Source of the DNA: an uncultured Chloroflexia bacterium
GTDB lineage: Bacteria; Chloroflexota; Dehalococcoidia; DSTF01; JACRBR01
DNA length: 64,000 bases
Assembly (NCBI GenBank): GCA_963843685.1
Contig: CAWJLO010000010.1
Location: forward strand, 390,933-454,932
Direction: 5' to 3'
In this document: positions 1-64,000 of the stretch, one piece after another
Numbering within the stretch: position 1 is the stretch's first letter
Layout: the number at the start of each line of letters is the position of its first letter
Program-made: the position numbers and the translations under genes
Notes under the pieces: model-generated
Database searches by the model: none
The model's input: the letters and a program-made list of their open reading frames with translations, nothing else
What the model was told of the DNA's origin: nothing

Positions 1-917
1 TCACCGCCATCGTCTCCATCGCCGATGACGGAGGTTCGTCCGGCAGGCTCAAGCGCGAGCTGGGGGTGCTACCGCCGGGGGACATCCGCAAGAACATCGC
101 CGCGCTCGCCGATGCCGAACCTTTGATGTCGCAGCTGTTCGAGTATCGCTTCAACGAAGGCGAGGGGCTGGAGGGTCACAGCTTCGGCAACCTGTTCATC
201 GTGGCGATGACGGAGGTCGCCGGCAACTTCGAGGAGGCCGTGCGCGAAACAAGCCGCGTGCTGGCGGTGCGCGGGCAGATCCTGCCAGCGACGCTCTCGC
301 ACCTGACGATCTGCGCGAAGACGGACGACGGGCGCGTCGTGCGGGGCGAATCGGCGATTACCGAGACGGGGCACGTGAAGGAGATCTACCTCGACCCGGC
401 AAACATCCTGGCGAACCCGGACGCGGTGCGGGCCATCCTGCAGGCGGACCTCATTGTCTGCGGACCGGGGAGCCTCCTGACGAGCGTATTGCCGAACCTG
501 CTCGTGGACAAGATCCGCCGGGCGATCGACGCGTCGCCGGCGCTCAAGGTCTACGTCTGCAACGTGGCGACCCAGCACGGAGAGACGGACTCGTTCAGCG
601 TGAGCGACCACTACAAGCTGCTGGAGCAGCACCTCGGGAGCAGCCCGTTCGACTTCGTCCTGGCGAACAGCGATACGGACGCAGTGCTGCCGGAAGAATG
701 GCACTCCGAACCGGTGCGGGTAGACAGCCTCGCCATCGACGGGGCGCGCGTGATGAAGGCAGACGTGGTGGCGGTCGAGAACCGGTACCGGCACGACTCG
801 AAGAAGTTGGCGGACGCCCTGATTCGCCTGTATTACGAGCGGCACCAGATCGCCGAGATGGAGCCGCAGCCTACGCACGCACCAGAACGCGAACCCGAGA
901 AGGCCGGCGTCGGCTGA
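1..917 (+). CDS. Gluconeogenesis factor YvcK/UPF0052 (CofD-like) family protein, 5'-partial (begins upstream of window)
   Basis: Frame continues open to position 1. Translation TAIVSIADDGGSSGRLKRELGVLPPGDIRKN carries the family motif (ADDGGSSGRL...PPGD). The ORF track 66..917 is the same frame. Confidence 0.8.
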   Translation, partial: TAIVSIADDGGSSGRLKRELGVLPPGDIRKNIAALADAEPLMSQLFEYRFNEGEGLEGHSFGNLFIVAMTEVAGNFEEAVRETSRVLAVRGQILPATLSHLTICAKTDDGRVVRGESAITETGHVKEIYLDPANILANPDAVRAILQADLIVCGPGSLLTSVLPNLLVDKIRRAIDASPALKVYVCNVATQHGETDSFSVSDHYKLLEQHLGSSPFDFVLANSDTDAVLPEEWHSEPVRVDSLAIDGARVMKADVVAVENRYRHDSKKLADALIRLYYERHQIAEMEPQPTHAPEREPEKAGVG

Positions 918-961
918 CCACCTGCCGCCGGGCTACGTGCGGCGCCACGCCCCCTGAGCCC

Positions 962-1645
962 CTAGCTAACCGCCGTGTGCTCTCTTGAAGCGAGCGCGTG
1001 GAGCCCCTGCACCGCGACGTCGATGAGCTGCTGGGGCAGCTTCCATTCGCCGGGCGACCACCGGGGAAAACTCCGCAGCACGTCGAAATCTACGGTGTAC
1101 GAGTTGCGACGACCCTGCCTGAGTCGCACGATGATTCCGTCGTCCTCGAGCTGATTCAAGATGGCGACGACCGCACGCTCGGTCACCCCGACGGACGTGG
1201 CGATCTCGCGCACGGTCGCCTGGCTGTCCATGACGATAGCCAGCAGCAGGAGCGCGTGGTTCGTGAAGAACCCCCACGTGCCGATTCGGGGGTCGAGCGC
1301 GCCCGAGTCGGGAGCGGGCGTCGGGGCGTTCGCCGTACCGTTCTGGTCGGAGATCGTGAGGAGCGTCCGGATCAAACCATCGACGAACGAACGCGGAGTG
1401 AGCGAGACGGTGCCCTCGCGGCGATACACGGCGAGGCGATCGAAGTACACAGAGTAGGTGGTGCGGCGGCCTTCCTTCTGACGATGGATGATCTGCTCGT
1501 CGTGAAGCTGGCGCAGGATGGCGAGCGTGGCCCGCTCGGTGACGCCGACGCCCGCTGATATCTCGCGCACCGTCGCGCCGTTGTGGCGCACGACGTAGAT
1601 CATCACCAAGGCGTGGTTGGTCAGGAATCCCCAGGACTGCTTCAT
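962..1645 (-). CDS. Transcriptional regulator with two tandem-duplicated winged-HTH modules
   Basis: 227 aa. Internal duplication: FLTNHALVMIYVVRHNGATVREISAGVGVTERATLAILRQL... and FFTNHALLLLAIVMDSQATVREIATSVGVTERAVVAILNQL.... Each module is a wHTH-like segment. ATG at 1645. Confidence 0.6.
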   Translation of the reverse strand: MKQSWGFLTNHALVMIYVVRHNGATVREISAGVGVTERATLAILRQLHDEQIIHRQKEGRRTTYSVYFDRLAVYRREGTVSLTPRSFVDGLIRTLLTISDQNGTANAPTPAPDSGALDPRIGTWGFFTNHALLLLAIVMDSQATVREIATSVGVTERAVVAILNQLEDDGIIVRLRQGRRNSYTVDFDVLRSFPRWSPGEWKLPQQLIDVAVQGLHALASREHTAVS

Positions 1646-1718
1646 CGAACGCTCGACGCCCTTCCGACGCGCTTGCCAGCTTCCGCGGAAAAAACTTCGA
1701 AATTGTCCCGCGAAAGTA

Positions 1719-1746
1719 CTTGACAGCCGCGTTTCACGAACTAGAA
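1719..1746 (+). promoter_or_regulatory. Near-consensus sigma70-type promoter (TTGACA-16nt-TAGAAT) in an AT-rich island
   Basis: TTGACA at 1719-1724 and TAGAAT at 1741-1746, spacing 16 nt. Local GC is far below the window average. Confidence 0.35.
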
Positions 1747-2135
1747 TACATGCATATTCAATCAGGCTACTTGAATCACGTTAAGGAGTTCATGTGCTTG
1801 ATTTCACGAAGTCACTACCGTGTTATGGCAATCAGTTGTCGCACATCATGCATTACTCTTCACCGGTTGGCAAGGGGTTGGCGTGCCATAACGCTGCGAA
1901 TTTCGAAATTGGATGCGCCGGTCGGCAGGATTGATGAGGAAACTCGCAATCGGCGAGTGCCGAGGCGGCATACCGAAAGGAGAGGGTCCCGGGAAGTGAG
2001 TCCATTCCTGCAATGCGGATGCTTTGGTGGCAACAAGGCGGGGGATCCGAAAAAACAGGGGTGGACTCCGGGGGCGGTTTGGCCGACCGCCCTTCCCTGC
2101 AGAAGAAGGTAGGGTCGACCAAAGAGCATCGTGGG

Positions 2136-2170
2136 GGAGCTGGTCAGGAGGGCCAGCTCTTCACGTTTCT
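2136..2170 (+). terminator. Hairpin (GAGCTGG...CCAGCTC) followed by a U-rich tract; possible intrinsic terminator for a plus-strand transcript
   Basis: 7-9 bp GC-rich stem at 2136-2158, then TTCACGTTTCTC. Lies 20 nt beyond the folD stop on the opposite strand. Confidence 0.3.
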
Positions 2171-2179
2171 CAGGGGCAC

Positions 2180-3061
2180 CTACTTCGGGCCGCCGCTTGC
2201 CGCCAGCACCGTGTTGTGGAGCAGCATCGCGCGCGTTAGCGGGCCCACGCCGCCCGGCACGGGCGTAATCGCCGCCGCCTTTTCGCGGACCGCGTCGTAG
2301 TCCACGTCACCGACGAGGCGGCCGCCGCTCTTCTTCGTGGAGTCGGGGATGCGATTGACGCCGACGTCGATGACGACCGCGCCCTCGCGCACCATGTCGG
2401 CCGTAACGGCGCGGGGGCGGCCCATCGCGACGATGAGTATGTCGGCCTGGCGCGTGTGTTTTCCGATGTCGGGCGTGCCGGTGTGACAGACGGTGACGGT
2501 CGCGTTGGCGCCCGGCGCCTTCTGCATGAGCAGTCCGGCGAGAGGCTTGCCGACGAGGTTCGAGCGTCCGCAGATCACGACGTTCTTACCGGCGGGCTCG
2601 TTGCCCGACCGCATGAGCATCTGTTTGACGCCGTGCGGCGTGCACGGATAGAAGGCGGGCTCGCCCCGGAACAGCCGGCCCGTGTTGATGGGATGGAGGC
2701 CGTCGACATCTTTTTCGACGGCAACAGCGCCCGTCGCAAGCGACTCTTCAATGTGCGGGGGCAGCGGCAACTGGACGAGGATGCCGTGCCACGACGGGTC
2801 CGCGTTGAGATCGCGGATGAGCCGCAGCAGTTCGTCCTGGGAGACATCGGCCGGCAGGTGGAGCGTCTCGGACCGCATCCCGACCGCGGCTGCGTCGCGC
2901 GTCTTCCCTCTCACATAGGACACGGACGACGGGTTATCGCCGACGAGCACGACGACGAGGCCCGGTTCGACACCGGACGCTTTGAGGCGCACGACCTCGG
3001 TGCTCACCTCGCCGCGAATCTGCTCCGCGATCAGATTGCCATCGATGATGGTTGCCGACAT
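2180..3061 (-). CDS. folD: Bifunctional methylenetetrahydrofolate dehydrogenase / methenyl-THF cyclohydrolase FolD
   Basis: 293 aa from ATG at 3061 (MSATIIDGNLIAEQIRGEV...). Full-length FolD-like sequence with conserved motifs (YVRGKT, DVDGLHPIN, PGGVGP). The upstream part of the 455-aa track ORF is out-of-gene. Confidence 0.9.
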   Translation of the reverse strand: MSATIIDGNLIAEQIRGEVSTEVVRLKASGVEPGLVVVLVGDNPSSVSYVRGKTRDAAAVGMRSETLHLPADVSQDELLRLIRDLNADPSWHGILVQLPLPPHIEESLATGAVAVEKDVDGLHPINTGRLFRGEPAFYPCTPHGVKQMLMRSGNEPAGKNVVICGRSNLVGKPLAGLLMQKAPGANATVTVCHTGTPDIGKHTRQADILIVAMGRPRAVTADMVREGAVVIDVGVNRIPDSTKKSGGRLVGDVDYDAVREKAAAITPVPGGVGPLTRAMLLHNTVLAASGGPK

Positions 3062-3164
3062 GCGCGCTCCGTCCAGTCTAGATGCCCGGGGACGGCCCAG
3101 TGTAGCGGCGCGCCGTCGATACCGCGCGGGTACATCGGCGCGTACAATCGCGGTATGGAGATGG

Positions 3165-3592
3165 CCGTCGGCATCGACATCATCGAGATCAAGCGGGTGC
3201 GGAAGGTGCTGGAGCGACACCCGGAGCGCTTCCTGCGCCGCGTGTACACGCCGGAGGAGGTGGCGTTCTGCCGGGGAAGGGTCTCCGAGCTGGCGGCGCG
3301 CTTCAGCGCGAAGGAAGCGGTGATGAAGGCGCTTGGCACGGGGGCGCGCGGGCTGGCGTGGCGCGAGATCGAGATCCTGCCGAACAGGCGCGGGAAACCG
3401 CTCGTCTACCTCCATGGCCAGGCGAAGCTGCGCGCCGAGACGATCGGGCTGCGCGGGGTGGACGTGAGCCTGACGCACGACGCCGACCTGGCGATCGCGG
3501 CGGTCGTTGGGATGGCCGAAAGCGCGCCGATCGACCGGGAGACACACCGAGCGCGGCTGGTCGAGTGGTTGAAGGAGCAGGGGCGGCTGTGA
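3165..3592 (+). CDS. acpS: Holo-[acyl-carrier-protein] synthase AcpS
   Basis: MEMAVGIDIIEIKRVRKVLERHPERFLRRVYTPEEVAFC... is typical AcpS (4'-phosphopantetheinyl transferase). ATG at 3165. Its stop overlaps the nnr GTG (GTGA). Confidence 0.85.
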
Positions 3593-5253
3593 AGCTGGTG
3601 ACGGCGGCTCAGATGCACGACCTGGAGCAGGATGCGGTCGCCGCCGGGACGTCGCTCGACGAGCTGATGGAGCAGGCGGGGCTGGCGGTCGCGCAGGAGG
3701 CGTGGCTCAGCCTGGGCGTCGTGGCCGGACGGCGGATGCTCGTGCTATGCGGGCCGGGCAACAACGGCGGCGACGGCCTGGTAGCGGCGCGGCATCTCGC
3801 CGCGTGGGAGGGCGACGTCGTCGTCTACCTGACAGCGCCGCGAGACCCAGCGGACGCGAACATGGCCAAGGTGCGCGAGCTTGGCGTACCCGTATTCGCG
3901 GCGACGGAAGATACGGACGGCGCGGCGCTGGTGCGGGCACTGGACGGTGCCGAGCTCGTCATCGATGCGCTGCTCGGCACCGGGCGGAGCCGTCCGATCG
4001 AGGGCGTACTGGCGCAGATCCTGCAGCGGCTGCACGAAGCTGAACGACGAACTCGTCCACCGAAGATCGTGGCGGTCGACCTGCCGACGGGCGTCGACGC
4101 TGACTCCGGGCAGGCGGACCCGCTCGCTGTGCGGGCCGACATGACCGTCACGTTCGGGCTGGCGAAGGTGGGGTTGTACACACTTCCCGGATCGGGGTAC
4201 GCGGGCCGAGTGCAAGTTGTGGACATCGGCCTTCCAAAGGACTCTGAGCAGCGCGTGCCACTCGATCTGCTTGACACGTCATGGGTGCGCGCGCGGCTGC
4301 CGGAGCGACCGAAGTCCGGCAACAAGGGCACGTTCGGCAAGGTGCTGGTCGTGGCGGGATCGCGATCGTATGTCGGGGCGGCCCGGCTGGCGGCGGAGGC
4401 GTGTTACCGCGCAGGGGCCGGGCTGGTGACGGTCGCCTGCCCGGCGAGCGTGCAGGCGATGCTGGCGCCGGCGATTGCGGAAGCGACCTGGCTCCCGCTG
4501 GACGACGATGACGGTGCACTCGGCGCGGGCGCAGGGCGGGCGGTTCTCGAGGCGCTCCCCGGTTACGACGTGCTGCTCATCGGACCGGGACTGGGCCAAT
4601 CTCGGGGCGTGCGAGATGCGGTTGTGGGCATCGTGTCGTCGCTGCCGTCGACGCTGCGCGGCTGTGTGATCGATGCCGATGCGCTCAACGTGCTGGCCGA
4701 GGAATCGGGATGGCAAGGGCGCGTCGCTGTCGAGACCGTGCTCACGCCGCATCCGGGCGAGATGGCGCGGCTCTGCGCCACCACCGTCGCGGAGGTGCAG
4801 GACCACCGGCTGAGTATCGCGACCGACGGCGCAGCGACGTGGGGGCAGATAGTCGTGCTGAAGGGGGCGCACACGGTCGTCGCATCTCCCGACGGGAGGA
4901 GCGCGATCAGTCCGTTCGCGAATCCGCTGCTCGCGACGGCGGGGACGGGCGACGTCCTGGCGGGCACGATTGCGGGTCTGCTGGCGCAGGGCGCCCACGG
5001 GTTCGAGAGCGCGGGCTGCGGCGTGTACGTGCACGGAATGGCGGCGGAGGAACTAGGCGAGGAGCTGGGCGACCGCGGCCTCCTGGCCAGCGACCTGCTG
5101 CCGGCGCTCCCGCGGGCGATCCGCACGGTGCTGCACGGGCGGCCGATGCGTGCGCCCGGGGGCTTGCCGGGATTGGCGGAACTGGGCGGATTCCGAGGTG
5201 GCGGCCTGGGCGCGCTGGCGGAGCTCGGGGCGTTCGAGCAAAGCGACTCGTAA
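3589..5253 (+). CDS. nnr: Bifunctional NAD(P)H-hydrate repair enzyme Nnr (YjeF_N epimerase + ADP-dependent dehydratase)
   Basis: VKLVTAAQMHDLEQDAV...LCGPGNNGGDGLVAARHL (YjeF N-terminal domain), then GNKGTFGKVLVVAGSRSYVGAARLAAEA...GTGDVLAGTIAGL (carbohydrate-kinase-like domain). GTG at 3589, coupled to acpS. Confidence 0.85.
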   Translation: MKLVTAAQMHDLEQDAVAAGTSLDELMEQAGLAVAQEAWLSLGVVAGRRMLVLCGPGNNGGDGLVAARHLAAWEGDVVVYLTAPRDPADANMAKVRELGVPVFAATEDTDGAALVRALDGAELVIDALLGTGRSRPIEGVLAQILQRLHEAERRTRPPKIVAVDLPTGVDADSGQADPLAVRADMTVTFGLAKVGLYTLPGSGYAGRVQVVDIGLPKDSEQRVPLDLLDTSWVRARLPERPKSGNKGTFGKVLVVAGSRSYVGAARLAAEACYRAGAGLVTVACPASVQAMLAPAIAEATWLPLDDDDGALGAGAGRAVLEALPGYDVLLIGPGLGQSRGVRDAVVGIVSSLPSTLRGCVIDADALNVLAEESGWQGRVAVETVLTPHPGEMARLCATTVAEVQDHRLSIATDGAATWGQIVVLKGAHTVVASPDGRSAISPFANPLLATAGTGDVLAGTIAGLLAQGAHGFESAGCGVYVHGMAAEELGEELGDRGLLASDLLPALPRAIRTVLHGRPMRAPGGLPGLAELGGFRGGGLGALAELGAFEQSDS

Positions 5254-5306
5254 AGCCGGAGGCGCTTTACTTCTTCCACCGCGGCGATCTACGCTCAAAC
5301 GCGAAG

Positions 5307-6497
5307 ATGGAACACTTGGTCTACCTCGACAACGCCGCGACGACACCACTCCACCCGTCCGTGCTCGACGCGATGCTCCCCTACCTGACGACGTCGTACG
5401 GGAACCCTTCGGCGACCTACGGGCTGGCGCGGGCAGCGAACGATGCGATCCAGTCGAGCCGGCGCACGGTCGCCGAGATCGTCGGATGCCGGCCGACGGA
5501 GATCGTGTTCACGGGCGGTGGCACCGAGTCGATCAATACGGCGATCAAGGGCGTAGCGTTCCAGCAGCGAAAGGCACGCGCCGGCAACCACATCGTTACG
5601 TCAACTATCGAGCACCACGCGGTGCTGCACGCCTGCCAGTACCTGGAGCGCTTCGGCTTCGATGTGACGTACGTGCCGGTGGACGGGCTCGGCGTGGTGG
5701 ACCCCGAAGACGTGGCGCGCGCAGTCACGGACCAGACGGTGCTTGTCAGCGTCATGGCGGCGAACAACGAGGTCGGGTCGCTGCAGCCGGTCGCAGCGAT
5801 CGCGGCGGCGCTGCGCGAGCGCGCCGGCCAGTTGAGAAAGCGCATCCCGTTCCACACCGACGCGATCCAGGCGCCCAACTCGCTCCGGCTCGATGAGCTG
5901 ACCCGTGAGGTCGACCTGCTGAGCCTGGCGGCGCACAAGTTCCGCGGGCCGAAGGGCATGGGCGTGCTGTACGTGCGCAGAGGGGTGCCGTTCCTCGCGC
6001 AGCAGAACGGCGGCGGGCAGGAGCGGCAGCGCCGAGCGGGCACGGAGGACGTAGCGGGCATCGTCGGCACAGCGGCGGCGCTGCGGCTCACGCAGGGATC
6101 GCTGGAGGCTGACCGTGGACGGACGCACGAGCTGGCGACGCGCCTGCGTGACGGGATCCTGGCGCGGGTGCCGCGGAGCGAGCTGAACGGGCACGCCGAT
6201 GCGCGTCTGGCGAACAACGTTAGCGTCGCCTTCGACGGGGCCGACGCACGCTCGCTGCTCGACGGGCTGGACGCGGCGGGGATCGCGTGCAGTGCCGGGG
6301 CGGCCTGCGGGGCGACCACGCTCGAGCCGTCGCACGTGCTGCTGGCGATGGGGCTGCCGCTGGAGCGGGCGATCGCGACGCTGCGGTTCACGCTGGGGCA
6401 CGAGACGACGGACGGTGACATCGCTTACGTGCTGGAGAAGCTGCCCGCGATCGTGGAGGCGTCCCGAGCGGCACACCTGGTCGCCTCGCCCGGCTGA
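5307..6497 (+). CDS. Cysteine desulfurase (NifS/IscS family, PLP-dependent)
   Basis: MEHLVYLDNAATTPLHPSVLDAMLPYLTTSYGNPSATY... with SLAAHKFRGPKGMGVLYVRRG (PLP-Lys motif) and a C-terminal catalytic Cys loop (CSAGAACGA). ATG at 5307 in the frame of the 595-aa track ORF. Confidence 0.85.
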   Translation: MEHLVYLDNAATTPLHPSVLDAMLPYLTTSYGNPSATYGLARAANDAIQSSRRTVAEIVGCRPTEIVFTGGGTESINTAIKGVAFQQRKARAGNHIVTSTIEHHAVLHACQYLERFGFDVTYVPVDGLGVVDPEDVARAVTDQTVLVSVMAANNEVGSLQPVAAIAAALRERAGQLRKRIPFHTDAIQAPNSLRLDELTREVDLLSLAAHKFRGPKGMGVLYVRRGVPFLAQQNGGGQERQRRAGTEDVAGIVGTAAALRLTQGSLEADRGRTHELATRLRDGILARVPRSELNGHADARLANNVSVAFDGADARSLLDGLDAAGIACSAGAACGATTLEPSHVLLAMGLPLERAIATLRFTLGHETTDGDIAYVLEKLPAIVEASRAAHLVASPG

Positions 6498-6533
6498 GAC
6501 AACGCCGGCCGCTTCGCCTGTTATGATCCTGCC

Positions 6534-7364
6534 GTGACGGACCGTCGATGGGACTTCGTGGTGCATGATGCACGCGCGCGACGGCGGCGCGGGAGCGTCA
6601 ACTGGCGGAACGGCGTCCCGAAGCGCCTCGCTGCGCCGGTCTCTCCTGACGAGTTCTCGATCGTCGTGCTCACGGCATTCGCCGAGGTCCGCGGCGTCCC
6701 GGCCGCGACGGCGGTCTGCGTCCCCGGCGCGACGAAGATCCGCACCATCGGCGAGCCGGCCGAACCGAAGCTCCCGGCGCGCATCGAAGATCTTACGCTG
6801 GCGCCGCATCGGATGGCGGAGTACGCGGCAGGCCGCATCGTGACGGCGCCACCGGACCTGATTGAGCCAGAGGACGTGTTTCCAGCGCACAGCGAGCACC
6901 CGAGGCTAGACCGGCTGGCGCTCGCGCTGCTACGAGCATCGGACGCCGAGACGGTGGCGCCGTACGTGGCGATCATACGGCGGGAGCTGGCGCTGCAGCC
7001 CGGCACGGACGCGCTGATCGCGCTGGAGGCGAGGCTGTCGCCGGCCGACGCCCGATCGCGACCGCCAGCGCGGGCCCCGGGTATCCGGCGGCTGTCGAAG
7101 GCACTGCGAGCGTTGCGCGACGACCGCGCGCCCGATAGTGCGCTGGACGTGATGGCGGAGGACCTCCATTTCCTGCGTCTGTTCGAGGACGGAGACAAGG
7201 TGCTCTCGCGGGAGGCGCTGGACCGCGTCCTCACGGATGTGCTCGCGGAGCCCGAAACGAAGCGGCCGCGCGCTCGGAAAACGGGCGTCGATCCAGGAGC
7301 GCCGCCGAACGTCGTCCCGTTTCGTCCGCACGCGGCCGATGCGGACGCGGGGGAGGACGCGTGA
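6534..7364 (+). CDS. Hypothetical protein
   Basis: 276-aa ORF, no recognisable family. Its stop overlaps the pth start (GTGA), suggesting co-translation. Confidence 0.4.
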   Translation: MTDRRWDFVVHDARARRRRGSVNWRNGVPKRLAAPVSPDEFSIVVLTAFAEVRGVPAATAVCVPGATKIRTIGEPAEPKLPARIEDLTLAPHRMAEYAAGRIVTAPPDLIEPEDVFPAHSEHPRLDRLALALLRASDAETVAPYVAIIRRELALQPGTDALIALEARLSPADARSRPPARAPGIRRLSKALRALRDDRAPDSALDVMAEDLHFLRLFEDGDKVLSREALDRVLTDVLAEPETKRPRARKTGVDPGAPPNVVPFRPHAADADAGEDA

Positions 7365-8047
7365 CGTCGTTCGTGCGACGCATCCTCGGCCGGGACGCGG
7401 AACGCCGCGATGAGGGCGAGTACCGGGTACGTCTCGTGTTCGCGCTGGGCAACCCGGGGAGCGAGTACGCGGGGAACCGACGCAACGTGGGGTTCTGGGT
7501 GGCGAACCGGCTGGCGCGCAAGCACGGGATGGAGTTCTCGACGAAGACCGGGACGTACGCGCTCGCCGAAGGGGAGATCGGCGGGCAGCGGGTCGCGGTC
7601 GCGAAGACGCGCACGTTCAACAACGATAGCGGCACGGCGGTGATGGCGCTGATCCGGAAGCTCAAGCTCGACGACGCGCGAGAGCTGCTGACCGTGTGCG
7701 ACCACCTGGACCTGCCGGCCGGGAAGGTGCGCATCCGGCGGAAGGGCGGCGGGGGCGGCCAGAAGGGCATGGCGGACATCATCGCAAAGACGCACACGGA
7801 CGAGTTTCCGCGCGTGCGCATCGGCATCGGACGGCCGATGGTCGGCGGCGAGCCTTCGTGGGAGCCCGAGCACGTGGCGGCGTGGGTGCTGAGCGACCCC
7901 GACCCGGAGGAGCGCGCCGTGCTGGACGCCGCCGTGGAGCGCGCGGTTGCGGCGATTGAGTGCGCGATCACGGAGGGCATCGATGCGGCGATGAACCGCA
8001 TGAATCGAGACGATGGAGCGAACCCGGAGACGGAGGCGGGGAAGTGA
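7361..8047 (+). CDS. pth: Peptidyl-tRNA hydrolase Pth
   Basis: VRLVFALGNPGSEYAGNRRNVGFWVANRLA...RIGIGRP is the canonical Pth motif. The N-terminus may begin a little downstream of 7361. Confidence 0.85.
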   Translation: MTSFVRRILGRDAERRDEGEYRVRLVFALGNPGSEYAGNRRNVGFWVANRLARKHGMEFSTKTGTYALAEGEIGGQRVAVAKTRTFNNDSGTAVMALIRKLKLDDARELLTVCDHLDLPAGKVRIRRKGGGGGQKGMADIIAKTHTDEFPRVRIGIGRPMVGGEPSWEPEHVAAWVLSDPDPEERAVLDAAVERAVAAIECAITEGIDAAMNRMNRDDGANPETEAGK

Positions 8048-8241
8048 GCCGTGCGCGCCAGGCTGTGGCGACGGTGGCCGTGCTCGCGGCGCTGGTCGCG
8101 ATCTCGGCGCTGTTCAAGCGCGAGACCTGCTCGTGCAGCGGTGGGTTGCCATATTCGGCGATCGCGTTGTGGTGCAGTATCTTGGCGGCGGGAGCCGTCG
8201 GTGCATACGTTGCCTCAGGCATCATGCTGAAGCGCGACTGA
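8044..8241 (+). CDS. Small two-TM membrane protein (65 aa) with CSCSGG motif, translationally coupled to pth
   Basis: GTG at 8044 overlaps the pth TGA (GTGA). GGAGG lies 7-8 nt upstream. VSRARQAVATVAVLAALVAISALFKRETCSCSGGLPYSAIALWCSILAAGAVGAYVASGIMLKRD has two hydrophobic helices. Confidence 0.35.
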   Translation: MSRARQAVATVAVLAALVAISALFKRETCSCSGGLPYSAIALWCSILAAGAVGAYVASGIMLKRD

Positions 8242-8354
8242 GAATCGGCGAATTCCCGGCTGCGCGGGCGATGCGCCCGCTGGTACAATCCATATGCCAA
8301 GGGGCTGATCGGGCGATCAGCCCCCGATCGTGTTGTCCGCGAGAGCGGAGGCGC

Positions 8355-11300
8355 ATGGATCTTTCGGCACTGCTGCCGGTCGTCGACGAGGCGGTGGGAC
8401 TCGACCGCCTTCGCAGCCGCATGTCCGAGTCCGGGCGGCTTGTGCTTGGCGTCAGCGACGGCGCGAAGGCGGCGGTGCTCGCGGCGCTGGCGCGCGACGC
8501 GGCAAGGCCGATCCTCGTCATCGTGCCGAAGCCGCAACACGCGGACGCGCTCGTCGAGGAGCTGCAGGCGTGGCTGGGCGCGGACGGCCAGCGGCGCGTG
8601 CTCCACTTCCCGGAGCGAGACGCGCTGCCGTACGAGCGGCTGGACCCCGACCCGGACGACGTACGGATGCGGCTGCAGTGCCTGATCGCGCTCGCGGCGG
8701 GGAGCGACGCGATCGTCATAGCCTGCGCGGCCGCGATCTCACAGCGGACGCTGTCGCCGGACGAACTGGCGCGGACGACGATCACGGTCGCTCGTGGCGA
8801 GGAGTCGCAGCAACGCGAACTCCTGCAGGCACTGGCGACGGGCGGCTACGCCTTCGAGCCGCAGGTGACGGAGCCGGGCGAGGCGAGCCGGCGGGGTGGC
8901 ATCATCGACGTCTGGCCACCGTCCGAGGAGCTGCCGCTGCGGATCGAGCTGTTCGGCGACGACGTTGAGAGCATCCGCTCGTTCGACCCGGCGTCGCAGC
9001 GTTCGTCGGGGATGCGGGAAACGGCGACGATCGGTCCGGCACGCGAGCTGATCCCGGACCACGCGCGCGCGCAGCAACTCGCCGGCAAGATGCAGATCGG
9101 CAGCCTCCGCGGCGAGCAGCGCGATCGCTTCGAGTCGGACCAGCATGCGCTGAAGGAGGGTCGCCAGTTCGACGGCGACGCGTTCTACACGCCGTTCCTG
9201 GCGCCGGCGACGCTGCTGGCGCACCTGCCGGCAGACGCACTCGTCGTCGTCGATGAGCCGGCGGACGTGGCGGCAGTGCAGAAGGAGCACGACGAGCAGG
9301 CGCGCGAGGCGCGGCGCGACCTCGAGCAGCGCGGCGAGCTGCCGCACGGCATGCCGGACCCACACGCCGGATGGGAAGAGCTCGACGAGGCTATCGAGGC
9401 CAGGCGGCCGCGGCTGAACCTGTCGCGCTGGGCCACGGGCGACGCGGAGTCGCCCGAAGCCGGGGCGGCGATGCGTCTCCCATTCGGGCCGGTCGCGGCG
9501 TACGGCGGCCGGCTGCGCACGCTGGCCGACGAACTGAGCCGCATCCTACGCGGTGGCCAGCAGGTGGTCGTCGTGTCCACGCAGTCGAAGCGGCTTGCGG
9601 AGCTGCTGGAGGAGCACGACGTATTCGCTCGCGTAGCGGAGACACTGGCAGCGCCCGAGCTGGGGCACGGCGGCCTGACGGTCGTACACGGCTCGCTGCC
9701 GCACGGCTGGGCGATCGGCGGCGAAGGCGCGGGACTGACGCTGCTCACAGACTCGGAGGTCTTCGGCTTCAGCAAGCAGCGACGCCCTCCACCCCGGCGC
9801 GGGGCGTCCCGAGAGGCGTTCCTGTCCGACCTGGCGCCGGGCGAGTTCGTCGTGCACGTGGAGCACGGGATCGCGAAGTTCGCCGGGCTGGTGCACAAGG
9901 GCATCGAGGGGCAGGAGCGCGAGTACCTGGAGCTGCAGTACGCGGACGGCGACCGGCTCTTCGTTCCGACCGAGCAGGTCGACCGCGTGAGCCGGTACGT
10001 CGGGCCGAGCGAGCACCGGCCGACGCTGACGCGGCTGGGCTCGCAGGAGTGGCCGCGGGCGAAGGCGCGAGTTCGACGCGCCGTGCAGGAGCTGGCGGGC
10101 GAGTTGCTGCAGCTCTACGCCAACCGGCAGGTCGCGGCCGGCACCCCCTTCCCGCCCGACACGGGCTGGCAGGCGGAACTGGAAGCGTCGTTCCCTTATG
10201 TCGAGACCGGCGATCAGCAGACGGCCATCCGGGACGTCAAGCGTGACATGGAGGACGCCCGGCCGATGGACCGCCTGGTGTGTGGCGACGTCGGCTACGG
10301 CAAGACGGAGGTCGCGGTGCGCGCGGCGTTCAAGGCCGTGCTGGGCGGCTCGCAGGTGGCGGTGCTCGTGCCGACGACGGTGCTCGCGCAGCAGCACTAC
10401 AACACCTTCAGGCAGCGTCTGGCGGGTTTTCCGGTGAAGGTGGAGATGCTCTCGCGTTTCCGGAGCGACCGCGACCAGCGCGGTGTGGTAAGCGACGCGG
10501 CGGCCGGCAAGGTCGACGTCGTCATCGGGACGCACCGACTGTTGCAGAAGGACGTCTCGTTCAAGAACCTGGGGCTGGTGATCATCGACGAGGAGCAGCG
10601 CTTCGGCGTGGCGCACAAGGAGCGGCTGAAGAAGATGCGTAGCGAGGTCGACGTCCTGACGCTCACGGCGACGCCGATCCCGCGCACGCTGAACATGGCG
10701 CTCACGGGCATCCGCGACATGTCGACGATCGAGACGCCGCCGGAGGAGCGGCTGCCGATCAAGACGTACGTGACGGAGTTCGACGACCACCTGGTGCGGG
10801 AGGCGATCACGCGCGAGCTTGAGCGCGGCGGGCAGGTGTACTTCGTGCACAACCGCGTGCACAACATCGAGCTGGTGGCGCGGCAGCTCCGCGACATCGT
10901 GCCGGAAGCGGAGATCCTCATCGGGCACGGGCAGATGCACGAAGACATGCTCGAGAAGGTGATGCTGGACTTCACGGACGGCAAGGCCGACGTCCTGGTG
11001 TGCACGACGATCATCGAGTCCGGGCTCGACATCCCGAACGTGAACACGATCATCATCAACAACGCCGACAAGTTCGGGCTGGCGCAGCTCTACCAGCTGC
11101 GGGGCCGCGTCGGGCGCGGGGCGGCGCGCGCGTACGCGTACCTGCTGTACGAGAAGCACCGCGCGCTCAGCGAGGTTGCGCAGCGACGCCTGCAGACGAT
11201 CTTCGAGGCGACGGAACTGGGCGCGGGATTCCAGATCGCACTGCGGGATCTGGAGATCCGCGGCGCGGGCAACCTCCTGGGCGCCGAGCAGAGCGGTCAG

Positions 11301-11874
11301 ATCGGCGCCGTCGGGTTCGATCTCTACGTGAAGCTGCTTGCGGACGCAGTGGAGGGGCTGAAGGCGCTGGCGAAGGGCGAACCGCCGCCGCCGTCGACGA
11401 TTCAGCCGCCGGTCGTGATCGACGTGCCCTTCTCGGCGTTCATCCCGGAGAGTTACATCGGCGACCTCAATCTCCGGCTGTCGTTGTACCAGCGGATGGC
11501 GGCAGCGACCGAACCGGACGCACACATCGACCTGGAGCGCGAGCTGAACGACCGTTTCGGCCCGCCGCCGGCACCGGTGAAGAACCTGCTATTCGTGGTG
11601 CGGCTGCGCGGGCTGGCAAAGCGCGCGGGCATCGCGTCGGTGCAGCGCGAGGACGGCGCTGGGCGGGCGGCCGATCCTGTCGCTGCGCACGGCGGACAGC
11701 CGCGACCTGCGCGCGCAGATCGGGCCGCGGGCGCAGCGCGATCTGGAGAAGAGGGGCGCGGTGACGCTCGGGCATACGCAGCTCCGCATCGACCTGGACG
11801 CAGCGGGGGAGGGCTGGCGGGATGTGCTGCTGGAGGCGCTGGAGGCTGCGGCGGGCGCCACGGTAGCGGGCTGA
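8355..11874 (+). CDS. mfd: Transcription-repair coupling factor Mfd (apparent +1 frameshift near 11655-11670; C-terminal 70 aa read in the other frame)
   Basis: MDLSALLPVVDEAVGLDRL... through the helicase motifs (GDVGYGKTEVA, DEEQRFGV, QLRGRVGR) in frame 0 up to ...GIASVQREDG. A protein-like tail (ALGGRPILSLRTADSRDLRAQIGPRAQRDLEKRGAVTLGHTQLRIDLDAAGEGWRDVLLEALEAAAGATVAG*) continues in frame +1 and ends at 11874, 3 nt before the convergent gene. The frame-0 continuation to 11933 is A/G/R-rich low-complexity. Confidence 0.8.
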
Positions 11875-11877
11875 CAA

Positions 11878-12351
11878 TCAGGATGGAGCTGTCGTGTTCA
11901 TCTCACCTCCACGTGCCGGCACCGGAGGAGTGACCCGAGACGCCGCGCCAGTGAGGTCGACGCGGAACTGCGGCCACGCATCGATCAGGTAGAGCGCAAA
12001 CGGGATCCACCAGATGAAGTCGTTCGTGACGCAGACGAGGAGCGTCGCCGACGGCCATGAGCCCCGAGCCACAAGCACGAACACACCGCTCGGGCCGAGG
12101 AGCTTGCCCAGCAGCCCTGCGGCGGCGAGCGGCCAGCCCCGCTCCGGCACGCGGGCGACCTCGAAGTAGACCAATCCGTACAGCCCGACGACCATGCCGA
12201 GTGCAGCGAAGACTTCGACGCGCTCGGCCGCCGAGTCGCCGGTGAGCCGATAGAACCAGCGCGGGTACACGGCCGACACGCACCCCCAGGCGAGGTTGTA
12301 GGCGCCTGCGGCAACGAAGACGGCTCGATGCAGCCGGCGGCGCGGAATCAT
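11878..12351 (-). CDS. Hypothetical membrane protein (157 aa)
   Basis: MIPRRRLHRAVFVAAGAYNLAWGCVSAVYPRWFYRL... has several TM helices. ATG at 12351 overlaps the upstream gene stop (ATGA). Confidence 0.5.
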   Translation of the reverse strand: MIPRRRLHRAVFVAAGAYNLAWGCVSAVYPRWFYRLTGDSAAERVEVFAALGMVVGLYGLVYFEVARVPERGWPLAAAGLLGKLLGPSGVFVLVARGSWPSATLLVCVTNDFIWWIPFALYLIDAWPQFRVDLTGAASRVTPPVPARGGEMNTTAPS

Positions 12352-12896
12352 CGTGGTGCGACCCGCCACGGCCAACCGCCGCGTGGCAGCCCCAGCAGCG
12401 CGTACAGGTCGCGGACGCCCGAGACGAGGATTCCCCCGGCCATGACAACCAGTAAGGCGAGAAGGGCGGCGTTGTCGGTTCGGGCTGTCGCAAACACCGT
12501 CGGCTCGCTCCACCAGTCGCGCAGCACCGGCACGAGATAGCCGAGCATGGCGCCGTACACGATGCCCATGAGCGCATGCGTCACCCGCTCGCCGGGGAAG
12601 ACGCCCCCGAGGGGCCGCCGCACCCACTCCTCGACGATGAAGTCGCCCATCGTGGCCACGATCTCCGTCAGCAGAAGCACCGCCAGGACGGCCACAAGCA
12701 GCCCATGCCACGCGAACAGCGGCAGCGTCACGAAGATGATCACGTAGACGAAGTCGCGCACGACGTGAAAGCGGAGCTCTGCCGTCGTCGTGGGGACGCG
12801 CGCGGGGAGCCGGCCGCGCCACTCGTGGAAGTAGAGCGTGTCGAACGCGCCCAGCAAGCCCTGCAGCGCCAGCAGCACGAGCACGATCGTCATCAC
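12348..12896 (-). CDS. Hypothetical membrane protein (182 aa)
   Basis: MMTIVLVLLALQGLLGAFDTLYFHEWRG... has 4-5 predicted TM helices. ATGA overlaps at both ends. Confidence 0.5.
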   Translation of the reverse strand: MMTIVLVLLALQGLLGAFDTLYFHEWRGRLPARVPTTTAELRFHVVRDFVYVIIFVTLPLFAWHGLLVAVLAVLLLTEIVATMGDFIVEEWVRRPLGGVFPGERVTHALMGIVYGAMLGYLVPVLRDWWSEPTVFATARTDNAALLALLVVMAGGILVSGVRDLYALLGLPRGGWPWRVAPR

Positions 12897-13480
12897 GACA
12901 CCTCCCGGATGGAACCTTCGTACGCAAGCAAGAGACCGACGAGCGGCAACGCGAGCGTAACAGAGACCCTGGCGCCGACGTCACCGCCGCACACCCACCC
13001 CGACGCGGTGGGCGCAAGCCATCGCGCGATCGGGAATGCCACCGGACCGAGCCGAAGCGCGAAGCCGGCCTGCGCCATCTGGAGCCCGCCGTTCGAGACT
13101 GAAACGCGAAAGCGGAACTCGCATGGACCAAAGCGCTCCGCCAGGAGGCCGTTACCCACACGCCGTTGCTCACTGCGCAGCGGACGTGCGTTGAACGAGC
13201 GGACCCACAGCTCCGTCGCCTCGTACCGCCGAATGACCAGATCGACATGCGTTGCAGCGCTCTCCGGTGGGAAACGCAGAAGCCGGGCGAGAACTCGCGC
13301 CACGGCGTTCGATCCCTGCCGCACCGCGAAAACGCCGCGGGCGCGGGTCTCGCCGCTGCCGCAGTGCATGCCACGAACGGCGAAATGGAGGGTCTCGAGC
13401 GAACCGCGAGCCACCGAGGCGTAGAGGCTGGACGAGTCGGCGACGGGTACGTGCGCGACCTCCCGTGAAGACGCAATCAT
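12893..13480 (-). CDS. Conserved hypothetical protein (possibly DUF4166-like)
   Basis: 195 aa, globular, third gene of the TetR-led operon. ATGA overlaps. The family assignment is from memory only. Confidence 0.45.
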   Translation of the reverse strand: MIASSREVAHVPVADSSSLYASVARGSLETLHFAVRGMHCGSGETRARGVFAVRQGSNAVARVLARLLRFPPESAATHVDLVIRRYEATELWVRSFNARPLRSEQRRVGNGLLAERFGPCEFRFRVSVSNGGLQMAQAGFALRLGPVAFPIARWLAPTASGWVCGGDVGARVSVTLALPLVGLLLAYEGSIREVS

Positions 13481-14103
13481 CGTGCACCTCCGAGCGGAGC
13501 GAGAAACGGTTCAGCGAGCGACAGCAGGCGTTCGGCGCTGGCGAACAGCGCGTTCGGCCGGCTTCGATCGCCCTCCAGGTTCGAGAGCAGCTCCGTCCCG
13601 AGGTAGAGCGCGGCCATCGCGTAGGCGACGTCACCCGCCGGAATCATCGCTGCGAACGGCGAGCCGGCCAGTACATGCTCGATGGTCTCACGAGTGAAGG
13701 CGATCCACGGCTCGACCCGGCGCGCCACCTCGTGCCCGAGATCAGGAGACGCAGCGCCGGCCCCGACCATCTCGGCGAGCACCTTCACGTGGCCGCTCGC
13801 AAAGTCCTCCTGGTAGAGCGACCGAACGACGCCAAGCACGTCAGGGAGCGAATGCGCCGGGTCAAGACGCGCTCGATAGCTCGCCATGCGTTCTTCGCTG
13901 CTCCTGTCCAGCGCAGTGAGGAGGAGATTTTCGATGTCGCCGAAGTGGTAGAAGATGAGCGCCTGGTTGAACTTGCCAGCCGCGGCGATGGTTCGCGCGC
14001 TCGCGCCTGCGTACCCGTCCGAACGAAGCACGCTCAGTGCGGCATCGACGATTCGGGCCCTCGTGATCTGGGAACGGCCTGAGATGGCCATCTGGTCCTC
14101 CAT
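13477..14103 (-). CDS. TetR/AcrR family transcriptional regulator
   Basis: N-terminal HTH: TRARIVDAALSVLRSDGYAGASARTIAAAGKFNQALIFYHFGDIENLLLTAL. Confidence 0.8.
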   Translation of the reverse strand: MEDQMAISGRSQITRARIVDAALSVLRSDGYAGASARTIAAAGKFNQALIFYHFGDIENLLLTALDRSSEERMASYRARLDPAHSLPDVLGVVRSLYQEDFASGHVKVLAEMVGAGAASPDLGHEVARRVEPWIAFTRETIEHVLAGSPFAAMIPAGDVAYAMAALYLGTELLSNLEGDRSRPNALFASAERLLSLAEPFLAPLGGAR

Positions 14104-14232
14104 ATTTTGAGCGATCGCTCAAATTCAGTATCGGACCGATCGTCCGTGCAGTCAACCCCTGCCCGTCAATTCGTTGCGATCAGGTGGGTACCATGAGACG
14201 CCGATACCTAGGAGGAGCAGTGAGGCCCCGCC

Positions 14233-15198
14233 ATGACGATGATCTTCCGCCGGCCTTCGACGGCCGCCAGTCCTTCGCACGCCGAGGGGGTGGTGCGGCA
14301 CGGGTTCGCATCGTTCTACCGGGCGCCGGTGGTCGAGGACATGGACGACTGGCGCGCGGACGTCGGCTTCGTCGGCGTGCCCTTTGACGGCGCCACGAAC
14401 GACCGGCCGGGCGCGCGCTTCGGCCCCGCCGCAATCCGCGACGCGTCGACGCGCTACGAGCCGGACGAGGAGTGGCGGGGCTGGATCGACGCCGAGCGCG
14501 GCGTGCGGATCCTCGACGGCGTCTCGATGGCGGACGTCGGCGACGTTGACGTCCGCACCGTCGACTTGCTGCAGAACTTTGAGATCATCACGGAGGCGGC
14601 GCGCCTGGTGCGACGCAATTGCCGGGTGCCTGTGTTCGTCGGCGGCGACCACGCGATCACGTTTCCGATCATGCGGGCGTTCGACGATGGGCCGCTGACG
14701 CTCGTGCAGTTCGACGCGCACCAGGATTACACGGACGAGAAGTTTGGCGTACGATATTCGCACGACAACCACATGCGGCGCTCGAGCGAGCTGCCGCACG
14801 TGCGCCAGATCGTGAACGTCGGGCTGCGCGGCGTGCTGGAGCGAGCGGAGCCGTGGGAGGCGGCGCAACGCGACGGCGTGATCGTCGTACCGGCGGAGCG
14901 GATGGTGCGGGAAGGCGTGCCCGCGGCGCTGGCGGGCGTGCCGGGCGGCGGGCGCGCGTACGTGACGATCGACATCGACGTGCTGGACCCGTCTGGCGCA
15001 CCGGGGACGGGCTACCCGGAGCCGGGCGGCATCAACTACTACCAGCTCAAGGAGGCGCTGCGCCTCGTCGCCTCACGGTACGACGTCGTCGGCTTCGACG
15101 TGACGGAGGTCGATCCGGTGTACGACGCAGCGGGCGTGACGTCGCGGATCGCGGCGAAGCTGATGCTGGACCTTCTCGGCGCGATCTTCGAGCGTTAG
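14233..15198 (+). CDS. Agmatinase/arginase (ureohydrolase) family protein
   Basis: GGDHAITFPI...DAHQD...IDIDVLDPSGAPGTGYPEPGG are binuclear-Mn ureohydrolase motifs. 321 aa. Confidence 0.85.
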   Translation: MTMIFRRPSTAASPSHAEGVVRHGFASFYRAPVVEDMDDWRADVGFVGVPFDGATNDRPGARFGPAAIRDASTRYEPDEEWRGWIDAERGVRILDGVSMADVGDVDVRTVDLLQNFEIITEAARLVRRNCRVPVFVGGDHAITFPIMRAFDDGPLTLVQFDAHQDYTDEKFGVRYSHDNHMRRSSELPHVRQIVNVGLRGVLERAEPWEAAQRDGVIVVPAERMVREGVPAALAGVPGGGRAYVTIDIDVLDPSGAPGTGYPEPGGINYYQLKEALRLVASRYDVVGFDVTEVDPVYDAAGVTSRIAAKLMLDLLGAIFER

Positions 15199-15208
15199 TC
15201 GAAGCTGG

Positions 15209-15598
15209 TCAGCGCGATAGCCAGCCCGGGTCGCTGACTTCGAGCTTGGCGTGGACCGTGTCGCGGACGTGGGCGATAGTCAACTCTCGGAAGCGGCCGG
15301 CGTCGGCGTCGCCTTCGCGAATGCGATCCGCCAGCTCGCGGTTGCGCTCGATGAGCTGCTGCCTCGTCGCGTGCAGCGTCGCGGGGCGCTCGGCGGGGCC
15401 GAGGAGGACGTCGAGGCCGCGCCATTCCGCATCGAGCTGGCGCTCTTCGTTCTGGAGCTCGCGCCGGACGGTGCGAATGACGTTGGCGGCGACGCGGGCG
15501 TTGTATTTTCGCGAGCCGTCGAGCGTGGGGACGAGCTGCTCGTCGAGGAGGATCTCGACGGCGCGGAGGAGTTCGTCAACGGTCGGTCGGTCCTGCAT
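15209..15598 (-). CDS. Small conserved protein, paralog of 20529..20912 (possibly DUF6285-like), downstream of APH-like kinase
   Basis: MQDRPTVDELLRAVEILLDEQL...EWRGLDVLLGP aligns with the 20529 protein (MQDRPTATELLDALTDFM...EWRGLDALLGP). 1-nt gap after the kinase stop. Confidence 0.55.
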   Translation of the reverse strand: MQDRPTVDELLRAVEILLDEQLVPTLDGSRKYNARVAANVIRTVRRELQNEERQLDAEWRGLDVLLGPAERPATLHATRQQLIERNRELADRIREGDADAGRFRELTIAHVRDTVHAKLEVSDPGWLSR

Positions 15599-15599
15599 G

Positions 15600-16649
15600 T
15601 CAGCCGTCCACTAATTCCAGCAGCTCCCACTCCGTTTCGGCAGTGCGGCGGCCGATCGCGGCGAGCTCCACACTGTTAGAGACACCGTCGATGTAGGTGC
15701 GGGCCTGGGTGAGGCAGATGATGCCCCAGCGAAGGTTCCCGTACACCTCCCAGAAACGCACGCGGCCGGCGTCGACCTTCGGTCCCCCGGCCGCCTCGTA
15801 GGCAGCGAAGAGCTCCTCGCGGTCGCCGATGCCGGCTACCGGTTTGGCGCCGCCGAAGCGCCAGGAGCGGACGCAGACCCACCCCATGTCCTCCATCGGA
15901 TCTCCGACGTGCGCCAGCTCCCAATCAAGGATCAGCCGCAGTCCTTCCGGGCCGAAGAGGACGTTCCCGATGCGAAAGTCTCCGTGGACGAGGGTACGAC
16001 GCTCGGCCGCGCCGTCCGCCTCGACGTAGGGCGAGCGGTTGAGGTAACGGAAGGCGAGCTCGAACGCCGGCGACGGCTGGAGCGCGATACCGCGGTAGAT
16101 CTGCTCGTAGCGGGCGAGCTCGTGCTTCGCGGGAGAGACGTCGGGCGGGGGCGCCGGAAGCGCGCCGGCGAGAGCGTGCTGTTCGAGCGGGACGGCGTGG
16201 ATCGCCGCGAGCGTGCGGCCGAGCTGCGCGGTGAGGGCGGTGCGCGCGGTGGCGTACTGCTCCTCGCGCTGGAGACGTCGGGGGAGTGTCTCGCCGTCGA
16301 GGCGGCGGACGATGAAGAACTCACCGCCCAGCGAGTCGTCGCCCATAAACAGCGGCTCCGGGGCCGGGACTCCTTCGTCGAACGCCGCACTCATGAGCTG
16401 GAATTCGACTGAGCGTGACATCTCCTTCGGCGCACCGCGCGTGTCACGTTGGAGGATCAGCGGCAAGGTTTCGGCGGGCTCACCCGCGCGGGCGACCGTG
16501 GCGTCGAGCGACCACGTCTCGCGTGAGGCGCCACCTGTGAGGCGCCGCAGGTCGGTGACGTCGACGCGATCTGCACCCGAGGCGCGCTGGAGAAACGCGA
16601 TCAGCTTCTCGCTGAAGTCGTTCACCTCACCCCCCGACCCCCACTCCAC
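15600..16649 (-). CDS. Phosphotransferase (APH/ChoK kinase-like) family protein
   Basis: LVHGDFRIGNVLF...ILDWELAHVGDPMEDMGWV is the APH catalytic/Brenner motif region. 349 aa. Confidence 0.8.
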   Translation of the reverse strand: MEWGSGGEVNDFSEKLIAFLQRASGADRVDVTDLRRLTGGASRETWSLDATVARAGEPAETLPLILQRDTRGAPKEMSRSVEFQLMSAAFDEGVPAPEPLFMGDDSLGGEFFIVRRLDGETLPRRLQREEQYATARTALTAQLGRTLAAIHAVPLEQHALAGALPAPPPDVSPAKHELARYEQIYRGIALQPSPAFELAFRYLNRSPYVEADGAAERRTLVHGDFRIGNVLFGPEGLRLILDWELAHVGDPMEDMGWVCVRSWRFGGAKPVAGIGDREELFAAYEAAGGPKVDAGRVRFWEVYGNLRWGIICLTQARTYIDGVSNSVELAAIGRRTAETEWELLELVDG

Positions 16650-16709
16650 GTCGCGGGGAGGGAGAGCTTGTACGGCGGAGCGGCTTGCTGGAGCAGCGAC
16701 TCACCCGCA

Positions 16710-17682
16710 CTATTCGACCTGGTCGAGGTACTCCGAGAGGCCGTAGCCGACGGCGTCGCCGCAACGGAACTCCGTCATCCCTTCGCCCACGTGCGTCGTC
16801 ATGCCTTCGCGGCGGTTGCGGAGCGGAATGAAGCCCATCACCTTGCCGCTGACATCGAGCTTCTCCCCGGTGTTGAGGGTGAGGTGGGCGACGAGGTCCT
16901 TGTGGAACAGTCCGTTGGCGTCGAAGTCCGTGTCGATGTCGACGCCGACAATCTGGTCCATTTTGCCGCCTCGGTAGACGACGCCGCCCTGCGTGCGATT
17001 GTCGCGGTCGCGGTAGACGGTCGAGACCATCATGCCAAAGTCGGGCGCGAAGTTGATGGTGAGCCACCGGTACGACCAGATGGCCTGCCAGTAGCGCGGA
17101 CCCCACGAATGGTCGCGAAGGCCGAGACCGTCGATGCTCATCACCCTGCCGTCGACTTCGACGGTGCCGTGCACCTTCATGTGCTGCTCGTAGTGCGCTT
17201 TCGCGAATTCTTTCTCGGGATCGACGACGCGGTGGTTGGCGCCCGTGCTGCCGTACGCGGGACCAGCGGCCTCGTGGACGAGATCGACGCTGCACCTTCT
17301 TGAACGGGTTGTTCTTGAAGGCGACGCGGGGGTCGGCCATCTGCTCAGGCTCCGTGAGATAGACGGCGGAGCCGTTGTACGTGGTGCGGAGCTCTTCGAG
17401 GCCACGGACCACCTCGAACTTCATGCCACCGGCGTCCATGGCGTCGTTGTTCGTGATCTCGGGGCGCTTGTACTGGAAGAGCACGCTACCGTCGGGCATG
17501 TAGAGCGTGAGGGTCATCTCGGCGTAGCCCTCGTTCGCGCGATTCCCGAGGCGGAGGAACCCGCCGGTGTTCTGGGCGCGGTCGAAGAAGTTGAAGTACA
17601 TGCTCTCGTTGAAGTTGGACTCCGGCCCGAGGGGATGCGTGTAGTCGTCCTGGGCCGTAATGTCGCCGTAGACCGCGACCAT
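16710..17682 (-). CDS. Conserved hypothetical protein, interrupted by apparent +1 frameshift near 17285-17300
   Basis: The N-terminal part (MVAVYGDITAQDDYTHPLGPESNFNESMYFNFFD...VAFKNNPFKK) lies in the frame of track ORF 16627..17793. It continues as DLVHEAAGPAYGSTGANHRVVDPEKEFAKAHY...DHSWGPRYW... in the frame of ORF 16710..17405. GGAGG lies upstream of the ATG at 17682. Confidence 0.5.
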
Positions 17683-17832
17683 TTGCGCCTCCGTGTCTGG
17701 CGGCGCCTCCGGGTGGCGCCGCGGATCGAGTGTAAGCCAGATGGCGGCCACGGGGAACCGAGGGTTGGGCGGTGAACGCACGACCGCTAGCATGCCCGGG
17801 AGCGGGCCTCTTCGGCAGCGGCAGGAGCATCG

Positions 17833-18840
17833 ATGGAGCGCTGGACGGCCGATCAGGCGAACGCGTGGTACGGGCCGCAGCCGTGGCTCGTCGGGTGCAA
17901 CTTCATCCCCAGCACGGCGATCAACCAGCTAGAGATGTGGCAGGCGGAGACGTTCGACGCCGCAACCATCGACCGCGAGCTGGGCTGGGCGGCAGGGTTG
18001 GGGTTCAACTCCGTGCGCGTCTTCCTACACGACTTGCTGTGGGACGCCGATCCAGACGGTTTCGCCGCGCGCATCGACGAGTTTCTCGGGATCGCGACGA
18101 AGCACGGCATCTCAACCCTGTTCGTGTTCTTCGACGACTGCTGGAATGACGGCGCGAAGCTCGGCCCGCAGCCGGCGCCGATCCCCGGGCGGCACAACTC
18201 CGGCTGGCTACAGTCGCCGGGGCACGGCGTCGTCGCCGACGGGTCCGCGCTGCCGCGGCTGGAAGCGTACGTGAAGGGCGTCGTGGGGCGATTCGGCGCG
18301 GACGGGCGCGTGCTGATGTGGGACATGTACAACGAGGTGACGAACGGAGTCGGGCTGCGACCCGATCAGGCGGAGGAGCGGGCGCGGCGGATTCCTGCGC
18401 ACCTCCGCTTGCTTGACCTGTCGTTCGAATGGGCGCGCGCCGCATCGCCGAGCCAGCCGTTGACGGCGGGAATGTACATGCCCGACCGCGAGATCAACAC
18501 ACGGCTGGCTTCGTTGTCCGACGTGATCACATTCCACAGCTACGAGGACGAGGCGCGGCTGGCCGAGCTGATCGGCCGCCTGCGCAAGCACGGGCGCCCG
18601 ATCGTCTGTACGGAGTACATGGCGCGGACGCGCGGCTGCACGTTCGCCGCGCAGTTGCCCGTGTTCAAGCGCGAGCGCGTCGGCTGTTACAACTGGGGAC
18701 TCGTCAACGGCAAGACGCAGACGCACATCGCCTGGACGGGCGGCAGCGAGCCGTGGTTCCACGACGTCTTTCGCCCCGACGGCACTCCGTATGACCCCGA
18801 GGAAATCCGCGTCATCCGGAGCATGACGGGCATCGCGTGA
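17833..18840 (+). CDS. Glycoside hydrolase, clan GH-A (beta/alpha)8 barrel (GH5-like)
   Basis: LMWDMYNEV (acid/base NE) and IVCTEYMAR (nucleophile TEY) signatures. 335 aa. Confidence 0.6.
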   Translation: MERWTADQANAWYGPQPWLVGCNFIPSTAINQLEMWQAETFDAATIDRELGWAAGLGFNSVRVFLHDLLWDADPDGFAARIDEFLGIATKHGISTLFVFFDDCWNDGAKLGPQPAPIPGRHNSGWLQSPGHGVVADGSALPRLEAYVKGVVGRFGADGRVLMWDMYNEVTNGVGLRPDQAEERARRIPAHLRLLDLSFEWARAASPSQPLTAGMYMPDREINTRLASLSDVITFHSYEDEARLAELIGRLRKHGRPIVCTEYMARTRGCTFAAQLPVFKRERVGCYNWGLVNGKTQTHIAWTGGSEPWFHDVFRPDGTPYDPEEIRVIRSMTGIA

Positions 18841-19007
18841 ACCGCGTCCGGCGGCCACCGTGTTGTCAAGAGGTATTGCGAGCGAGTCACACTCCAGCCC
18901 GGCTCCTCTGCTGAAGAGAATCAAAGTTTACCTTGTGATAGAATCCTCCATTCTCGAGGCCTGTCGAGGGGCAGCCCGGGAGGTAAGACAGCGGAAGGAA
19001 CAAGAGG

Positions 19008-19403
19008 TTGACAGCAGCCAAGCGGGAGCGACCGGCGCCAATCATGTGGGCGCTGATTTTGTCCGTGGTGAACGGCCTGGGAGCCGAGCTGTACGGGGCG
19101 GTCGCGCCGAACATAGACGAACGCGCGACCGTCGTGACGGTGGGCGCCGTGATCACTGTGATCATGATCGGCACTGCCTGGTGGCTGCTGGGAGGCTCGC
19201 GCTGGGCGGCGATCGCCGTCATCGCGGTGAACGCCATCAGCATCCTCATGGGGGTTCCGCCGTTCTTCGACGGGTCAGGCGGCAGCTTCCTTTTCGGAGA
19301 TGTGGTCAGCCTCATCCTCAGTGCTCTGACGATCGCCTGCGTTCTGAGCCCCGACGCGCGTGGATACTGGAACGCCGCCACCAAGCGGATGGCCGGGGCG
19401 TAA
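19008..19403 (+). CDS. Small hypothetical membrane protein
   Basis: 131 aa with 3-4 TM helices. TTG start with AGGAAGGA upstream. Preceded by TGnTAGAAT and followed by a hairpin terminator at 19430-19460. Confidence 0.4.
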   Translation: MTAAKRERPAPIMWALILSVVNGLGAELYGAVAPNIDERATVVTVGAVITVIMIGTAWWLLGGSRWAAIAVIAVNAISILMGVPPFFDGSGGSFLFGDVVSLILSALTIACVLSPDARGYWNAATKRMAGA

Positions 19404-19429
19404 ACCGCATCCCGCAGCGCGAGTAGCAA

Positions 19430-19460
19430 GAGGCCCCCGTTCAGACCGACCGGGGGCCTC
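19430..19460 (+). terminator. GC-rich hairpin (GAGGCCCCCG-11nt-CGGGGGCCTC), terminator-like
   Basis: Perfect 10-bp stem 27 nt after the stop of the 19008..19403 ORF. Confidence 0.35.
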
Positions 19461-19498
19461 ACCTTGCCCCAGGATTCGCCGTATCGCATCGTAGCGAT

Positions 19499-20539
19499 GT
19501 GAGTGACGAGACATCGGACACGGGCCGGGTCGCGGTCGAAGCGGCACGCCGTACGCTCGGCGAAGAGGCCGCCGTCAGCGAGCCGTGGAAGCTCGCGGGC
19601 GGAGCCATGCACGACTCGTGGGCGGTCGACGCGACGGTCGGCGGCGAGCGTCGCGAGCTCGTTGCACGGGTCAGCCCCGCGGGACGCGCCGACCACGAAA
19701 AGACCCGCCGAGAGTACGAGGTCCTGCGCGTCGCCTTCGCGCGCGGCATCCGCTGCCCGGAGCCGATCGCCATCGGCGAGTGCGAGGGCGGCCAAGATTA
19801 CCTTTTGATGGCGCGCGTCGGCGGCGACACCAACCCCCGACAGCTGATGCGCGCCGACGGGTTCCGCCCGATGCACGCCACGATGATCCAGCAGCTCGCG
19901 GAGGACCTCGCGAAGATCCACCGCATCGCGCCCGAGGATGTGGCCACCGCCCCGAACATGCGCGGCCCGGCGTCCGGCGAGGACGCGCTGGCCTGGCAGC
20001 GCCGCGCCGTCGAGGAGGCGTACCGCCTCGACCTCCTCGACCCGCACCCGGCGATCGAGTGGGCGTTCCGTTGGATCGACCGCGAAATCGCCCGCCTGGA
20101 ACCGACTCGCCGCCCGCCCTGCGTCGTGCACGGCGATTTCCGCATCGGCAACATGCTCTACGACGAGCGCGGCCTCACCTCGATCCTCGATTGGGAGGGC
20201 GTGCACGTCGGCGAGCCGGAGGAAGACCTAGCGTGGCTCTGCACGCGCGTCTGGCGCTTCGGCAGCACGCAGGAAGCCGGCGGCATCGCCACCCGAGAGG
20301 AGTGGCTACGGGCGTACGAGGCGGCGAGCGGAGAACGCATCGACCGCGCGCGCGTCGCCGCCTGGGAGGTGCTCCAGAACGTCCGCTGGTGCCAGATCAC
20401 GATGATGCAGGCGCGCGCCCACCTCGACGGCCACGTGAACAGCCACGAGCTGGCCGCGATCGGCCGCCGCACGGCCGAGACGGAGCTTGAGGTGCTGCGC
20501 CTCACCGGCGTGAAGGAGCGGGTGCTGCGTGCAGGATAG
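19499..20539 (+). CDS. Phosphotransferase (APH/ChoK kinase-like) family protein, paralog of 15600..16649
   Basis: VVHGDFRIGNMLY...ILDWEGVHVGEPEEDLAWL and a C-terminal ELAAIGRRTAETELEVLRL shared with the paralog. GTG start. Confidence 0.8.
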   Translation: MSDETSDTGRVAVEAARRTLGEEAAVSEPWKLAGGAMHDSWAVDATVGGERRELVARVSPAGRADHEKTRREYEVLRVAFARGIRCPEPIAIGECEGGQDYLLMARVGGDTNPRQLMRADGFRPMHATMIQQLAEDLAKIHRIAPEDVATAPNMRGPASGEDALAWQRRAVEEAYRLDLLDPHPAIEWAFRWIDREIARLEPTRRPPCVVHGDFRIGNMLYDERGLTSILDWEGVHVGEPEEDLAWLCTRVWRFGSTQEAGGIATREEWLRAYEAASGERIDRARVAAWEVLQNVRWCQITMMQARAHLDGHVNSHELAAIGRRTAETELEVLRLTGVKERVLRAG

Positions 20540-20912
20540 ACCGACAGCAACGGAACTGCTCGACGCACTCACCGACTTCATGCGTGACCGGGCGGCGCAC
20601 GCCCGCGACCGCTGGGAACGCTTCCAGTTCCAAGTCGCTGCCAACTCGCTCGGCATCGTCAGCCGCGAGCTGCAACTGGACGACGGATTCATACGCGAAG
20701 AGTGGCGCGGCCTCGATGCGCTCCTCGGCCCGGAGCCCATCCCCTCTCGCGGCACAGACGCCCTCCGCTCGCGCCTGCTCGAACGCAACACGCAGCTCGC
20801 CGAGCGCATCCGGCACGGCGACTTCGACGCCGACGACGACGCGCTCGTCCAGCATCTCTGGGAGACCATCGTCAACAAGGTGTGCATCGCCAGCCCGAAC
20901 GAACAGCCCTGA
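20529..20912 (+). CDS. Small conserved protein, paralog of 15209..15598
   Basis: See the paralog. Overlaps the kinase 3' end by 11 nt. Confidence 0.55.
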   Translation: MQDRPTATELLDALTDFMRDRAAHARDRWERFQFQVAANSLGIVSRELQLDDGFIREEWRGLDALLGPEPIPSRGTDALRSRLLERNTQLAERIRHGDFDADDDALVQHLWETIVNKVCIASPNEQP

Positions 20913-20947
20913 GCCCCAAAACGGACGACGCAGGAAGGACGACCATC

Positions 20948-22198
20948 ATGGACTTCGACATCCCGCAGGACGTACAGCAGCTCCTGAAGGACCTCGACGA
21001 CTTCATCGAGGCCGAGATCAAGCCGCTGGAGCAGCAGGACGACAACATTCGCTTCTTCGACCACCGGCGCGAGTACGCGCGCACGGACTTCGAGAACGGC
21101 GGAGTGCCACGGCCTGAGTGGGAGGCGCTGCTCGGCGAGATGCGGCGCAGGGCCGACAGGGCGGGCTTCCTGCGATACGGCATCCCGGCCAAGTACGGCG
21201 GGCGCGACGGCACGAACCTGGCGATGGCCATCGTCCGCGAGCACCTGGCGGCGAAGGGGCTGGGGCTGCACAACGACCTGCAGAACGAGTCGTCGATCGT
21301 GGGCAACTTCCCGACGATCAGGATGTGGGAGAACTACGGCAGCGAGGAGCAGCAGAAGGAGTTCCTCGACGGGATGTTCACCGGCAAGACGCGCGTGGCG
21401 TTCGGACTTACCGAGCCGAACCACGGATCGGACGCGTCGTGGCTGGAGACGAAGGCGACGCGAGACGGCGACGAGTGGGTGATCACGGGCCAGAAGCGCT
21501 TCAACAGCGGCCTGCACGCCGCCACGCACGACCTGATCTTCGCGCGGACGTCGGGTGACGAGGGACGAGCGCAAGGGATCAGCTGCTTCATCGTCCCAAC
21601 GAACACGCCCGGCTTCTCCGTGGACTTCATGTGGTGGACGTTCAACATGCCCACGGACCACGCGGAGGTGAGCCTGCGCGAGGTGCGGGTGCCGGCGACG
21701 GCGATGCTTGGGCGCGAGGGCGACGGGCTGGCGCTGGCGAACACATTCACGCACGAGAACCGCATCCGGCAGGCGGCGTCTGGTGTCGGCGCGGCGCAGT
21801 ACTGCATCGACCAGTCGGTCGAATACGCGCGCAACCGCACGACGTTCGGGCAACCGCTGTCGAGCCGACAGGCGATCCAGTTTCCGCTCGTGGAGCTGCA
21901 GACGGAGTGCGAGATGGTGCGCCAGCTCGTACGCAAGACGGCGTGGGAACTGGACCACAGGCACCACATGGAGATCAGCGACAAAGTCGCGATGTGCAAC
22001 TACCGCGCCAACAAGCTGGTGTGCGAGGCGGCGGATCGCGCGATCCAGGTGCACGGCGGCATCGGCTACACGCGCCATATGCCGTTCGAGCACATCTACC
22101 GCCACCACCGCCGCTACCGGATCACGGAGGGTTCGGAGGAGATCCAGATGCGCCGGATCGCCCAGATCATGTTCGGGTTCGGCCGGCCGCGGGAGTGA
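20948..22198 (+). CDS. Acyl-CoA dehydrogenase
   Basis: MDFDIPQDVQQLLKDLDDFIEAEI...GLTEPNHGSDAS...QVHGGIGYT are ACAD family motifs. 416 aa. ATG at 20948. Confidence 0.85.
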   Translation: MDFDIPQDVQQLLKDLDDFIEAEIKPLEQQDDNIRFFDHRREYARTDFENGGVPRPEWEALLGEMRRRADRAGFLRYGIPAKYGGRDGTNLAMAIVREHLAAKGLGLHNDLQNESSIVGNFPTIRMWENYGSEEQQKEFLDGMFTGKTRVAFGLTEPNHGSDASWLETKATRDGDEWVITGQKRFNSGLHAATHDLIFARTSGDEGRAQGISCFIVPTNTPGFSVDFMWWTFNMPTDHAEVSLREVRVPATAMLGREGDGLALANTFTHENRIRQAASGVGAAQYCIDQSVEYARNRTTFGQPLSSRQAIQFPLVELQTECEMVRQLVRKTAWELDHRHHMEISDKVAMCNYRANKLVCEAADRAIQVHGGIGYTRHMPFEHIYRHHRRYRITEGSEEIQMRRIAQIMFGFGRPRE

Positions 22199-22207
22199 GA
22201 CTACCGC

Positions 22208-24233
22208 CTAACGAACCGTGACCGTGCCGACGTTTCTGAGTTCACGCGACTGGCTTTGCGCGACTGCGGGATCGCCTTGCGAGTCGAAGACAGCAAGGCG
22301 GATCTGGTACGTGCCCGGAGCGATCGAGCGCGGGACGAGAACGAAGTAGGATTCGCGCACGAGATCACCAGGCTTCCACGCAGACGTGGTGAGCGCGCCC
22401 TCGCCGATCACGCGGGTCTGCGACCAGTCTGGGAACCCGCGCACGCTGGCGGCCTGTCCAGAGGCATCGAAGAAGAGCGTGGTCGCGGAAAGGTCATCGG
22501 ACAGGGGAGCGTCGGCGCGCCAGTAGTACGAGAACTCGGCAAGGGTGCCGCGCTCGACGGTCGACTGATCCTCCTCGAACCCGGCGAGCGTCACGCCCTG
22601 GGAGAAGGGCACGTCTTGCTCGGCGCCTGACGGCACGGCCGTCGCGCGCGGGTCCGGGGCCGTGGCGTAGAGCCTGTACAGCGTGCCCGTCATGGCGAGG
22701 TCGTCGCGATACGCGGGTTTCGGCAGCACATCGGTCAGCATCCGCTCGATGCCGTCCGTGAGCACGGGCTGGACGGAGAACGTCCGGCGGAGATCGGCGA
22801 GCGGCGTGCGCAGGCCCTGAGCGACGTACACCGGCCGGCCCGCCGCCTCCTGCTCACGGGCGAAGGCTGCGACGTCCTCCCCGGGCACCGAGAAGATCGG
22901 CGAGACGAGGACGTCGCGCCGCTGCCCTTCGACCATCTGTACGTACCAGAGCGGGCTCGCGGTCCAGGTGTCGGTAAGGACAACGGCGCGATCCGGGAGG
23001 TGTGCCAGCGTCTGCGCGGCGAAGTCATGCGCCGCGTAGTCGCTGCTTCTGTCGACGCGCGCGTGGTTCTTCGCGAGAAGCGCCAGCGGCAAGAGCGCGA
23101 GCAGCGAGCCGAGCGCGGCCGTACGCAGCCACGGCCGGACGCTCGAGGCATCGGCGCGGCGGACGACATCGATGATCCACGCGGCGCCCACGCCGACGAG
23201 CACGCAGAGGGCGAGGTAGCCGGGCGTGAGGTAGTTGTAGATGTTGTGGATGGAGTAGGCCTCGACGACGAGCGCGTCGAGGAACACCACCATCGCGAAA
23301 TAGGCGGCGACGGCGCGTTGGCGCCGCGCGCAGGCGACGAGGCCGAGGGCGGCGATCGCGAGGCCGGCCCACGTGAGGTCATATGAGGGGTACGACCAGA
23401 GCACGTTGATACGGTCCGCGAGGTCGAAGCGCCAGTAGGCGGAAGGGGTCTGTCCGTTCAGGAACATCGACCAGTAGGTGTGCCAGTTCGCCGGCTGCGC
23501 CCAGTTCAGCATTGGGTGCTGCGAGGCCCGGATCGGCAGGTAGATGTACACGCCGAGGCCGAGCACGAACATCGCAATCGCCGCGATTACGGTCCTCGGG
23601 CGCAGGCTACGCCAGCCCAGCAGCAGCAGCATCGCGGACGGCGGCGCCGTGAGGACGATGAGCCGGTGGTTACACATGCCCAGCCCGAATGCCAGGGCGG
23701 CCAACGCGAGCGACTGCGGCGACCGGTCGCGCCACCAGGCGAGCATGCAGCGGACGACGATGGCGGTGATCAGCAGGTTCAGACCGTAGGACGTCGCCCA
23801 GGTGGCGTTGGCCCAGACGGTCGATGCGAATGCGAGTGTGAGGGCGCCGATCACGGCGGCCACGGGCTCGTCGGTCAGGTCGTGAATCGTCGCCGCCACG
23901 ACGCCGGCAGCGGCCGCGGTGCACACGGCGGACATGAGGTTCACGCGATATGCGGTCGTGCCGACAGGGCAGAAACGTGAAGAGCTTCCCGAGGAGGATC
24001 AGCAGCGGATAGCCGGTGTTGTGGGCGATACCCAGCGTCGCGGAGGCCGTGGTGAACTCGCCCATGTCGTACCACATGACCGTCGGCGCGAGCGTCGTCA
24101 GATACACAGCGAACGCCGCGCCGCCAGCGCAGAAGGTGACGGCGATGGACAGCGCGCGATGGCTCAGGCGGACTCGGGGGAGCCGCGCAGACCAGGCAAG
24201 ACCCGGGGCGCGATGCGGCAGGTCAAGCTGCAT
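22208..24233 (-). CDS. DUF2723 / GT-C family (PMT/ArnT-like) membrane glycosyltransferase, interrupted by apparent +1 frameshift near 23960-23970
   Basis: The N-terminus (ALSIAVTFCAGGAAFAVYLTTLAPTVMWYDMGEFTTASATLGIAHNTGYPLLILLGKLFTFLP) lies in the frame of track ORF 23670..24302. The downstream reading PVGTTAYRVNLMSAVCTAAAAG... continues in the frame of ORF 22208..23944. About 11 TM helices plus a C-terminal soluble domain. Confidence 0.65.
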
Positions 24234-25323
24234 TGAGCGCGCTGCCGCCGAGCAGGCGGCCGAGCTCCTCGGGCGACCGCGAGAACGCCAGTGCGGTCTC
24301 ACGCGAGATCGTCTGATGGCGCACGCGATCCGCCAGCTCCTGATCGAGGGTGCGCATGCCGATCGCGGCGCCGGTCGCCATGACGGTGGGGATCTGGTGC
24401 GTCTTCGCTTCCCGGATGAGGTTGCGGACGGCGGACGTGCCGAGCATCACCTCGCACACGGCGAGACGGCCGTCCCCGGCGACGTTGGGCACGAGCACCT
24501 GCGAGATGATGGCCTCGATCACCATCGAGAGCTGGAGGCGGATCTGCGGCTGCTGGTAGCTGGGAAAGGCGTCGACGATGCGGTCGATCGTCTGCGGTGC
24601 GTCGGGCGTGTGGAGGGTCGCGAAGACGAGGTGGCCGGTCTCGGCGGCGGTGATAGCCGACGCCATCGTCTCCAGGTCGCGCATCTCGCCCACGAGTATG
24701 ACGTCGGGGTCCTGCCGGAGGACGTGCCGCAGCGCTTCGGCGAACGACCGAGTGTCGATGCCGACCTCGCGCTGCTTGATCACGCTGGTGTGATTGGCAT
24801 GGAGGAACTCGATTGGGTCTTCTACGGTGACGATGTGGCGCGCATCGCGGCGGTTGATCCGGTCGATCATCGACGCCAGTGTCGTCGACTTACCGCTGCC
24901 CGTCGGGCCGGTAACCAGTACGAGGCCCCGCGGGAGTTGCGTCAGCCGCTCGCAGACCTGCGGCAGGCCAAGTTCCTCCATCGAAAGCACGGTGTCGTTG
25001 ACGCGACGAAAGGCGAAGTAGAGATGGCCGCGCTCGTACGCGACGTTGGCACGGAAGCGGCCGACGCCGTCGACGTGGAGCGCCTTGTCCAACTCACGCG
25101 CGCTCTCCAGCCGGGCGCGCTCGTCAGGGCTGGTGACGAAGTCCAGGATGTGTGAAAGGTCGCCGTCGTCGAGGGGATCCACGCCGGCGATCGGCGCCAG
25201 GCCGCCGTGAACCCGGCAGATGGGCGGTGTGCCGAACGAGAGGTGCAGGTCGGATGCGTCGCGCGCGGCCATCTCGCGCAACAGTTCGACGATCGAAACC
25301 GCGCCGTCTGCTCCGTCGATCAC
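24223..25323 (-). CDS. pilT: Type IV pilus retraction ATPase PilT
   Basis: IVELLREMAARDASDLHL..., Walker A (VLVTGPTGSGKSTTLASMI), the Asp box and the His box, and AIRNLIRE. Probable GTG start at 25323. Confidence 0.85.
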   Translation of the reverse strand: MIDGADGAVSIVELLREMAARDASDLHLSFGTPPICRVHGGLAPIAGVDPLDDGDLSHILDFVTSPDERARLESARELDKALHVDGVGRFRANVAYERGHLYFAFRRVNDTVLSMEELGLPQVCERLTQLPRGLVLVTGPTGSGKSTTLASMIDRINRRDARHIVTVEDPIEFLHANHTSVIKQREVGIDTRSFAEALRHVLRQDPDVILVGEMRDLETMASAITAAETGHLVFATLHTPDAPQTIDRIVDAFPSYQQPQIRLQLSMVIEAIISQVLVPNVAGDGRLAVCEVMLGTSAVRNLIREAKTHQIPTVMATGAAIGMRTLDQELADRVRHQTISRETALAFSRSPEELGRLLGGSALNAA

Positions 25324-25679
25324 GACGCAACTCCTCGTCTCAGTGCGATGCCGCAGACAACGATGAGGCCCTCGCTCGCGGCCGCGATCGCGGTTGCGGC
25401 GGCCGGCGGAAATGTCATGAACGCGACCGCGAACACGGCGGCCGAAGCCGCCTCCACGGTAGGTGCCCGGAGGCCAATCGATGCGTGGCAGGTCGCGCAC
25501 CGCCCTCGGAGGAGCAGATAGCTGAGGATCGGCACGAGCTCCGACGGTCGGAGCACGCGGCCGCAGGCGTCGCAGCAGGAGCGCCCGTTGAGTGATCGGC
25601 GCGCCGGCACACGATCGATGGCCGCATTGGCGAAGCTTCCGAAGGCGAGGCCGAAGAGCGCCGCATAGACAGCCATCAT
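25320..25679 (-). CDS. Prepilin peptidase N-terminal domain-only protein (A24 N-terminal Zn-binding domain; no peptidase domain)
   Basis: 119 aa: LFGLAFGSFANAAIDRVP...RSCCDACGRVL...LRGRCATCHASIG, i.e. two CxxC pairs as in the PilD N-terminal domain. The ORF ends 3 nt before the pilT start, so there is no room for the catalytic TM domain. Confidence 0.6.
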   Translation of the reverse strand: MMAVYAALFGLAFGSFANAAIDRVPARRSLNGRSCCDACGRVLRPSELVPILSYLLLRGRCATCHASIGLRAPTVEAASAAVFAVAFMTFPPAAATAIAAASEGLIVVCGIALRRGVAS

Positions 25680-26257
25680 CGCTCGACCTCCAGCGTGAAC
25701 GCGCCGCCCCGGGCTGCGTCAGGAGTAAAGGAGATCATGCGCGCTGAGGAGAAGCTCTCGACCGAGACGAGCCTGTCAGCGTAAGCGATGGCATCGAGCG
25801 GGCCGGCGGCGACGCCGTCAACCTTGAAGCCGCCGTCGGTGCCGGCGATGGTCGTGAGGCGCGCGCCTGGTGGCAACAATCCGGGCGCCCAGAGGCGGGC
25901 GAGGTCGTCGTCGAGCGGCCGGACGCCGCCCTGGATCAGCGCTCGTTGCCGCTCGATAGCGGTGATCTTGGTCGTGAGGTCGGCCAGCTCGATCCGCTGG
26001 GCGCGCTGGCTTGCGACGTCCAGTTGCAGGCCGTGCAACGACGCCTCCGCCTCGCTGGCCTGGGTCGCGGCGTCGTCGGCGCGTTGCTGCGCGCGTTCGG
26101 CGCGCACGCCGAACGGGATCAACGCGACGAGCAGGAGCACGAACACGGCTCCGGCCACGACCGCCCATGCGGGCGCTTCCCGCGGGCGCTGGTCGCGCGG
26201 CAGCAGGTTCAGATCGACAATGAGGCCCGAACGGCCGCGAAGATCCAGGGTGCTCAT
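25676..26257 (-). CDS. pilN: Type IV pilus assembly protein PilN-like
   Basis: N-terminal IVDLNLLPRDQR (the INLLP motif), a single TM, a coiled coil, then a C-terminal domain. ATGA overlap with pilM. Confidence 0.6.
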   Translation of the reverse strand: MSTLDLRGRSGLIVDLNLLPRDQRPREAPAWAVVAGAVFVLLLVALIPFGVRAERAQQRADDAATQASEAEASLHGLQLDVASQRAQRIELADLTTKITAIERQRALIQGGVRPLDDDLARLWAPGLLPPGARLTTIAGTDGGFKVDGVAAGPLDAIAYADRLVSVESFSSARMISFTPDAARGGAFTLEVER

Positions 26258-27147
26258 GCCGCGAGCTCCTTGAGCGCCAGACCGACATTCGCGGCGAAAC
26301 GCGCTGTGTCGGAATCCGGGCGGATGGGGATGCGCAGATGCGGCATCGTCACTTCGTGACCGGTCTGGGCAGCAATCTCCACTGAGAAGAGCGCTTGCGG
26401 CGCCGCGCCGCCGACAAGCGAGATCGGAAAGGCGTCGACCTCCACCTCGTCCCGGTGAGAGTCGCGATAGAACTTGAGTGTGCGCACGAGCTCTTCGGTG
26501 AGCTGCTGCCCCCAAGCGGGGTCGTCGACGGACGCGGACATGCCTATGTAGCGGACGATGGCGGGGACGCCGCTCCGGAAGATGGCGAGTTCGATCTCCT
26601 CGCTCTCCAGGTGGGCGATGATGCAGTCCGGCTCGCCGACGGCGCGCGCGGCGGCGATGACGCGCAGGTCGGCCGCGACAGGGGTCAGGCGGGCCGCACG
26701 CAGCGCCGCGATGTGCGAGTCGAGCACGTCGCGGGCGACGCCGATGACGAAGACGCGCACCTTGCCCTCGTGCTCCGTCGTGCGGGTCCACGAAACGTAC
26801 GCGTTGTCGGCGAGCATGGGCATCTCGCGGCGGATCTCGCGCTCGGCCATCTCCGTGAACTGCTTGCCGCGCAGAGCGGGCAGCTCCAGCGTGCGAAAGA
26901 CGGAGCGCTGCGCAGGCAGGGCCGCGACGACGCGCATCCGGCGCCGGCCAGGGAAGCCGGGCGCGGCCCGCAGCGCCGCGCCCGCTGCCGCGGGATCGGT
27001 GATCACGCCGTCAACTACGAAGTGCGGCGGCAGGGCCACCGCACCCACGGAAGACACGCGTCCGGGACGCCCGAGCGTCCAGCGCGCTTCCCCCTCGTGG
27101 ACGGCGACGGTGAGGACTGGCTGGCGCAGCAGCGCGCGGATGTTCAT
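26254..27147 (-). CDS. pilM: Type IV pilus assembly protein PilM-like (actin-like ATPase fold, short form)
   Basis: 297 aa with a glycine-rich actin-fold segment (LVGGAAP) and the typical operon context upstream of pilN. Confidence 0.65.
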   Translation of the reverse strand: MNIRALLRQPVLTVAVHEGEARWTLGRPGRVSSVGAVALPPHFVVDGVITDPAAAGAALRAAPGFPGRRRMRVVAALPAQRSVFRTLELPALRGKQFTEMAEREIRREMPMLADNAYVSWTRTTEHEGKVRVFVIGVARDVLDSHIAALRAARLTPVAADLRVIAAARAVGEPDCIIAHLESEEIELAIFRSGVPAIVRYIGMSASVDDPAWGQQLTEELVRTLKFYRDSHRDEVEVDAFPISLVGGAAPQALFSVEIAAQTGHEVTMPHLRIPIRPDSDTARFAANVGLALKELAA

Positions 27148-27788
27148 GGCCGGACCCCCGGTGTGCTGGCCGCGGCGACCGCCGTCGGCGTGGCCGCTTC
27201 GCTGTAGGCCCTGAACGACAGCTCCGCCTGCGCGAGCCCGGCGTCCGTCACGTTCATCGAGACCAGCAACGGGAACATGGCGGGCTCGGTCTTCCGCATG
27301 TCCATGAGATACGCGGCGACCTGGACGGGCGATCCGCTGACCGACACGGTCAGCGCTTGCACGTCGTAAGTGACGTCCCCGATCCGCGCCGACGCCGGAG
27401 CCACGCGCGTGATCCCACGCACGTCAAGCCCGGCCGCGTCCGCGTGTAGCACGAGGAGCGCGGTCGCGGCATCGGACGCTGGATCGACGTCCGGTGTGAG
27501 CGGCTCCGCCTGCCAGGCGGCGTACTCGGCGCGGGCCCACTTGAGCTGATCGGCCAGATTCTCCGATGCACCCGGGGGCAACGCCAGGAGCTGCTGCGCG
27601 TCGGCGGTGCGCTGCTGCGCGTCGCGCTCGTCGCGCTGTGCGTTGTGCGCCGCGAGGAACGTGGACGTATAGGCGATGGCGAGCACGGCAGCGGCAAGAC
27701 CAACGAGCACGTGCGGCGGGATGTGCACCGAACGGGGAGCGCCAGCCAGGGCGCGTCGCCAGCCCTTTCGTGTCAGTTCAACTGCCAC
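27144..27788 (-). CDS. PilO-like bitopic membrane protein
   Basis: Short cytoplasmic N-terminus, one TM (VLVGLAAAVLAIAYTSTFLAA), a coiled-coil region, then a C-terminal domain. Position in the operon is consistent with pilO. Confidence 0.45.
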   Translation of the reverse strand: MAVELTRKGWRRALAGAPRSVHIPPHVLVGLAAAVLAIAYTSTFLAAHNAQRDERDAQQRTADAQQLLALPPGASENLADQLKWARAEYAAWQAEPLTPDVDPASDAATALLVLHADAAGLDVRGITRVAPASARIGDVTYDVQALTVSVSGSPVQVAAYLMDMRKTEPAMFPLLVSMNVTDAGLAQAELSFRAYSEAATPTAVAAASTPGVRP

Positions 27789-28540
27789 GACGCCACCTTC
27801 AAGCCGCTATACCCCGCCACAAGACGCGCCACGGAGCTGCGGCTACCCACGGTCGACGCCACCTCGTAGGTGGCGGCCGGGACGCTCAACGTGATCGTGC
27901 CGGTCGTCGCGACGTCCGTTTCGATCACGAGCTTGTACGTGCCCGCCGAGGCGAGCGTGAAATCCGCCTGGTAAGGAGAGGAGGCAAAGGGCGGCGCCAG
28001 AGGCCCGGAAGGACAGCTCGCCACGCCGGGGAGCAGTGTCGCGCGCACCTGGCCCGACGATGTCGTGATGCGAGCGGAGAGCGTGCCGGCGTCTGACGCC
28101 TGCACGTCGTAGCATTCGAGGAGCGCTCCGCTGTTCCACACGGGGGTCTGCGCCTCCACCGCACCTGCACCGGCCACGAATCTGACCTGGGTGGCCGGGA
28201 ACGCGGCTCCGTTCACCGTGGCGGGCGGCAACGGTGAGAAAGCCGTGATTGGCTCAAAGCTGGTGTCGGAGGTGAGCAGGGGATTCGATATGAGGAGATA
28301 CCCTGACCACTCGATTCCCGCATCCATGCTGTAGCGCTCCAGCGCCCTGATGCCGACCTGATTGGTGTAGCGGGAGTCTGTGCTGGCCCCGGTCAGGAGC
28401 GGCGTGACGAGGAGCGCGCCGACAGCGAGCGCGGCGATGGCGAGCGGCAGCGCCTGCCCCCGCGCGTCCCGCAGCGCCTCCAGACGCCGTCGCCAGCTCT
28501 CTACCGCCGTCATCCGCGTCACTGGCCTCCTCATCTCCAC
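27773..28540 (-). CDS. Hypothetical membrane-anchored protein within pilus operon
   Basis: N-terminal hydrophobic segment LPLAIAALAVGALLVTPLLT with no Glu at +5. About 250 aa. Confidence 0.4.
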   Translation of the reverse strand: MEMRRPVTRMTAVESWRRRLEALRDARGQALPLAIAALAVGALLVTPLLTGASTDSRYTNQVGIRALERYSMDAGIEWSGYLLISNPLLTSDTSFEPITAFSPLPPATVNGAAFPATQVRFVAGAGAVEAQTPVWNSGALLECYDVQASDAGTLSARITTSSGQVRATLLPGVASCPSGPLAPPFASSPYQADFTLASAGTYKLVIETDVATTGTITLSVPAATYEVASTVGSRSSVARLVAGYSGLKVASWQLN

Positions 28541-28542
28541 GC

Positions 28543-39652: not shown

Positions 39653-40048
39653 TCATCCATTGGCGCTTCTCCCGTGGTGCACATCCGCAGCGCGGCGGAT
39701 GGCTTCGACGAGGATCCCGTCAGCTTCGTGCTTGGCGACGAATTCGCTCGCCCCCGCTTCTTCAGCTCGGACTCGCTCGCCCGGTCCGTCGTGCATGCTG
39801 AGCACGACGACGGCGCAGGCGGGCGCCGTCTCGCGGATGAGGCGTGTCGCCGTGAGTCCGTCCATCCCACGCATCTGGACGTCCATGACGATGACGTCCG
39901 GACGGGAGTCGGCAGCGGCCGCGACGGCGGCGGATCCATCGGCCGCCTCCGCCACGACGTCGATATCGGGCTCAAGCGTGAGCCTCATGCGGAGGCCCTT
40001 TCGGACACTCAGCTCGTCGTCGACAACCACGATGCGGATTCGATTCAT
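39653..40048 (-). CDS. Response regulator, receiver domain only (CheY-like)
   Basis: MNRIRIVVVDDELSVRKGLRMRLTLEPDIDVVAEAADGSAAVAAAADSRPDVIVMDVQMRGMDGLTATRLI... carries the phospho-acceptor Asp. No output domain in any frame downstream. Confidence 0.7.
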   Translation of the reverse strand: MNRIRIVVVDDELSVRKGLRMRLTLEPDIDVVAEAADGSAAVAAAADSRPDVIVMDVQMRGMDGLTATRLIRETAPACAVVVLSMHDGPGERVRAEEAGASEFVAKHEADGILVEAIRRAADVHHGRSANG

Positions 40049-40323
40049 CACGTGGGCATCATCGGGGTCGGAGGGTATCGGGGGCATCGCGCATGAGGCG
40101 GTCGCAGAGCCACACCTGCGGTGGATGCCCGTTCTCCCCCGGATGGCGGAGACCCGTGTGATCGTCAGGGGAGGGAGGAGCTGGCCGTCGCTGGCTCGCC
40201 GGCCGGGTGGCGCACTCGGGGATCTAGGCCCTGAAGCTGGGCCACGGCGCAAGGCCGGCGCGATCGCCTGGTTCGTTCACGAACGCGACGAAGATGAACA
40301 TGACGACCGCGGCGGGAGGCAAG

Positions 40324-41352
40324 TTAGCCCAACACGAGCTCCGCGATCATGCGCAGGGCCGGCGGAGGACCGCCGACAAGCAGGGTCGTGGCGACTGTCT
40401 TCTTCCACTCGGCCAGTTCGTCTCTGATCTTGCCGGCGGGCCCGATCAGCGCGACATCTTCAACGAGGCTGGTGGGCACCGCGGCCATCGCATCGCGCGG
40501 CTTGCCGGCGAGGTAGAGCTCCTGGATCTTCTGGCATTCGCTCTCGTAGCCGAGGCGGACAAAGACGTCGTAGTGGAAGTTTTGCGTGCGGGCGCCCATA
40601 CCGCCGATGTACAGCGCAAGCGTGGGCCGCATCATGTCGGCGGCGGCCTCGACATCGTCGTTGACAATGATCGAGACGGCGGCCGGAACCTCGAAGTCGC
40701 TGAGCGTGCGGCGGGCGCCGGGCCGCGCGAAGCCCTCGGCCAGGGCGTTGCGGTAGAAGGCGTCGCTCTTCGGCGAGAAGAACACGGGCATCCAGCCATC
40801 GGCGATCTCGGCGGCCAACGCGACGTTCTTCGGCCCTTCCGCGCCGAGATAGATAGGGATGTCCGGCCTCAGCGGGTGGACGATCGACTTCAGTGGCTTG
40901 CCGAGGCCTGTGCCACCCCGATGTGGCACCTGATACTGCTTGCCAGCGAATTCGAGCGGCTCCTTGCGCGCGACAATGCGCCGGATGATCTCGACGTATT
41001 CGCGCGTGCGCTCGAGCGGACGCGGATACGGCTGGCCGTACCAACCCTCGACAACCTGCGGACCCGACGCGCCGAGTCCGAGTATGAAACGACCGCCGGA
41101 GAGGTGATCGAGGGTGATCGCCGCCATCGCCATCGCTGCCGGCGTGCGCGCGGAGATCTGCGCGATCGACGTGCCGAGCTTGACGCGGGAAGTGCGGCTG
41201 CCCCACCAGGCGAGCGGCGTCAGGGCGTCCGAGCCGTAAGCCTCGGCCGTCCAGATCGAGTCGAAGCCGAGGTCCTCCGCCATCGCGATCGTGTCGTCGA
41301 TAGCGGCCGGCGGCCCGGCGGTCCAGTAGCCGATCGCGAGGCCGAGCTTCAC
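40324..41352 (-). CDS. LLM-class F420-dependent oxidoreductase (luciferase-like monooxygenase family)
   Basis: MKLGLAIGYWTAGPPAA...GRFILGLGASGPQVVEGWYG is typical of the F420-dependent LLM subgroup. GTG start. Confidence 0.8.
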   Translation of the reverse strand: MKLGLAIGYWTAGPPAAIDDTIAMAEDLGFDSIWTAEAYGSDALTPLAWWGSRTSRVKLGTSIAQISARTPAAMAMAAITLDHLSGGRFILGLGASGPQVVEGWYGQPYPRPLERTREYVEIIRRIVARKEPLEFAGKQYQVPHRGGTGLGKPLKSIVHPLRPDIPIYLGAEGPKNVALAAEIADGWMPVFFSPKSDAFYRNALAEGFARPGARRTLSDFEVPAAVSIIVNDDVEAAADMMRPTLALYIGGMGARTQNFHYDVFVRLGYESECQKIQELYLAGKPRDAMAAVPTSLVEDVALIGPAGKIRDELAEWKKTVATTLLVGGPPPALRMIAELVLG

Positions 41353-41356
41353 GACG

Positions 41357-42482
41357 CTAGCCCTTCACAGCGACGTCGAGCGTCGCCGACATGCGCTCGA
41401 CCGTCGCGACGTAGTCCTCCACTATGGAGTAGATGATCTCGCGGGCGGGCCGAGCGGACTTCATGCTGCCGACGATCTGCCCCACCGGCGTACCCACGAG
41501 CTCCCGAGCGCCGGACTGGTCGCTGCCGCAGTAGCGGTGCATGCGGCTCTGCGCCTCCGCCACGACCATGAACTGCAGCGGCATCGGGAGCGCGCCGGGG
41601 GAGTCGGGGCCGTCCCACGCGTCCGTCCAGGGCGTGCGGAGTTGGCGTGCAGGCTTGCCGCTCATGGAACGCGAACGCACGGTGTCGCGCGAGGTGGCGG
41701 AGAAGAGTTTCTCCTGGACGACGGGGTGCGTGTCGGACTCGGCGGCGGTGAGCCAGATCGAGCCCGTCCACACACCTTCGGCCCCGAGCGCGAGCGCAGC
41801 GGCCGCCTGCCGCCCGCTGCCGATGCCGCCGGCCGCGAGCACGGGGCGCGGCGCGACGGCGGCGACCACTTCCGGGATCAGCACCATCGACGTCACCTCG
41901 CCGGTGTGACCGCCGGCCTCGTAGCCCGACGCGACGATGATATCCGTGCCGGCAGCGACCTGCTGTTGCGCCTGGTGGGCGCTGCCGACGAGCGCGGCCA
42001 CCTTCACGCCGCGATCGTGCGCCTTCTCGATGACGTCCGACGGCGGCGCGCCGAGCGCGTTCGCCAGCAGGCGGATTCGGGTGCGATAGCGCGATGTCAA
42101 CCTGCGTGCGCGCCTGGTCGTGCGTCCATGCGAGGAGTCCGGCCGCGGCGGGGACGTCCGGTGGCAGCGGCGGCACGTTGAAGCGCCGGAGCGTATCCTC
42201 CACGAACTTACGGTGCTGCTCCGGGATCATCTTCTCGAAGTCGTCGGGCGCGGCGGCGCTGACGGACGACGCCGGCATGACGACGTCCACGCCGTACGGC
42301 TTGCCGTCGACGTGCTCGTCGATCCATTTCAGCTCGATCTCGAGCTGGTCGGTCGAGAAGGCGAGCGCGCCGAGCACGCCCATGCCGCCCGCGCGACTGA
42401 CGGCGGCGACGACGTCGCGGCAATGACTGAACGCGAAGATGGGGAACTCAATGCCGAACTCGTCGCAGATGCGTGTGTGCAT
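41357..42482 (-). CDS. Nitronate monooxygenase / 2-nitropropane dioxygenase (NMO) family protein, apparent +1 frameshift near 42080-42095
   Basis: The N-terminal part (MHTRICDEFGIEFPIFAFSHCRDVVAAVSRAGGMGVLG...QARTQVDIALS) is in the frame of track ORF 41349..42482. The downstream part (RTRIRLLANALGAPPSDVIEKAHDRGVKVAALVGSAHQAQQQVAAGTDIIVASGYEAGGHTG...) is in the frame of ORF 41357..42100. Strong RBS GAGGAGG upstream. Confidence 0.75.
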
Positions 42483-42492
42483 ATCGGCCTCC

Positions 42493-43707
42493 TCAGCGTT
42501 CTGGCGTGAACCGCACCGGAAGATGCTTGATGCCGTTGATGAAGTTGGAGCGGAGCCGGTTGGGCTTTCCGGCCGGCTCCATGTCGGGCAGCCGGCGGAA
42601 CAACTCCTCGAAGATCACCTTGATCTCAAGCCGAGCCAGACTGGCGCCAAGGCAGAAGTGGTGTCCGCCGCCACCGAACGCCACGTGTGCATTCGGGCTG
42701 CGCCCCACGTCGAACGTGTCGGCGTCCTCGAAGACGTCCTCGTCTCGATTCGCCGACGGGTAGTACATCACGACCTTCTCGCCCTCGCGAATTCGCTGAC
42801 CCCGGATCTCGACATCGCGCGTGGCCGTACGGCGGAAGTAGATCAGCGGCGACACCCAGCGCAGCATCTCCTCGACGGCGACCGGCATCAGCGACGGATC
42901 GTCGATGAGGCGCTGGCGCTGAGCGGAATGCTCCATAAAGGTCTGCATCGCGCCGGAGATCAGGTTGCGGGTGGTCTCGTTGCCGGCGACGCAGAGGAGC
43001 AGGAAGAAGGCATCGAACTCCGGCTCGCTGAGCAGCACGCCGTCGACCTCAGCCTGCAGCAGCACGCTGATCAGATCGTCGCGCGGAGATTCGCGGCGTT
43101 GTGCCGCAAGCTGGTGCGCATAGAGGAAGAGCTCCGTGGCCGCGTTGGCGCCGTCTTCCGGGGATGTCGTGAGCTCAGGATCGTCAAATCCAATCAGCCG
43201 GTTGCTCCAGTCGAACACCTTGTGACGGTCTTCCTGCGGCACGCCGACCATCTCGGTAATCACCTGCAACGGCAGCTCTGCGGCCACCTCGGTCACGAAG
43301 TCGCACTCGCCACGCTGGGCGATGCCATCGATGATCTTCGCCGTGATCTCGCGCACGTGCGGCTCGAGCTTGCGGATCATCGACGGCGTGAAACCCTGGG
43401 CGACGAGGCGCCGATAGACGGTGTGACGCGGCGGATCCATGTTCAGCATCAGCGTCTGGATCATGGCGAGCCCTTCGGGAGACGGATCCTCGATGTTTGT
43501 CCCCATCCGCGCGGAGGAGAACGTGGCCGAGTCCTGTGAGACGGTGACGATGTCGTCGTACTTCGTCAGCGCCCAGTAGCCGGGCCCGTTCGTCTCTTCG
43601 TGCCAGTAAACAGGCGCTTCTCGTCGCAGCCGCTTGAACACGTCGTGCGGCACGCGCTCGACGTACGAGTCGGCGCTGTAGAGTTCTACTTCCGTGAGCT
43701 GGACCAT
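42493..43707 (-). CDS. Cytochrome P450
   Basis: I-helix AGNETT, EEMLRW (ExxR), heme loop FGGGGHHFCLGASLA. 404 aa. Confidence 0.9.
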   Translation of the reverse strand: MVQLTEVELYSADSYVERVPHDVFKRLRREAPVYWHEETNGPGYWALTKYDDIVTVSQDSATFSSARMGTNIEDPSPEGLAMIQTLMLNMDPPRHTVYRRLVAQGFTPSMIRKLEPHVREITAKIIDGIAQRGECDFVTEVAAELPLQVITEMVGVPQEDRHKVFDWSNRLIGFDDPELTTSPEDGANAATELFLYAHQLAAQRRESPRDDLISVLLQAEVDGVLLSEPEFDAFFLLLCVAGNETTRNLISGAMQTFMEHSAQRQRLIDDPSLMPVAVEEMLRWVSPLIYFRRTATRDVEIRGQRIREGEKVVMYYPSANRDEDVFEDADTFDVGRSPNAHVAFGGGGHHFCLGASLARLEIKVIFEELFRRLPDMEPAGKPNRLRSNFINGIKHLPVRFTPER

Positions 43708-43738
43708 GGTGTGTTCTCCTGTCCGGGGTATAGAGCGA

Positions 43739-44932
43739 TCAGTACGATCGCGGCAGTCCGAGGCTCCACTCCGACACGTAGTTCAGGATCATCTCGCGGC
43801 TGACGGGCGCCGTCTTAAAGAGGCGTGCGCCGAACCAGAGGTGGATGAGGCCGAAGTCCTCCGAGAAGCCGTTGCCTCCGTGCGTCTCCAGCGCCGCGTC
43901 AACCGCTTTGAGCGCGAGATCCGCGCCGAGGAACTTCGCCATGTTCGCCTGCGTGCCCACTTCGAGCGGGTCGAGCCCCTGATCGAACGACCACGCGGCG
44001 CGATACATCATCAGCTTCACCGCTTCGTGCCAGATCTTCGCTTCGGCCAGGGGGTGCGCGATCGACTGGTAGGCGCCGATCGGCGTGTCCTTGAACACGA
44101 CGCGCTCCTTCGCGTAGGCGACGGACTTCTCCAGACACTGCTGCGCCATCCCGGAGCAGATGGCGGCGGCGAGGATGCGCTCCGGGTTGAGGGAGTTGAA
44201 CATCGCCAGCGCGCCGTTCCCCTCCGTGCCGACGATGTTGCCCGCCGGCACGACGACGTCGTCGAAGAAGAGCTGAAACTGGCCGGCGCCGTCGTTCGCC
44301 GGCGTTGGCAGCAGCGTCTTCTCCAGTCCGGGCGACTTCGTGTCGACGAGGAACAGCGAGATCCCCTGGGACTTCGACTTCCCCTCAGCCTGCAGCTCCT
44401 GCACCGTCGTCGTCCGGGCAACGAGCAGCATGTAGTCGGCCTGGTCGACGCCGGTGATGAAGATCTTCTGCCCGTTGATGCGATAGCTGTCGCCGTCCCG
44501 CTTCGCGTGCGTCTCCACGCGGAATGTGTTCGTGCCGGCGTTGGGCTCGGTGACAGCGAAGCAGAGCTTTGTGCGCCCGGCGACAATCTCCGGCAGGAAG
44601 CGGCGCTTTAGCTCCTCCGTGCCGTTGCGGACGATGCACGCGGCGTCCATCGATGTCACGAGCATCAGCCCCGGGAAGAATCCCTGTGCGGTGAGCTCCT
44701 CGAAGGCGATGGTGAGCGCAAGCAGGCCGGCGTTTGTGCCGCCGTACTCCTCCGGCACCAGGCAACCGAGCAGGCCGATGCTGGCGAAGTCGTCCCACAG
44801 CTCCTGCGGAAACTTCCGCTCGGCGCTCATGCGGCGGAACTCCTCGCGGCGCGGGACGTACTTCTGGAGCATCGTCCGGACGGAGGTCCGCACGAGCTGC
44901 TGCTCGTCGCTCAGGGCGAAGTCCAAACTCAT
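43739..44932 (-). CDS. Acyl-CoA dehydrogenase
   Basis: MSLDFALSDEQQLVRTSV...AVTEPNAGTN...ETHGGNGFSEDFGL. 397 aa from the ATG at 44932. Confidence 0.85.
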   Translation of the reverse strand: MSLDFALSDEQQLVRTSVRTMLQKYVPRREEFRRMSAERKFPQELWDDFASIGLLGCLVPEEYGGTNAGLLALTIAFEELTAQGFFPGLMLVTSMDAACIVRNGTEELKRRFLPEIVAGRTKLCFAVTEPNAGTNTFRVETHAKRDGDSYRINGQKIFITGVDQADYMLLVARTTTVQELQAEGKSKSQGISLFLVDTKSPGLEKTLLPTPANDGAGQFQLFFDDVVVPAGNIVGTEGNGALAMFNSLNPERILAAAICSGMAQQCLEKSVAYAKERVVFKDTPIGAYQSIAHPLAEAKIWHEAVKLMMYRAAWSFDQGLDPLEVGTQANMAKFLGADLALKAVDAALETHGGNGFSEDFGLIHLWFGARLFKTAPVSREMILNYVSEWSLGLPRSY

Positions 44933-44960
44933 CGTTTCGATCCGTTCTCCCGTGTCAGCG

Positions 44961-45767
44961 TTATCGCCCCTTGAACTGCGGCACGCGCTTCTCTTTGAAG
45001 GCGCGTGGCCCTTCGCGCGCGTCCTCGGTCGTATACACCTGCTGACCGATGCGGAAGTCAACCTCAAGCGCCTCCGCCTCCGGGAGGCACTCAGTGGCGA
45101 TCACCGCTTCCTTGATCTTCTGCACGGCCACCGGGCCATTCGCCGCGACCTTCGCCGCCATCTCACGCGCGGCAGCGAGCGCCCCGCCCTTCGGCACGAC
45201 ACGTCCGATCAGGCCGAAGCTCAGCGCCTCGTCCGCCGGGTACATGTCGGCGGTGAGGAGCATCTCCATCGCCTTCGTATACGGGATCTGGCGGCGCAGA
45301 CGGATGACGCTCCCGCCCTGCGGGTAGAGCGACCACTTGGCCTCCGTCACGCCGAACACGCTGCCCTCTCCGGCGACGCGGATGTCCGTCCCCTGGAGGA
45401 TCTCGGTCCCGCCCGCGACGCAGTAGCCCTCGACAGCGGCGATCAGCGGCTTCTTGAGCTGCCTGTTCCGAAGGAGACCATCGAAGATGATCGTGTAGTC
45501 AGCACGGATCCGCTCCTCGAACTCGTCCTCCGGGGGGAAGCCGGCCATCGACCGCGCGACGAGCTTGTCGAGGTCGGCGCCCGCGCAGAAGTCGTCGCCT
45601 GCGCCGGTGAGGATGGCGCAGCGGACGTCGGGATCGTCGTCGATGCTCTTCCAGGCGTCAGCGAGGCGGCAGAGCATCTCCATGTTGATGGCGTTCTTTA
45701 CCTCGGGCCGGTTCATCGTCAGCGTCACGAGGTGGCCGTCGCGTTCGACGAGCAGCGCTGGGTTCAC
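44961..45767 (-). CDS. Enoyl-CoA hydratase/isomerase (crotonase) family protein
   Basis: LTMNRPEVKNAIN...ILTGAGDDFCAGADL is the crotonase oxyanion-hole motif. Confidence 0.85.
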   Translation of the reverse strand: MNPALLVERDGHLVTLTMNRPEVKNAINMEMLCRLADAWKSIDDDPDVRCAILTGAGDDFCAGADLDKLVARSMAGFPPEDEFEERIRADYTIIFDGLLRNRQLKKPLIAAVEGYCVAGGTEILQGTDIRVAGEGSVFGVTEAKWSLYPQGGSVIRLRRQIPYTKAMEMLLTADMYPADEALSFGLIGRVVPKGGALAAAREMAAKVAANGPVAVQKIKEAVIATECLPEAEALEVDFRIGQQVYTTEDAREGPRAFKEKRVPQFKGR

Positions 45768-45771
45768 GCGA

Positions 45772-47406
45772 TCATCCTTTCGTCCCGGCGGCGGGCGCCG
45801 CCATGCTGGTTTCGATCGCGCGTTCCTTCGCCCACTTGTAATCGGTCTTACCGCTCGGCGAGCGCATCACTTCTTCGACGATCGTGAGCTGGCGAGGCAC
45901 CTTGTAGCCGGAGATCTTCGTCCGGGCGTATGCATCCAGGTCGGCGAGTGTGAGCGTGTGACCGGGCCGGAGCTGCACGACGGCAGCGACGCGCTCGCCC
46001 CAGCGCTCGTCCGGCACGCCGACGACGACGGCGTCAAAGATCGCCTCATGCGACTTGAGCGCGGACTCGACCTCGTCCGGGTAGATCTTTTCGCCGCCGC
46101 TGTTGATGCAGACCGAGCCGCGGCCGAGCAGCGTGACCGTACCGTCGGCCTCAACGGTGGCTCGGTCGCCCGGGATCACCCATCGGACGCCGTTCTCGTC
46201 TGTCATGAACGTGGCGGCCGTCTTCTTCTCGTCCTTGTAGTAGCCCAGCGGCATGCGGCCACGCCGCGCGACCATGCCGACGACGCCGGAGCCGGGCGCT
46301 ACGGGCCGCAGGTTCTCGTCCAGCACCGCGGAGTTGGCGTCGACCATGAAGCGCGGCTTGCCGCCCTCGTTCGTCCCGAGATTCATGCCCGAGTGACCCA
46401 CCTCCGACGCGCCGAGGGCGTCAATGAGGAGGGTGTTGGGGAGCTGCGCCTTGAGCTGGTCCTTCACCGCCTGCGAGAAGACGGCGCCACCGGACGAGAT
46501 CACGGCCAGCGACGATGTGTCGTACGAGGCGCCGGGGGCGGCGAGCGCCTCCGCCAGGGGCCTCGCCATCGCGTCGCCAACGATCACGAGGATGTTGACG
46601 CGCTCCTTGCCGACCAGCGTCCAGATCTCGTGCGTGTCCATGCGGTGGCTGGTCGTCAGCACGGCTTTGCCGCCGCCGTGCAGGCCGATCATCACAGACC
46701 AGTGTCCGTTTCCGTGCATCAGCGGCGCGACGGGCAGCGTGCACGTGGGATTGGGGTTCTTTCTCGCGTTCTCGCCGAGCTCTTCAGGGCGGGTGATGTC
46801 GGGTCCGCCCGGGTTGCCGCCCTGCAGTCCGCCGAAGAACATGTCCTCCTGCCGCCACATGACCCCCTTGGGCATGCCGGTCGTGCCACCGGTGTACAGC
46901 AGGTAGAGGTCGTCGGCGGAGCGCGGGCCGAAGTCACGCGCGGGGGACGCCGCGGCCAGCGCAGCCTCGTACTCGACGTCGCCCGCGCTCGCCGGGCTCG
47001 CTTCCGTGCCATCTTCCACAAGCACGAAGTGCCGCAGCGTCTTCACCGTCGGCGCGACGGCGGCAACTCGCTGCGCGAACTCGCGGTGGTACACGAGCGC
47101 CGCGAGGTCAGCGTCGTCGAAGAGATACTTCAGCTCGTCCTCCACGTACCGGAAGTTGATGTTCACAGGGGCGGCGCGGATCTTGTACGCCGCGAGCGCC
47201 GCCTCGACGTACTCGATGCAGCTGTAGAGATAGAGGCCGATGTGATCGCCGGCGCGGATGCCGCTGTCGAGGAAGTGGTGGGCCAGCCGGTTGGACCGCT
47301 CATCAAGCTGCGCGAACGTCAGGCGGCGATCGCCATGCACGAGCGCCTCGCGCCCAGGGACGGCGTCGGCAACGCATTCGTACAGGTCAGCGAGATTGAA
47401 CTCCAT
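45772..47406 (-). CDS. Acyl-CoA synthetase (AMP-forming), FadD-like
   Basis: LYTGGTTGMPKGV (AMP-binding motif I). 544 aa. Confidence 0.85.
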   Translation of the reverse strand: MEFNLADLYECVADAVPGREALVHGDRRLTFAQLDERSNRLAHHFLDSGIRAGDHIGLYLYSCIEYVEAALAAYKIRAAPVNINFRYVEDELKYLFDDADLAALVYHREFAQRVAAVAPTVKTLRHFVLVEDGTEASPASAGDVEYEAALAAASPARDFGPRSADDLYLLYTGGTTGMPKGVMWRQEDMFFGGLQGGNPGGPDITRPEELGENARKNPNPTCTLPVAPLMHGNGHWSVMIGLHGGGKAVLTTSHRMDTHEIWTLVGKERVNILVIVGDAMARPLAEALAAPGASYDTSSLAVISSGGAVFSQAVKDQLKAQLPNTLLIDALGASEVGHSGMNLGTNEGGKPRFMVDANSAVLDENLRPVAPGSGVVGMVARRGRMPLGYYKDEKKTAATFMTDENGVRWVIPGDRATVEADGTVTLLGRGSVCINSGGEKIYPDEVESALKSHEAIFDAVVVGVPDERWGERVAAVVQLRPGHTLTLADLDAYARTKISGYKVPRQLTIVEEVMRSPSGKTDYKWAKERAIETSMAAPAAGTKG

Positions 47407-47420
47407 GTCCCCTCCTCCCG

Positions 47421-48572
47421 CTACGGTTTCTCACTGCCGAGGATCCACATCGAAAAGAACTGCGAGCCGCCGCCATACGCGTGGCCGAGAGCTGTGCGCA
47501 CGCCGTCGACCTGATGCTCGCCGGCGCGGCCGCGCACCTGCAGCGCCGCTTCGGCGAAGCGCAGCATGCCCGAGGCGCCGATCGGGTTCGACGAAAGCAC
47601 GCCTCCCGACGGGTTGACGGGCATGTCGCCGTCGAACGCCGTCGAGCCGTCGACGACCATGCGCCATCCTTCCGTCTCAGGCGCGAACCCCAGGTTCTCC
47701 ATCCACATCGGCTCGTACCAGCTGAACGGCACGTAGATCTCCGCGACGTCAATCTCGCGACGGGGATTCGTGATGCCCGCCTGACGATAGACCTCGGAGG
47801 CGCAGTCACGCCCTGCCCGCGGGTTCACCTGATCGCGGCCGGCGAACATCGTCGGCTCGCTGCGCATGGCCGAGGCGTGGACCCAGGCAGGCCGATCGAT
47901 GTTCGCGGCGGCGGACTCGCTCGCGAGCACCATCGCGCAGGCACCGTCGGACGACGGGCAGGTCTCAAGGAAGCGGATGGGATCCCAGAGCATCGGCGAC
48001 TCTGCGATCTTCGCCATCGTTATGTCTTCCATGTGCAGGTGCGCGTACGGATTGCGCATCGCGTTGACGCGGTCCTTGAGCGCGACGCGCATGCCGACGT
48101 CAGCCGGGGCGCCCGAGCGGCGGATGTAGGCGCGGATGTGCGGCGCAAAGTAGCCGCCGGCGCCGGCGACGACCGCCGGCTGGAACGGCAGCTTCGGCGC
48201 CAATGCCCACATGGCATCACTCTCGGACTGTTTCTCGAAGGCGACGGTGAGCACGCGCTGATGCAGTCCCGCCTGCACCAGACTCGCCGCGACGAGCGCC
48301 GTCGACCCGCCGACGCTGCCGGCAGTGTGGACGCGCATCATCGGCTTGCCCGCACATCCGAGGGCATCCGCCAGGTACAGCTCAGGCATCATCACGCCTT
48401 CGAACATGTCTGGCGCCTTGCCGATGACGACGGCGTCGATGTCACGCCACGTGAGTGAGGCGTCTTCGAGCGCACGCAACGCGGCTTCCCGCAACAGGCC
48501 CGGGATCGAGACGTCTTCCCGTCGCGCGGCGTGCTTCGTCTGGCCGATGCCGATGACGGCGCAGCGTTCCAT
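47421..48572 (-). CDS. Thiolase-like protein (SCP-x/lipid-transfer-protein-type thiolase)
   Basis: Thiolase fold with C-terminal NPSGG...GASG motifs. Probable start MERCAVIGIGQTK at 48572 (ORF track 47421..48614). Confidence 0.75.
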   Translation of the reverse strand: MERCAVIGIGQTKHAARREDVSIPGLLREAALRALEDASLTWRDIDAVVIGKAPDMFEGVMMPELYLADALGCAGKPMMRVHTAGSVGGSTALVAASLVQAGLHQRVLTVAFEKQSESDAMWALAPKLPFQPAVVAGAGGYFAPHIRAYIRRSGAPADVGMRVALKDRVNAMRNPYAHLHMEDITMAKIAESPMLWDPIRFLETCPSSDGACAMVLASESAAANIDRPAWVHASAMRSEPTMFAGRDQVNPRAGRDCASEVYRQAGITNPRREIDVAEIYVPFSWYEPMWMENLGFAPETEGWRMVVDGSTAFDGDMPVNPSGGVLSSNPIGASGMLRFAEAALQVRGRAGEHQVDGVRTALGHAYGGGSQFFSMWILGSEKP

Positions 48573-49633
48573 CAACGGCCCTCCATCACGCAGACCAGAT
48601 TCTGCTGCAGGCACGGGCCCGACGTCGCGTGGGCGACGGCGCGCTTGGCAGAACCGTCGATGATGCGCTGCGCGGCTTCGCCGATGCGGATCAGGCCCGC
48701 CGCCATCACCGGATTGGCCGTCAGCGCGCCGCCGGACGGGTTTACGGCGACGTCATCGCCCAGGCCGAGCGCGTCGCGCAGGATGAGCTCCTGGTGCGTG
48801 AACGGAGCGTGCAGTTCGGCAACCTCGACCGGGACATGGCCGTTGCCGAGCCCCGCGTGCCTGGCCGCGAGCTCGGTCGACGTGGAGCGGGCGAGATCGC
48901 GCGCTCCGAGCGACGCCGGCTCGATGCGGTGATCGATGCCGCGGATCCACGCCGGGCGCTCGCAGACCTTGCGCGCGAGATCGCCGGCGGCGAGCACGAC
49001 GGCGGCGGCGCCATCGGAGATCGGAGGACAGTCGTGCTTGCGCAGCGGCGACACGAACGACGGCGCGGCGAGCGCGCCTTCGACGTCAAGCGCGTCACGC
49101 ACCTGGGCGCTCGGGTTGAATGCGGCGTCCCGACGGCTGCGTGCGGCGACCATCGCCATGTCGCGCTGCGTGTACTTTCCGGCATCGAGCAGAGCGCGGG
49201 CCTGGAGCGCGGCGACGCTGACCGAGTCGGGCCAGAGCGGAGCGACGCAGTACGGGTCGAGTTGCAGCGCGAGGACGTCGGGGAGGTCGCCGAGGGATGA
49301 CTTGCCGAACGCGTACACGAGCGCGGAGTCGATGTCGCCATGCTGGAGGCGCACCCACGCCTCGTACAACGCCCAGGCGCCGTCCATCTCGACGTGCGAC
49401 TCCGCCACCGGCGGCCAAGCGCCGACAGCGTCCAGCGCCATGACGAAGGCGAACGGCTGGCCGGCGAGGTAGTCGGACGAGCCGGAGCAGACGAAGCCCA
49501 GCGAGTGACGGTCGATACCGGATCGCTCCAGCGCCTCGCTGACGACCGGCATGAGGATCTCGACCTCGTTGCGACGGGTATCGGAGCGCACGCTCGGCGC
49601 CTGCGCGAACGAGACGACGGCCACGTCGCGCAT
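48572..49633 (-). CDS. Thiolase-like protein (Ltp/aldolase-type paralog)
   Basis: 353 aa with a thiolase-like C-terminal VAVNPSGGALTANPVMAAGL. TGATG overlap with the downstream paralog. Confidence 0.75.
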   Translation of the reverse strand: MRDVAVVSFAQAPSVRSDTRRNEVEILMPVVSEALERSGIDRHSLGFVCSGSSDYLAGQPFAFVMALDAVGAWPPVAESHVEMDGAWALYEAWVRLQHGDIDSALVYAFGKSSLGDLPDVLALQLDPYCVAPLWPDSVSVAALQARALLDAGKYTQRDMAMVAARSRRDAAFNPSAQVRDALDVEGALAAPSFVSPLRKHDCPPISDGAAAVVLAAGDLARKVCERPAWIRGIDHRIEPASLGARDLARSTSTELAARHAGLGNGHVPVEVAELHAPFTHQELILRDALGLGDDVAVNPSGGALTANPVMAAGLIRIGEAAQRIIDGSAKRAVAHATSGPCLQQNLVCVMEGR

Positions 49634-50121
49634 CAGAGGTGCTCCTTGTAGGAGTCGAAGGGCGCGTCAGCCTCACCGGTGGGTTTGAAGTGGCGGATGC
49701 TGTTCATGCTCGGGCCGCGCTCTTCCGCGGGCACCCACACGGCCTTGACGCGCATGCCCATACGAACCTCCTGCGCGTCGATCTCCTGTACGAGATGGAA
49801 GAGCGGGATATCCGCGCCGTCGAGCAGGATCGATGCGGACACGTACGGTACGCGCACCGCCTGGCCGGCGAAGGGGATGTTGACGATGCAGAACGTCGTT
49901 ACAGTGCCTGTGTCCGCGACCGGCACCTCTTCATGCGTGGGGACGCCGCACGTCGGACAGGATCCCCGCGGCGGCACGTACACCTTGCGGCACTCCGGGC
50001 AGCGCTGGCCGACGAGCCGCCCTTCGGCGACGGCACCCAGAAAGCGCGACGAGGCCTGACCAGCGACGTATGTGTAGTCGAGTCGGATCGGCGTCTTGAT
50101 GCCGTAGACGCGCGCGGTCAC
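49633..50121 (-). CDS. DUF35 family OB-fold/Zn-ribbon protein
   Basis: CPECRKVYVPPRGSCPTCG zinc ribbon followed by an OB-fold. GTG at 50121, GTGA-coupled to the upstream paralog. Confidence 0.7.
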   Translation of the reverse strand: MTARVYGIKTPIRLDYTYVAGQASSRFLGAVAEGRLVGQRCPECRKVYVPPRGSCPTCGVPTHEEVPVADTGTVTTFCIVNIPFAGQAVRVPYVSASILLDGADIPLFHLVQEIDAQEVRMGMRVKAVWVPAEERGPSMNSIRHFKPTGEADAPFDSYKEHL

Positions 50122-50585
50122 TCCGCTGCCTCCGGCTCGAAGCAGACGATGTCGTGGATCTCGCCGAGAGTCTCGTCCCGCCAACGCGGACGCACGCGCA
50201 TCCCGGTTGACATGCGCGCTTCGGTGCCTGCGTCGACGGCGTGCAGCATTGCGGTGTCGGCGCCATCGAGCTTGATCAGCGCCCAAGCGAAGGGTCGGTC
50301 GAACGGGTGCTTCGGGCGGGGATGATTGACCCAGGCCCACGTCGTGACGACGCCGCCCGGGCCTACCTGCACGAATTCGTCGCTGACGGCGTCGCCCGTT
50401 TCGGGGTCGTACTCCTGCGGCGGAACGAGCACGCGGCCGCTCGCCGTACGCACCCCGACGATGCGCCGCTCTTGTAGTTCGCCGAGGAAGCGGCCAATGA
50501 TCGGCCCGACGCTGCGCGTGTACGCGTACTCCAGTTCGTGCGGTGCAGTCAGCGGAGCGACGTCTGTCGTGTTGCGTTCGATCAT
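50118..50585 (-). CDS. DUF35 family OB-fold protein (paralog; Zn-ribbon cysteines not evident)
   Basis: 155 aa with the same overall architecture as the adjacent DUF35 protein. Confidence 0.65.
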   Translation of the reverse strand: MIERNTTDVAPLTAPHELEYAYTRSVGPIIGRFLGELQERRIVGVRTASGRVLVPPQEYDPETGDAVSDEFVQVGPGGVVTTWAWVNHPRPKHPFDRPFAWALIKLDGADTAMLHAVDAGTEARMSTGMRVRPRWRDETLGEIHDIVCFEPEAAE

Positions 50586-50595
50586 CCCTGCGCCC

Positions 50596-51441
50596 TCATG
50601 CGCGTTGCGCGGCGGCAGCGGCCGTCGTCGGCTGTCGGCTGCCCCAGAACAGCCGATCCGCGTTGGCGTACAGGAACTTGTCGAGCACGCCCTCGCGCAG
50701 ATCCAGCTCCTGGGCCTCCTTCACGCAGCGCTCGAACGAAAGCACCGGGTGGTCAGAGGCGAACATGATCTTGTCCTGGCCGCGCGTGTTCATGAACTGG
50801 ATCAGCTCCGGCGGGAAGTAGCGCGGCGCGTAGGCGGACGTCTGCAGGTAAAGGTTCCGGTACTTGATCATCAGCCGGATGGCGACGTTCCACCACGGAT
50901 CGGCGCCGTGCGCCATCACGAGCTTCAGTTCCGGAAAGAAGACGCACACCTCGTCGAGGTACATGGGATCCTGGCACTTGCCGGGCATGGGCGGGCCGGG
51001 GATACCGGTGTTGATGGCAATCGGCAGATCCAGCTCGATGCACTTCGCGTACACCGGATAGTAGACCTTGTCGTTGGGCGGCAGGTCGATCATGAACGGA
51101 GTGATGCGCGCCAGCACGACGGGCTGATCGCGCACAAGGCGCTCCAGCGCGCGGATGGCCTCCATCCCTTGCCGCGGATCGAGCGAAATGGACAGGACAA
51201 AACGGTCGGGGTTCGCCCGCGGGAACTGGAGCACGTGTTCGGCGGGCTTATCGGCGGTCGTTGTGATGATGGCCTTCTCCACGCCCGCGCGGTCCATCGC
51301 CTCCGTCAGCTCGGCGACAGAGATGTCCTTGAAGATCGCGTCGGCGCGGTTGAAGTAGTCCTCGGCCACGCGCACGAGCCACGGCGGCCGCTCGACTGAG
51401 CCCATGTTCACGTTGACAAAGGTGTCGATGGCGCGTGGCAT
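50596..51441 (-). CDS. Amidohydrolase-2 family metal-dependent hydrolase (TIM barrel)
   Basis: 281 aa with conserved His/Asp positions of the PF04909-like fold (VNVNMG...HGADPWW...FASDHP). Confidence 0.7.
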   Translation of the reverse strand: MPRAIDTFVNVNMGSVERPPWLVRVAEDYFNRADAIFKDISVAELTEAMDRAGVEKAIITTTADKPAEHVLQFPRANPDRFVLSISLDPRQGMEAIRALERLVRDQPVVLARITPFMIDLPPNDKVYYPVYAKCIELDLPIAINTGIPGPPMPGKCQDPMYLDEVCVFFPELKLVMAHGADPWWNVAIRLMIKYRNLYLQTSAYAPRYFPPELIQFMNTRGQDKIMFASDHPVLSFERCVKEAQELDLREGVLDKFLYANADRLFWGSRQPTTAAAAAQRA

Positions 51442-51444
51442 GGG

Positions 51445-52473
51445 TCAGGCCTCGCTCGCGCCGTTCGAGCCTTCGGCCGGAGGCGCGTCCGCGGTGTAGA
51501 ACTGCTTGCACCAGCGGCGGTACACGCCGATCGGCCCGTCGCCGTCGCAGAGCACCGGGCGCGCCTTCATGATCTTGTGTTCCCAGATCGGGATGTCCTG
51601 ACCGAGCTGGCGTTCGATCTCGGCAATAAACGCTTTGCCGACGCCGGCGGTCGCGTCGGCGTTGCCCAGCTTCTTCACCTTGAACGAGAACCGCACATCC
51701 ATGTACTCGCCATCGATCGGCGTCACCGAGGACACCAGCATCGTTTCGACGAGACCGGTGAAACGCACGACGCCGAACCCGAAGCCGTAGTTCGTCGACT
51801 CGATGCCGCCCTCGACCGTGCCCTGCGGCGTGGTGTAGTTGACGGGCGATTTCGCGCGGAAGACGTGGCCATCGACCTCGGCGCGCGTCATCGGCTGCTC
51901 GGGCGTGCCGTGCACGTACTTGAAGTGCGCGGAGTCGACGGCGTTCTCACCCATCTCCTGGTTGTGGGAGCGCACTTTCCAGCGGCGGCGCGTGTAGTCG
52001 GTCCAGTCCGTCGACGTGTACTCGGCGAGGCGCGGCACGTCCCATTGCGGCGCCTGCCCGCCGATGTGGTGCCACAACATGATCAGGCCGTTGGCCTCGC
52101 TGACATGCCAGGGGTCCAGCTTTGCGAGCGGCGGGATCTTGTTGGCGTACGGCACCTCCACGCACTGGCCGTCGCCGTTGAAGCGCCAGGCGTGGAACGG
52201 GCAACGGATGCAGCCGTCCTCCACCTTCCCGCCGTAGCCGAGATGCGCTCCGAGGTGCGGGCAGAAGGCGTCGAGCACGTGGGCCACGCCCGTGCCGTCG
52301 CGGAAGAGCACCAGATGCTTGCCGAAGTACTCCAGCGGCACCACGCCGTTAACCTCAAGCTCGTCACTGTAGGCCACCTGGAACCAGCCGTTGGGAAACG
52401 GAGGGATGGGGAAGCGATAGTCGGGCGGCGCATCCGGGAATTGGACGACGTCTGGGTTGGCCGTGAGAGTCAT
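51445..52473 (-). CDS. Rieske [2Fe-2S] non-heme iron oxygenase alpha subunit (KshA-like)
   Basis: CPHLGAHL...CPFHAW Rieske motif and a D-x2-H-x4-H mononuclear iron motif (DSAHFKYVHG). 342 aa. Confidence 0.8.
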   Translation of the reverse strand: MTLTANPDVVQFPDAPPDYRFPIPPFPNGWFQVAYSDELEVNGVVPLEYFGKHLVLFRDGTGVAHVLDAFCPHLGAHLGYGGKVEDGCIRCPFHAWRFNGDGQCVEVPYANKIPPLAKLDPWHVSEANGLIMLWHHIGGQAPQWDVPRLAEYTSTDWTDYTRRRWKVRSHNQEMGENAVDSAHFKYVHGTPEQPMTRAEVDGHVFRAKSPVNYTTPQGTVEGGIESTNYGFGFGVVRFTGLVETMLVSSVTPIDGEYMDVRFSFKVKKLGNADATAGVGKAFIAEIERQLGQDIPIWEHKIMKARPVLCDGDGPIGVYRRWCKQFYTADAPPAEGSNGASEA

Positions 52474-52488
52474 GGCTCTGCTCCTGCG

Positions 52489-53208
52489 CTACTGGGACGC
52501 AACCGGGTTGGGATAGTGAAGGTCTTCACTGCCATCGGGCGAGAGCTGCCGAAAGAGCTGGGTCACCAGGTGCTCGCGCCGCGCGATCAACGCATCCACT
52601 GACAGCGGGTCGCCTGGCTTGATACGCTCGATCAGCGGCCGGTGGCAGAAGTAACCGATGAGCTGCACGTGCAGGTCGTGGATGAAGAACGCCGGGTCGA
52701 TAGTCCGGATTGCGCCGGCGTCCATCGCGCGCTCGAGCATGCGCATCGCCGGCACGTAGATCGGCTCGACGAAGCGGCTGAAATACGCCTCAGGCTCTGC
52801 CGACTCCAGCAGTTCACGCTCCAGGATGCGGGCGAGGGCGATGTGTTCGGCGAAGAACGCGTGGATCTGGTCGAGCATATACGCCACGCGGTCGCGCTTG
52901 AACTCCCCGGCAAGGAACTCATCCATGACGAGAGCGATCCGCCCGAGCGCCTCGTCCAGCACCGCCTCGTGGAGGGCCTCCTTCGTCGCGAAGTGGTACA
53001 GGACGGTCGTCTTGTGCGTGCTGGCGGCGTCGGCGATCTCCTGCACGGAGACAGCGCCGAAGCCGCGATCAGCGAACAACTCGGTCGCGGCGTCGAGGAT
53101 AGCGCGGCGCCGATCCGAGCGTGGCGCGCGTGTTTCCTCACCAGTTGTCGCCGGTTTTACTACCATTTGGTGAGCGCGAGCATACGCCCGGTGAGGAGCG
53201 ATTGTCAA
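52489..53208 (-). CDS. TetR/AcrR family transcriptional regulator
   Basis: HTH: RRRAILDAATELFADRGFGAVSVQEIADAASTHKTTVLYHFATKEAL. Start ambiguous (TTG 53208 or ATG 53166). Confidence 0.75.
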   Translation of the reverse strand: MTIAPHRAYARAHQMVVKPATTGEETRAPRSDRRRAILDAATELFADRGFGAVSVQEIADAASTHKTTVLYHFATKEALHEAVLDEALGRIALVMDEFLAGEFKRDRVAYMLDQIHAFFAEHIALARILERELLESAEPEAYFSRFVEPIYVPAMRMLERAMDAGAIRTIDPAFFIHDLHVQLIGYFCHRPLIERIKPGDPLSVDALIARREHLVTQLFRQLSPDGSEDLHYPNPVASQ

Positions 53209-53235
53209 GACGTTGGGTGGGGTGGGTGAAGGGCC

Positions 53236-54957
53236 CTAGCTTGACGCCCCGTTGGCCAGCCAGAACATGTTGAGCAGGTACTGGGTCGTGCCGACGCCGG
53301 CGGGGATGTTGTGCACGTCCGGCCAGTACGCCTGGAACATGTACGGCGTCACGAGCGGCAGGTACGCGGGCTCTTTGCCATAGATCACCTTCTGGGCGTC
53401 GTGCACGGCCTTGATCCGCTCGGTCACGTCGATCGTCTCCTTGGTCTTCTCGACGGCCGCTTCTATGTCCGGATCTCCGAGACCGCGCACGTACGTGTGG
53501 TCGCCGAGCGGGCCGGCACTCGTGTGGAAGCCCAGAGGGATCTCCGCAGTCTCGTAGATCTGGTTCAGCGACAGCGAGCAGTGGTAATTCAGCTTGCTGA
53601 AGTTGTCGATCCAGGTCGGCAGATCCTGCGGGTCGTGGTCTATCTGGATGCCGGCATCGCTCATCTGGCCGAGGAAGATGGGGAGGTGCTTGTCGTGCTC
53701 CTCCAGCAGCGTGCCGCTCGGGTACATCATCTTCAGCTTGATGCCGCCGACCTGCTGGACCAGGCTCTTGGCCTCGTCGAGGTTGTACGGCTGATACGTC
53801 TGCTTCAGATCGTCCTGGTCAAGCGCGTAGTCCCCAACGGGCCAGTGCACAAGGCCGTCCGGCCTGGCTTCGCCGCCGTACACGATGTCGACGTACGCAT
53901 CGCGGTCGATGGCGCGGGAGATCGCGCGGCGGGCGCGCGGATCGTCGAACGGCGGCTGTGTTGGATTCATCGCGAAAGCGATGAACGAGAAGTTGGGGTC
54001 GCGCTGGATCACGAATCGATCCGCGAGATCCTTCGCTTCGGCCGCGCTTGCCGGCACGTACCGGTGCAACTGCTTGCTGAGGAACGCGGTACGGGCCGCC
54101 GAGCGGTCGAAGATGAGCTTGACGTCGAGACCGTCGACGTAAGGCAGTTGTTGGCCCGTCCCGTCGTCCTTGCGGTAGTAGTTCGGGTTTCTATCGAACG
54201 TTGCGCCCTCACCCTCGCTGACGGAGGTGAGACGATACGGGCCCGCGCCCGCAGCATGCTGCTCGAGGCGAGAGAGATCGCCAGCCAGCAACTCCCGCGG
54301 CGCGATGGTATTGACGAAGAGTCCGATACGGTTCAGGAACCACGCGTACGGTGCGGTGGTGCGAATGGTGACGGTGTCGGCCGCCGTGTCGACCGACTCG
54401 ATGTACTGGCTGGCGAATGCATAGTTGTTGGCTTCCTTCGTCGACTTGATGCGCTCGATGTTGACGCGCACGTCCTCCGCATCGAGGTCGCGCTCCGGCA
54501 CTCCGAGGTCGTTGGGCGCCACCTTGACGCCCGGGCGAATCTTGAACACGAACGTCTGAGCGTCGGGCATCTCGAGCGAAGACGCCAGGTCGAAGTAGAG
54601 GAATTCAGGCTTCGTGGCGCACTGGTTGACGAGCACGTTGTAGACGCGCGGGAAATATGCGGAGGCGAGGGCGATGCCGATGTGCGGATCCCACGTCCCG
54701 AAGTCGGCGGCCTCCGACGTCTGGAAGCGGCCGCCCCGCACGGGCGTCCCGCCGCCGTTCAGCAAATCAGGGCCATCCGGGACGCTGGTGGCGACCACCG
54801 TGGCGCCGGCGACAGAGCTCGTCTTGCCGCCGCCGCAGCCGACGACCGGGACCATGGCGGCGGCCGCGGCGCCTACACCGGCGGCGCGCAGGACGCTGCG
54901 TCGCGATCGACGCTGCATCACGAATCGTTGCCAATAGCCGTTCGTCTCGCTCTTCAT
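53236..54957 (-). CDS. ABC transporter substrate-binding protein, family 5 (peptide/nickel type), Tat-signal lipoprotein
   Basis: QRRSRRSVLRAAGVGAAAAAMVPVVGCGGG is a twin-arginine signal plus lipobox. 573 aa. No adjacent permease genes. Confidence 0.8.
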   Translation of the reverse strand: MKSETNGYWQRFVMQRRSRRSVLRAAGVGAAAAAMVPVVGCGGGKTSSVAGATVVATSVPDGPDLLNGGGTPVRGGRFQTSEAADFGTWDPHIGIALASAYFPRVYNVLVNQCATKPEFLYFDLASSLEMPDAQTFVFKIRPGVKVAPNDLGVPERDLDAEDVRVNIERIKSTKEANNYAFASQYIESVDTAADTVTIRTTAPYAWFLNRIGLFVNTIAPRELLAGDLSRLEQHAAGAGPYRLTSVSEGEGATFDRNPNYYRKDDGTGQQLPYVDGLDVKLIFDRSAARTAFLSKQLHRYVPASAAEAKDLADRFVIQRDPNFSFIAFAMNPTQPPFDDPRARRAISRAIDRDAYVDIVYGGEARPDGLVHWPVGDYALDQDDLKQTYQPYNLDEAKSLVQQVGGIKLKMMYPSGTLLEEHDKHLPIFLGQMSDAGIQIDHDPQDLPTWIDNFSKLNYHCSLSLNQIYETAEIPLGFHTSAGPLGDHTYVRGLGDPDIEAAVEKTKETIDVTERIKAVHDAQKVIYGKEPAYLPLVTPYMFQAYWPDVHNIPAGVGTTQYLLNMFWLANGASS

Positions 54958-55229
54958 CCGGACTCTCAGAGGCTCGGTCGTTTCCGAAGTGCACTGTGTA
55001 TAGCACTATCGCGCTCGCACCGTCGAGACGCGACGGCGGCGCTCGTTCACGATTTCGCACCGGACGGCCGGTGCACGCGCTTCGGCTTGACGCACAAGTT
55101 GACGAGATCGGTCAGCTTTGGCAGACGGCGCGCAGGGGCGATGGCGCGGACGTGCTCGATGCGCATGGATCGACGATAATCGTGAGTGCGCCGGCGGTTG
55201 TGCCGTCGCCGAACCAGGAGTCGCAGCAC

Positions 55230-57149
55230 GTGACGACATCTCGCGCAATTCAGCCGATCACCGAAGACGATGCAGCCATCGACCACGCGGTCGCGGAGGC
55301 GTTCCTCCCGGCGCTGATCCCGGCGCTTGCCCAGGCGACCGGCGATTTCTCGCTCCTTCGCGAGGATCTCCGGCCCGCAGGCATGGTACCGGGCGTGCCT
55401 CAGGGAGGCATGACGGACGCGCAGCAGGCAGCCGCTCGCGAACTGGCGCTCGACGCAATCAAGCGGCTCCGCGACAACCCGAACGACGTGGCCCCGCGGC
55501 CCGTGGAAGAGGATCTGCGGGCCATCACGAAGTGGATGACGGGCGCCGCCGCCACCGACGAGTACATCCCGTTCCTTATCGAGGAGCTGGCGCCTTCCGA
55601 CCAGGATCCCCGGGCGCCGACCTGGCACGCGGATCCGAACACGAAGTTCCTGGTGGCCATCGTGGGGGCGGGGATGTCAGGCATCCTCGCGGGCATCCGG
55701 CTGAAGCAGGCCGGGGTGCCGTTCGTCATCATCGAGAAGAACGCTGACGTAGGAGGGACGTGGCTGGAGAACACCTACCCCGGCGCGCGCGTCGACGTAG
55801 CCAACGCGTTCTACAGCTACTCGTTCGCGCAGAGGCCGGACTGGCCGAAGCACTTCTCCACGCAGCAGGTCCTGCTCGACTACTTCCGCGACTGCGCGGA
55901 CGAGTACGGGATCCGCGGGCGGATCCGCTTTGGGACCGAGGTCTCTTCGATCGAATTCGACGACAAGGGCAGCATGTGGACGCTGCACGTCCGGACGCCA
56001 GAGGGCCGCAACGAGACGATCGCCGTGAACGCGGTGATCAGCGCCGTTGGCCAGCTCAACCGGCCGAAGATGCCGGACATCAAGGGGCTGGAGACGTTTG
56101 AGGGCCCCGCGTTCCACTCGGCGCGCTGGGATCACTCCGTCGACCTGAAGGGCAAACGCGTCGCCGTGATCGGCACCGGCGCCAGCGCCGCGCAATTCAT
56201 CCCCGTCATCGCGAACGAGGTTGCGGAGCTGACGATCTTTCAGCGGACGCCGAACTGGTTCGTGCCGGTGCCCCACTACCACGACGATGTCGAAGCGGGG
56301 CTGCGGTGGCTCTTCACGCACGTCCCCAACTACGCGCACTGGTACCGGTTCTGGCTGTTCTGGAACACGACAGATGGTTTGCTGCCCGCTGCGACGGTGG
56401 ACGACAACTGGAAGGATCTGTCGCAGGCGGTGAGCGCCGAGAACGACCAGCTCCGCATGCTGCTAACGATGTACCTCCAGGCGCAGTACGCTGACCGGCC
56501 CGATCTCCTCACCAAGGCACTGCCGACATACCCACCGGCTTCGAAGCGGATCATTCTGGACAACGGCATCTGGGCGCAGACGCTGAAGCGCGAACATGTG
56601 CACCTGATCACGGAGCCGATCCAGGAGGTCACGCGCAGCGGCGTCGTCACGAAGGACGGCGCGGAATACCCGGCCGACGTGCTGATCTACGGCACGGGCT
56701 TCCAGGCGTCGCGCTTCCTGACACCGATGAAGGTGACCGGGCGTCACGGCGTCGACCTGAATGAGCAGTGGGACGGCGATGCACGAGCGTACCTGGGCAT
56801 CACCGTGCCCAACTTCCCCAACTTCTACATGCTCTACGGGCCGAACACGAACATCGTCGTCAACGGCAGCATCATCTACTTCTCCGAGTGCGAGGTGCAG
56901 TACGTGCTGGGCTGCCTGCGCCTGCTGCTGGAGCGGGGGCTCAAGACGATGGACTGCCGCCGGGACGTGCACGACGCCTACAACGAGCGTATCGACGCGG
57001 CGAACCTGAAGCGCACGTGGGGTGTCTCGAAGGTGCCGAGCTGGTACAAGAACGAGAAGGGACGCAGCGCGCAGAACTGGCCCTTCAACCTGATCGAATA
57101 CTGGCGCCAGACGCGGGAGCCGAATCCCGACGACTACGTGCTGGCGTAG
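55230..57149 (+). CDS. Baeyer-Villiger (type I flavin-containing) monooxygenase with ~140-aa N-terminal extension
   Basis: FAD Rossmann fold (FLVAIVGAGMSGILAG), BVMO fingerprint (FEGPAFHSARW) and a second Rossmann fold (VAVIGTGASAAQF). GTG at 55230 in frame, preceded by AGGAG. Confidence 0.75.
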   Translation: MTTSRAIQPITEDDAAIDHAVAEAFLPALIPALAQATGDFSLLREDLRPAGMVPGVPQGGMTDAQQAAARELALDAIKRLRDNPNDVAPRPVEEDLRAITKWMTGAAATDEYIPFLIEELAPSDQDPRAPTWHADPNTKFLVAIVGAGMSGILAGIRLKQAGVPFVIIEKNADVGGTWLENTYPGARVDVANAFYSYSFAQRPDWPKHFSTQQVLLDYFRDCADEYGIRGRIRFGTEVSSIEFDDKGSMWTLHVRTPEGRNETIAVNAVISAVGQLNRPKMPDIKGLETFEGPAFHSARWDHSVDLKGKRVAVIGTGASAAQFIPVIANEVAELTIFQRTPNWFVPVPHYHDDVEAGLRWLFTHVPNYAHWYRFWLFWNTTDGLLPAATVDDNWKDLSQAVSAENDQLRMLLTMYLQAQYADRPDLLTKALPTYPPASKRIILDNGIWAQTLKREHVHLITEPIQEVTRSGVVTKDGAEYPADVLIYGTGFQASRFLTPMKVTGRHGVDLNEQWDGDARAYLGITVPNFPNFYMLYGPNTNIVVNGSIIYFSECEVQYVLGCLRLLLERGLKTMDCRRDVHDAYNERIDAANLKRTWGVSKVPSWYKNEKGRSAQNWPFNLIEYWRQTREPNPDDYVLA

Positions 57150-57160
57150 GCGGTCGAACC

Positions 57161-57532
57161 GTGCCCCGCAAGCAGCCGATCGAGCGTGTACGGACGATCT
57201 GCCTCGCGCTGCCGGAAGCCACCGAGAAGCTGGCCTGGGGCGAACCCACGTTTCGCGTGCGCGACAAGATCTTCGCCCAGTTCGAGGACAACCATCACGA
57301 CAGCGGCATCGTCGGCCTCTGGTGCAAGGCGCCGGACGGGATGCAGGAGATGCTCGTGCGCGCCGATCCAGCGCGGTTCTACGTGCCGAAGTACGTGGGA
57401 CACCGGGGATGGATCGGCATCCGCATGGAAGGTGAGGTGCCGTGGGATCACGTCGCGGATCTCGTGCGCGACAGCTACCGCATGACGGCGCCGAAGCGGC
57501 TTATCGCCGCGCTGGAGTCTTCACTCACCTGA
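57161..57532 (+). CDS. MmcQ/YjbR family protein
   Basis: VPRKQPIERVRTICLALPEATEKLAWGEPTFRVRDKIFAQF.... About 124 aa. GTG start 12 nt after the BVMO stop. Confidence 0.55.
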   Translation: MPRKQPIERVRTICLALPEATEKLAWGEPTFRVRDKIFAQFEDNHHDSGIVGLWCKAPDGMQEMLVRADPARFYVPKYVGHRGWIGIRMEGEVPWDHVADLVRDSYRMTAPKRLIAALESSLT

Positions 57533-57535
57533 GGA

Positions 57536-57892
57536 TTACTCGAACCAGACGTCGGTCTGCTCACCCGCGGGCACGCCGAGGATCAACACGTCCATCTCGC
57601 CGTCGGACGTGTGCCACACGCCCGGCTTGATCACCACGAGATCGCCAGCGGCGATCTCTCGCACTTCGCCATCGAGCGTGATCGTGCCACCGCCGCTCAA
57701 GACGTAGTAGTACTCCGTCATCTCGCGGTGGTAGTGCTTCTTGCTGTCGTCGATGCGCAGGTGCGATACGTTGGCGACCGGCGTGTCGTCATGCGTGACG
57801 AGCGTCTTGCGCCAGCCGCAGACGCCGCGCTCTTCCGTCGTCTCCGAGAGCCTGCGGATGATGTACTTTTCGTCCGTCGCACGCGTTGTCAT
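57536..57892 (-). CDS. Cupin domain protein
   Basis: 118 aa with a cupin beta-barrel motif region (HYHREMTEYYYVLSGGGTITLDGEVREIAAGDLVVIKPGVWH). Confidence 0.6.
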   Translation of the reverse strand: MTTRATDEKYIIRRLSETTEERGVCGWRKTLVTHDDTPVANVSHLRIDDSKKHYHREMTEYYYVLSGGGTITLDGEVREIAAGDLVVIKPGVWHTSDGEMDVLILGVPAGEQTDVWFE

Positions 57893-57901
57893 CTCGCCTC
57901 C

Positions 57902-59098
57902 TCAGACTGCTTCAGCCAGTGCAGGCCGCGCGTACTCGTCGAAGCGCGCCGCTACACCGCCCTCGGCAGCATACCCCTGGTGGATGAGCATACGGTGGCG
58001 CAACGACCAGGTCTCGCCTCGCGCCAGCGTCAGCGGGCCGTCGAAGTACGGCAGGTTGGTGCCGACGGGGCCGTAGCCGCGCACAAACCAGGCGTTCGGA
58101 TGGTTGCGGTTCGAAGGATGGTCGAGCATGGCGATGCCGTAGATCTCCTGCTCCTGCCCGCGCGCCCGCGTGAAGGGGCCGCTGCAGTCCGCCCACTCCG
58201 CGCGCTTGCCGAAGCAGTTTGGCGAACCCGTAAGCCCCGTCGAGAGTGTCATCGTCCCGCCGTCCCACTCATCGATGATGTCGGCGACGCGCATCAGCGG
58301 CAGCGCGTTCTCATTCGTCTGGCCGAACGTGACGGCCTCGTCGTGCGGCGTGAAGTCGGCCTCGATGTCCCACAGCCGCAGCCGGCCGCGGAGCCGGTAC
58401 ATGCGGAAGCGCCGTACGTCGTCGAGCAGAACGCGTCCGTCGGGTGCGACCCACTGCGCGCGCTGCTGGAACCCGCCCCACACCGGGCCGGACCTCACCC
58501 AATCGAACGAGCGGTGCACGATGTGGCCATAGCCCGTGCCAACGTGCGGGCCGTATCCCGCGTTCATCGCCGCCGGCTCCAAGTAGAAATCGACGCCATT
58601 CAGATCGCCGCAGGCGTACCAGAGCGAGCGGTGCCACGTGTGGTCGGGCGGGCCGTCATCGGTGATCGACTTCGGCTGCGATCCGTCGGTGCTGCTAACG
58701 CCGGAGTTCGGCCGGCCGGAGGGGGCAACGTTAGGCGCGAAGCGCGGGCGGTAGTTCGGCATGCCGTAGTGGTAGATGGTCTGGAGCAGGCCGCCGTAGT
58801 ACACGACGATGCGGCCGTTTTCCGGCTGCTCGTCCATCAGTATGCCGCGCTTCACGTCGGCGCTCTCGGCTGATGACCGCAGCTCGTACGAACGCTGCTC
58901 GCCGACCGGCAGATCGGCGACGTACCACGATACGCGCGGCGCGCCCGTGACCTCGTCGATCTGCGCCGGCGTGGCGTTGCCGGAGCTGTCCACCATCTCC
59001 CACGCATCGCCGGGCGGCGGCGATCCGGGCAGTATGGCGTCCGCCACGAAGTTCGCGCGCGGCGTCGCCACCGGGCCGAGCCTGATCGTCGCCGTCAT
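57902..59098 (-). CDS. Conserved hypothetical protein (possibly PmoA-family/DUF6807), coupled to Gfo/Idh/MocA oxidoreductase
   Basis: 398 aa from the ATG at 59098, overlapping the upstream stop (ATGA). The family name is recalled from the typical genomic association and was not verified. Confidence 0.5.
   Translation of the reverse strand: MTATIRLGPVATPRANFVADAILPGSPPPGDAWEMVDSSGNATPAQIDEVTGAPRVSWYVADLPVGEQRSYELRSSAESADVKRGILMDEQPENGRIVVYYGGLLQTIYHYGMPNYRPRFAPNVAPSGRPNSGVSSTDGSQPKSITDDGPPDHTWHRSLWYACGDLNGVDFYLEPAAMNAGYGPHVGTGYGHIVHRSFDWVRSGPVWGGFQQRAQWVAPDGRVLLDDVRRFRMYRLRGRLRLWDIEADFTPHDEAVTFGQTNENALPLMRVADIIDEWDGGTMTLSTGLTGSPNCFGKRAEWADCSGPFTRARGQEQEIYGIAMLDHPSNRNHPNAWFVRGYGPVGTNLPYFDGPLTLARGETWSLRHRMLIHQGYAAEGGVAARFDEYARPALAEAV

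Positions 59099-64000: not shown

Follow-up and report, generated by a model that had tools for sequence, protein, structure and literature searches.

Introduction

In other bacteria, glycosylation of pilins has effects on adhesion, phage resistance, and the properties of the filament. Type IV pilins are glycosylated by accessory enzymes such as TfpO/PilO and PglL, with tfpO lying directly downstream of pilA. TfpW, a GT-C enzyme encoded beside pilA, glycosylates Pseudomonas pilin, and its loss abolishes Ser/Thr O-glycosylation of the pilin (10.1101/2020.04.19.049825). Other GT-C enzymes act on different proteins: the PMT/Pmt enzymes (GT39) of fungi and actinobacteria use a polyprenyl-phosphate-mannose donor to O-glycosylate Ser/Thr-rich (PT-rich) regions of exported proteins, and human TMEM260 is a protein O-mannosyltransferase that acts on the IPT domains of plexins, cMET, and RON. 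The literature that we searched refers to bacterial members of the TMEM260/DUF2723 family only as 'distant homologs in bacteria' and assigns them no function, and we found no functional study of a bacterial member.

Here, we analyzed a glycosyltransferase gene, hereafter GT, that closes a type IV pilus operon in a 64-kb stretch of DNA (the window) from the MAG of an uncultured, Dehalococcoidia-like member of the Chloroflexota. We hypothesize, with a probability of roughly 0.6, that GT encodes a bacterial TMEM260-family GT-C enzyme that is accessory to the Chloroflexota type IV pilus and acts as a dedicated O-glycosyltransferase of type IV pilins that depends on a polyprenyl-phosphate sugar.

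The closest functional analogy to GT is TfpW of P. aeruginosa, a pilin D-arabinofuranosyl transferase whose gene adjoins that of the major pilin. TfpW differs from GT in its TPR C-terminal domain, its DDX motif, and its limited similarity to Emb arabinosyltransferases, and its host is a diderm proteobacterium. TfpO/PilO and PglL belong to an unrelated fold and family (Wzy_C) and, unlike the activity proposed for GT, move preassembled oligosaccharides from undecaprenyl pyrophosphate. The PMT/Pmt enzymes have the GT-C fold in common with GT; however, they are broad-spectrum and not pilus-linked, whereas GT has no MIR domain and scores below the PMT_2 threshold. ArnT, the lipid A aminoarabinose transferase, resembles GT at the level of the fold only (13-14% identity), has a lipid acceptor, and possesses no homologous periplasmic domain.

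Results

GT belongs to the TMEM260-like family and retains two essential residues of the human enzyme

The preliminary description of this DNA had placed a DUF2723 gene at 22208-24233 on the same strand as pilT, and our analysis bears this out, the strand being minus. The features of the gene are as follows.

24233..22208, minus strand: GT, TMEM260-like GT-C glycosyltransferase gene, 674 codons, with ATG at 24233-24231 and the stop codon TAG at 22210-22208
23967..24233, minus strand: 5' part of GT, codons 1-89, encoding the cytoplasmic N-terminus, TM1, and the first outer loop with D56 (24068-24066), E59, and H71 (24023-24021)
23966, minus strand: extra T, net +1, which breaks the GT reading frame and is not present in three relatives
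22208..23965, minus strand: 3' part of GT, codons 90-674 and the stop codon, encoding TM2-TM11, a Rossmann-like domain with the invariant D421 (22972-22970), and a C-terminal beta-sandwich (residues ~512-673)

A GC3 frame plot favored minus-strand coding across the whole gene. As deposited, GT occupies two frames (24233-23967 and 23965-22208), and the source record annotates solely the downstream piece of 575 aa (P0002, 100% identical). When T23966 is removed, GT reads as a 674-aa protein that aligns colinearly and without gaps to intact relatives of the same length (83-84% identity). Aligning the nucleotide sequence to those of three relatives revealed one surplus base in the window ('CTGCCC-T-GTCGGC' versus 'CTC CCC GTC GGC'), and the single-base insertion earlier placed near 23966 is exactly this T.

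The repaired protein matched the Pfam family PF11028 (TMEM260-like, formerly DUF2723) over residues 56-204 with an E value of 1.7e-31 and 109.8 bits against a cutoff of 24.2. A profile built from 18 homologues matched human TMEM260 (PDB 9RQL/9RQM/9RQN) with an E value of 1.8e-39, and this alignment paired profile positions 36-449 with residues 33-462 of chain 9rql_A, i.e., the whole GT-C membrane domain. The PMT_2 model reached 23.4 bits on the repaired protein, under its cutoff of 26.1, and we found no Pfam match to PMT, MIR, Wzy_C, or TPR and no family in an NCBIfam scan. The earlier label of a PMT/ArnT-like GT-C enzyme with a DUF2723 domain therefore holds for the GT-C and DUF2723/TMEM260 parts (PF11028, 9RQL), while membership in PMT (GT39) or ArnT does not, given the PMT_2 score below cutoff.

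D52 and H67 are essential in human TMEM260 (PMC10214176; bioRxiv 10.64898/2026.03.17.711096). They align with D56 and H71 of GT, respectively, both of which are invariant in the 18 homologues (38-100% identity). The invariant D421 lies just after the first Rossmann-like strand and falls one column off the human catalytic base D441 in the HMMER alignment, and by its sequence position D421 is likely the equivalent of that base. Human R264 and Y267 in the donor-loading loop and R355 in TMH10 fall in poorly aligned or inserted regions and have no clear equivalents in GT, with the conserved Y266, W267, and R274 of GT as possible counterparts of the human donor-loop residues. Both proteins combine PF11028 with an 11-helix GT-C membrane domain and the start of a luminal Rossmann-like domain, and in both the predicted topology puts the catalytic side outside the cytoplasm. 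On the other hand, human TMEM260 binds its acceptor sequon through a C-terminal TPR domain, where GT has a predicted beta-sandwich, and it relies on a dolichyl phosphate carrier rather than the polyprenyl phosphate expected in bacteria. The genomic context of GT, a type IV pilus operon, is a further difference.

The fold of GT is consistent with this assignment and leaves room for more than one acceptor

The AF2 model of GT (pLDDT 89.6, pTM 0.88) has its N-terminus inside, eleven helices, then an alpha/beta domain, and finally an all-beta sandwich at residues ~512-673. The first outer loop carries the acidic residues D56 and E59, as the GT-C fold requires. Foldseek searches with the model returned STT3, ArnT, PglB, ALG9/12, AftA, DPY19, and Pmt4 at a probability of 1.0, and Emb was also among the matches. 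For the C-terminal beta-sandwich, the best fold matches were the carbohydrate-binding domain (CBD) of Wzt (8dky), NPC2, and RbmA.

These matches bear on whether an active, pilus-linked GT could instead glycosylate an envelope polymer, a lipid, or another secreted protein, for example, for passage of the pilus through the monoderm wall or as part of a pilus-associated polysaccharide. The GT-C class includes modifiers of lipids and polysaccharides, with ArnT, AftA, and Emb among the Foldseek matches, and GT is without the TPR domain that receives the acceptor peptide in TMEM260. In the model, a Wzt-CBD-like beta-sandwich would equally suit a glycan acceptor, which counts against reading GT as a pilin-directed enzyme. 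However, the nearest sequence relative of known function is a protein O-mannosyltransferase, and the protein-directed catalytic base appears to be conserved. We regard a non-pilin acceptor as fairly improbable, and gene neighborhoods that speak to it are described below.

GT closes a type IV pilus operon

The genes upstream of GT encode the machinery of a type IV pilus.

24223..25323, minus strand: pilT, retraction ATPase, 366 aa, PF00437, from GTG at 25323 to TGA at 24223; its stop overlaps the GT ATG by 11 nt
25320..25679, minus strand: 119-aa protein limited to the N-terminal Cys-rich domain of prepilin peptidase (PF06750)
25676..26257, minus strand: PilN-like bitopic protein, 193 aa, without a Pfam match, conserved in the cluster
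26254..27147, minus strand: pilM (PF11104)
27144..27788, minus strand: conserved cluster protein u214, without a Pfam match
27773..28540, minus strand: conserved cluster protein u255, without a Pfam match
28543..31600, minus strand: giant minor pilin with a prepilin-type N-terminus (G|FGLVE), three PA14 domains with PT-rich linkers between them, and a C-terminal region rich in S/T; an extra T at 30147/30146 breaks the frame
31597..31965, minus strand: 122-aa minor pilin or pseudopilin (G|VALVE N-terminus)
31962..33203, minus strand: pilC (PF00482, T2SSF)
33214..34914, minus strand: pilB, assembly ATPase (MshEN and T2SSE)
34969..35313, minus strand: pilA, candidate major pilin, 114 aa, with the N-terminus MLKRLNSEAG|FTLTELL, PF07963 (N_methyl), and a conserved Thr cluster 'NATTTAAITVATSDMTSS'

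From pilC to GT, the genes are chained by overlaps of 4-16 nt, and the sole gap is one of 2 nt between the giant minor pilin and u255. GT begins within pilT, the two genes sharing 11 nt (ATGCAGCTTGA), and the identical 11-nt overlap is present in the relatives L001-L003. This corrects the preliminary description, which had GT starting 8 nt past the pilT stop, while the place that it gave GT, directly after the pilus operon, is supported, GT being the last gene and translationally overlapped. Our scan detected no promoter-like or terminator-like site between pilT and GT, and scans for promoters and terminators near pilT/GT and near pilA gave nothing useful. GT is probably co-translated with pilT through the 11-nt overlap, at the end of the chain of overlapping genes that runs from pilC onward.

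The break in the GT reading frame is probably an assembly error

If the frame break in GT is real, this copy is inactive. The break would then be a genuine mutation in a decaying pilus locus, and no glycosylation would take place in this organism, irrespective of the family's role in other organisms. Two of the four broken genes that we found, GT and the giant minor pilin, do belong to one operon, and the product in the source record is the truncated 575-aa protein. However, net +1 breaks occur in at least four genes of the 64 kb, and the remaining two are unrelated metabolic genes that encode a nitronate monooxygenase and a DUF7065/7064 protein. The breaks outside the pilus operon fall in the intervals 42103-42226 and 17297-17421. 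Since all four breaks are net +1, a systematic technical bias is suggested. Apart from the extra base, GT is colinear with its relatives, carries no further lesions, and keeps every invariant residue, and GC3 is high on both sides of the break. The 969-kb contig suggests a long-read assembly, and the locus L044 from a related long-read MAG (the 'MFD' series) likewise has pilB and pilT split. We consider a decayed gene rather unlikely. Since other, unrelated genes of the window share the net +1 break, an assembly error is the likelier source of T23966, and the organism therefore probably has an intact GT.

We also considered programmed frameshifting in GT and rejected it, as the relatives use one frame with identical amino acids across the site, and the same type of break in three unrelated genes also argues against it.

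GT is linked to type IV pilus genes in two Chloroflexota classes

To follow the gene order across relatives, we used 33 GT-anchored loci, which are those with enough upstream DNA and amount to 30 distinct loci after duplicates (L002=L008, L003=L015, and L004=L022). pilT lies directly upstream of GT on the same strand in all 33 of these informative loci, where GT is at least 48% identical. When loci from metagenomes were anchored on PilM/PilT instead, GT was present in 17 of the 23 informative ones, and 6/23 were without GT nearby. The preliminary description had named conservation of the DUF2723-pilus linkage in related genomes as the point to check, and both sets of loci confirm it (33/33 for pilT-GT and 17/23 for the PilM/PilT anchors). 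Its actinobacterial premise, by contrast, fails, since the named relatives are all Chloroflexota/Dehalococcoidia/Anaerolineae MAGs.

The arrangement around GT varies among the relatives. The gene order is pilT-GT-pilA-pilB in the clade at 48-51% identity, and in the Anaerolineae-labelled loci at 36-40%, GT is convergent with pilA-pilT in 7 of 10 and lies 60 nt from pilA in L042. In L030, a pilA-like gene is immediately upstream of GT. The GT-pilus linkage thus spans two Chloroflexota classes and three arrangements, including a switch to the convergent orientation. Since GT is a neighbor of pilus and pilin genes in many related genomes, it is most likely a type of pilin-glycosylating enzyme that has not been described before.

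Related pilus clusters do not all carry GT, which counts against a pilin-dedicated reading, and that some clusters dispense with it would also fit an acceptor other than pilin. Against such an acceptor, GT adjoins pilA in two or three independent arrangements, and the GT-less locus L081 has, in the slot after pilA, a Wzy_C+TPR protein with the architecture of the pilin O-oligosaccharyltransferases TfpO/PglL. A PF10131 membrane protein lies near pilA in L105.

Some family members are found away from pilus genes, namely L005 (39% identical) and the paralogues L045 and L046 (32%). Along with the commonness of PT-rich linkers in secreted proteins and the diverse contexts of the TMEM260-like family and its very large size in prokaryotes, with 27,483 cluster representatives (50% identity) that match the profile at E<=1e-3, they would fit a general protein O-mannosyltransferase like actinobacterial Pmt, with many secreted substrates and a position after pilT that is a lineage-specific accident. 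We consider such a housekeeping role very unlikely, as the pilus linkage persists over two classes and three rearrangements, and the full-length architecture with the GT-type C-terminal domain is confined to a small subset of the family.

Proposed mechanism and significance

Our analysis shows the family and fold of GT, the conservation of its catalytic residues, the structure of its operon, and its persistent pilus linkage, whereas its donor, its acceptor, and the occurrence of glycosylation itself are inferred. By homology, the donor would be a polyprenyl-phosphate sugar, bound by the eleven TM helices on the outer side of the cytoplasmic membrane, with D56 and H71 of the first outer loop holding the sugar. 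The Ser/Thr hydroxyl would be activated by D421, the presumed base, in the extracytoplasmic Rossmann-like domain, and the acceptor would be recruited by the C-terminal beta-sandwich, which stands where human TMEM260 has its TPR 'fingers'. The acceptors would most likely be pilins before assembly, while still anchored in the membrane.

We give even odds to a more specific proposal, in which the clade of beta-sandwich TMEM260 homologues is a third, previously unrecognized class of dedicated type IV pilin O-glycosyltransferases beside the Wzy_C-type TfpO/PglL and TfpW. In monoderm Chloroflexota, this class would transfer the donor sugar from polyprenyl phosphate onto the PilA Thr cluster and possibly onto the PT linkers of the giant pilin. 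With a pilus-locked subfamily, a bacterial TMEM260 homologue gains a specific substrate hypothesis that can be tested. If true, the proposal would mean a first functional assignment for prokaryotes in the family to which the human disease gene TMEM260 belongs, as well as a possible third enzyme class in pilin glycosylation. Since a Chloroflexota archaellin carries putative O-glycans on Thr, for which the enzyme is not named (PMC12488501), GT may also bear on O-glycosylation of Chloroflexota type IV filaments, and, if our proposal is true, its family would be a candidate for unexplained O-glycosylation on other filaments of this kind. A compact bacterial relative with another acceptor-binding module could help to sort out the ancestral parts of the TMEM260 mechanism.

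Candidate acceptors

The giant-pilin PT linkers had been put forward as the substrate of GT, and all giant minor pilin orthologues that we examined do contain PT/S-rich linkers. They are just one candidate, as gene order favors the small major pilin PilA at least as strongly. The Thr cluster of PilA lies after helix alpha-1 and is conserved among PilA orthologues. We therefore take PilA as the leading candidate acceptor and the giant-pilin PT linkers as the second candidate, alone or in addition. A single-sequence model of PilA was poor (pLDDT 68, pTM 0.35) and was not used. Among the window ORFs scanned, we found no polyprenyl-phosphate-sugar synthase or other donor-synthesis gene of the GT2/GtrA type, a point against the pilin-glycosylation reading.

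Both columns of the Thr-Thr pair in PilA hold S or T in about 27 of 28 GT-linked pilins versus 3/5 GT-less ones, a weak association that involves five GT-less loci and is not relied on here.

As a separate observation, the 48-51% clade has a trio of PMT_2, GtrA/GT2, and GDPD genes close to the pilus cluster; it is seen in close relatives only, and we left it out as evidence.

A GT-C glycosyltransferase gene ends the type IV pilus operon

Minus-strand coding signal spans 22208-24233 in both the ORF listing and the codon-position GC content, and it is divided over two frames, from the ATG at 24233 to 23967 and from 23965 to the TAG at 22210-22208, with a junction that reads ...TTT CTG CCC T GTC GGC ACG.... 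Removal of T23966 yields a 674-aa glycosyltransferase (GT) that is colinear, without gaps, with the intact 674-aa metagenome proteins P0001, P0003, and P0004 (83-84% identity), and nucleotide alignment against three relatives places exactly one surplus base in the window at the break. Therefore, the single-base insertion near 23966 reported in the preliminary description is correct. The public record apparently annotates only the downstream 575-aa piece (P0002, 100% identity, 969-kb contig). The repaired protein matches PF11028 (TMEM260-like, formerly DUF2723; Pfam E-value 1.7e-31), which together with the minus-strand signal bears out a DUF2723-type gene here; PMT_2 stays below its Pfam threshold and an NCBIfam scan matched no family. 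The PMT/ArnT-like assignment first made is not upheld.

The GT gene is the last gene of a minus-strand type IV pilus operon, in the following order:

35313-34969, minus: pilA, candidate major pilin, first gene
minus: pilB, second
minus: pilC, third
minus: 122-aa minor pilin
31600-28543, minus: giant minor pilin with three PA14 domains and PT-rich linkers
minus: two conserved unknown proteins
minus: pilM
minus: PilN-like protein
25320-25679, minus: 119-aa protein with only the N-terminal Cys-rich prepilin peptidase domain (PF06750)
25323-24223, minus: pilT
24233-22208, minus: GT

From pilC on, each gene overlaps the next by 4-16 nt, the sole exception being a 2-nt gap between the giant pilin gene and u255, the first unknown protein. 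The GT start codon lies 11 nt within pilT (ATGCAGCTTGA), not 8 nt after its stop as initially described, and relatives L001-L003 share this overlap. The pilT/GT interval contains no promoter-like or terminator-like site, and on the downstream side 9 nt separate the GT stop from the end of a convergent acyl-CoA dehydrogenase gene.

Several other features of the locus were observed. Immediately upstream of pilA, and on its strand, are genes for a 1,092-aa FtsX-type permease and an ABC ATPase (a MacB-like pair; 35537-39429, minus). The 119-aa PF06750 protein lacks the A24 peptidase domain: either cleavage depends on a peptidase from another locus or this small protein has a role of its own. The stand-alone gene is kept at 111-120 aa in most of the related clusters, the Anaerolineae type among them, and is absent from L003, L012, L014, and L016. 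After repair, the giant minor pilin is ~1,200 aa long, with a prepilin-type N-terminus and a Ser/Thr-rich C-terminal region of ~480 aa without Pfam match.

The GT frame break is likely an assembly artefact

Four genes in the 64-kb window, including GT, are split between frames, and every break is net +1. Besides GT, these are:

30147/30146, minus: giant pilin, extra T, net +1
between 42103 and 42226: nitronate monooxygenase, net +1
between 17297 and 17421: DUF7065/DUF7064 protein, net +1

At both sites resolved to the base, the surplus base is a T immediately 5′ of the bases GT. Four breaks of the same sign within 64 kb suggest systematic assembly insertions. We consider an artefact likely, rather than a genuine lesion, because all breaks are net +1, two fall in metabolic genes unrelated to the pilus (nitronate monooxygenase and DUF7065/DUF7064), GT bears no damage besides the extra base, the contig is 969 kb long, and pilB and pilT are also split in L044, a related locus from an 'MFD'-labelled MAG series that we take to be long-read assemblies.

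GT is linked to pilus genes across Chloroflexota

We fetched 46 GT loci, of which 41 came from species-representative genomes and 5 were retrieved by looking up the exact protein (three are duplicates: L002=L008, L003=L015, and L004=L022), and searched them with the window's pilus proteins. In all 33 loci with GT identity of at least 48% and enough upstream DNA, pilT lies immediately upstream on the same strand; one further locus at this identity has merely 571 nt upstream. Loci at 57% identity or above follow the window's own order, pilA-pilB-pilC-...-pilT-GT. A 48-51% clade has pilC-...-pilT-GT-pilA-pilB, which places GT within the cluster, with the major pilin gene as its immediate downstream neighbour. 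Of ten Anaerolineae-labelled loci at 36-40% identity, 7 have GT in convergent orientation to ...pilT-pilA, and in L042 just 60 nt separate the end of pilA from the GT stop. A pilA-like gene lies just upstream of GT in L030, and a convergent pilA lies just downstream in L024. Pilus genes are missing within 10 kb only at L005 (39%) and the 32% partial paralogues L045 and L046. Since the linkage outlasts both a reshuffled gene order and a flip in orientation, and does so in two classes, these findings are strong evidence that GT is functionally tied to the pilus, and the synteny with pilus loci on which the original proposal depended is present in relatives. The named relatives are all Chloroflexota MAGs (Dehalococcoidia, Chloroflexia, and Anaerolineae labels) bar one Thermoanaerobaculia-labelled locus, so the proposal's actinobacterial premise fails.

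In the 48-51% clade, close relatives also carry a trio 0.7-4 kb downstream of pilB (L004, 15081-18618; also L019, L023, L036, and L040) comprising PMT_2, a second GT-C enzyme; a GtrA-GT2 fusion of the polyprenyl-phosphate-sugar synthase type; and GDPD. This trio could be a donor-supply module, though it occurs among close relatives only.

For the reverse comparison, 80 metagenome loci were fetched with a PilM alignment, of which 23 were informative, having both PilM and PilT and reaching at least ~1.5 kb past them. GT is present in 17 of these and absent in 6 (L057, L074, L075, L081, L105, and L121). GT is therefore a frequent accessory gene outside the core pilus machine, which is what one would expect of a modifying enzyme. 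L081 lacks GT, and there pilA is directly followed by a gene (3978-6233, plus) for a 751-aa Wzy_C and TPR protein with the same architecture as the known pilin O-oligosaccharyltransferases TfpO/PglL, and in GT-less L105 an 839-aa PF10131 'PTPS_related' membrane protein is encoded ~1 kb from pilA (7567-10086, minus). These single cases may represent replacement of GT by other glycosylation or pilin-modifying enzymes. GT-less L075 has a heliorhodopsin gene just downstream of pilT (13302-14387, minus).

GT retains TMEM260 residues and has a distinct predicted C-terminal domain

A profile of 18 homologues matches the solved human TMEM260 chain (9RQL/9RQM/9RQN) with an E-value of 1.8e-39, over the full membrane domain and into the beginning of the luminal Rossmann-like domain. 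In the human sugar-recognition motif, D52 and H67 are essential (PMC10214176; bioRxiv 10.64898/2026.03.17.711096); the GT residues that align with them, D56 and H71, do not vary across the family alignment. In the human enzyme, the first strand of the Rossmann-like domain is closely followed by the catalytic base D441. An Asp that is invariant among the bacterial proteins, D421, occupies the same place, one alignment column off, and is the probable equivalent. Human donor-loop residues R264/Y267 and R355 have no clear alignment in the bacterial family.

The AlphaFold2 model, which is confident (pLDDT 89.6, pTM 0.88), opens with a membrane domain of eleven helices in N-in topology, continues with an alpha/beta domain, and closes with an eight-stranded beta-sandwich (~residues 512-673), whereas human TMEM260 has C-terminal TPR repeats in place of this predicted sandwich. 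Foldseek against the PDB returned GT-C matches (STT3, ArnT, PglB, ALG9/12, AftA, DPY19, and Pmt4) and, for the C-terminal domain, small beta-sandwiches, among them the Wzt carbohydrate-binding domain. Among 1.84 billion cluster representatives, the profile had 27,483 matches, most covering just positions ~25-480; only a handful are full-length, so possession of the C-terminal domain sets a small subfamily apart.

PilA is the favoured candidate acceptor

PilA orthologues of all three gene arrangements align well. A Thr cluster past helix alpha-1 (window NATTTAAITVATSDMTSS) includes two columns with at least 90% Ser/Thr, and a second Thr-rich stretch, GTYTVDTTG, is also conserved; the Thr motif differs between GT-linked and GT-less clusters only as a weak trend. 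Measured from stop to stop, the frames of giant minor pilin orthologues range from ~270 to 1300 aa (566-833 aa as gene calls), and the orthologues vary in domain content (PA14, DUF7483), as expected of a fast-evolving tip adhesin. The PT-rich linkers originally proposed as substrate occur, as PT/S-rich linkers, in all orthologues examined, and they may act as acceptors, but they are neither the only nor the best candidate, as gene order favours PilA; PilA and the linkers could both serve.

There is precedent in P. aeruginosa TfpW, a GT-C enzyme whose gene adjoins pilA and which O-glycosylates pilin (10.1101/2020.04.19.049825). One Chloroflexota archaellin carries putative O-glycans on two Thr, the paper naming no enzyme (PMC12488501). 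Our literature search returned neither a link between TMEM260/DUF2723 and pilins nor an account of any bacterial member.

Altogether, we estimate a probability of about 0.6 that GT glycosylates pilin. What the preliminary description observed is confirmed, except for how it gave the strand and the pilT junction. Synteny, conserved catalytic residues, and adjacency to pilA in relatives support its candidate pilin O-glycosylation enzyme, but not its taxon, its PMT/ArnT family, or the linkers as sole or best substrate. The predicted role, a pilin-modifying accessory glycosyltransferase, is of a kind already known; the variant is new, being a TMEM260-family enzyme with a predicted beta-sandwich acceptor module in monoderm Chloroflexota.

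Elsewhere in the window, lipid/steroid-type catabolic genes form a long block on the minus strand (40324-53235) that looks like a cluster for steroid or sterol side-chain breakdown. It encodes a luciferase-like monooxygenase, a P450, an acyl-CoA dehydrogenase, an enoyl-CoA hydratase, an AMP-ligase, and thiolase-like proteins, together with a ChsH2-type OB-fold protein, an amidohydrolase, and a KshA-like Rieske oxygenase.

Follow-up and report, generated by a model that had tools for sequence, protein, structure and literature searches.

The gene considered here lies on the minus strand of the window, the 64-kb stretch of DNA that was analyzed, within a type IVa pilus cluster recognizable as such from the presence of pilB, pilC, pilM, pilT, and class III pilins together. 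In the reading direction of the minus strand, and with cleavage sites marked by a slash, the genes and junctions are as follows.

34969 to 35313, minus strand: major pilin with the class III signal peptide MLKRLNSEAG/FTLTELLIVV (G-1, F+1, E+5; PF07963, TIGR02532)
33214 to 34914, minus strand: pilB (PF00437, 3.5e-120, plus MshEN)
31962 to 33203, minus strand: pilC (PF00482, 1.4e-60)
31597 to 31965, minus strand: minor pilin, 122 aa (PF07963 N_methyl below cut-off, 17 bits)
28543 to 31600, minus strand: large PA14-repeat protein with the prepilin-like N-terminus RRRGEGG/FGLVELV (PF07691 on both ORF pieces)
27144 to 28540, minus strand: two conserved genes without family assignment, 214 aa and 255 aa, with one N-terminal hydrophobic segment each
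26254 to 27147, minus strand: pilM (PF11104 PilM_2, 2.5e-10)
25676 to 26257, minus strand: pilN-like bitopic protein, 193 aa, assigned by its position after pilM and kept in all loci
25676 to 25691, minus strand: GGAGG (25691-25687), 7-nt spacer, and ATGA overlap (25679-25676) of the pilN-like stop and the A24N start
25320 to 25679, minus strand: A24N, stand-alone A24 N-terminal ("methylase") domain protein, 119 aa (Pfam PF06750, homologues, AF2)
25320 to 25335, minus strand: AGGAG (25335-25331), 7-nt spacer, and GTGA overlap (25323-25320) of the A24N stop and the pilT start
24223 to 25323, minus strand: pilT, retraction ATPase, 366 aa (TIGR01420 PilT/PilU, 4.1e-134; PF00437)
22208 to 24302, minus strand: TMEM260-like/PMT_2 glycosyltransferase gene, 3' of pilT (PF11028, synteny)

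The pilins of this operon bear the cleavage and methylation motif. The major pilin, presumed to be a substrate for processing, matches PF07963 with 29.6 bits against a cut-off of 21.2 and TIGR02532 (IV_pilin_GFxxxE) with 27.8 bits against 16.3; the orthologue of the minor pilin in locus L013 reaches 21.3 bits against the same PF07963 cut-off. The pilN-like protein has no Pfam match. No secretin was found in the pilus cluster of the window, as would be expected from the Chloroflexota cell envelope. The operon had originally been described as otherwise intact, a description that needs amending: the PA14-repeat gene is split in the window by a single inserted T near 30148, and relative to L020, a 98%-identical independent contig, another inserted T near 23966 shifts the frame of the glycosyltransferase gene. 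The original prediction was right that there is no space for a catalytic domain before pilT, but it placed the end of the ORF 3 nt before that gene. In fact pilT starts inside the A24N stop codon, the TGA (25322-25320) overlapping the pilT GTG (25323-25321) to give a 4-nt GTGA.

The ORF at 25320 to 25679 (minus strand) encodes a 119-aa protein with the N-terminus MMAVYAALFGLAFGSF. Its single Pfam match is PF06750 (A24_N_bact, IPR010627; E 3.4e-26), with 91.5 bits against a gathering cut-off of 23 and with residues 8-90 aligned to the entire profile (positions 1-84 of 84). PF01478 (Peptidase_A24, IPR000045) gives no Pfam match to the protein even at E 0.1, and no NCBIfam model matches it. The HMM comparison thus bears out the proposal that the N-terminal tetracysteine domain of PilD is encoded here alone. 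The features of the protein are as follows.

25611 to 25676, minus strand: TM helix 1, residues 2-23, with invariant G10, G14-S15-F16, and R23 (AF2 helix, conservation)
25470 to 25610, minus strand: predicted cytoplasmic Zn-binding loop, residues 24-70 (charge count)
25563 to 25574, minus strand: first Cys pair, C36-D-A-C39, invariant (sequence, conservation)
25488 to 25505, minus strand: G59-R60, then the second Cys pair, C61-A-T-C64 (sequence, conservation)
25413 to 25469, minus strand: TM helix 2, residues 71-89, with invariant E76 (AF2 helix, conservation)
25326 to 25406, minus strand: TM helix 3, residues 92-118, ending ...ALRRGVAS (AF2 helix, alignment)

The two cysteine pairs are separated by 21 residues and form a CxxC-x21-CxxC motif. 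The loop that carries them contains seven Arg and two acidic residues, and it is probably cytoplasmic by the positive-inside rule; the four-Cys loop of PilD is likewise placed in the cytoplasm (PMC3584216, PMC10191384). In an alignment with seven full-length PilD proteins, TM helix 3 corresponds to the first helix of the peptidase domain, and A24N runs out at the column that holds the first catalytic Asp. At that point the protein reads ...IALRRGVAS, with ALRRGVAS in the place of the catalytic xIDxxxxxIP[DN]. The GxGD motif of the second catalytic Asp is also absent. A protein that lacks PF01478 and both catalytic Asp residues, the hallmarks of type 4 prepilin peptidases (MEROPS A24A, PilD/GspO), cannot be a peptidase, and yet public databases label members of this family "prepilin peptidase."

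The AF2 model of the 119-aa protein (pLDDT 94, pTM 0.83) consists of three TM helices and a cytoplasmic Zn loop, and the protein is confidently predicted to fold by itself in silico. The domain has no relative in the PDB by sequence or by fold, and no SAM-binding fold is recognizable in it.

Conservation within the family follows that of the complete enzymes closely. Thirteen positions reach at least 99% conservation among 145 full-length PilD N-domains, and all of them, including the four Cys residues (invariant in both sets), are 100% conserved in 51 A24N members; per-site conservation in the two sets correlates with a Spearman coefficient of 0.63. E76 is fully conserved in the A24N family as well as in the full-length set. 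Within the family, G59 is conserved in 100% and R60, the basic residue before Cys3, in 90% of the 51 members. In P. aeruginosa PilD, Zn bound at the motif CXXC-X21-CXXC is needed for methylation and not for cleavage (PMC3584216), and Pepe & Lory 1998, as related in PMC3584216, found that Gly and a basic residue beside Cys3 contribute to methylation by PilD. Five positions conserved in full-length enzymes are switched family-wide in A24N (P32 to G, P37 to D, N48 to L, R62 to A, and Y72 to T or A), and these switches may signal an altered function.

The search for domain-only orthologues in relatives that had been suggested was productive and returned more than 50 homologues with PF06750 only. 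Forty-eight of 53 homologue matches are 117-123 aa long with this single domain and with identities down to 52%, and three more clusters of 120-121 aa lie below 50% identity. The lineage that carries the gene consists of soil or groundwater Chloroflexota; MAGs with the gene include CAWIYS01 (on a 576-kb contig), CAVTNG01, CAVUOT01, JANNPX01, CAYJMJ01, JBBRPY01, JBBQVO01, JADEYI01, JANXYW01, and JBBTPG01. The scan for the relatives' loci used an alignment of 15 closer sequences. A24N occupies a constant slot in about 25 independent loci of Chloroflexota/Dehalococcoidia MAGs and metagenomes, where the core order is pilM, pilN-like, A24N, pilT, glycosyltransferase gene, an order that the most divergent members retain. 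Loci L001-L011 and L013-L016 share a longer arrangement of pilin, pilB, pilC, minor pilin, a variable large protein, the 255-aa gene, the 214-aa gene, pilM, pilN-like, A24N, pilT, and the glycosyltransferase gene; the last is found 3' of pilT in all ten loci that reach that far. The junctions were compared in 15 extracted sequences, namely the window and 14 loci, with L008 and L011 left out. An ATGA or GTGA overlap joins A24N to pilT in all 15, and an ATGA overlap is found at the A24N start in ten (the window, L001, L002, L004, L005, L010, and L013-L016); L003, L006, L007, and L009 fall outside this count because the script picked a different start codon. The dN/dS of A24N is about 0.13-0.48, with an omega of 0.23 for the least saturated pair (dN 0.085, dS 0.374), and this substitution pattern indicates that the gene is under purifying selection. 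Helix 3 is the least conserved part of the protein, and dN/dS in this tail rises to 0.97 in some pairs.

A partner peptidase was sought in the same regions. Neither the 64 kb of the window nor about 30 loci, covered up to 10 kb on either side of the gene where the contig allowed, yielded an A24 peptidase domain. A search for the motif G.GD.[KR] in all six frames of the window and of L001-L011 met only spurious matches out of frame, and Pfam detected no peptidase domain in any multi-TM ORF of the window. An HMM built from 14 PilD C-terminal domains, which detected the controls L017-L019 at 1e-46 to 1e-49, found nothing at E <1 in the window, L001-L016, or L020-L034, although a profile of PilD-type sequences such as this could miss a TadV- or FlaK-type enzyme. 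One ORF of 182 aa with five TM segments (12348-12896, minus strand) was considered as a cryptic peptidase because Asp19 and Asp85 have a FlaK-like spacing. It was rejected: Pfam returned no match even at E 10, and the hhalign probability for a match to the C-terminal-domain profile was 0.2%. The NCBI accessions of the A24N family and the PF01478-containing matches of two large searches have none in common.

How, then, should a methylase domain without its peptidase be explained? That a deletion of the peptidase domain in sequencing or assembly produced the short ORF is scarcely credible. The two single-base frameshifts nearby in the window would fit such an artefact, but the same ORF and junctions recur in some 25 contigs that were obtained independently, in separate sequencing projects (JGI, ENA, NCBI, and Logan), and the gene is free of indels in the 98%-identical contig. 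The assembly deletion named in the original prediction as its possible undoing is thereby answered, as independent assemblies from other projects show the identical ORF. The same prediction had also offered a decayed pilD, that is, a pseudogene fragment still open by chance. The missing catalytic Asp residues and the frameshifts in two neighboring genes of the window are what one would look for in such a remnant, but a length fixed at 117-121 aa to below 50% identity, the same overlaps and synteny, the dN/dS values under purifying selection, the retention of all N-domain invariants, and 14 invariant columns in a 28-sequence alignment make decay very improbable.

Two functional alternatives deserve more weight. 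The truncated protein could be a noncatalytic component of the pilus machine, a membrane adaptor that keeps the pilin- or Zn-binding architecture and might hold pilin N-termini or connect the PilM/N platform to PilT. The slot between the pilN-like gene and pilT, fixed with its 4-nt overlaps in every locus, is in keeping with such a role, as are the five family-wide substitutions and the lack of a recognizable SAM-binding fold. However, all universal N-domain residues are kept, including G59 and R60, which are tied to methylation (PMC3584216), whereas some of these would be expected to drift in a protein that serves as a scaffold only. We found no precedent for an adaptor of this kind in the literature and regard it, in either version, as rather unlikely. 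We consider it unlikely, too, that A24N is the obligate subunit of a PilD fissioned into two genes, an N-half inactive alone that assembles with a C-terminal-only peptidase, which may in turn depend on the N-half. A24N retains helix 3, with which the peptidase domain opens in PilD, a hint that a packing interface has survived; proteins of 160-230 aa with PF01478 only do exist in databases; and the TadB/TadC pair of type IV filament machines provides a precedent (PMC10191384). On the other hand, PilD peptidase activity is independent of the Zn site (PMC3584216), TadV and FlaK are active without an N-domain (PMC10191384), and helix 3 is the very part in which conservation is weakest. Moreover, no C-terminal-only gene adjoins A24N or lies within 10 kb of it at any locus. 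Recent gene fissions usually leave the two halves adjacent.

The reading that we prefer, with about an even chance of being correct, is that A24N is a functional, conserved, stand-alone N-module of PilD, most likely acting as a pilin N-methyltransferase while the peptidase is encoded elsewhere. A role in N-methylation is favored on the grounds of residue conservation and of the published biochemistry of PilD. We infer all three of its parts: the methyltransferase activity, the existence and type of a partner peptidase, and the evolutionary origin. IPR010627 is handled as a methylase domain (PMC4471445, PMC10191384), but its catalysis of methylation in PilD "remains to be formally demonstrated" (PMC4471445), and residues from the peptidase half could be required to form the SAM site of PilD.

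Because the alignment ends at the first catalytic Asp, and because a full-length pilD closes the pilB-pilC block in L017 and L036, two loci of other clusters found with PilD queries, we propose that A24N most likely arose from a pilD in a Chloroflexota ancestor by loss of the first catalytic aspartate and all that followed it. The group of L036 includes members named Dehalococcoidia in NCBI. The truncated gene would then have been retained within the type IVa pilus operon as a gene of its own, its translation coupled to that of both neighbors, the pilN-like gene and pilT. In the proposed pathway, an A24 aspartic peptidase, the product of a gene at another genomic location, would cleave the class III leaders of the operon pilins (G/F..E5). 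Membrane-bound A24N would hold its Zn loop on the cytoplasmic side, where the freshly cut pilin exposes its new N-terminus, and would carry out the Zn- and SAM-dependent methylation of the N-terminal residue, either as a free enzyme or docked noncovalently to the peptidase. More tentatively, and at somewhat less than an even chance, A24N may be the first natural autonomous pilin N-methyltransferase, a self-sufficient, Zn-dependent, membrane-embedded enzyme with a fold unrelated to known SAM enzymes.

If this proposal holds, a whole Chloroflexota lineage has kept the IPR010627 module under selection after discarding the attached peptidase, and the fitness value of pilin N-methylation would be separable from that of leader cleavage. 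Retention of A24N in the pilus operon is evolutionary evidence that this half of PilD has a selectable role. The methylase half of PilD is not separable for study from the attached peptidase, and A24N is that half alone; at 119 aa, it can serve as a minimal construct for biochemical and structural work, for example, on the SAM site and the role of zinc. Because A24N proteins named "prepilin peptidase" cannot be peptidases, surveys that count either IPR010627 or IPR000045 as evidence of a peptidase would overcall peptidases in this lineage.

A second set of short proteins, the P0051 cluster (129-135 aa), also has PF06750 only and resembles A24N in length and in its KRG-RS C-terminal end, but it has lost the otherwise invariant G14, and its gene is not part of a pilus cluster; it follows a cytidylate-kinase-like gene and precedes an isochorismatase gene. 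Other short PF06750 representatives were rejected as further stand-alone families, as most are fragments running into the catalytic DxxxxxIPD. In the papers searched, we found no description of a methylase domain without a peptidase domain. The split of a two-module type IV filament component into separate genes has its precedent in TadB and TadC (PMC10191384); these are adjacent in one operon, whereas only one half is in the operon in the case of A24N, with the other half elsewhere if it exists. PilD/XcpA of P. aeruginosa and the bifunctional A24A enzymes have a homologous N-module, with 35-46% identity between A24N and the N-domains of full-length enzymes. Like PilD, A24N has CxxC-x21-CxxC, Gly and a basic residue before Cys3, invariant GSF, R, P, S, I, and E, and a predicted topology with a cytoplasmic Zn loop, and it is encoded in a type IVa pilus cluster beside pilins with G/FxxxE leaders. 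Unlike PilD, it ends at helix 3, with 119 aa instead of about 250-290, and is without the first catalytic Asp, GxGD, and PF01478. As TadV/CpaA/FppA and the archaeal FlaK/PibD show, PilD is made of two separable modules, and cleavage can proceed with no Zn domain present (PMC10191384, PMC4322843, PMC3584216). These enzymes are peptidase domains without a methylase domain, and A24N is their mirror image.

The A24N gene, which encodes the N-terminal domain of the bifunctional prepilin peptidase/N-methyltransferase PilD, sits within a type IVa pilus cluster on the (−) strand of the window, where G+C is 67.5%. In cluster order, the region reads:

35537–39429, (−): directly upstream of the cluster, a 1092-aa FtsX-domain permease with ~18 hydrophobic segments and a 205-aa ABC ATPase
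First in the cluster, (−): major pilin, G|FTLTE leader, PF07963 and TIGR02532 over cut-off
Next, (−): pilB, pilC, minor pilin, and a large protein with PA14 repeats whose N-terminus is prepilin-like (28543–31600)
Next, (−): two genes without family assignment, pilM, pilN-like gene, A24N, pilT
25679 to 25320, (−): A24N ORF, 119 aa, MMAVYAALFGLAFGSF...ALRRGVAS
After pilT, at the cluster end, (−): TMEM260/PMT-like glycosyltransferase (ORFs 23670–24302 and 22208–23944)

The sole Pfam match of A24N is PF06750 (A24_N_bact; 91.5 bits against a cut-off of 23, E 3.4e-26), matched over all 84 profile positions, whereas the peptidase domain PF01478 gives no Pfam match even at E 0.1, which confirms the original observation that the PilD N-terminal domain is encoded alone. 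The cysteine pairs C36-D-A-C39 and C61-A-T-C64 are separated by 21 residues, the same CXXC-X21-CXXC arrangement as described for Pseudomonas aeruginosa PilD (PMC3584216). The A24N ATG, with GGAGG 7 nt to its 5′ side, overlaps the stop of the pilN-like gene as ATGA; at the other end, its TGA shares bases with the GTG start of pilT, which is clearly a TIGR01420 gene (4.1e-134) and has AGGAG 7 nt 5′ of that start. This GTGA junction is a 4-nt overlap rather than the 3-nt gap first described; because the stop overlaps the pilT start, it is correct that no catalytic domain can follow.

A24N belongs to a conserved family. Among 5.8 billion protein clusters searched, 53 matched, and 48 of these are 117–123 aa long with PF06750 only, at identities from 98% down to ~52%. 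When 1.84 billion representatives were searched with a profile and without filters, four 120–121-aa clusters stood at or near the top, ahead of full-length PilDs (~250–270 aa); most other short matches of that search are fragments continuing into the catalytic motif. The gene is found in fifteen metagenome contigs and in ten species-level genomes, nine of them MAGs with the label Chloroflexota, Dehalococcoidia or "Chloroflexia." The remaining one, locus L004 (JBBRMQ010000140.1), is binned as "Thermoanaerobaculia bacterium." Its A24N is identical to that of Dehalococcoidia MAG L002 (JBBQVO010000046.1), and the PilN-like protein, PilT, and glycosyltransferase of the window match both with identical tblastn statistics; the L004 contig is probably mis-binned.

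Whole gene order is identical across loci L001–L011 and recurs in L013–L016, contigs of an independent groundwater sequencing project. Members of other 50%-identity clusters retain the run pilM, 188-aa gene, A24N, pilT, in which stops and starts overlap, and the A24N stop and the pilT start invariably share an ATGA or GTGA. Pairwise dN/dS is 0.13–0.48 (least saturated pair: dN 0.085, dS 0.374, omega 0.23). The suggestion of a decayed pilD is not borne out by this fixed length, domain content, synteny, and dN/dS, and an assembly deletion is contradicted by the recurrence of the gene in contigs of independent projects, including the 98% identical JGI contig L020, which has no indel across it. 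A pseudogene or artefact is thus essentially excluded. On three contigs pilB, pilT, or pilM lies in two to three frames (L001 1371–2285 and L009 2829–2853, pilB; L011 8528–9420, pilM) and the A24N ORF is intact; the broken frames look like indel errors.

In an alignment against seven full-length PilDs, the short family members show 35–46% identity over TM1, the Zn loop, TM2, and the third helix, end exactly at the position that the first catalytic aspartate (xIDxxxxxIP[DN]) occupies in the full-length enzymes, and lack the GxGD motif. When 51 family members were compared with 145 full-length N-domains, all positions with at least 99% conservation in the latter reached 100% in the family members (G10, G14, S15, F16, R23, S34, C36, C39, P50, C61, C64, I68, and E76). 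Site-wise conservation correlates between the two sets (Spearman 0.63), and family-wide switches occur at P32G, P37D, N48L, R62A, and Y72T/A. G59 (100% conserved) and R60 (90%) occupy the places of the Gly and the basic residue beside Cys3 that contribute to PilD methylation (Pepe & Lory 1998, as cited in PMC3584216). Given the family alignment, AlphaFold2 (pLDDT 94, pTM 0.83) predicts helices at 2–23, 71–89, and 92–118; the loop of residues 24–70 holds 7 Arg against 2 acidic residues, in keeping with a cytoplasmic loop and an N-out, C-in topology. No PDB entry resembles A24N by sequence or by fold.

The canonical class III leaders of the cluster pilins lead one to expect a prepilin peptidase. 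The 64-kb window and flanks of up to 10 kb around A24N in ~30 loci encode no such enzyme: a motif scan gave nothing real, a C-terminal-domain HMM found nothing while detecting the positive controls, and Pfam found no peptidase domain in the multi-TM ORFs of the window. A 182-aa ORF (12348–12896, (−); GC3 0.90, high; five predicted TM segments; no Pfam match at E up to 10) has suggestive Asp spacing and was ruled out by hhalign, in which it showed no resemblance to the A24 peptidase domain. In two clusters recovered with PilD queries, L017 and L036 (the relatives of the latter including proteins named Dehalococcoidia by NCBI), a full-length pilD closes a pilB-pilC-small-membrane-protein block. 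This is consistent with in-place truncation of an ancestral pilD, but these clusters are distant (pilB just 41% identical). A24N could also be the obligate subunit of a two-gene PilD, a serious rival reading though an unlikely one, no partner gene lying nearby in ~30 loci.

Cys4-bound Zn is needed for SAM-dependent pilin methylation and not for cleavage (PMC3584216), and IPR010627 is taken in reviews to be the methylase domain, with the caveat that this "remains to be formally demonstrated" (PMC4471445, PMC10191384). The best-supported reading, to which we give an even chance, is therefore that A24N is a self-standing module for pilin N-methyltransferase activity, acting together with a peptidase whose gene lies elsewhere. 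The original interpretation is partly supported: the link to methylation is plausible and decay is not. The position of the gene between the pilN-like gene and pilT would also suit a non-catalytic adaptor within the PilM/N-PilT section of the pilus machine, a serious rival that we nonetheless consider unlikely beside the retained Cys4 and Gly-basic residues.

One extra T at ~23966 (23936–23995, (−)) relative to L020 breaks the glycosyltransferase gene directly 3′ of pilT into two frames, reflecting either a true pseudogene of this strain or a sequencing error; the gene is a single 534–644-aa ORF in L020, L005, and other loci. Being syntenic in all 10 loci that reach beyond pilT, it is a candidate pilin glycosyltransferase. 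The PA14-repeat protein (~1000 aa; GG|FGLVELV N-terminus, three PA14 repeats, Thr/Pro linkers) could be a tip adhesin; its gene is interrupted near 30148 by a single-base insertion (CGGCTTGTGGGTG in place of the expected CGGCTGTGGGTG), and its slot varies among loci, with PA14 repeats in some and DUF7483 in L013.

Database protein P0051 (L012 638–1045) and 10 cluster members (129–135 aa, PF06750 only) lie outside any pilus cluster, the P0051 gene overlapping the stop codon of an upstream cytidylate-kinase-like gene, with genes for isochorismatase, DUF4230, and TerB after it. In this group G14 is replaced and the KRGRS C-terminus is similar to that of the pilus-operon family; it is apparently an independent short form. 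P0055, P0056, P0057, and P0064, database "PilD" proteins of 345–494 aa, have either a pair of A24 N-domains or two whole PilD units one after the other; P0056 resembles two full enzymes fused head to tail through an acidic linker, and others look like assembly duplications.

Overall, A24N represents a known domain in a new architecture, so far confined to one Chloroflexota lineage. Reviews describe peptidases without a methylase domain (TadV, FlaK) and not the converse (PMC4471445, PMC10191384), and no description of a stand-alone methylase domain was found in the literature searched. A24N is the mirror image of TadV, a peptidase without the methylase domain, and this arrangement would be notable and experimentally useful to the specialist.

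Follow-up and report, generated by a model that had tools for sequence, protein, structure and literature searches.

In Mycobacterium tuberculosis, the KstR regulon includes fadD19, echA19, ltp3, ltp4 and the Rv3520c/Rv3521 promoter, where Rv3520c is read divergently from Rv3521 and KstR controls the pair (PMC1995591). In Rhodococcus rhodochrous, ltp3, ltp4 and fadD19 were needed for C24-branched sterols and not for cholesterol, according to the Wilbrink 2011 and 2012 studies as cited in PMC6273163. The Rv3521 homologue of Saccharopolyspora hirsuta (32655) is induced 2.9-fold by cholesterol (PMC8708139, PMC9782250). In Mycolicibacterium neoaurum, phytosterols were still converted to 4-HBC after deletion of ltp3 or ltp4 (PMC10398937), so the role of Ltp3 and Ltp4 is not universal or not essential. 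For steroid degradation in Chloroflexota, the only lead found in the literature is a genome-based hypothesis on SAR202 (PMC5395668).

The window, a stretch of 64,000 nucleotides, comes from a Chloroflexota genome (relatives labelled Dehalococcoidia) and not from an actinobacterium. Between 40324 and 53208 it carries thirteen minus-strand genes that resemble M. tuberculosis Rv3515c-Rv3523, with FadD19, EchA19, CYP125, Rv3520c LLM, two DUF35, Ltp4 and Ltp3 types. These genes and the one upstream are, in order of transcription:

53236..54957, minus strand: family-5 solute-binding protein, SBP_bac_5 domain, twin-arginine-type N-terminus
52489..53166, minus strand: TetR-family regulator, 225 aa, TetR_N domain
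51445..52473, minus strand: KshA-family Rieske non-haem iron monooxygenase, 342 aa, Rieske and KshA_C domains
50596..51441, minus strand: Amidohydro_2 (Pfam) TIM-barrel protein, 281 aa
50118..50585, minus strand: DUF35a, OB-fold, 155 aa, OB_ChsH2_C domain only
49633..50121, minus strand: DUF35b, zinc-ribbon and OB-fold, 162 aa, zf-ChsH2 and OB_ChsH2_C, CxxC..CxxC present
48572..49633, minus strand: Ltp4-type thiolase-fold protein, 353 aa, NF005924/PRK07937 564 bits (cut-off 419)
47421..48572, minus strand: Ltp3-type thiolase-fold protein, NF006180/PRK08313 695 bits (cut-off 514)
45772..47406, minus strand: FadD19-like acyl-CoA synthetase, 544 aa, NF005863/PRK07798 736 bits (cut-off 543)
44961..45767, minus strand: EchA19-like enoyl-CoA hydratase, 268 aa, PRK07799 364 bits (cut-off 316)
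43739..44932, minus strand: acyl-CoA dehydrogenase (FadE), 397 aa, all three ACAD domains, single-gene, lineage-specific type
42493..43707, minus strand: CYP125/124-clade P450, 404 aa, predicted terminal-methyl (C26-type) oxidase
41357..42482, minus strand: FabK/'NMO'-type FMN enoyl reductase-like gene with a +1 frameshift at about 42076-42077
40324..41352, minus strand: F420-dependent luciferase-like oxidoreductase (LLM), 342 aa, TIGR03559 483.5 bits (cut-off 335)

A sequence-only reading had described this region as a unidirectional 13-kb cluster with the enzyme logic of actinobacterial sterol/branched-lipid side-chain degradation. A coordinate and domain check recovered all 13 listed ORFs with the domains assigned to them, and PRK08313, PRK07937, PRK07798, PRK07799 and TIGR03559 all scored above their cut-offs. 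The main claim of that reading is thereby upheld, on firmer ground than it had itself offered. The likeness to actinobacteria holds for the gene families, but not for the genome itself: a known kind of pathway, whose gene set serves actinobacteria in the first attack on the branched side chain of plant-type sterols, turns up in an unexpected bacterial group. The intergenic gaps range from -4 to +31 nt across the cluster, and the DUF35a/DUF35b, DUF35b/Ltp4 and Ltp4/Ltp3 ORFs overlap by 1-4 nt, an arrangement compatible with translational coupling. Three independent Dehalococcoidia MAG contigs (L001, L002 and L083) have the identical 13-gene order, with 68-92% amino-acid identity, and differ in their outer flanks. 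On these sequence comparisons the cluster is a conserved operon, a chance arrangement being excluded. The SBP_bac_5 gene also precedes the set in these three contigs and is absent from the other 80 loci; being conserved upstream only in Dehalococcoidia relatives, it is an uncertain member of the system.

The centre of the operon, DUF35a-DUF35b-Ltp4-Ltp3, was found in fixed order and orientation in essentially all of 82 related loci, a count that takes in loci with at least three of the four core genes detected. They span Chloroflexota, Actinomycetota, Myxococcota, Spirochaetota and Proteobacteria. The fixed order and the overlapping stop and start codons seen across these loci argue for a complex of the four proteins. 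DUF35a, which has no CxxC motifs and no zinc-ribbon cysteines, lies upstream of DUF35b in all 82. DUF35b, for which the 162-aa ORF replaces a 235-aa ORF considered as the second DUF35 gene, holds by synteny the position of Rv3521 and of S. hirsuta F1721_32655 (PMC9782250). The core has the Rv3521-ltp4-ltp3 layout with its own DUF35 pair, and not that of Ltp2/ChsH2. In 40 of the 82 loci it stands alone (10 kb either side), and its role may for that reason be broader.

The Ltp-like pair had been labelled as thiolases. Alignments of Ltp3 to SCP2 thiolase, BbsB and 4yzo, in the numbering of the listed ORF (47421-48614; the start is most likely 48572), showed the nucleophilic Cys replaced by Gly99, HDCF by Y294-V-P-F and the His of GHP by Asn343. 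In Ltp4, which is 60-74% identical across phyla, the Cys is replaced by Met, HDCF by HAPF and GHP by ANP. The Ltp3 motifs are invariant in 80 sequences, and the replacements of the Cys and of the GHP His are invariant for both proteins in about 80 homologues. With Gly or Met for the nucleophilic Cys and Asn for the GHP His, neither protein can be a thiolase, and the label falls. A true thiolase/DUF35 system, either BbsAB-like or on the scaffold of archaeal acetoacetyl-CoA thiolase/HMG-CoA synthase, working in thiolytic beta-oxidation or anabolic Claisen condensation, would explain why thiolase-fold proteins adjoin DUF35 and match BbsB (7pxp) at 112 and archaeal thiolase (6esq) at 102 bits. It is nevertheless very improbable: besides the invariant loss of both residues, the NCBIfam models for BbsB (129 against a cut-off of 750) and archaeal acetoacetyl-CoA thiolase (152 against 600) are rejected, there is no HMG-CoA synthase gene, and the operon has no 3-hydroxyacyl-CoA dehydrogenase to make a beta-keto substrate. 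The outcome that the sequence-only reading had named as its refutation, thiolases of the acetoacetyl-CoA/HMG-CoA synthase type, is thus not what the PRK08313 and PRK07937 matches show. Its parallel with the Ltp2/DUF35 retro-aldolase stands in part: the proteins are Ltp-type and accompanied by DUF35, but they are paralogues of the Ltp3 and Ltp4 kinds, and identity as Ltp2 was rejected (6ok1 matches at just 69 bits).

In alignment, the YVPF Tyr of Ltp3 falls on the Tyr that acts as catalytic base in the aldolase motifs YDHF of Ltp2 and YDCY of Sal; Sal also has Gly at the nucleophile position (PMC12329534). Only this Tyr is kept, the Asp and the His/Cys of those motifs being lost in Ltp3. From these residues, Ltp3 is a candidate retro-aldolase subunit and Ltp4 is probably a non-catalytic or auxiliary partner. 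In the complex, the YVPF Tyr would be catalytic, Ltp4 would serve as the degenerate partner, and each thiolase-fold subunit would be capped by its own DUF35, an arrangement mirroring the alpha-beta-beta-alpha aldolases Ltp2-ChsH2(DUF35) and Sal-Shy(DUF35).

The P450 is 61% identical (544 bits) to 8vxi, the reconstructed CYP125 ancestor (CYP125MRCA), which C26-hydroxylates cholesterol and phytosterols with a preference for stigmast-4-en-3-one (PMC12100521). Its pocket positions A233 and F389 (the ancestor has M243 and F400) are ancestor-like or smaller; both are singled out in PMC12100521 as separating the broader-range ancestor from CYP125A1. The FadD19-like ligase, recurrent in 25 other loci, shares 50% identity with the Saccharopolyspora gene whose position carries the fadD19 annotation in S. 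hirsuta. The hydratase, recurrent in 12 other loci, falls under the cut-off of the EchA19 equivalog model (345 against 400). The acyl-CoA dehydrogenase, whose start is most likely 44932, has only generic NCBIfam matches, and orthologues at 40% identity or above were found only in L001/L002. The same families are also co-located in cultured steroid-degrading actinomycetes: two Saccharopolyspora loci (L062 and L065) carry FadD, LLM, DUF35a, DUF35b, Ltp4, Ltp3, CYP and NMO, with EchA in L065, and match the S. hirsuta tags fadD19 32635, Rv3521 homologue 32655, ltp4 32660 and ltp3 32665 (PMC8708139, PMC9782250).

With moderate confidence, we read the operon from its sequence as encoding the opening round of side-chain catabolism of a sterol-type isoprenoid with an alkyl branch next to the terminal isopropyl, the 24-methyl and 24-ethyl sterols, e.g. 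campesterol and sitosterol, being model substrates. By homology, the P450 would oxidise a terminal methyl to the acid, the ligase would form the CoA thioester, the dehydrogenase would introduce the alpha,beta double bond, and the hydratase would add water to give a tertiary beta-alcohol, which could not be oxidised to a ketone. The Ltp3, Ltp4 and two-DUF35 complex would then cut the C-alpha-C-beta bond by a retro-aldol reaction, releasing propionyl-CoA and leaving a ketone. Such a route fits an operon in which neither a 3-hydroxyacyl-CoA dehydrogenase nor a functional thiolase was found. Against this reading, the classical proposal for sitosterol requires a carboxylase, and none was linked to the core in any locus.

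The same chemistry could act on a methyl- or alkyl-branched isoprenoid that is not a steroid: the side chain of a hopanoid or another triterpenoid, an acid of the phytol or phytanate type, or carboxyl-rich alicyclic organic matter. The P450 matches CYP124, an omega-hydroxylase of methyl-branched lipids (46% identity, 347 bits), as well as it matches CYP125A1 (342 bits). The steroid-ring genes KstD, KshB, Hsa and Ipd are absent from the 64-kb window, as are a Mce4-type transporter and any redox partners to supply the P450 or Rieske enzyme. The four-gene core, alone in 40 loci, occurs across phyla that are not known to degrade steroids, a general oxidation of alicyclic matter resembling sterols or hopanoids has been hypothesised for SAR202 Chloroflexota (PMC5395668), and the phytosterol conversion by the M. 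neoaurum mutants points the same way. We nevertheless regard a non-steroid substrate as possible but doubtful. All components with a characterised close relative indicate sterols: the P450 (61% identity to CYP125MRCA), the Rieske protein (KshA as its only close solved relative) and the FadD19, EchA19, Rv3520c and Ltp3/4 families of the KstR regulon. In addition, oxidation at the isopropyl end of a regular isoprenoid would, by pathway chemistry, give alpha-methyl and not beta-alkyl branches, leaving an aldolase unneeded.

The Rieske protein keeps CxH..CxxH, HxxxxH and the Asp ligand, and its only close solved relatives are steroid 9-alpha-hydroxylases. At 35% identity to KshA5 (4qdc) over 298 aligned positions, it is a member of the KshA family and was rejected as a KshA orthologue. 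In 15 other loci an orthologue with 41-64% identity is encoded near the core. KshA-type enzymes hydroxylate a tertiary carbon and can use CoA thioesters as substrates, and in Sphingomonas Ibu-2, IpfABDEF degrades ibuprofen by a logic in which a ligase activates the acid, a Rieske enzyme hydroxylates the CoA thioester and a thiolase-like/DUF35 complex removes an acyl-CoA unit. Since all four gene types are co-located here, with the Rieske gene recurrent beside the core, similar logic might serve for an alkanoic acid of aromatic or alicyclic type, or for the tertiary carbon (C24/C25) of a saturated sterol acyl-CoA. We consider this improbable, as direct hydroxylation is not needed beside a full desaturase and hydratase pair, the Rieske protein is a monooxygenase of the KshA_C type near which neither a beta subunit nor aromatic ring-cleavage genes are encoded, and most loci have the core without any Rieske gene.

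The amidohydrolase, recurrent near the core in 10 other loci, has its HxH metal motif replaced by F8-x-N10 and matched no NCBIfam family; among solved structures its best match is BB4693 (3irs), itself uncharacterised, followed by ACMSD/LigW-type decarboxylases as structural neighbours. The 'NMO' ORF listed at 41349-42482 is an artefact of the frameshift: one frame encodes residues 1-134 (42482 to about 42078) and another encodes residues from about 135 to 374 (to 41357), and removal of one A at about 42076-42077 yields an uninterrupted protein of 374 aa. An intact orthologue has its best solved relatives among the FabK enoyl-ACP reductases (145 bits; nitronate monooxygenases reach 68), and the gene adjoins the core in 10 other loci, Saccharopolyspora among them. 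The LLM belongs to the Rv3520c subfamily, with Mer enzymes as remote solved relatives only, and recurs in 12 other loci; Rv3520c itself lies beside Rv3521 in M. tuberculosis. The F420 biosynthesis gene cofD, at 66-917 of the window, indicates that the genome is able to make F420. The FabK-like protein, LLM, Rieske protein and amidohydrolase are genuine recurrent partners of the core, with side-chain double-bond reduction, tertiary-carbon hydroxylation and handling of a ketone or carboxylated intermediate as candidate roles. The LLM and NMO had been taken for unusual additions hinting at a different substrate; as both are recurrent core partners, they give no reason to expect one.

A search for KstR-type operators near the upstream end of the cluster (53209-53235) had been suggested; none was found anywhere in the window, and the TetR protein was rejected as a KstR orthologue (31 bits against a cut-off of 280). 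A different pair of elements precedes the TetR gene:

53179..53208, minus strand: sigma-70-like promoter (TTGACA, 18 nt spacer, TATGCT), serving the TetR gene and, probably, all genes of the operon
53159..53174, minus strand: invariant 16-nt block CTCACCAnATGGTAGT, running across the predicted start of transcription and the start codon of TetR

The promoter is the sole promoter-like site within 39400-55800, and its TTGACA hexamer is unchanged across four related Dehalococcoidia loci. The listed TetR ORF extends to 53208; comparison with L001/L002 set the true start at ATG 53166 (MVVKP, kept in relatives), and 53179-53208 was rejected as coding sequence. The operon is probably controlled, judging from these conserved elements, by the local TetR repressor and not by KstR. 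The block, a candidate operator or leaderless-start element, includes the inverted repeat ACCAnnTGGT, occurs as an exact match only once in the window and is the same in the window, L001, L002 and L083 despite diverged surroundings.

ORF and domain searches placed 13 consecutive genes at 40324-53208, all on the minus strand, with the domains that the sequence-only reading had listed. The intergenic gaps are 3-31 nt, and the DUF35a/DUF35b, DUF35b/Ltp4 and Ltp4/Ltp3 junctions overlap by 1-4 nt. Identical 13-gene order, with a family-5 solute-binding protein (SBP) gene ahead, was found in the related Dehalococcoidia contigs L001 (GCA_040902505.1), L002 (GCA_030157145.1) and L083, which are independent MAG contigs with differing outer flanks; the cluster proteins of the window are 68-92% identical in amino acids to those of L001 and L002. 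The 13-gene cluster is a conserved operon. In L001, a 502-aa protein without Pfam match (4872-6380), absent from the window and L002, lies between the SBP and TetR genes.

Genes of the operon in the order of transcription
1: start corrected to the ATG at 53166, minus, TetR regulator
2: minus, Rieske protein with KshA_C domain
3: minus, Amidohydro_2 amidohydrolase
4: 50118-50585, minus, DUF35a (OB fold only)
5: 49633-50121 (corrected), minus, DUF35b (zinc ribbon + OB fold)
6: 48572-49633, minus, 353-aa thiolase-like protein (Ltp4-like)
7: probable start 48572, minus, 397-aa thiolase-like protein (Ltp3-like)
8: minus, AMP-ligase (FadD)
9: minus, crotonase (hydratase, EchA)
10: probable start 44932, minus, acyl-CoA dehydrogenase (FadE, ACAD)
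11: minus, P450 (CYP)
12: 41357-42482, minus, 'NMO'
13: 40324-41352, minus, luciferase-like oxidoreductase (LLM)

The closest homologues of the Ltp4-like protein (73-92% identity), of the amidohydrolase (74-100%, with protein P0241 at 100%) and of the housekeeping protein Mfd (8013-11933; 60-94%) are, where named, Dehalococcoidia, Chloroflexi or Chloroflexota MAG proteins. Homologues of Mfd and of the cluster also occur together on one 59,292-bp Dehalococcoidia contig (P0123, P0006, P0248). Both lines assign the window to Chloroflexota and not to an actinobacterium. The G+C content of the window is about 67%, and that of the cluster equals its surroundings, so the cluster is no recent import.

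The 397-aa protein scored 695 with the NCBIfam model NF006180/PRK08313 (cut-off 514; next-best model 229) and the 353-aa protein 564 with NF005924/PRK07937 (cut-off 419; next-best model 107). We take PRK08313 to be Ltp3 and PRK07937 to be Ltp4, from RefSeq naming and from synteny with the ltp3/ltp4 annotation of S. hirsuta. By these family-model cut-offs, both thiolase-like proteins are classed as Ltp3/Ltp4-type (Rv3523/Rv3522-like). The Ltp-type assignment of the sequence-only reading thus held, and the Ltp2 part of it did not: they belong to another subfamily than Ltp2, with only 69 bits to the T. curvata structure 6ok1. The alternative of an acetoacetyl-CoA thiolase type received no support, the archaeal acetoacetyl-CoA thiolase model scoring 152 against a cut-off of 600 and the BbsB model 129 against 750.

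The catalytic residues were compared by alignment to SCP2-thiolase, BbsB, the archaeal-type thiolase and 4yzo. The nucleophilic Cys, the GHP His and the acid/base Cys of true thiolases are all replaced in both proteins, and the replacements at the Cys, HDCF and GHP positions are invariant or nearly so in about 80 homologues. Judged from these motifs, neither the Ltp3-like nor the Ltp4-like protein should be able to perform thiolysis.

Residues at the thiolase catalytic positions
Nucleophilic Cys position: Ltp3-like, Gly99 (RVHTAGSVGG); Ltp4-like, Met (VEMDGAW)
HDCF motif position: Ltp3-like, Y294-V-P-F; Ltp4-like, HAPF
GHP His position: Ltp3-like, Asn343; Ltp4-like, ANP

Among the nearest known parallels are the steroid side-chain retro-aldolases Ltp2-ChsH2(DUF35) of T. 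curvata (6ok1) and Sal-Shy(DUF35) of C. testosteroni, which likewise combine an SCP2-thiolase fold with a DUF35 partner. In Ltp2 the HDCF equivalent is YDHF, with Tyr294 as the base, and in Sal it is YDCY; the nucleophile position is a Gly in Sal, and 50 residues past the Tyr stand Tyr344 in Ltp2 and Gln352 in Sal (PMC12329534). Both enzymes form an alpha-beta-beta-alpha complex with the DUF35 domain (PMC12329534). The lost nucleophilic Cys and the DUF35 partner of steroid aldolases are both found here, with two DUF35 genes translationally coupled upstream. Ltp3 resembles Sal and Ltp2 in that the Cys is lost (to Gly, as in Sal) and a Tyr comes first in the HDCF equivalent, and it carries an amide side chain, Asn343, about 49 residues past that Tyr, where Sal has Gln352. 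However, its YVPF lacks the Asp and the His/Cys, and the YDHF/YDCY motif combined with the second residue Tyr344 or Cys304 occurs in neither Ltp3 nor Ltp4. The proteins are therefore aldolase-like at best, and outside the Ltp2/Sal family.

The subunit make-up also differs. The operon encodes a pair of distinct thiolase-fold subunits and a pair of distinct DUF35 proteins, in contrast to a homodimer and one DUF35 type in Ltp2/Sal; the DUF35 proteins are free-standing, without MaoC hydratase fusion, and DUF35a lacks the zinc-ribbon cysteines whereas DUF35b retains CxxC..CxxC. Taken together, the constant order of the four genes, their overlapping start and stop codons and the active-site motifs point to one hetero-oligomer, in which Ltp3 would be the catalytic subunit and Ltp4 an auxiliary pseudo-enzyme, each with its own DUF35 cap. 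Precedents for DUF35-joined thiolases or paired thiolase-fold proteins are the archaeal thiolase-HMGCS-DUF35 complex, PhlABC and BbsAB (PMC12329534), of which PhlC and BbsB are detectable relatives of the proteins described here; but those enzymes keep the catalytic cysteines, absent here, and perform Claisen or thiolytic chemistry.

The closest known counterpart of the operon is the sub-cluster fadD19-echA19-cyp-Rv3520c-Rv3521-ltp4-ltp3 of M. tuberculosis, Rhodococcus and Saccharopolyspora (KstR regulon, C24-branched sterol side-chain genes). The same families are present, the LLM, ligase, hydratase (PRK07799), Ltp3- and Ltp4-type proteins all scoring above NCBIfam cut-offs; the internal order DUF35-DUF35-ltp4-ltp3 is shared, and the core proteins are 62-68% identical to those of Saccharopolyspora. 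The Saccharopolyspora loci read FadD, second FadD, LLM, DUF35a, DUF35b, Ltp4, Ltp3, with CYP, EchA and NMO nearby, and their spacing corresponds exactly to the locus-tag spacing of S. hirsuta, where fadD19 (32635), the Rv3521 homologue (32655), ltp4 (32660) and ltp3 (32665) are annotated (PMC8708139, PMC9782250). The layout here is that of Rv3521-Rv3522-Rv3523 and F1721_32655-32665. S. hirsuta 32655, annotated as hypothetical, is induced 2.9-fold by cholesterol (PMC8708139, PMC9782250). KstR of M. tuberculosis binds between Rv3520c and Rv3521, and ltp3, ltp4, fadD19 and echA19 belong to its regulon (PMC1995591; gene table in PMC6429209). The actinobacterial sterol or branched-lipid side-chain logic of the sequence-only reading was therefore essentially right, given the family cut-offs and the synteny with the Rv3520c-Rv3523 region.

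On the other hand, the host is a chloroflexotal one and all genes lie in one co-directional operon, with the KshA-like Rieske and Amidohydro_2 genes inside it and ring-degradation genes not nearby. The regulator is a non-KstR TetR protein, and a single homomeric-type ACAD replaces the paired FadE that follow FadD in several actinobacterial and myxobacterial loci. No steroid-ring gene, Mce transporter, or obvious ferredoxin or reductase was found in the 64-kb window. The cluster belongs to a known kind of system, here in a Chloroflexota host and with non-KstR regulation.

For Rhodococcus rhodochrous, PMC6273163 cites Wilbrink (2011, 2012) for a need of ltp3, ltp4 and fadD19 on C24-branched sterols and not on cholesterol. 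In M. neoaurum, ltp3 and ltp4 deletion strains still convert phytosterols to 4-HBC (PMC10398937), which speaks for a serious rival reading, namely that the substrate of the operon is a non-steroid branched isoprenoid. In its favour is also that the literature search on steroid degradation in Chloroflexota yielded only a genome-based suggestion for SAR202 (PMC5395668).

Scanning species-representative genomes with the Ltp4-like protein gave 80 further loci (60-74% identity) from Acidimicrobiia and other Actinomycetota, Myxococcota, 'Deltaproteobacteria', Spirochaetota, Gammaproteobacteria, Streptomyces and two Saccharopolyspora species. Together with L001 and L002, all 82 loci show the order DUF35a-DUF35b-Ltp4-Ltp3 on one strand, at least three of the four genes being detected per locus; under stricter thresholds, 78 of the 82 gave a DUF35b hit and 79 an Ltp3 hit. 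For the 80 loci outside Dehalococcoidia, co-occurrence with the other operon genes was then counted.

Operon genes within 10 kb either side of the core (80 loci; at least 40% identity, at least 60% coverage)
FadD: 25/80
Rieske: 15/80
EchA: 12/80
LLM: 12/80
Amido2: 10/80
NMO: 10/80
CYP: 7/80
window-type ACAD: 0/80
window-type TetR: 0/80
window-type SBP: 0/80

The LLM and the NMO-like gene, which had been regarded as unusual additions, are canonical partners: their recurrence in these loci and in the Saccharopolyspora/M. tuberculosis neighbourhood (the NMO/FabK-like gene also lying near the core in Saccharopolyspora) makes them regular members. The complete set in one operon was seen only in the Dehalococcoidia relatives. 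In 40 of the 82 loci (L015, L033, L051 and L082 among them) the core stands alone, all other operon genes being absent within 10 kb; possible explanations are a wider function of the four-gene module, outside sterol-type clusters, or partner genes located elsewhere. That half of the loci hold the core alone again favours the isoprenoid rival. A neighbour-joining tree of Ltp4+Ltp3 put the Dehalococcoidia clade among MAG sequences that are myxobacterial or, in some cases, actinomycetotal, and separate from classical actinomycetes. Clustering of all locus ORFs revealed no carboxylase recurrently linked to the core, as the classical C28-carboxylation scheme for sitosterol would need; the genes that did recur were those of a second ligase group, TetR, SDRs, ACADs and the NMO-like gene. 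In many Acidimicrobiia the core adjoins glutamyl-tRNA synthetase, DUF218 and sulfatase genes, which recur as phylogenetic hitch-hikers.

The P450 is 61% identical over 400 positions (544 bits) to CYP125MRCA (8vxi), a reconstruction of the CYP125 ancestor with C26-hydroxylase activity on cholesterol and phytosterols and a 3.2-fold preference for stigmast-4-en-3-one (PMC12100521). Identity is above the 40% expected within the CYP125 family and the haem-thiolate motif is intact, with FGGGGHHFCLGA present and the haem-binding FGGGxHxCLG region kept. The protein is no closer to CYP125A1 (342 bits) than to CYP124, the two scores being equal and identity to CYP124A1 also reaching 46%; this equidistance too is in line with a non-steroid branched isoprenoid as substrate. 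Pocket residues M243 and F400 set the broader-range ancestor apart from CYP125A1, with F260 and W414 (PMC12100521). The equivalents here are A233 and F389, A233 being smaller than both the ancestral Met and the Phe of CYP125A1. By analogy with the activity of CYP125MRCA, sterol C26/C27 oxidation may be proposed for this P450. No ferredoxin gene was found adjoining it.

The Rieske protein retains the KshA_C domain and all metal ligands, namely CxH/CxxH and those of the non-haem iron; its sole close solved relatives are KshA proteins. With 35% identity to Rhodococcus KshA5, a length of 342 aa against 386-394 aa and no match to an NCBIfam KshA model, it is not a KshA orthologue; compared with KshA it forms a separate orthologous group linked to the Ltp3/4 core. 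No KshB or other reductase gene was identified in the 64-kb window.

The ligase scored 736 with PRK07798 (NCBIfam cut-off 543) and the hydratase 364 with PRK07799 (cut-off 316). With the EchA19 equivalog model NF051848 the hydratase reached 344.9 against a cut-off of 400, and it is best called EchA19-like, without certification as EchA19. The amidohydrolase has lost the HxH metal motif (IDTFVNV) and kept H178, D230 and H231; no NCBIfam family matched it. Structurally, two uncharacterised proteins are closest to it, and decarboxylases of the ACMSD/LigW type come next.

The LLM scored 483.5 bits with TIGR03559 'F420_Rv3520c' (cut-off 335), which places it in the Rv3520c subfamily and predicts F420 use. 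A gene for CofD (2-phospho-L-lactate transferase, F420 biosynthesis) lies at the window start (66-917, plus strand), so that the genome can supply the predicted cofactor. A Baeyer-Villiger role for the Rv3520c-type enzyme was considered and set aside, Rv3520c having been reported inactive in an NADPH BVMO assay, a format that F420-dependent chemistry falls outside. A +1 frameshift interrupts the NMO-like gene: the match to intact orthologues runs through residues 1-134 in one frame and about 135-372 in another. Dropping one A at about 42076-42077 (CCGAATCC in the window) restores a 374-aa protein, and the restored reading CCGATCC parallels CACCCCGTCCGT of L002. Split genes abound in the long contig L083, which makes an assembly indel no less likely here than a pseudogene. 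The intact L002 orthologue scored 145 bits to FabK enoyl-ACP reductases against 68 bits to nitronate monooxygenases, so that the identity suggested by the Pfam name was rejected.

The operon thus encodes a P450, a ligase, a dehydrogenase and a hydratase, and no 3-hydroxyacyl-CoA dehydrogenase or real thiolase was found in it; the coherent reading of such a set is one modified round of beta-oxidation. Terminal oxidation and CoA activation of the side chain would be followed by desaturation and hydration to a tertiary alcohol, from which retro-aldol cleavage would release propionyl-CoA and leave a ketone. Such a round would be the chemistry required by a 24-alkyl sterol side chain. Side-chain double-bond reduction, tertiary C-H hydroxylation and (de)carboxylation are candidate roles for the Rieske oxygenase, the amidohydrolase, the FabK-like reductase and the F420 enzyme.

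A wider joint reading, which we consider rather improbable, is that aerobic uncultured Chloroflexota (Dehalococcoidia-labelled, soil/aquatic) attack eukaryotic 24-alkyl sterols via this self-contained operon. A new type of hetero-oligomeric retro-aldolase (Ltp3 with YVPF, the pseudo-enzyme Ltp4 and two distinct DUF35 caps) would cleave the chain, the recurrently linked partners (KshA-like oxygenase, HxH-less amidohydrolase, FabK-like reductase, Rv3520c-type F420 enzyme) would make up an undescribed carboxylase-independent route for disposal of the C24 branch, and the module would be common to Myxococcota, Acidimicrobiia and Spirochaetota. If true, this would account for the unexplained M. tuberculosis genes Rv3519-Rv3523. 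Sterol-type side-chain catabolic genes are in any case placed in Chloroflexota, giving concrete genes with which to test the SAR202 hypothesis, and Rv3520c/Rv3521/ltp4/ltp3 of the mycobacterial cholesterol region belong to a widespread four-gene module (>60% identity) whose conserved motifs predict a hetero-oligomeric aldolase, not thiolases. For biochemical reconstitution the compact operon conveniently supplies a complete set of enzymes, and these may help to engineer phytosterol conversion.

The regulation is not of the KstR type, for whose operators the sequence-only reading had suggested a search. The KstR operator TnnAACnnGTTnnA has no match in the 64-kb window, and the TetR protein, which reached 31 bits with the KstR model (cut-off 280), is not KstR. 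Neither the surroundings of the TetR start (53100-53300) nor those of the TetR/Rieske junction (52440-52520) contained inverted repeats of at least 8 nt. The sole sigma-70-like site of the region lies upstream of TetR (TTGACA, 18-nt spacer, TATGCT at 53208-53179). It is followed by a 16-nt block, CTCACCAnATGGTAGT, which reaches over the TetR start codon and is unchanged in four diverged loci. The block is a candidate operator, and the transcript would be almost leaderless.

Divergent from the operon and adjoining the SBP gene (53236-54957), a flavin monooxygenase/BVMO-like gene lies at about 55650-57149 (plus strand), inside ORF 54657-57149. It was rejected as a member of the system handling the ketone product, the 82 loci holding no homologue of it. 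Downstream, at 57902-63774 (minus strand), are genes for DUF6807, a GFO/IDH/MocA oxidoreductase, a DHDPS-family protein, an Old-Yellow-Enzyme-like protein and UPF0182. The remaining window is of housekeeping type (cofD, YjeF, Pth, Mfd, type IV pilus genes, an ABC/FtsX pair). A type IV pilus or type II secretion-like set occupies 24223-35340 (minus strand), with two T2SSE ATPases, T2SSF, a PilM-like protein, a prepilin with N-methylation motif and several interspersed ORFs without Pfam match. At 15209-22198, two APH-type phosphotransferase genes (15600-16649 and 19499-20539) surround DUF6285 and DUF7064/7065 proteins and, with an ACAD bearing an N-terminal extension (20702-22198), make up a second, unrelated lipid-type gene group.
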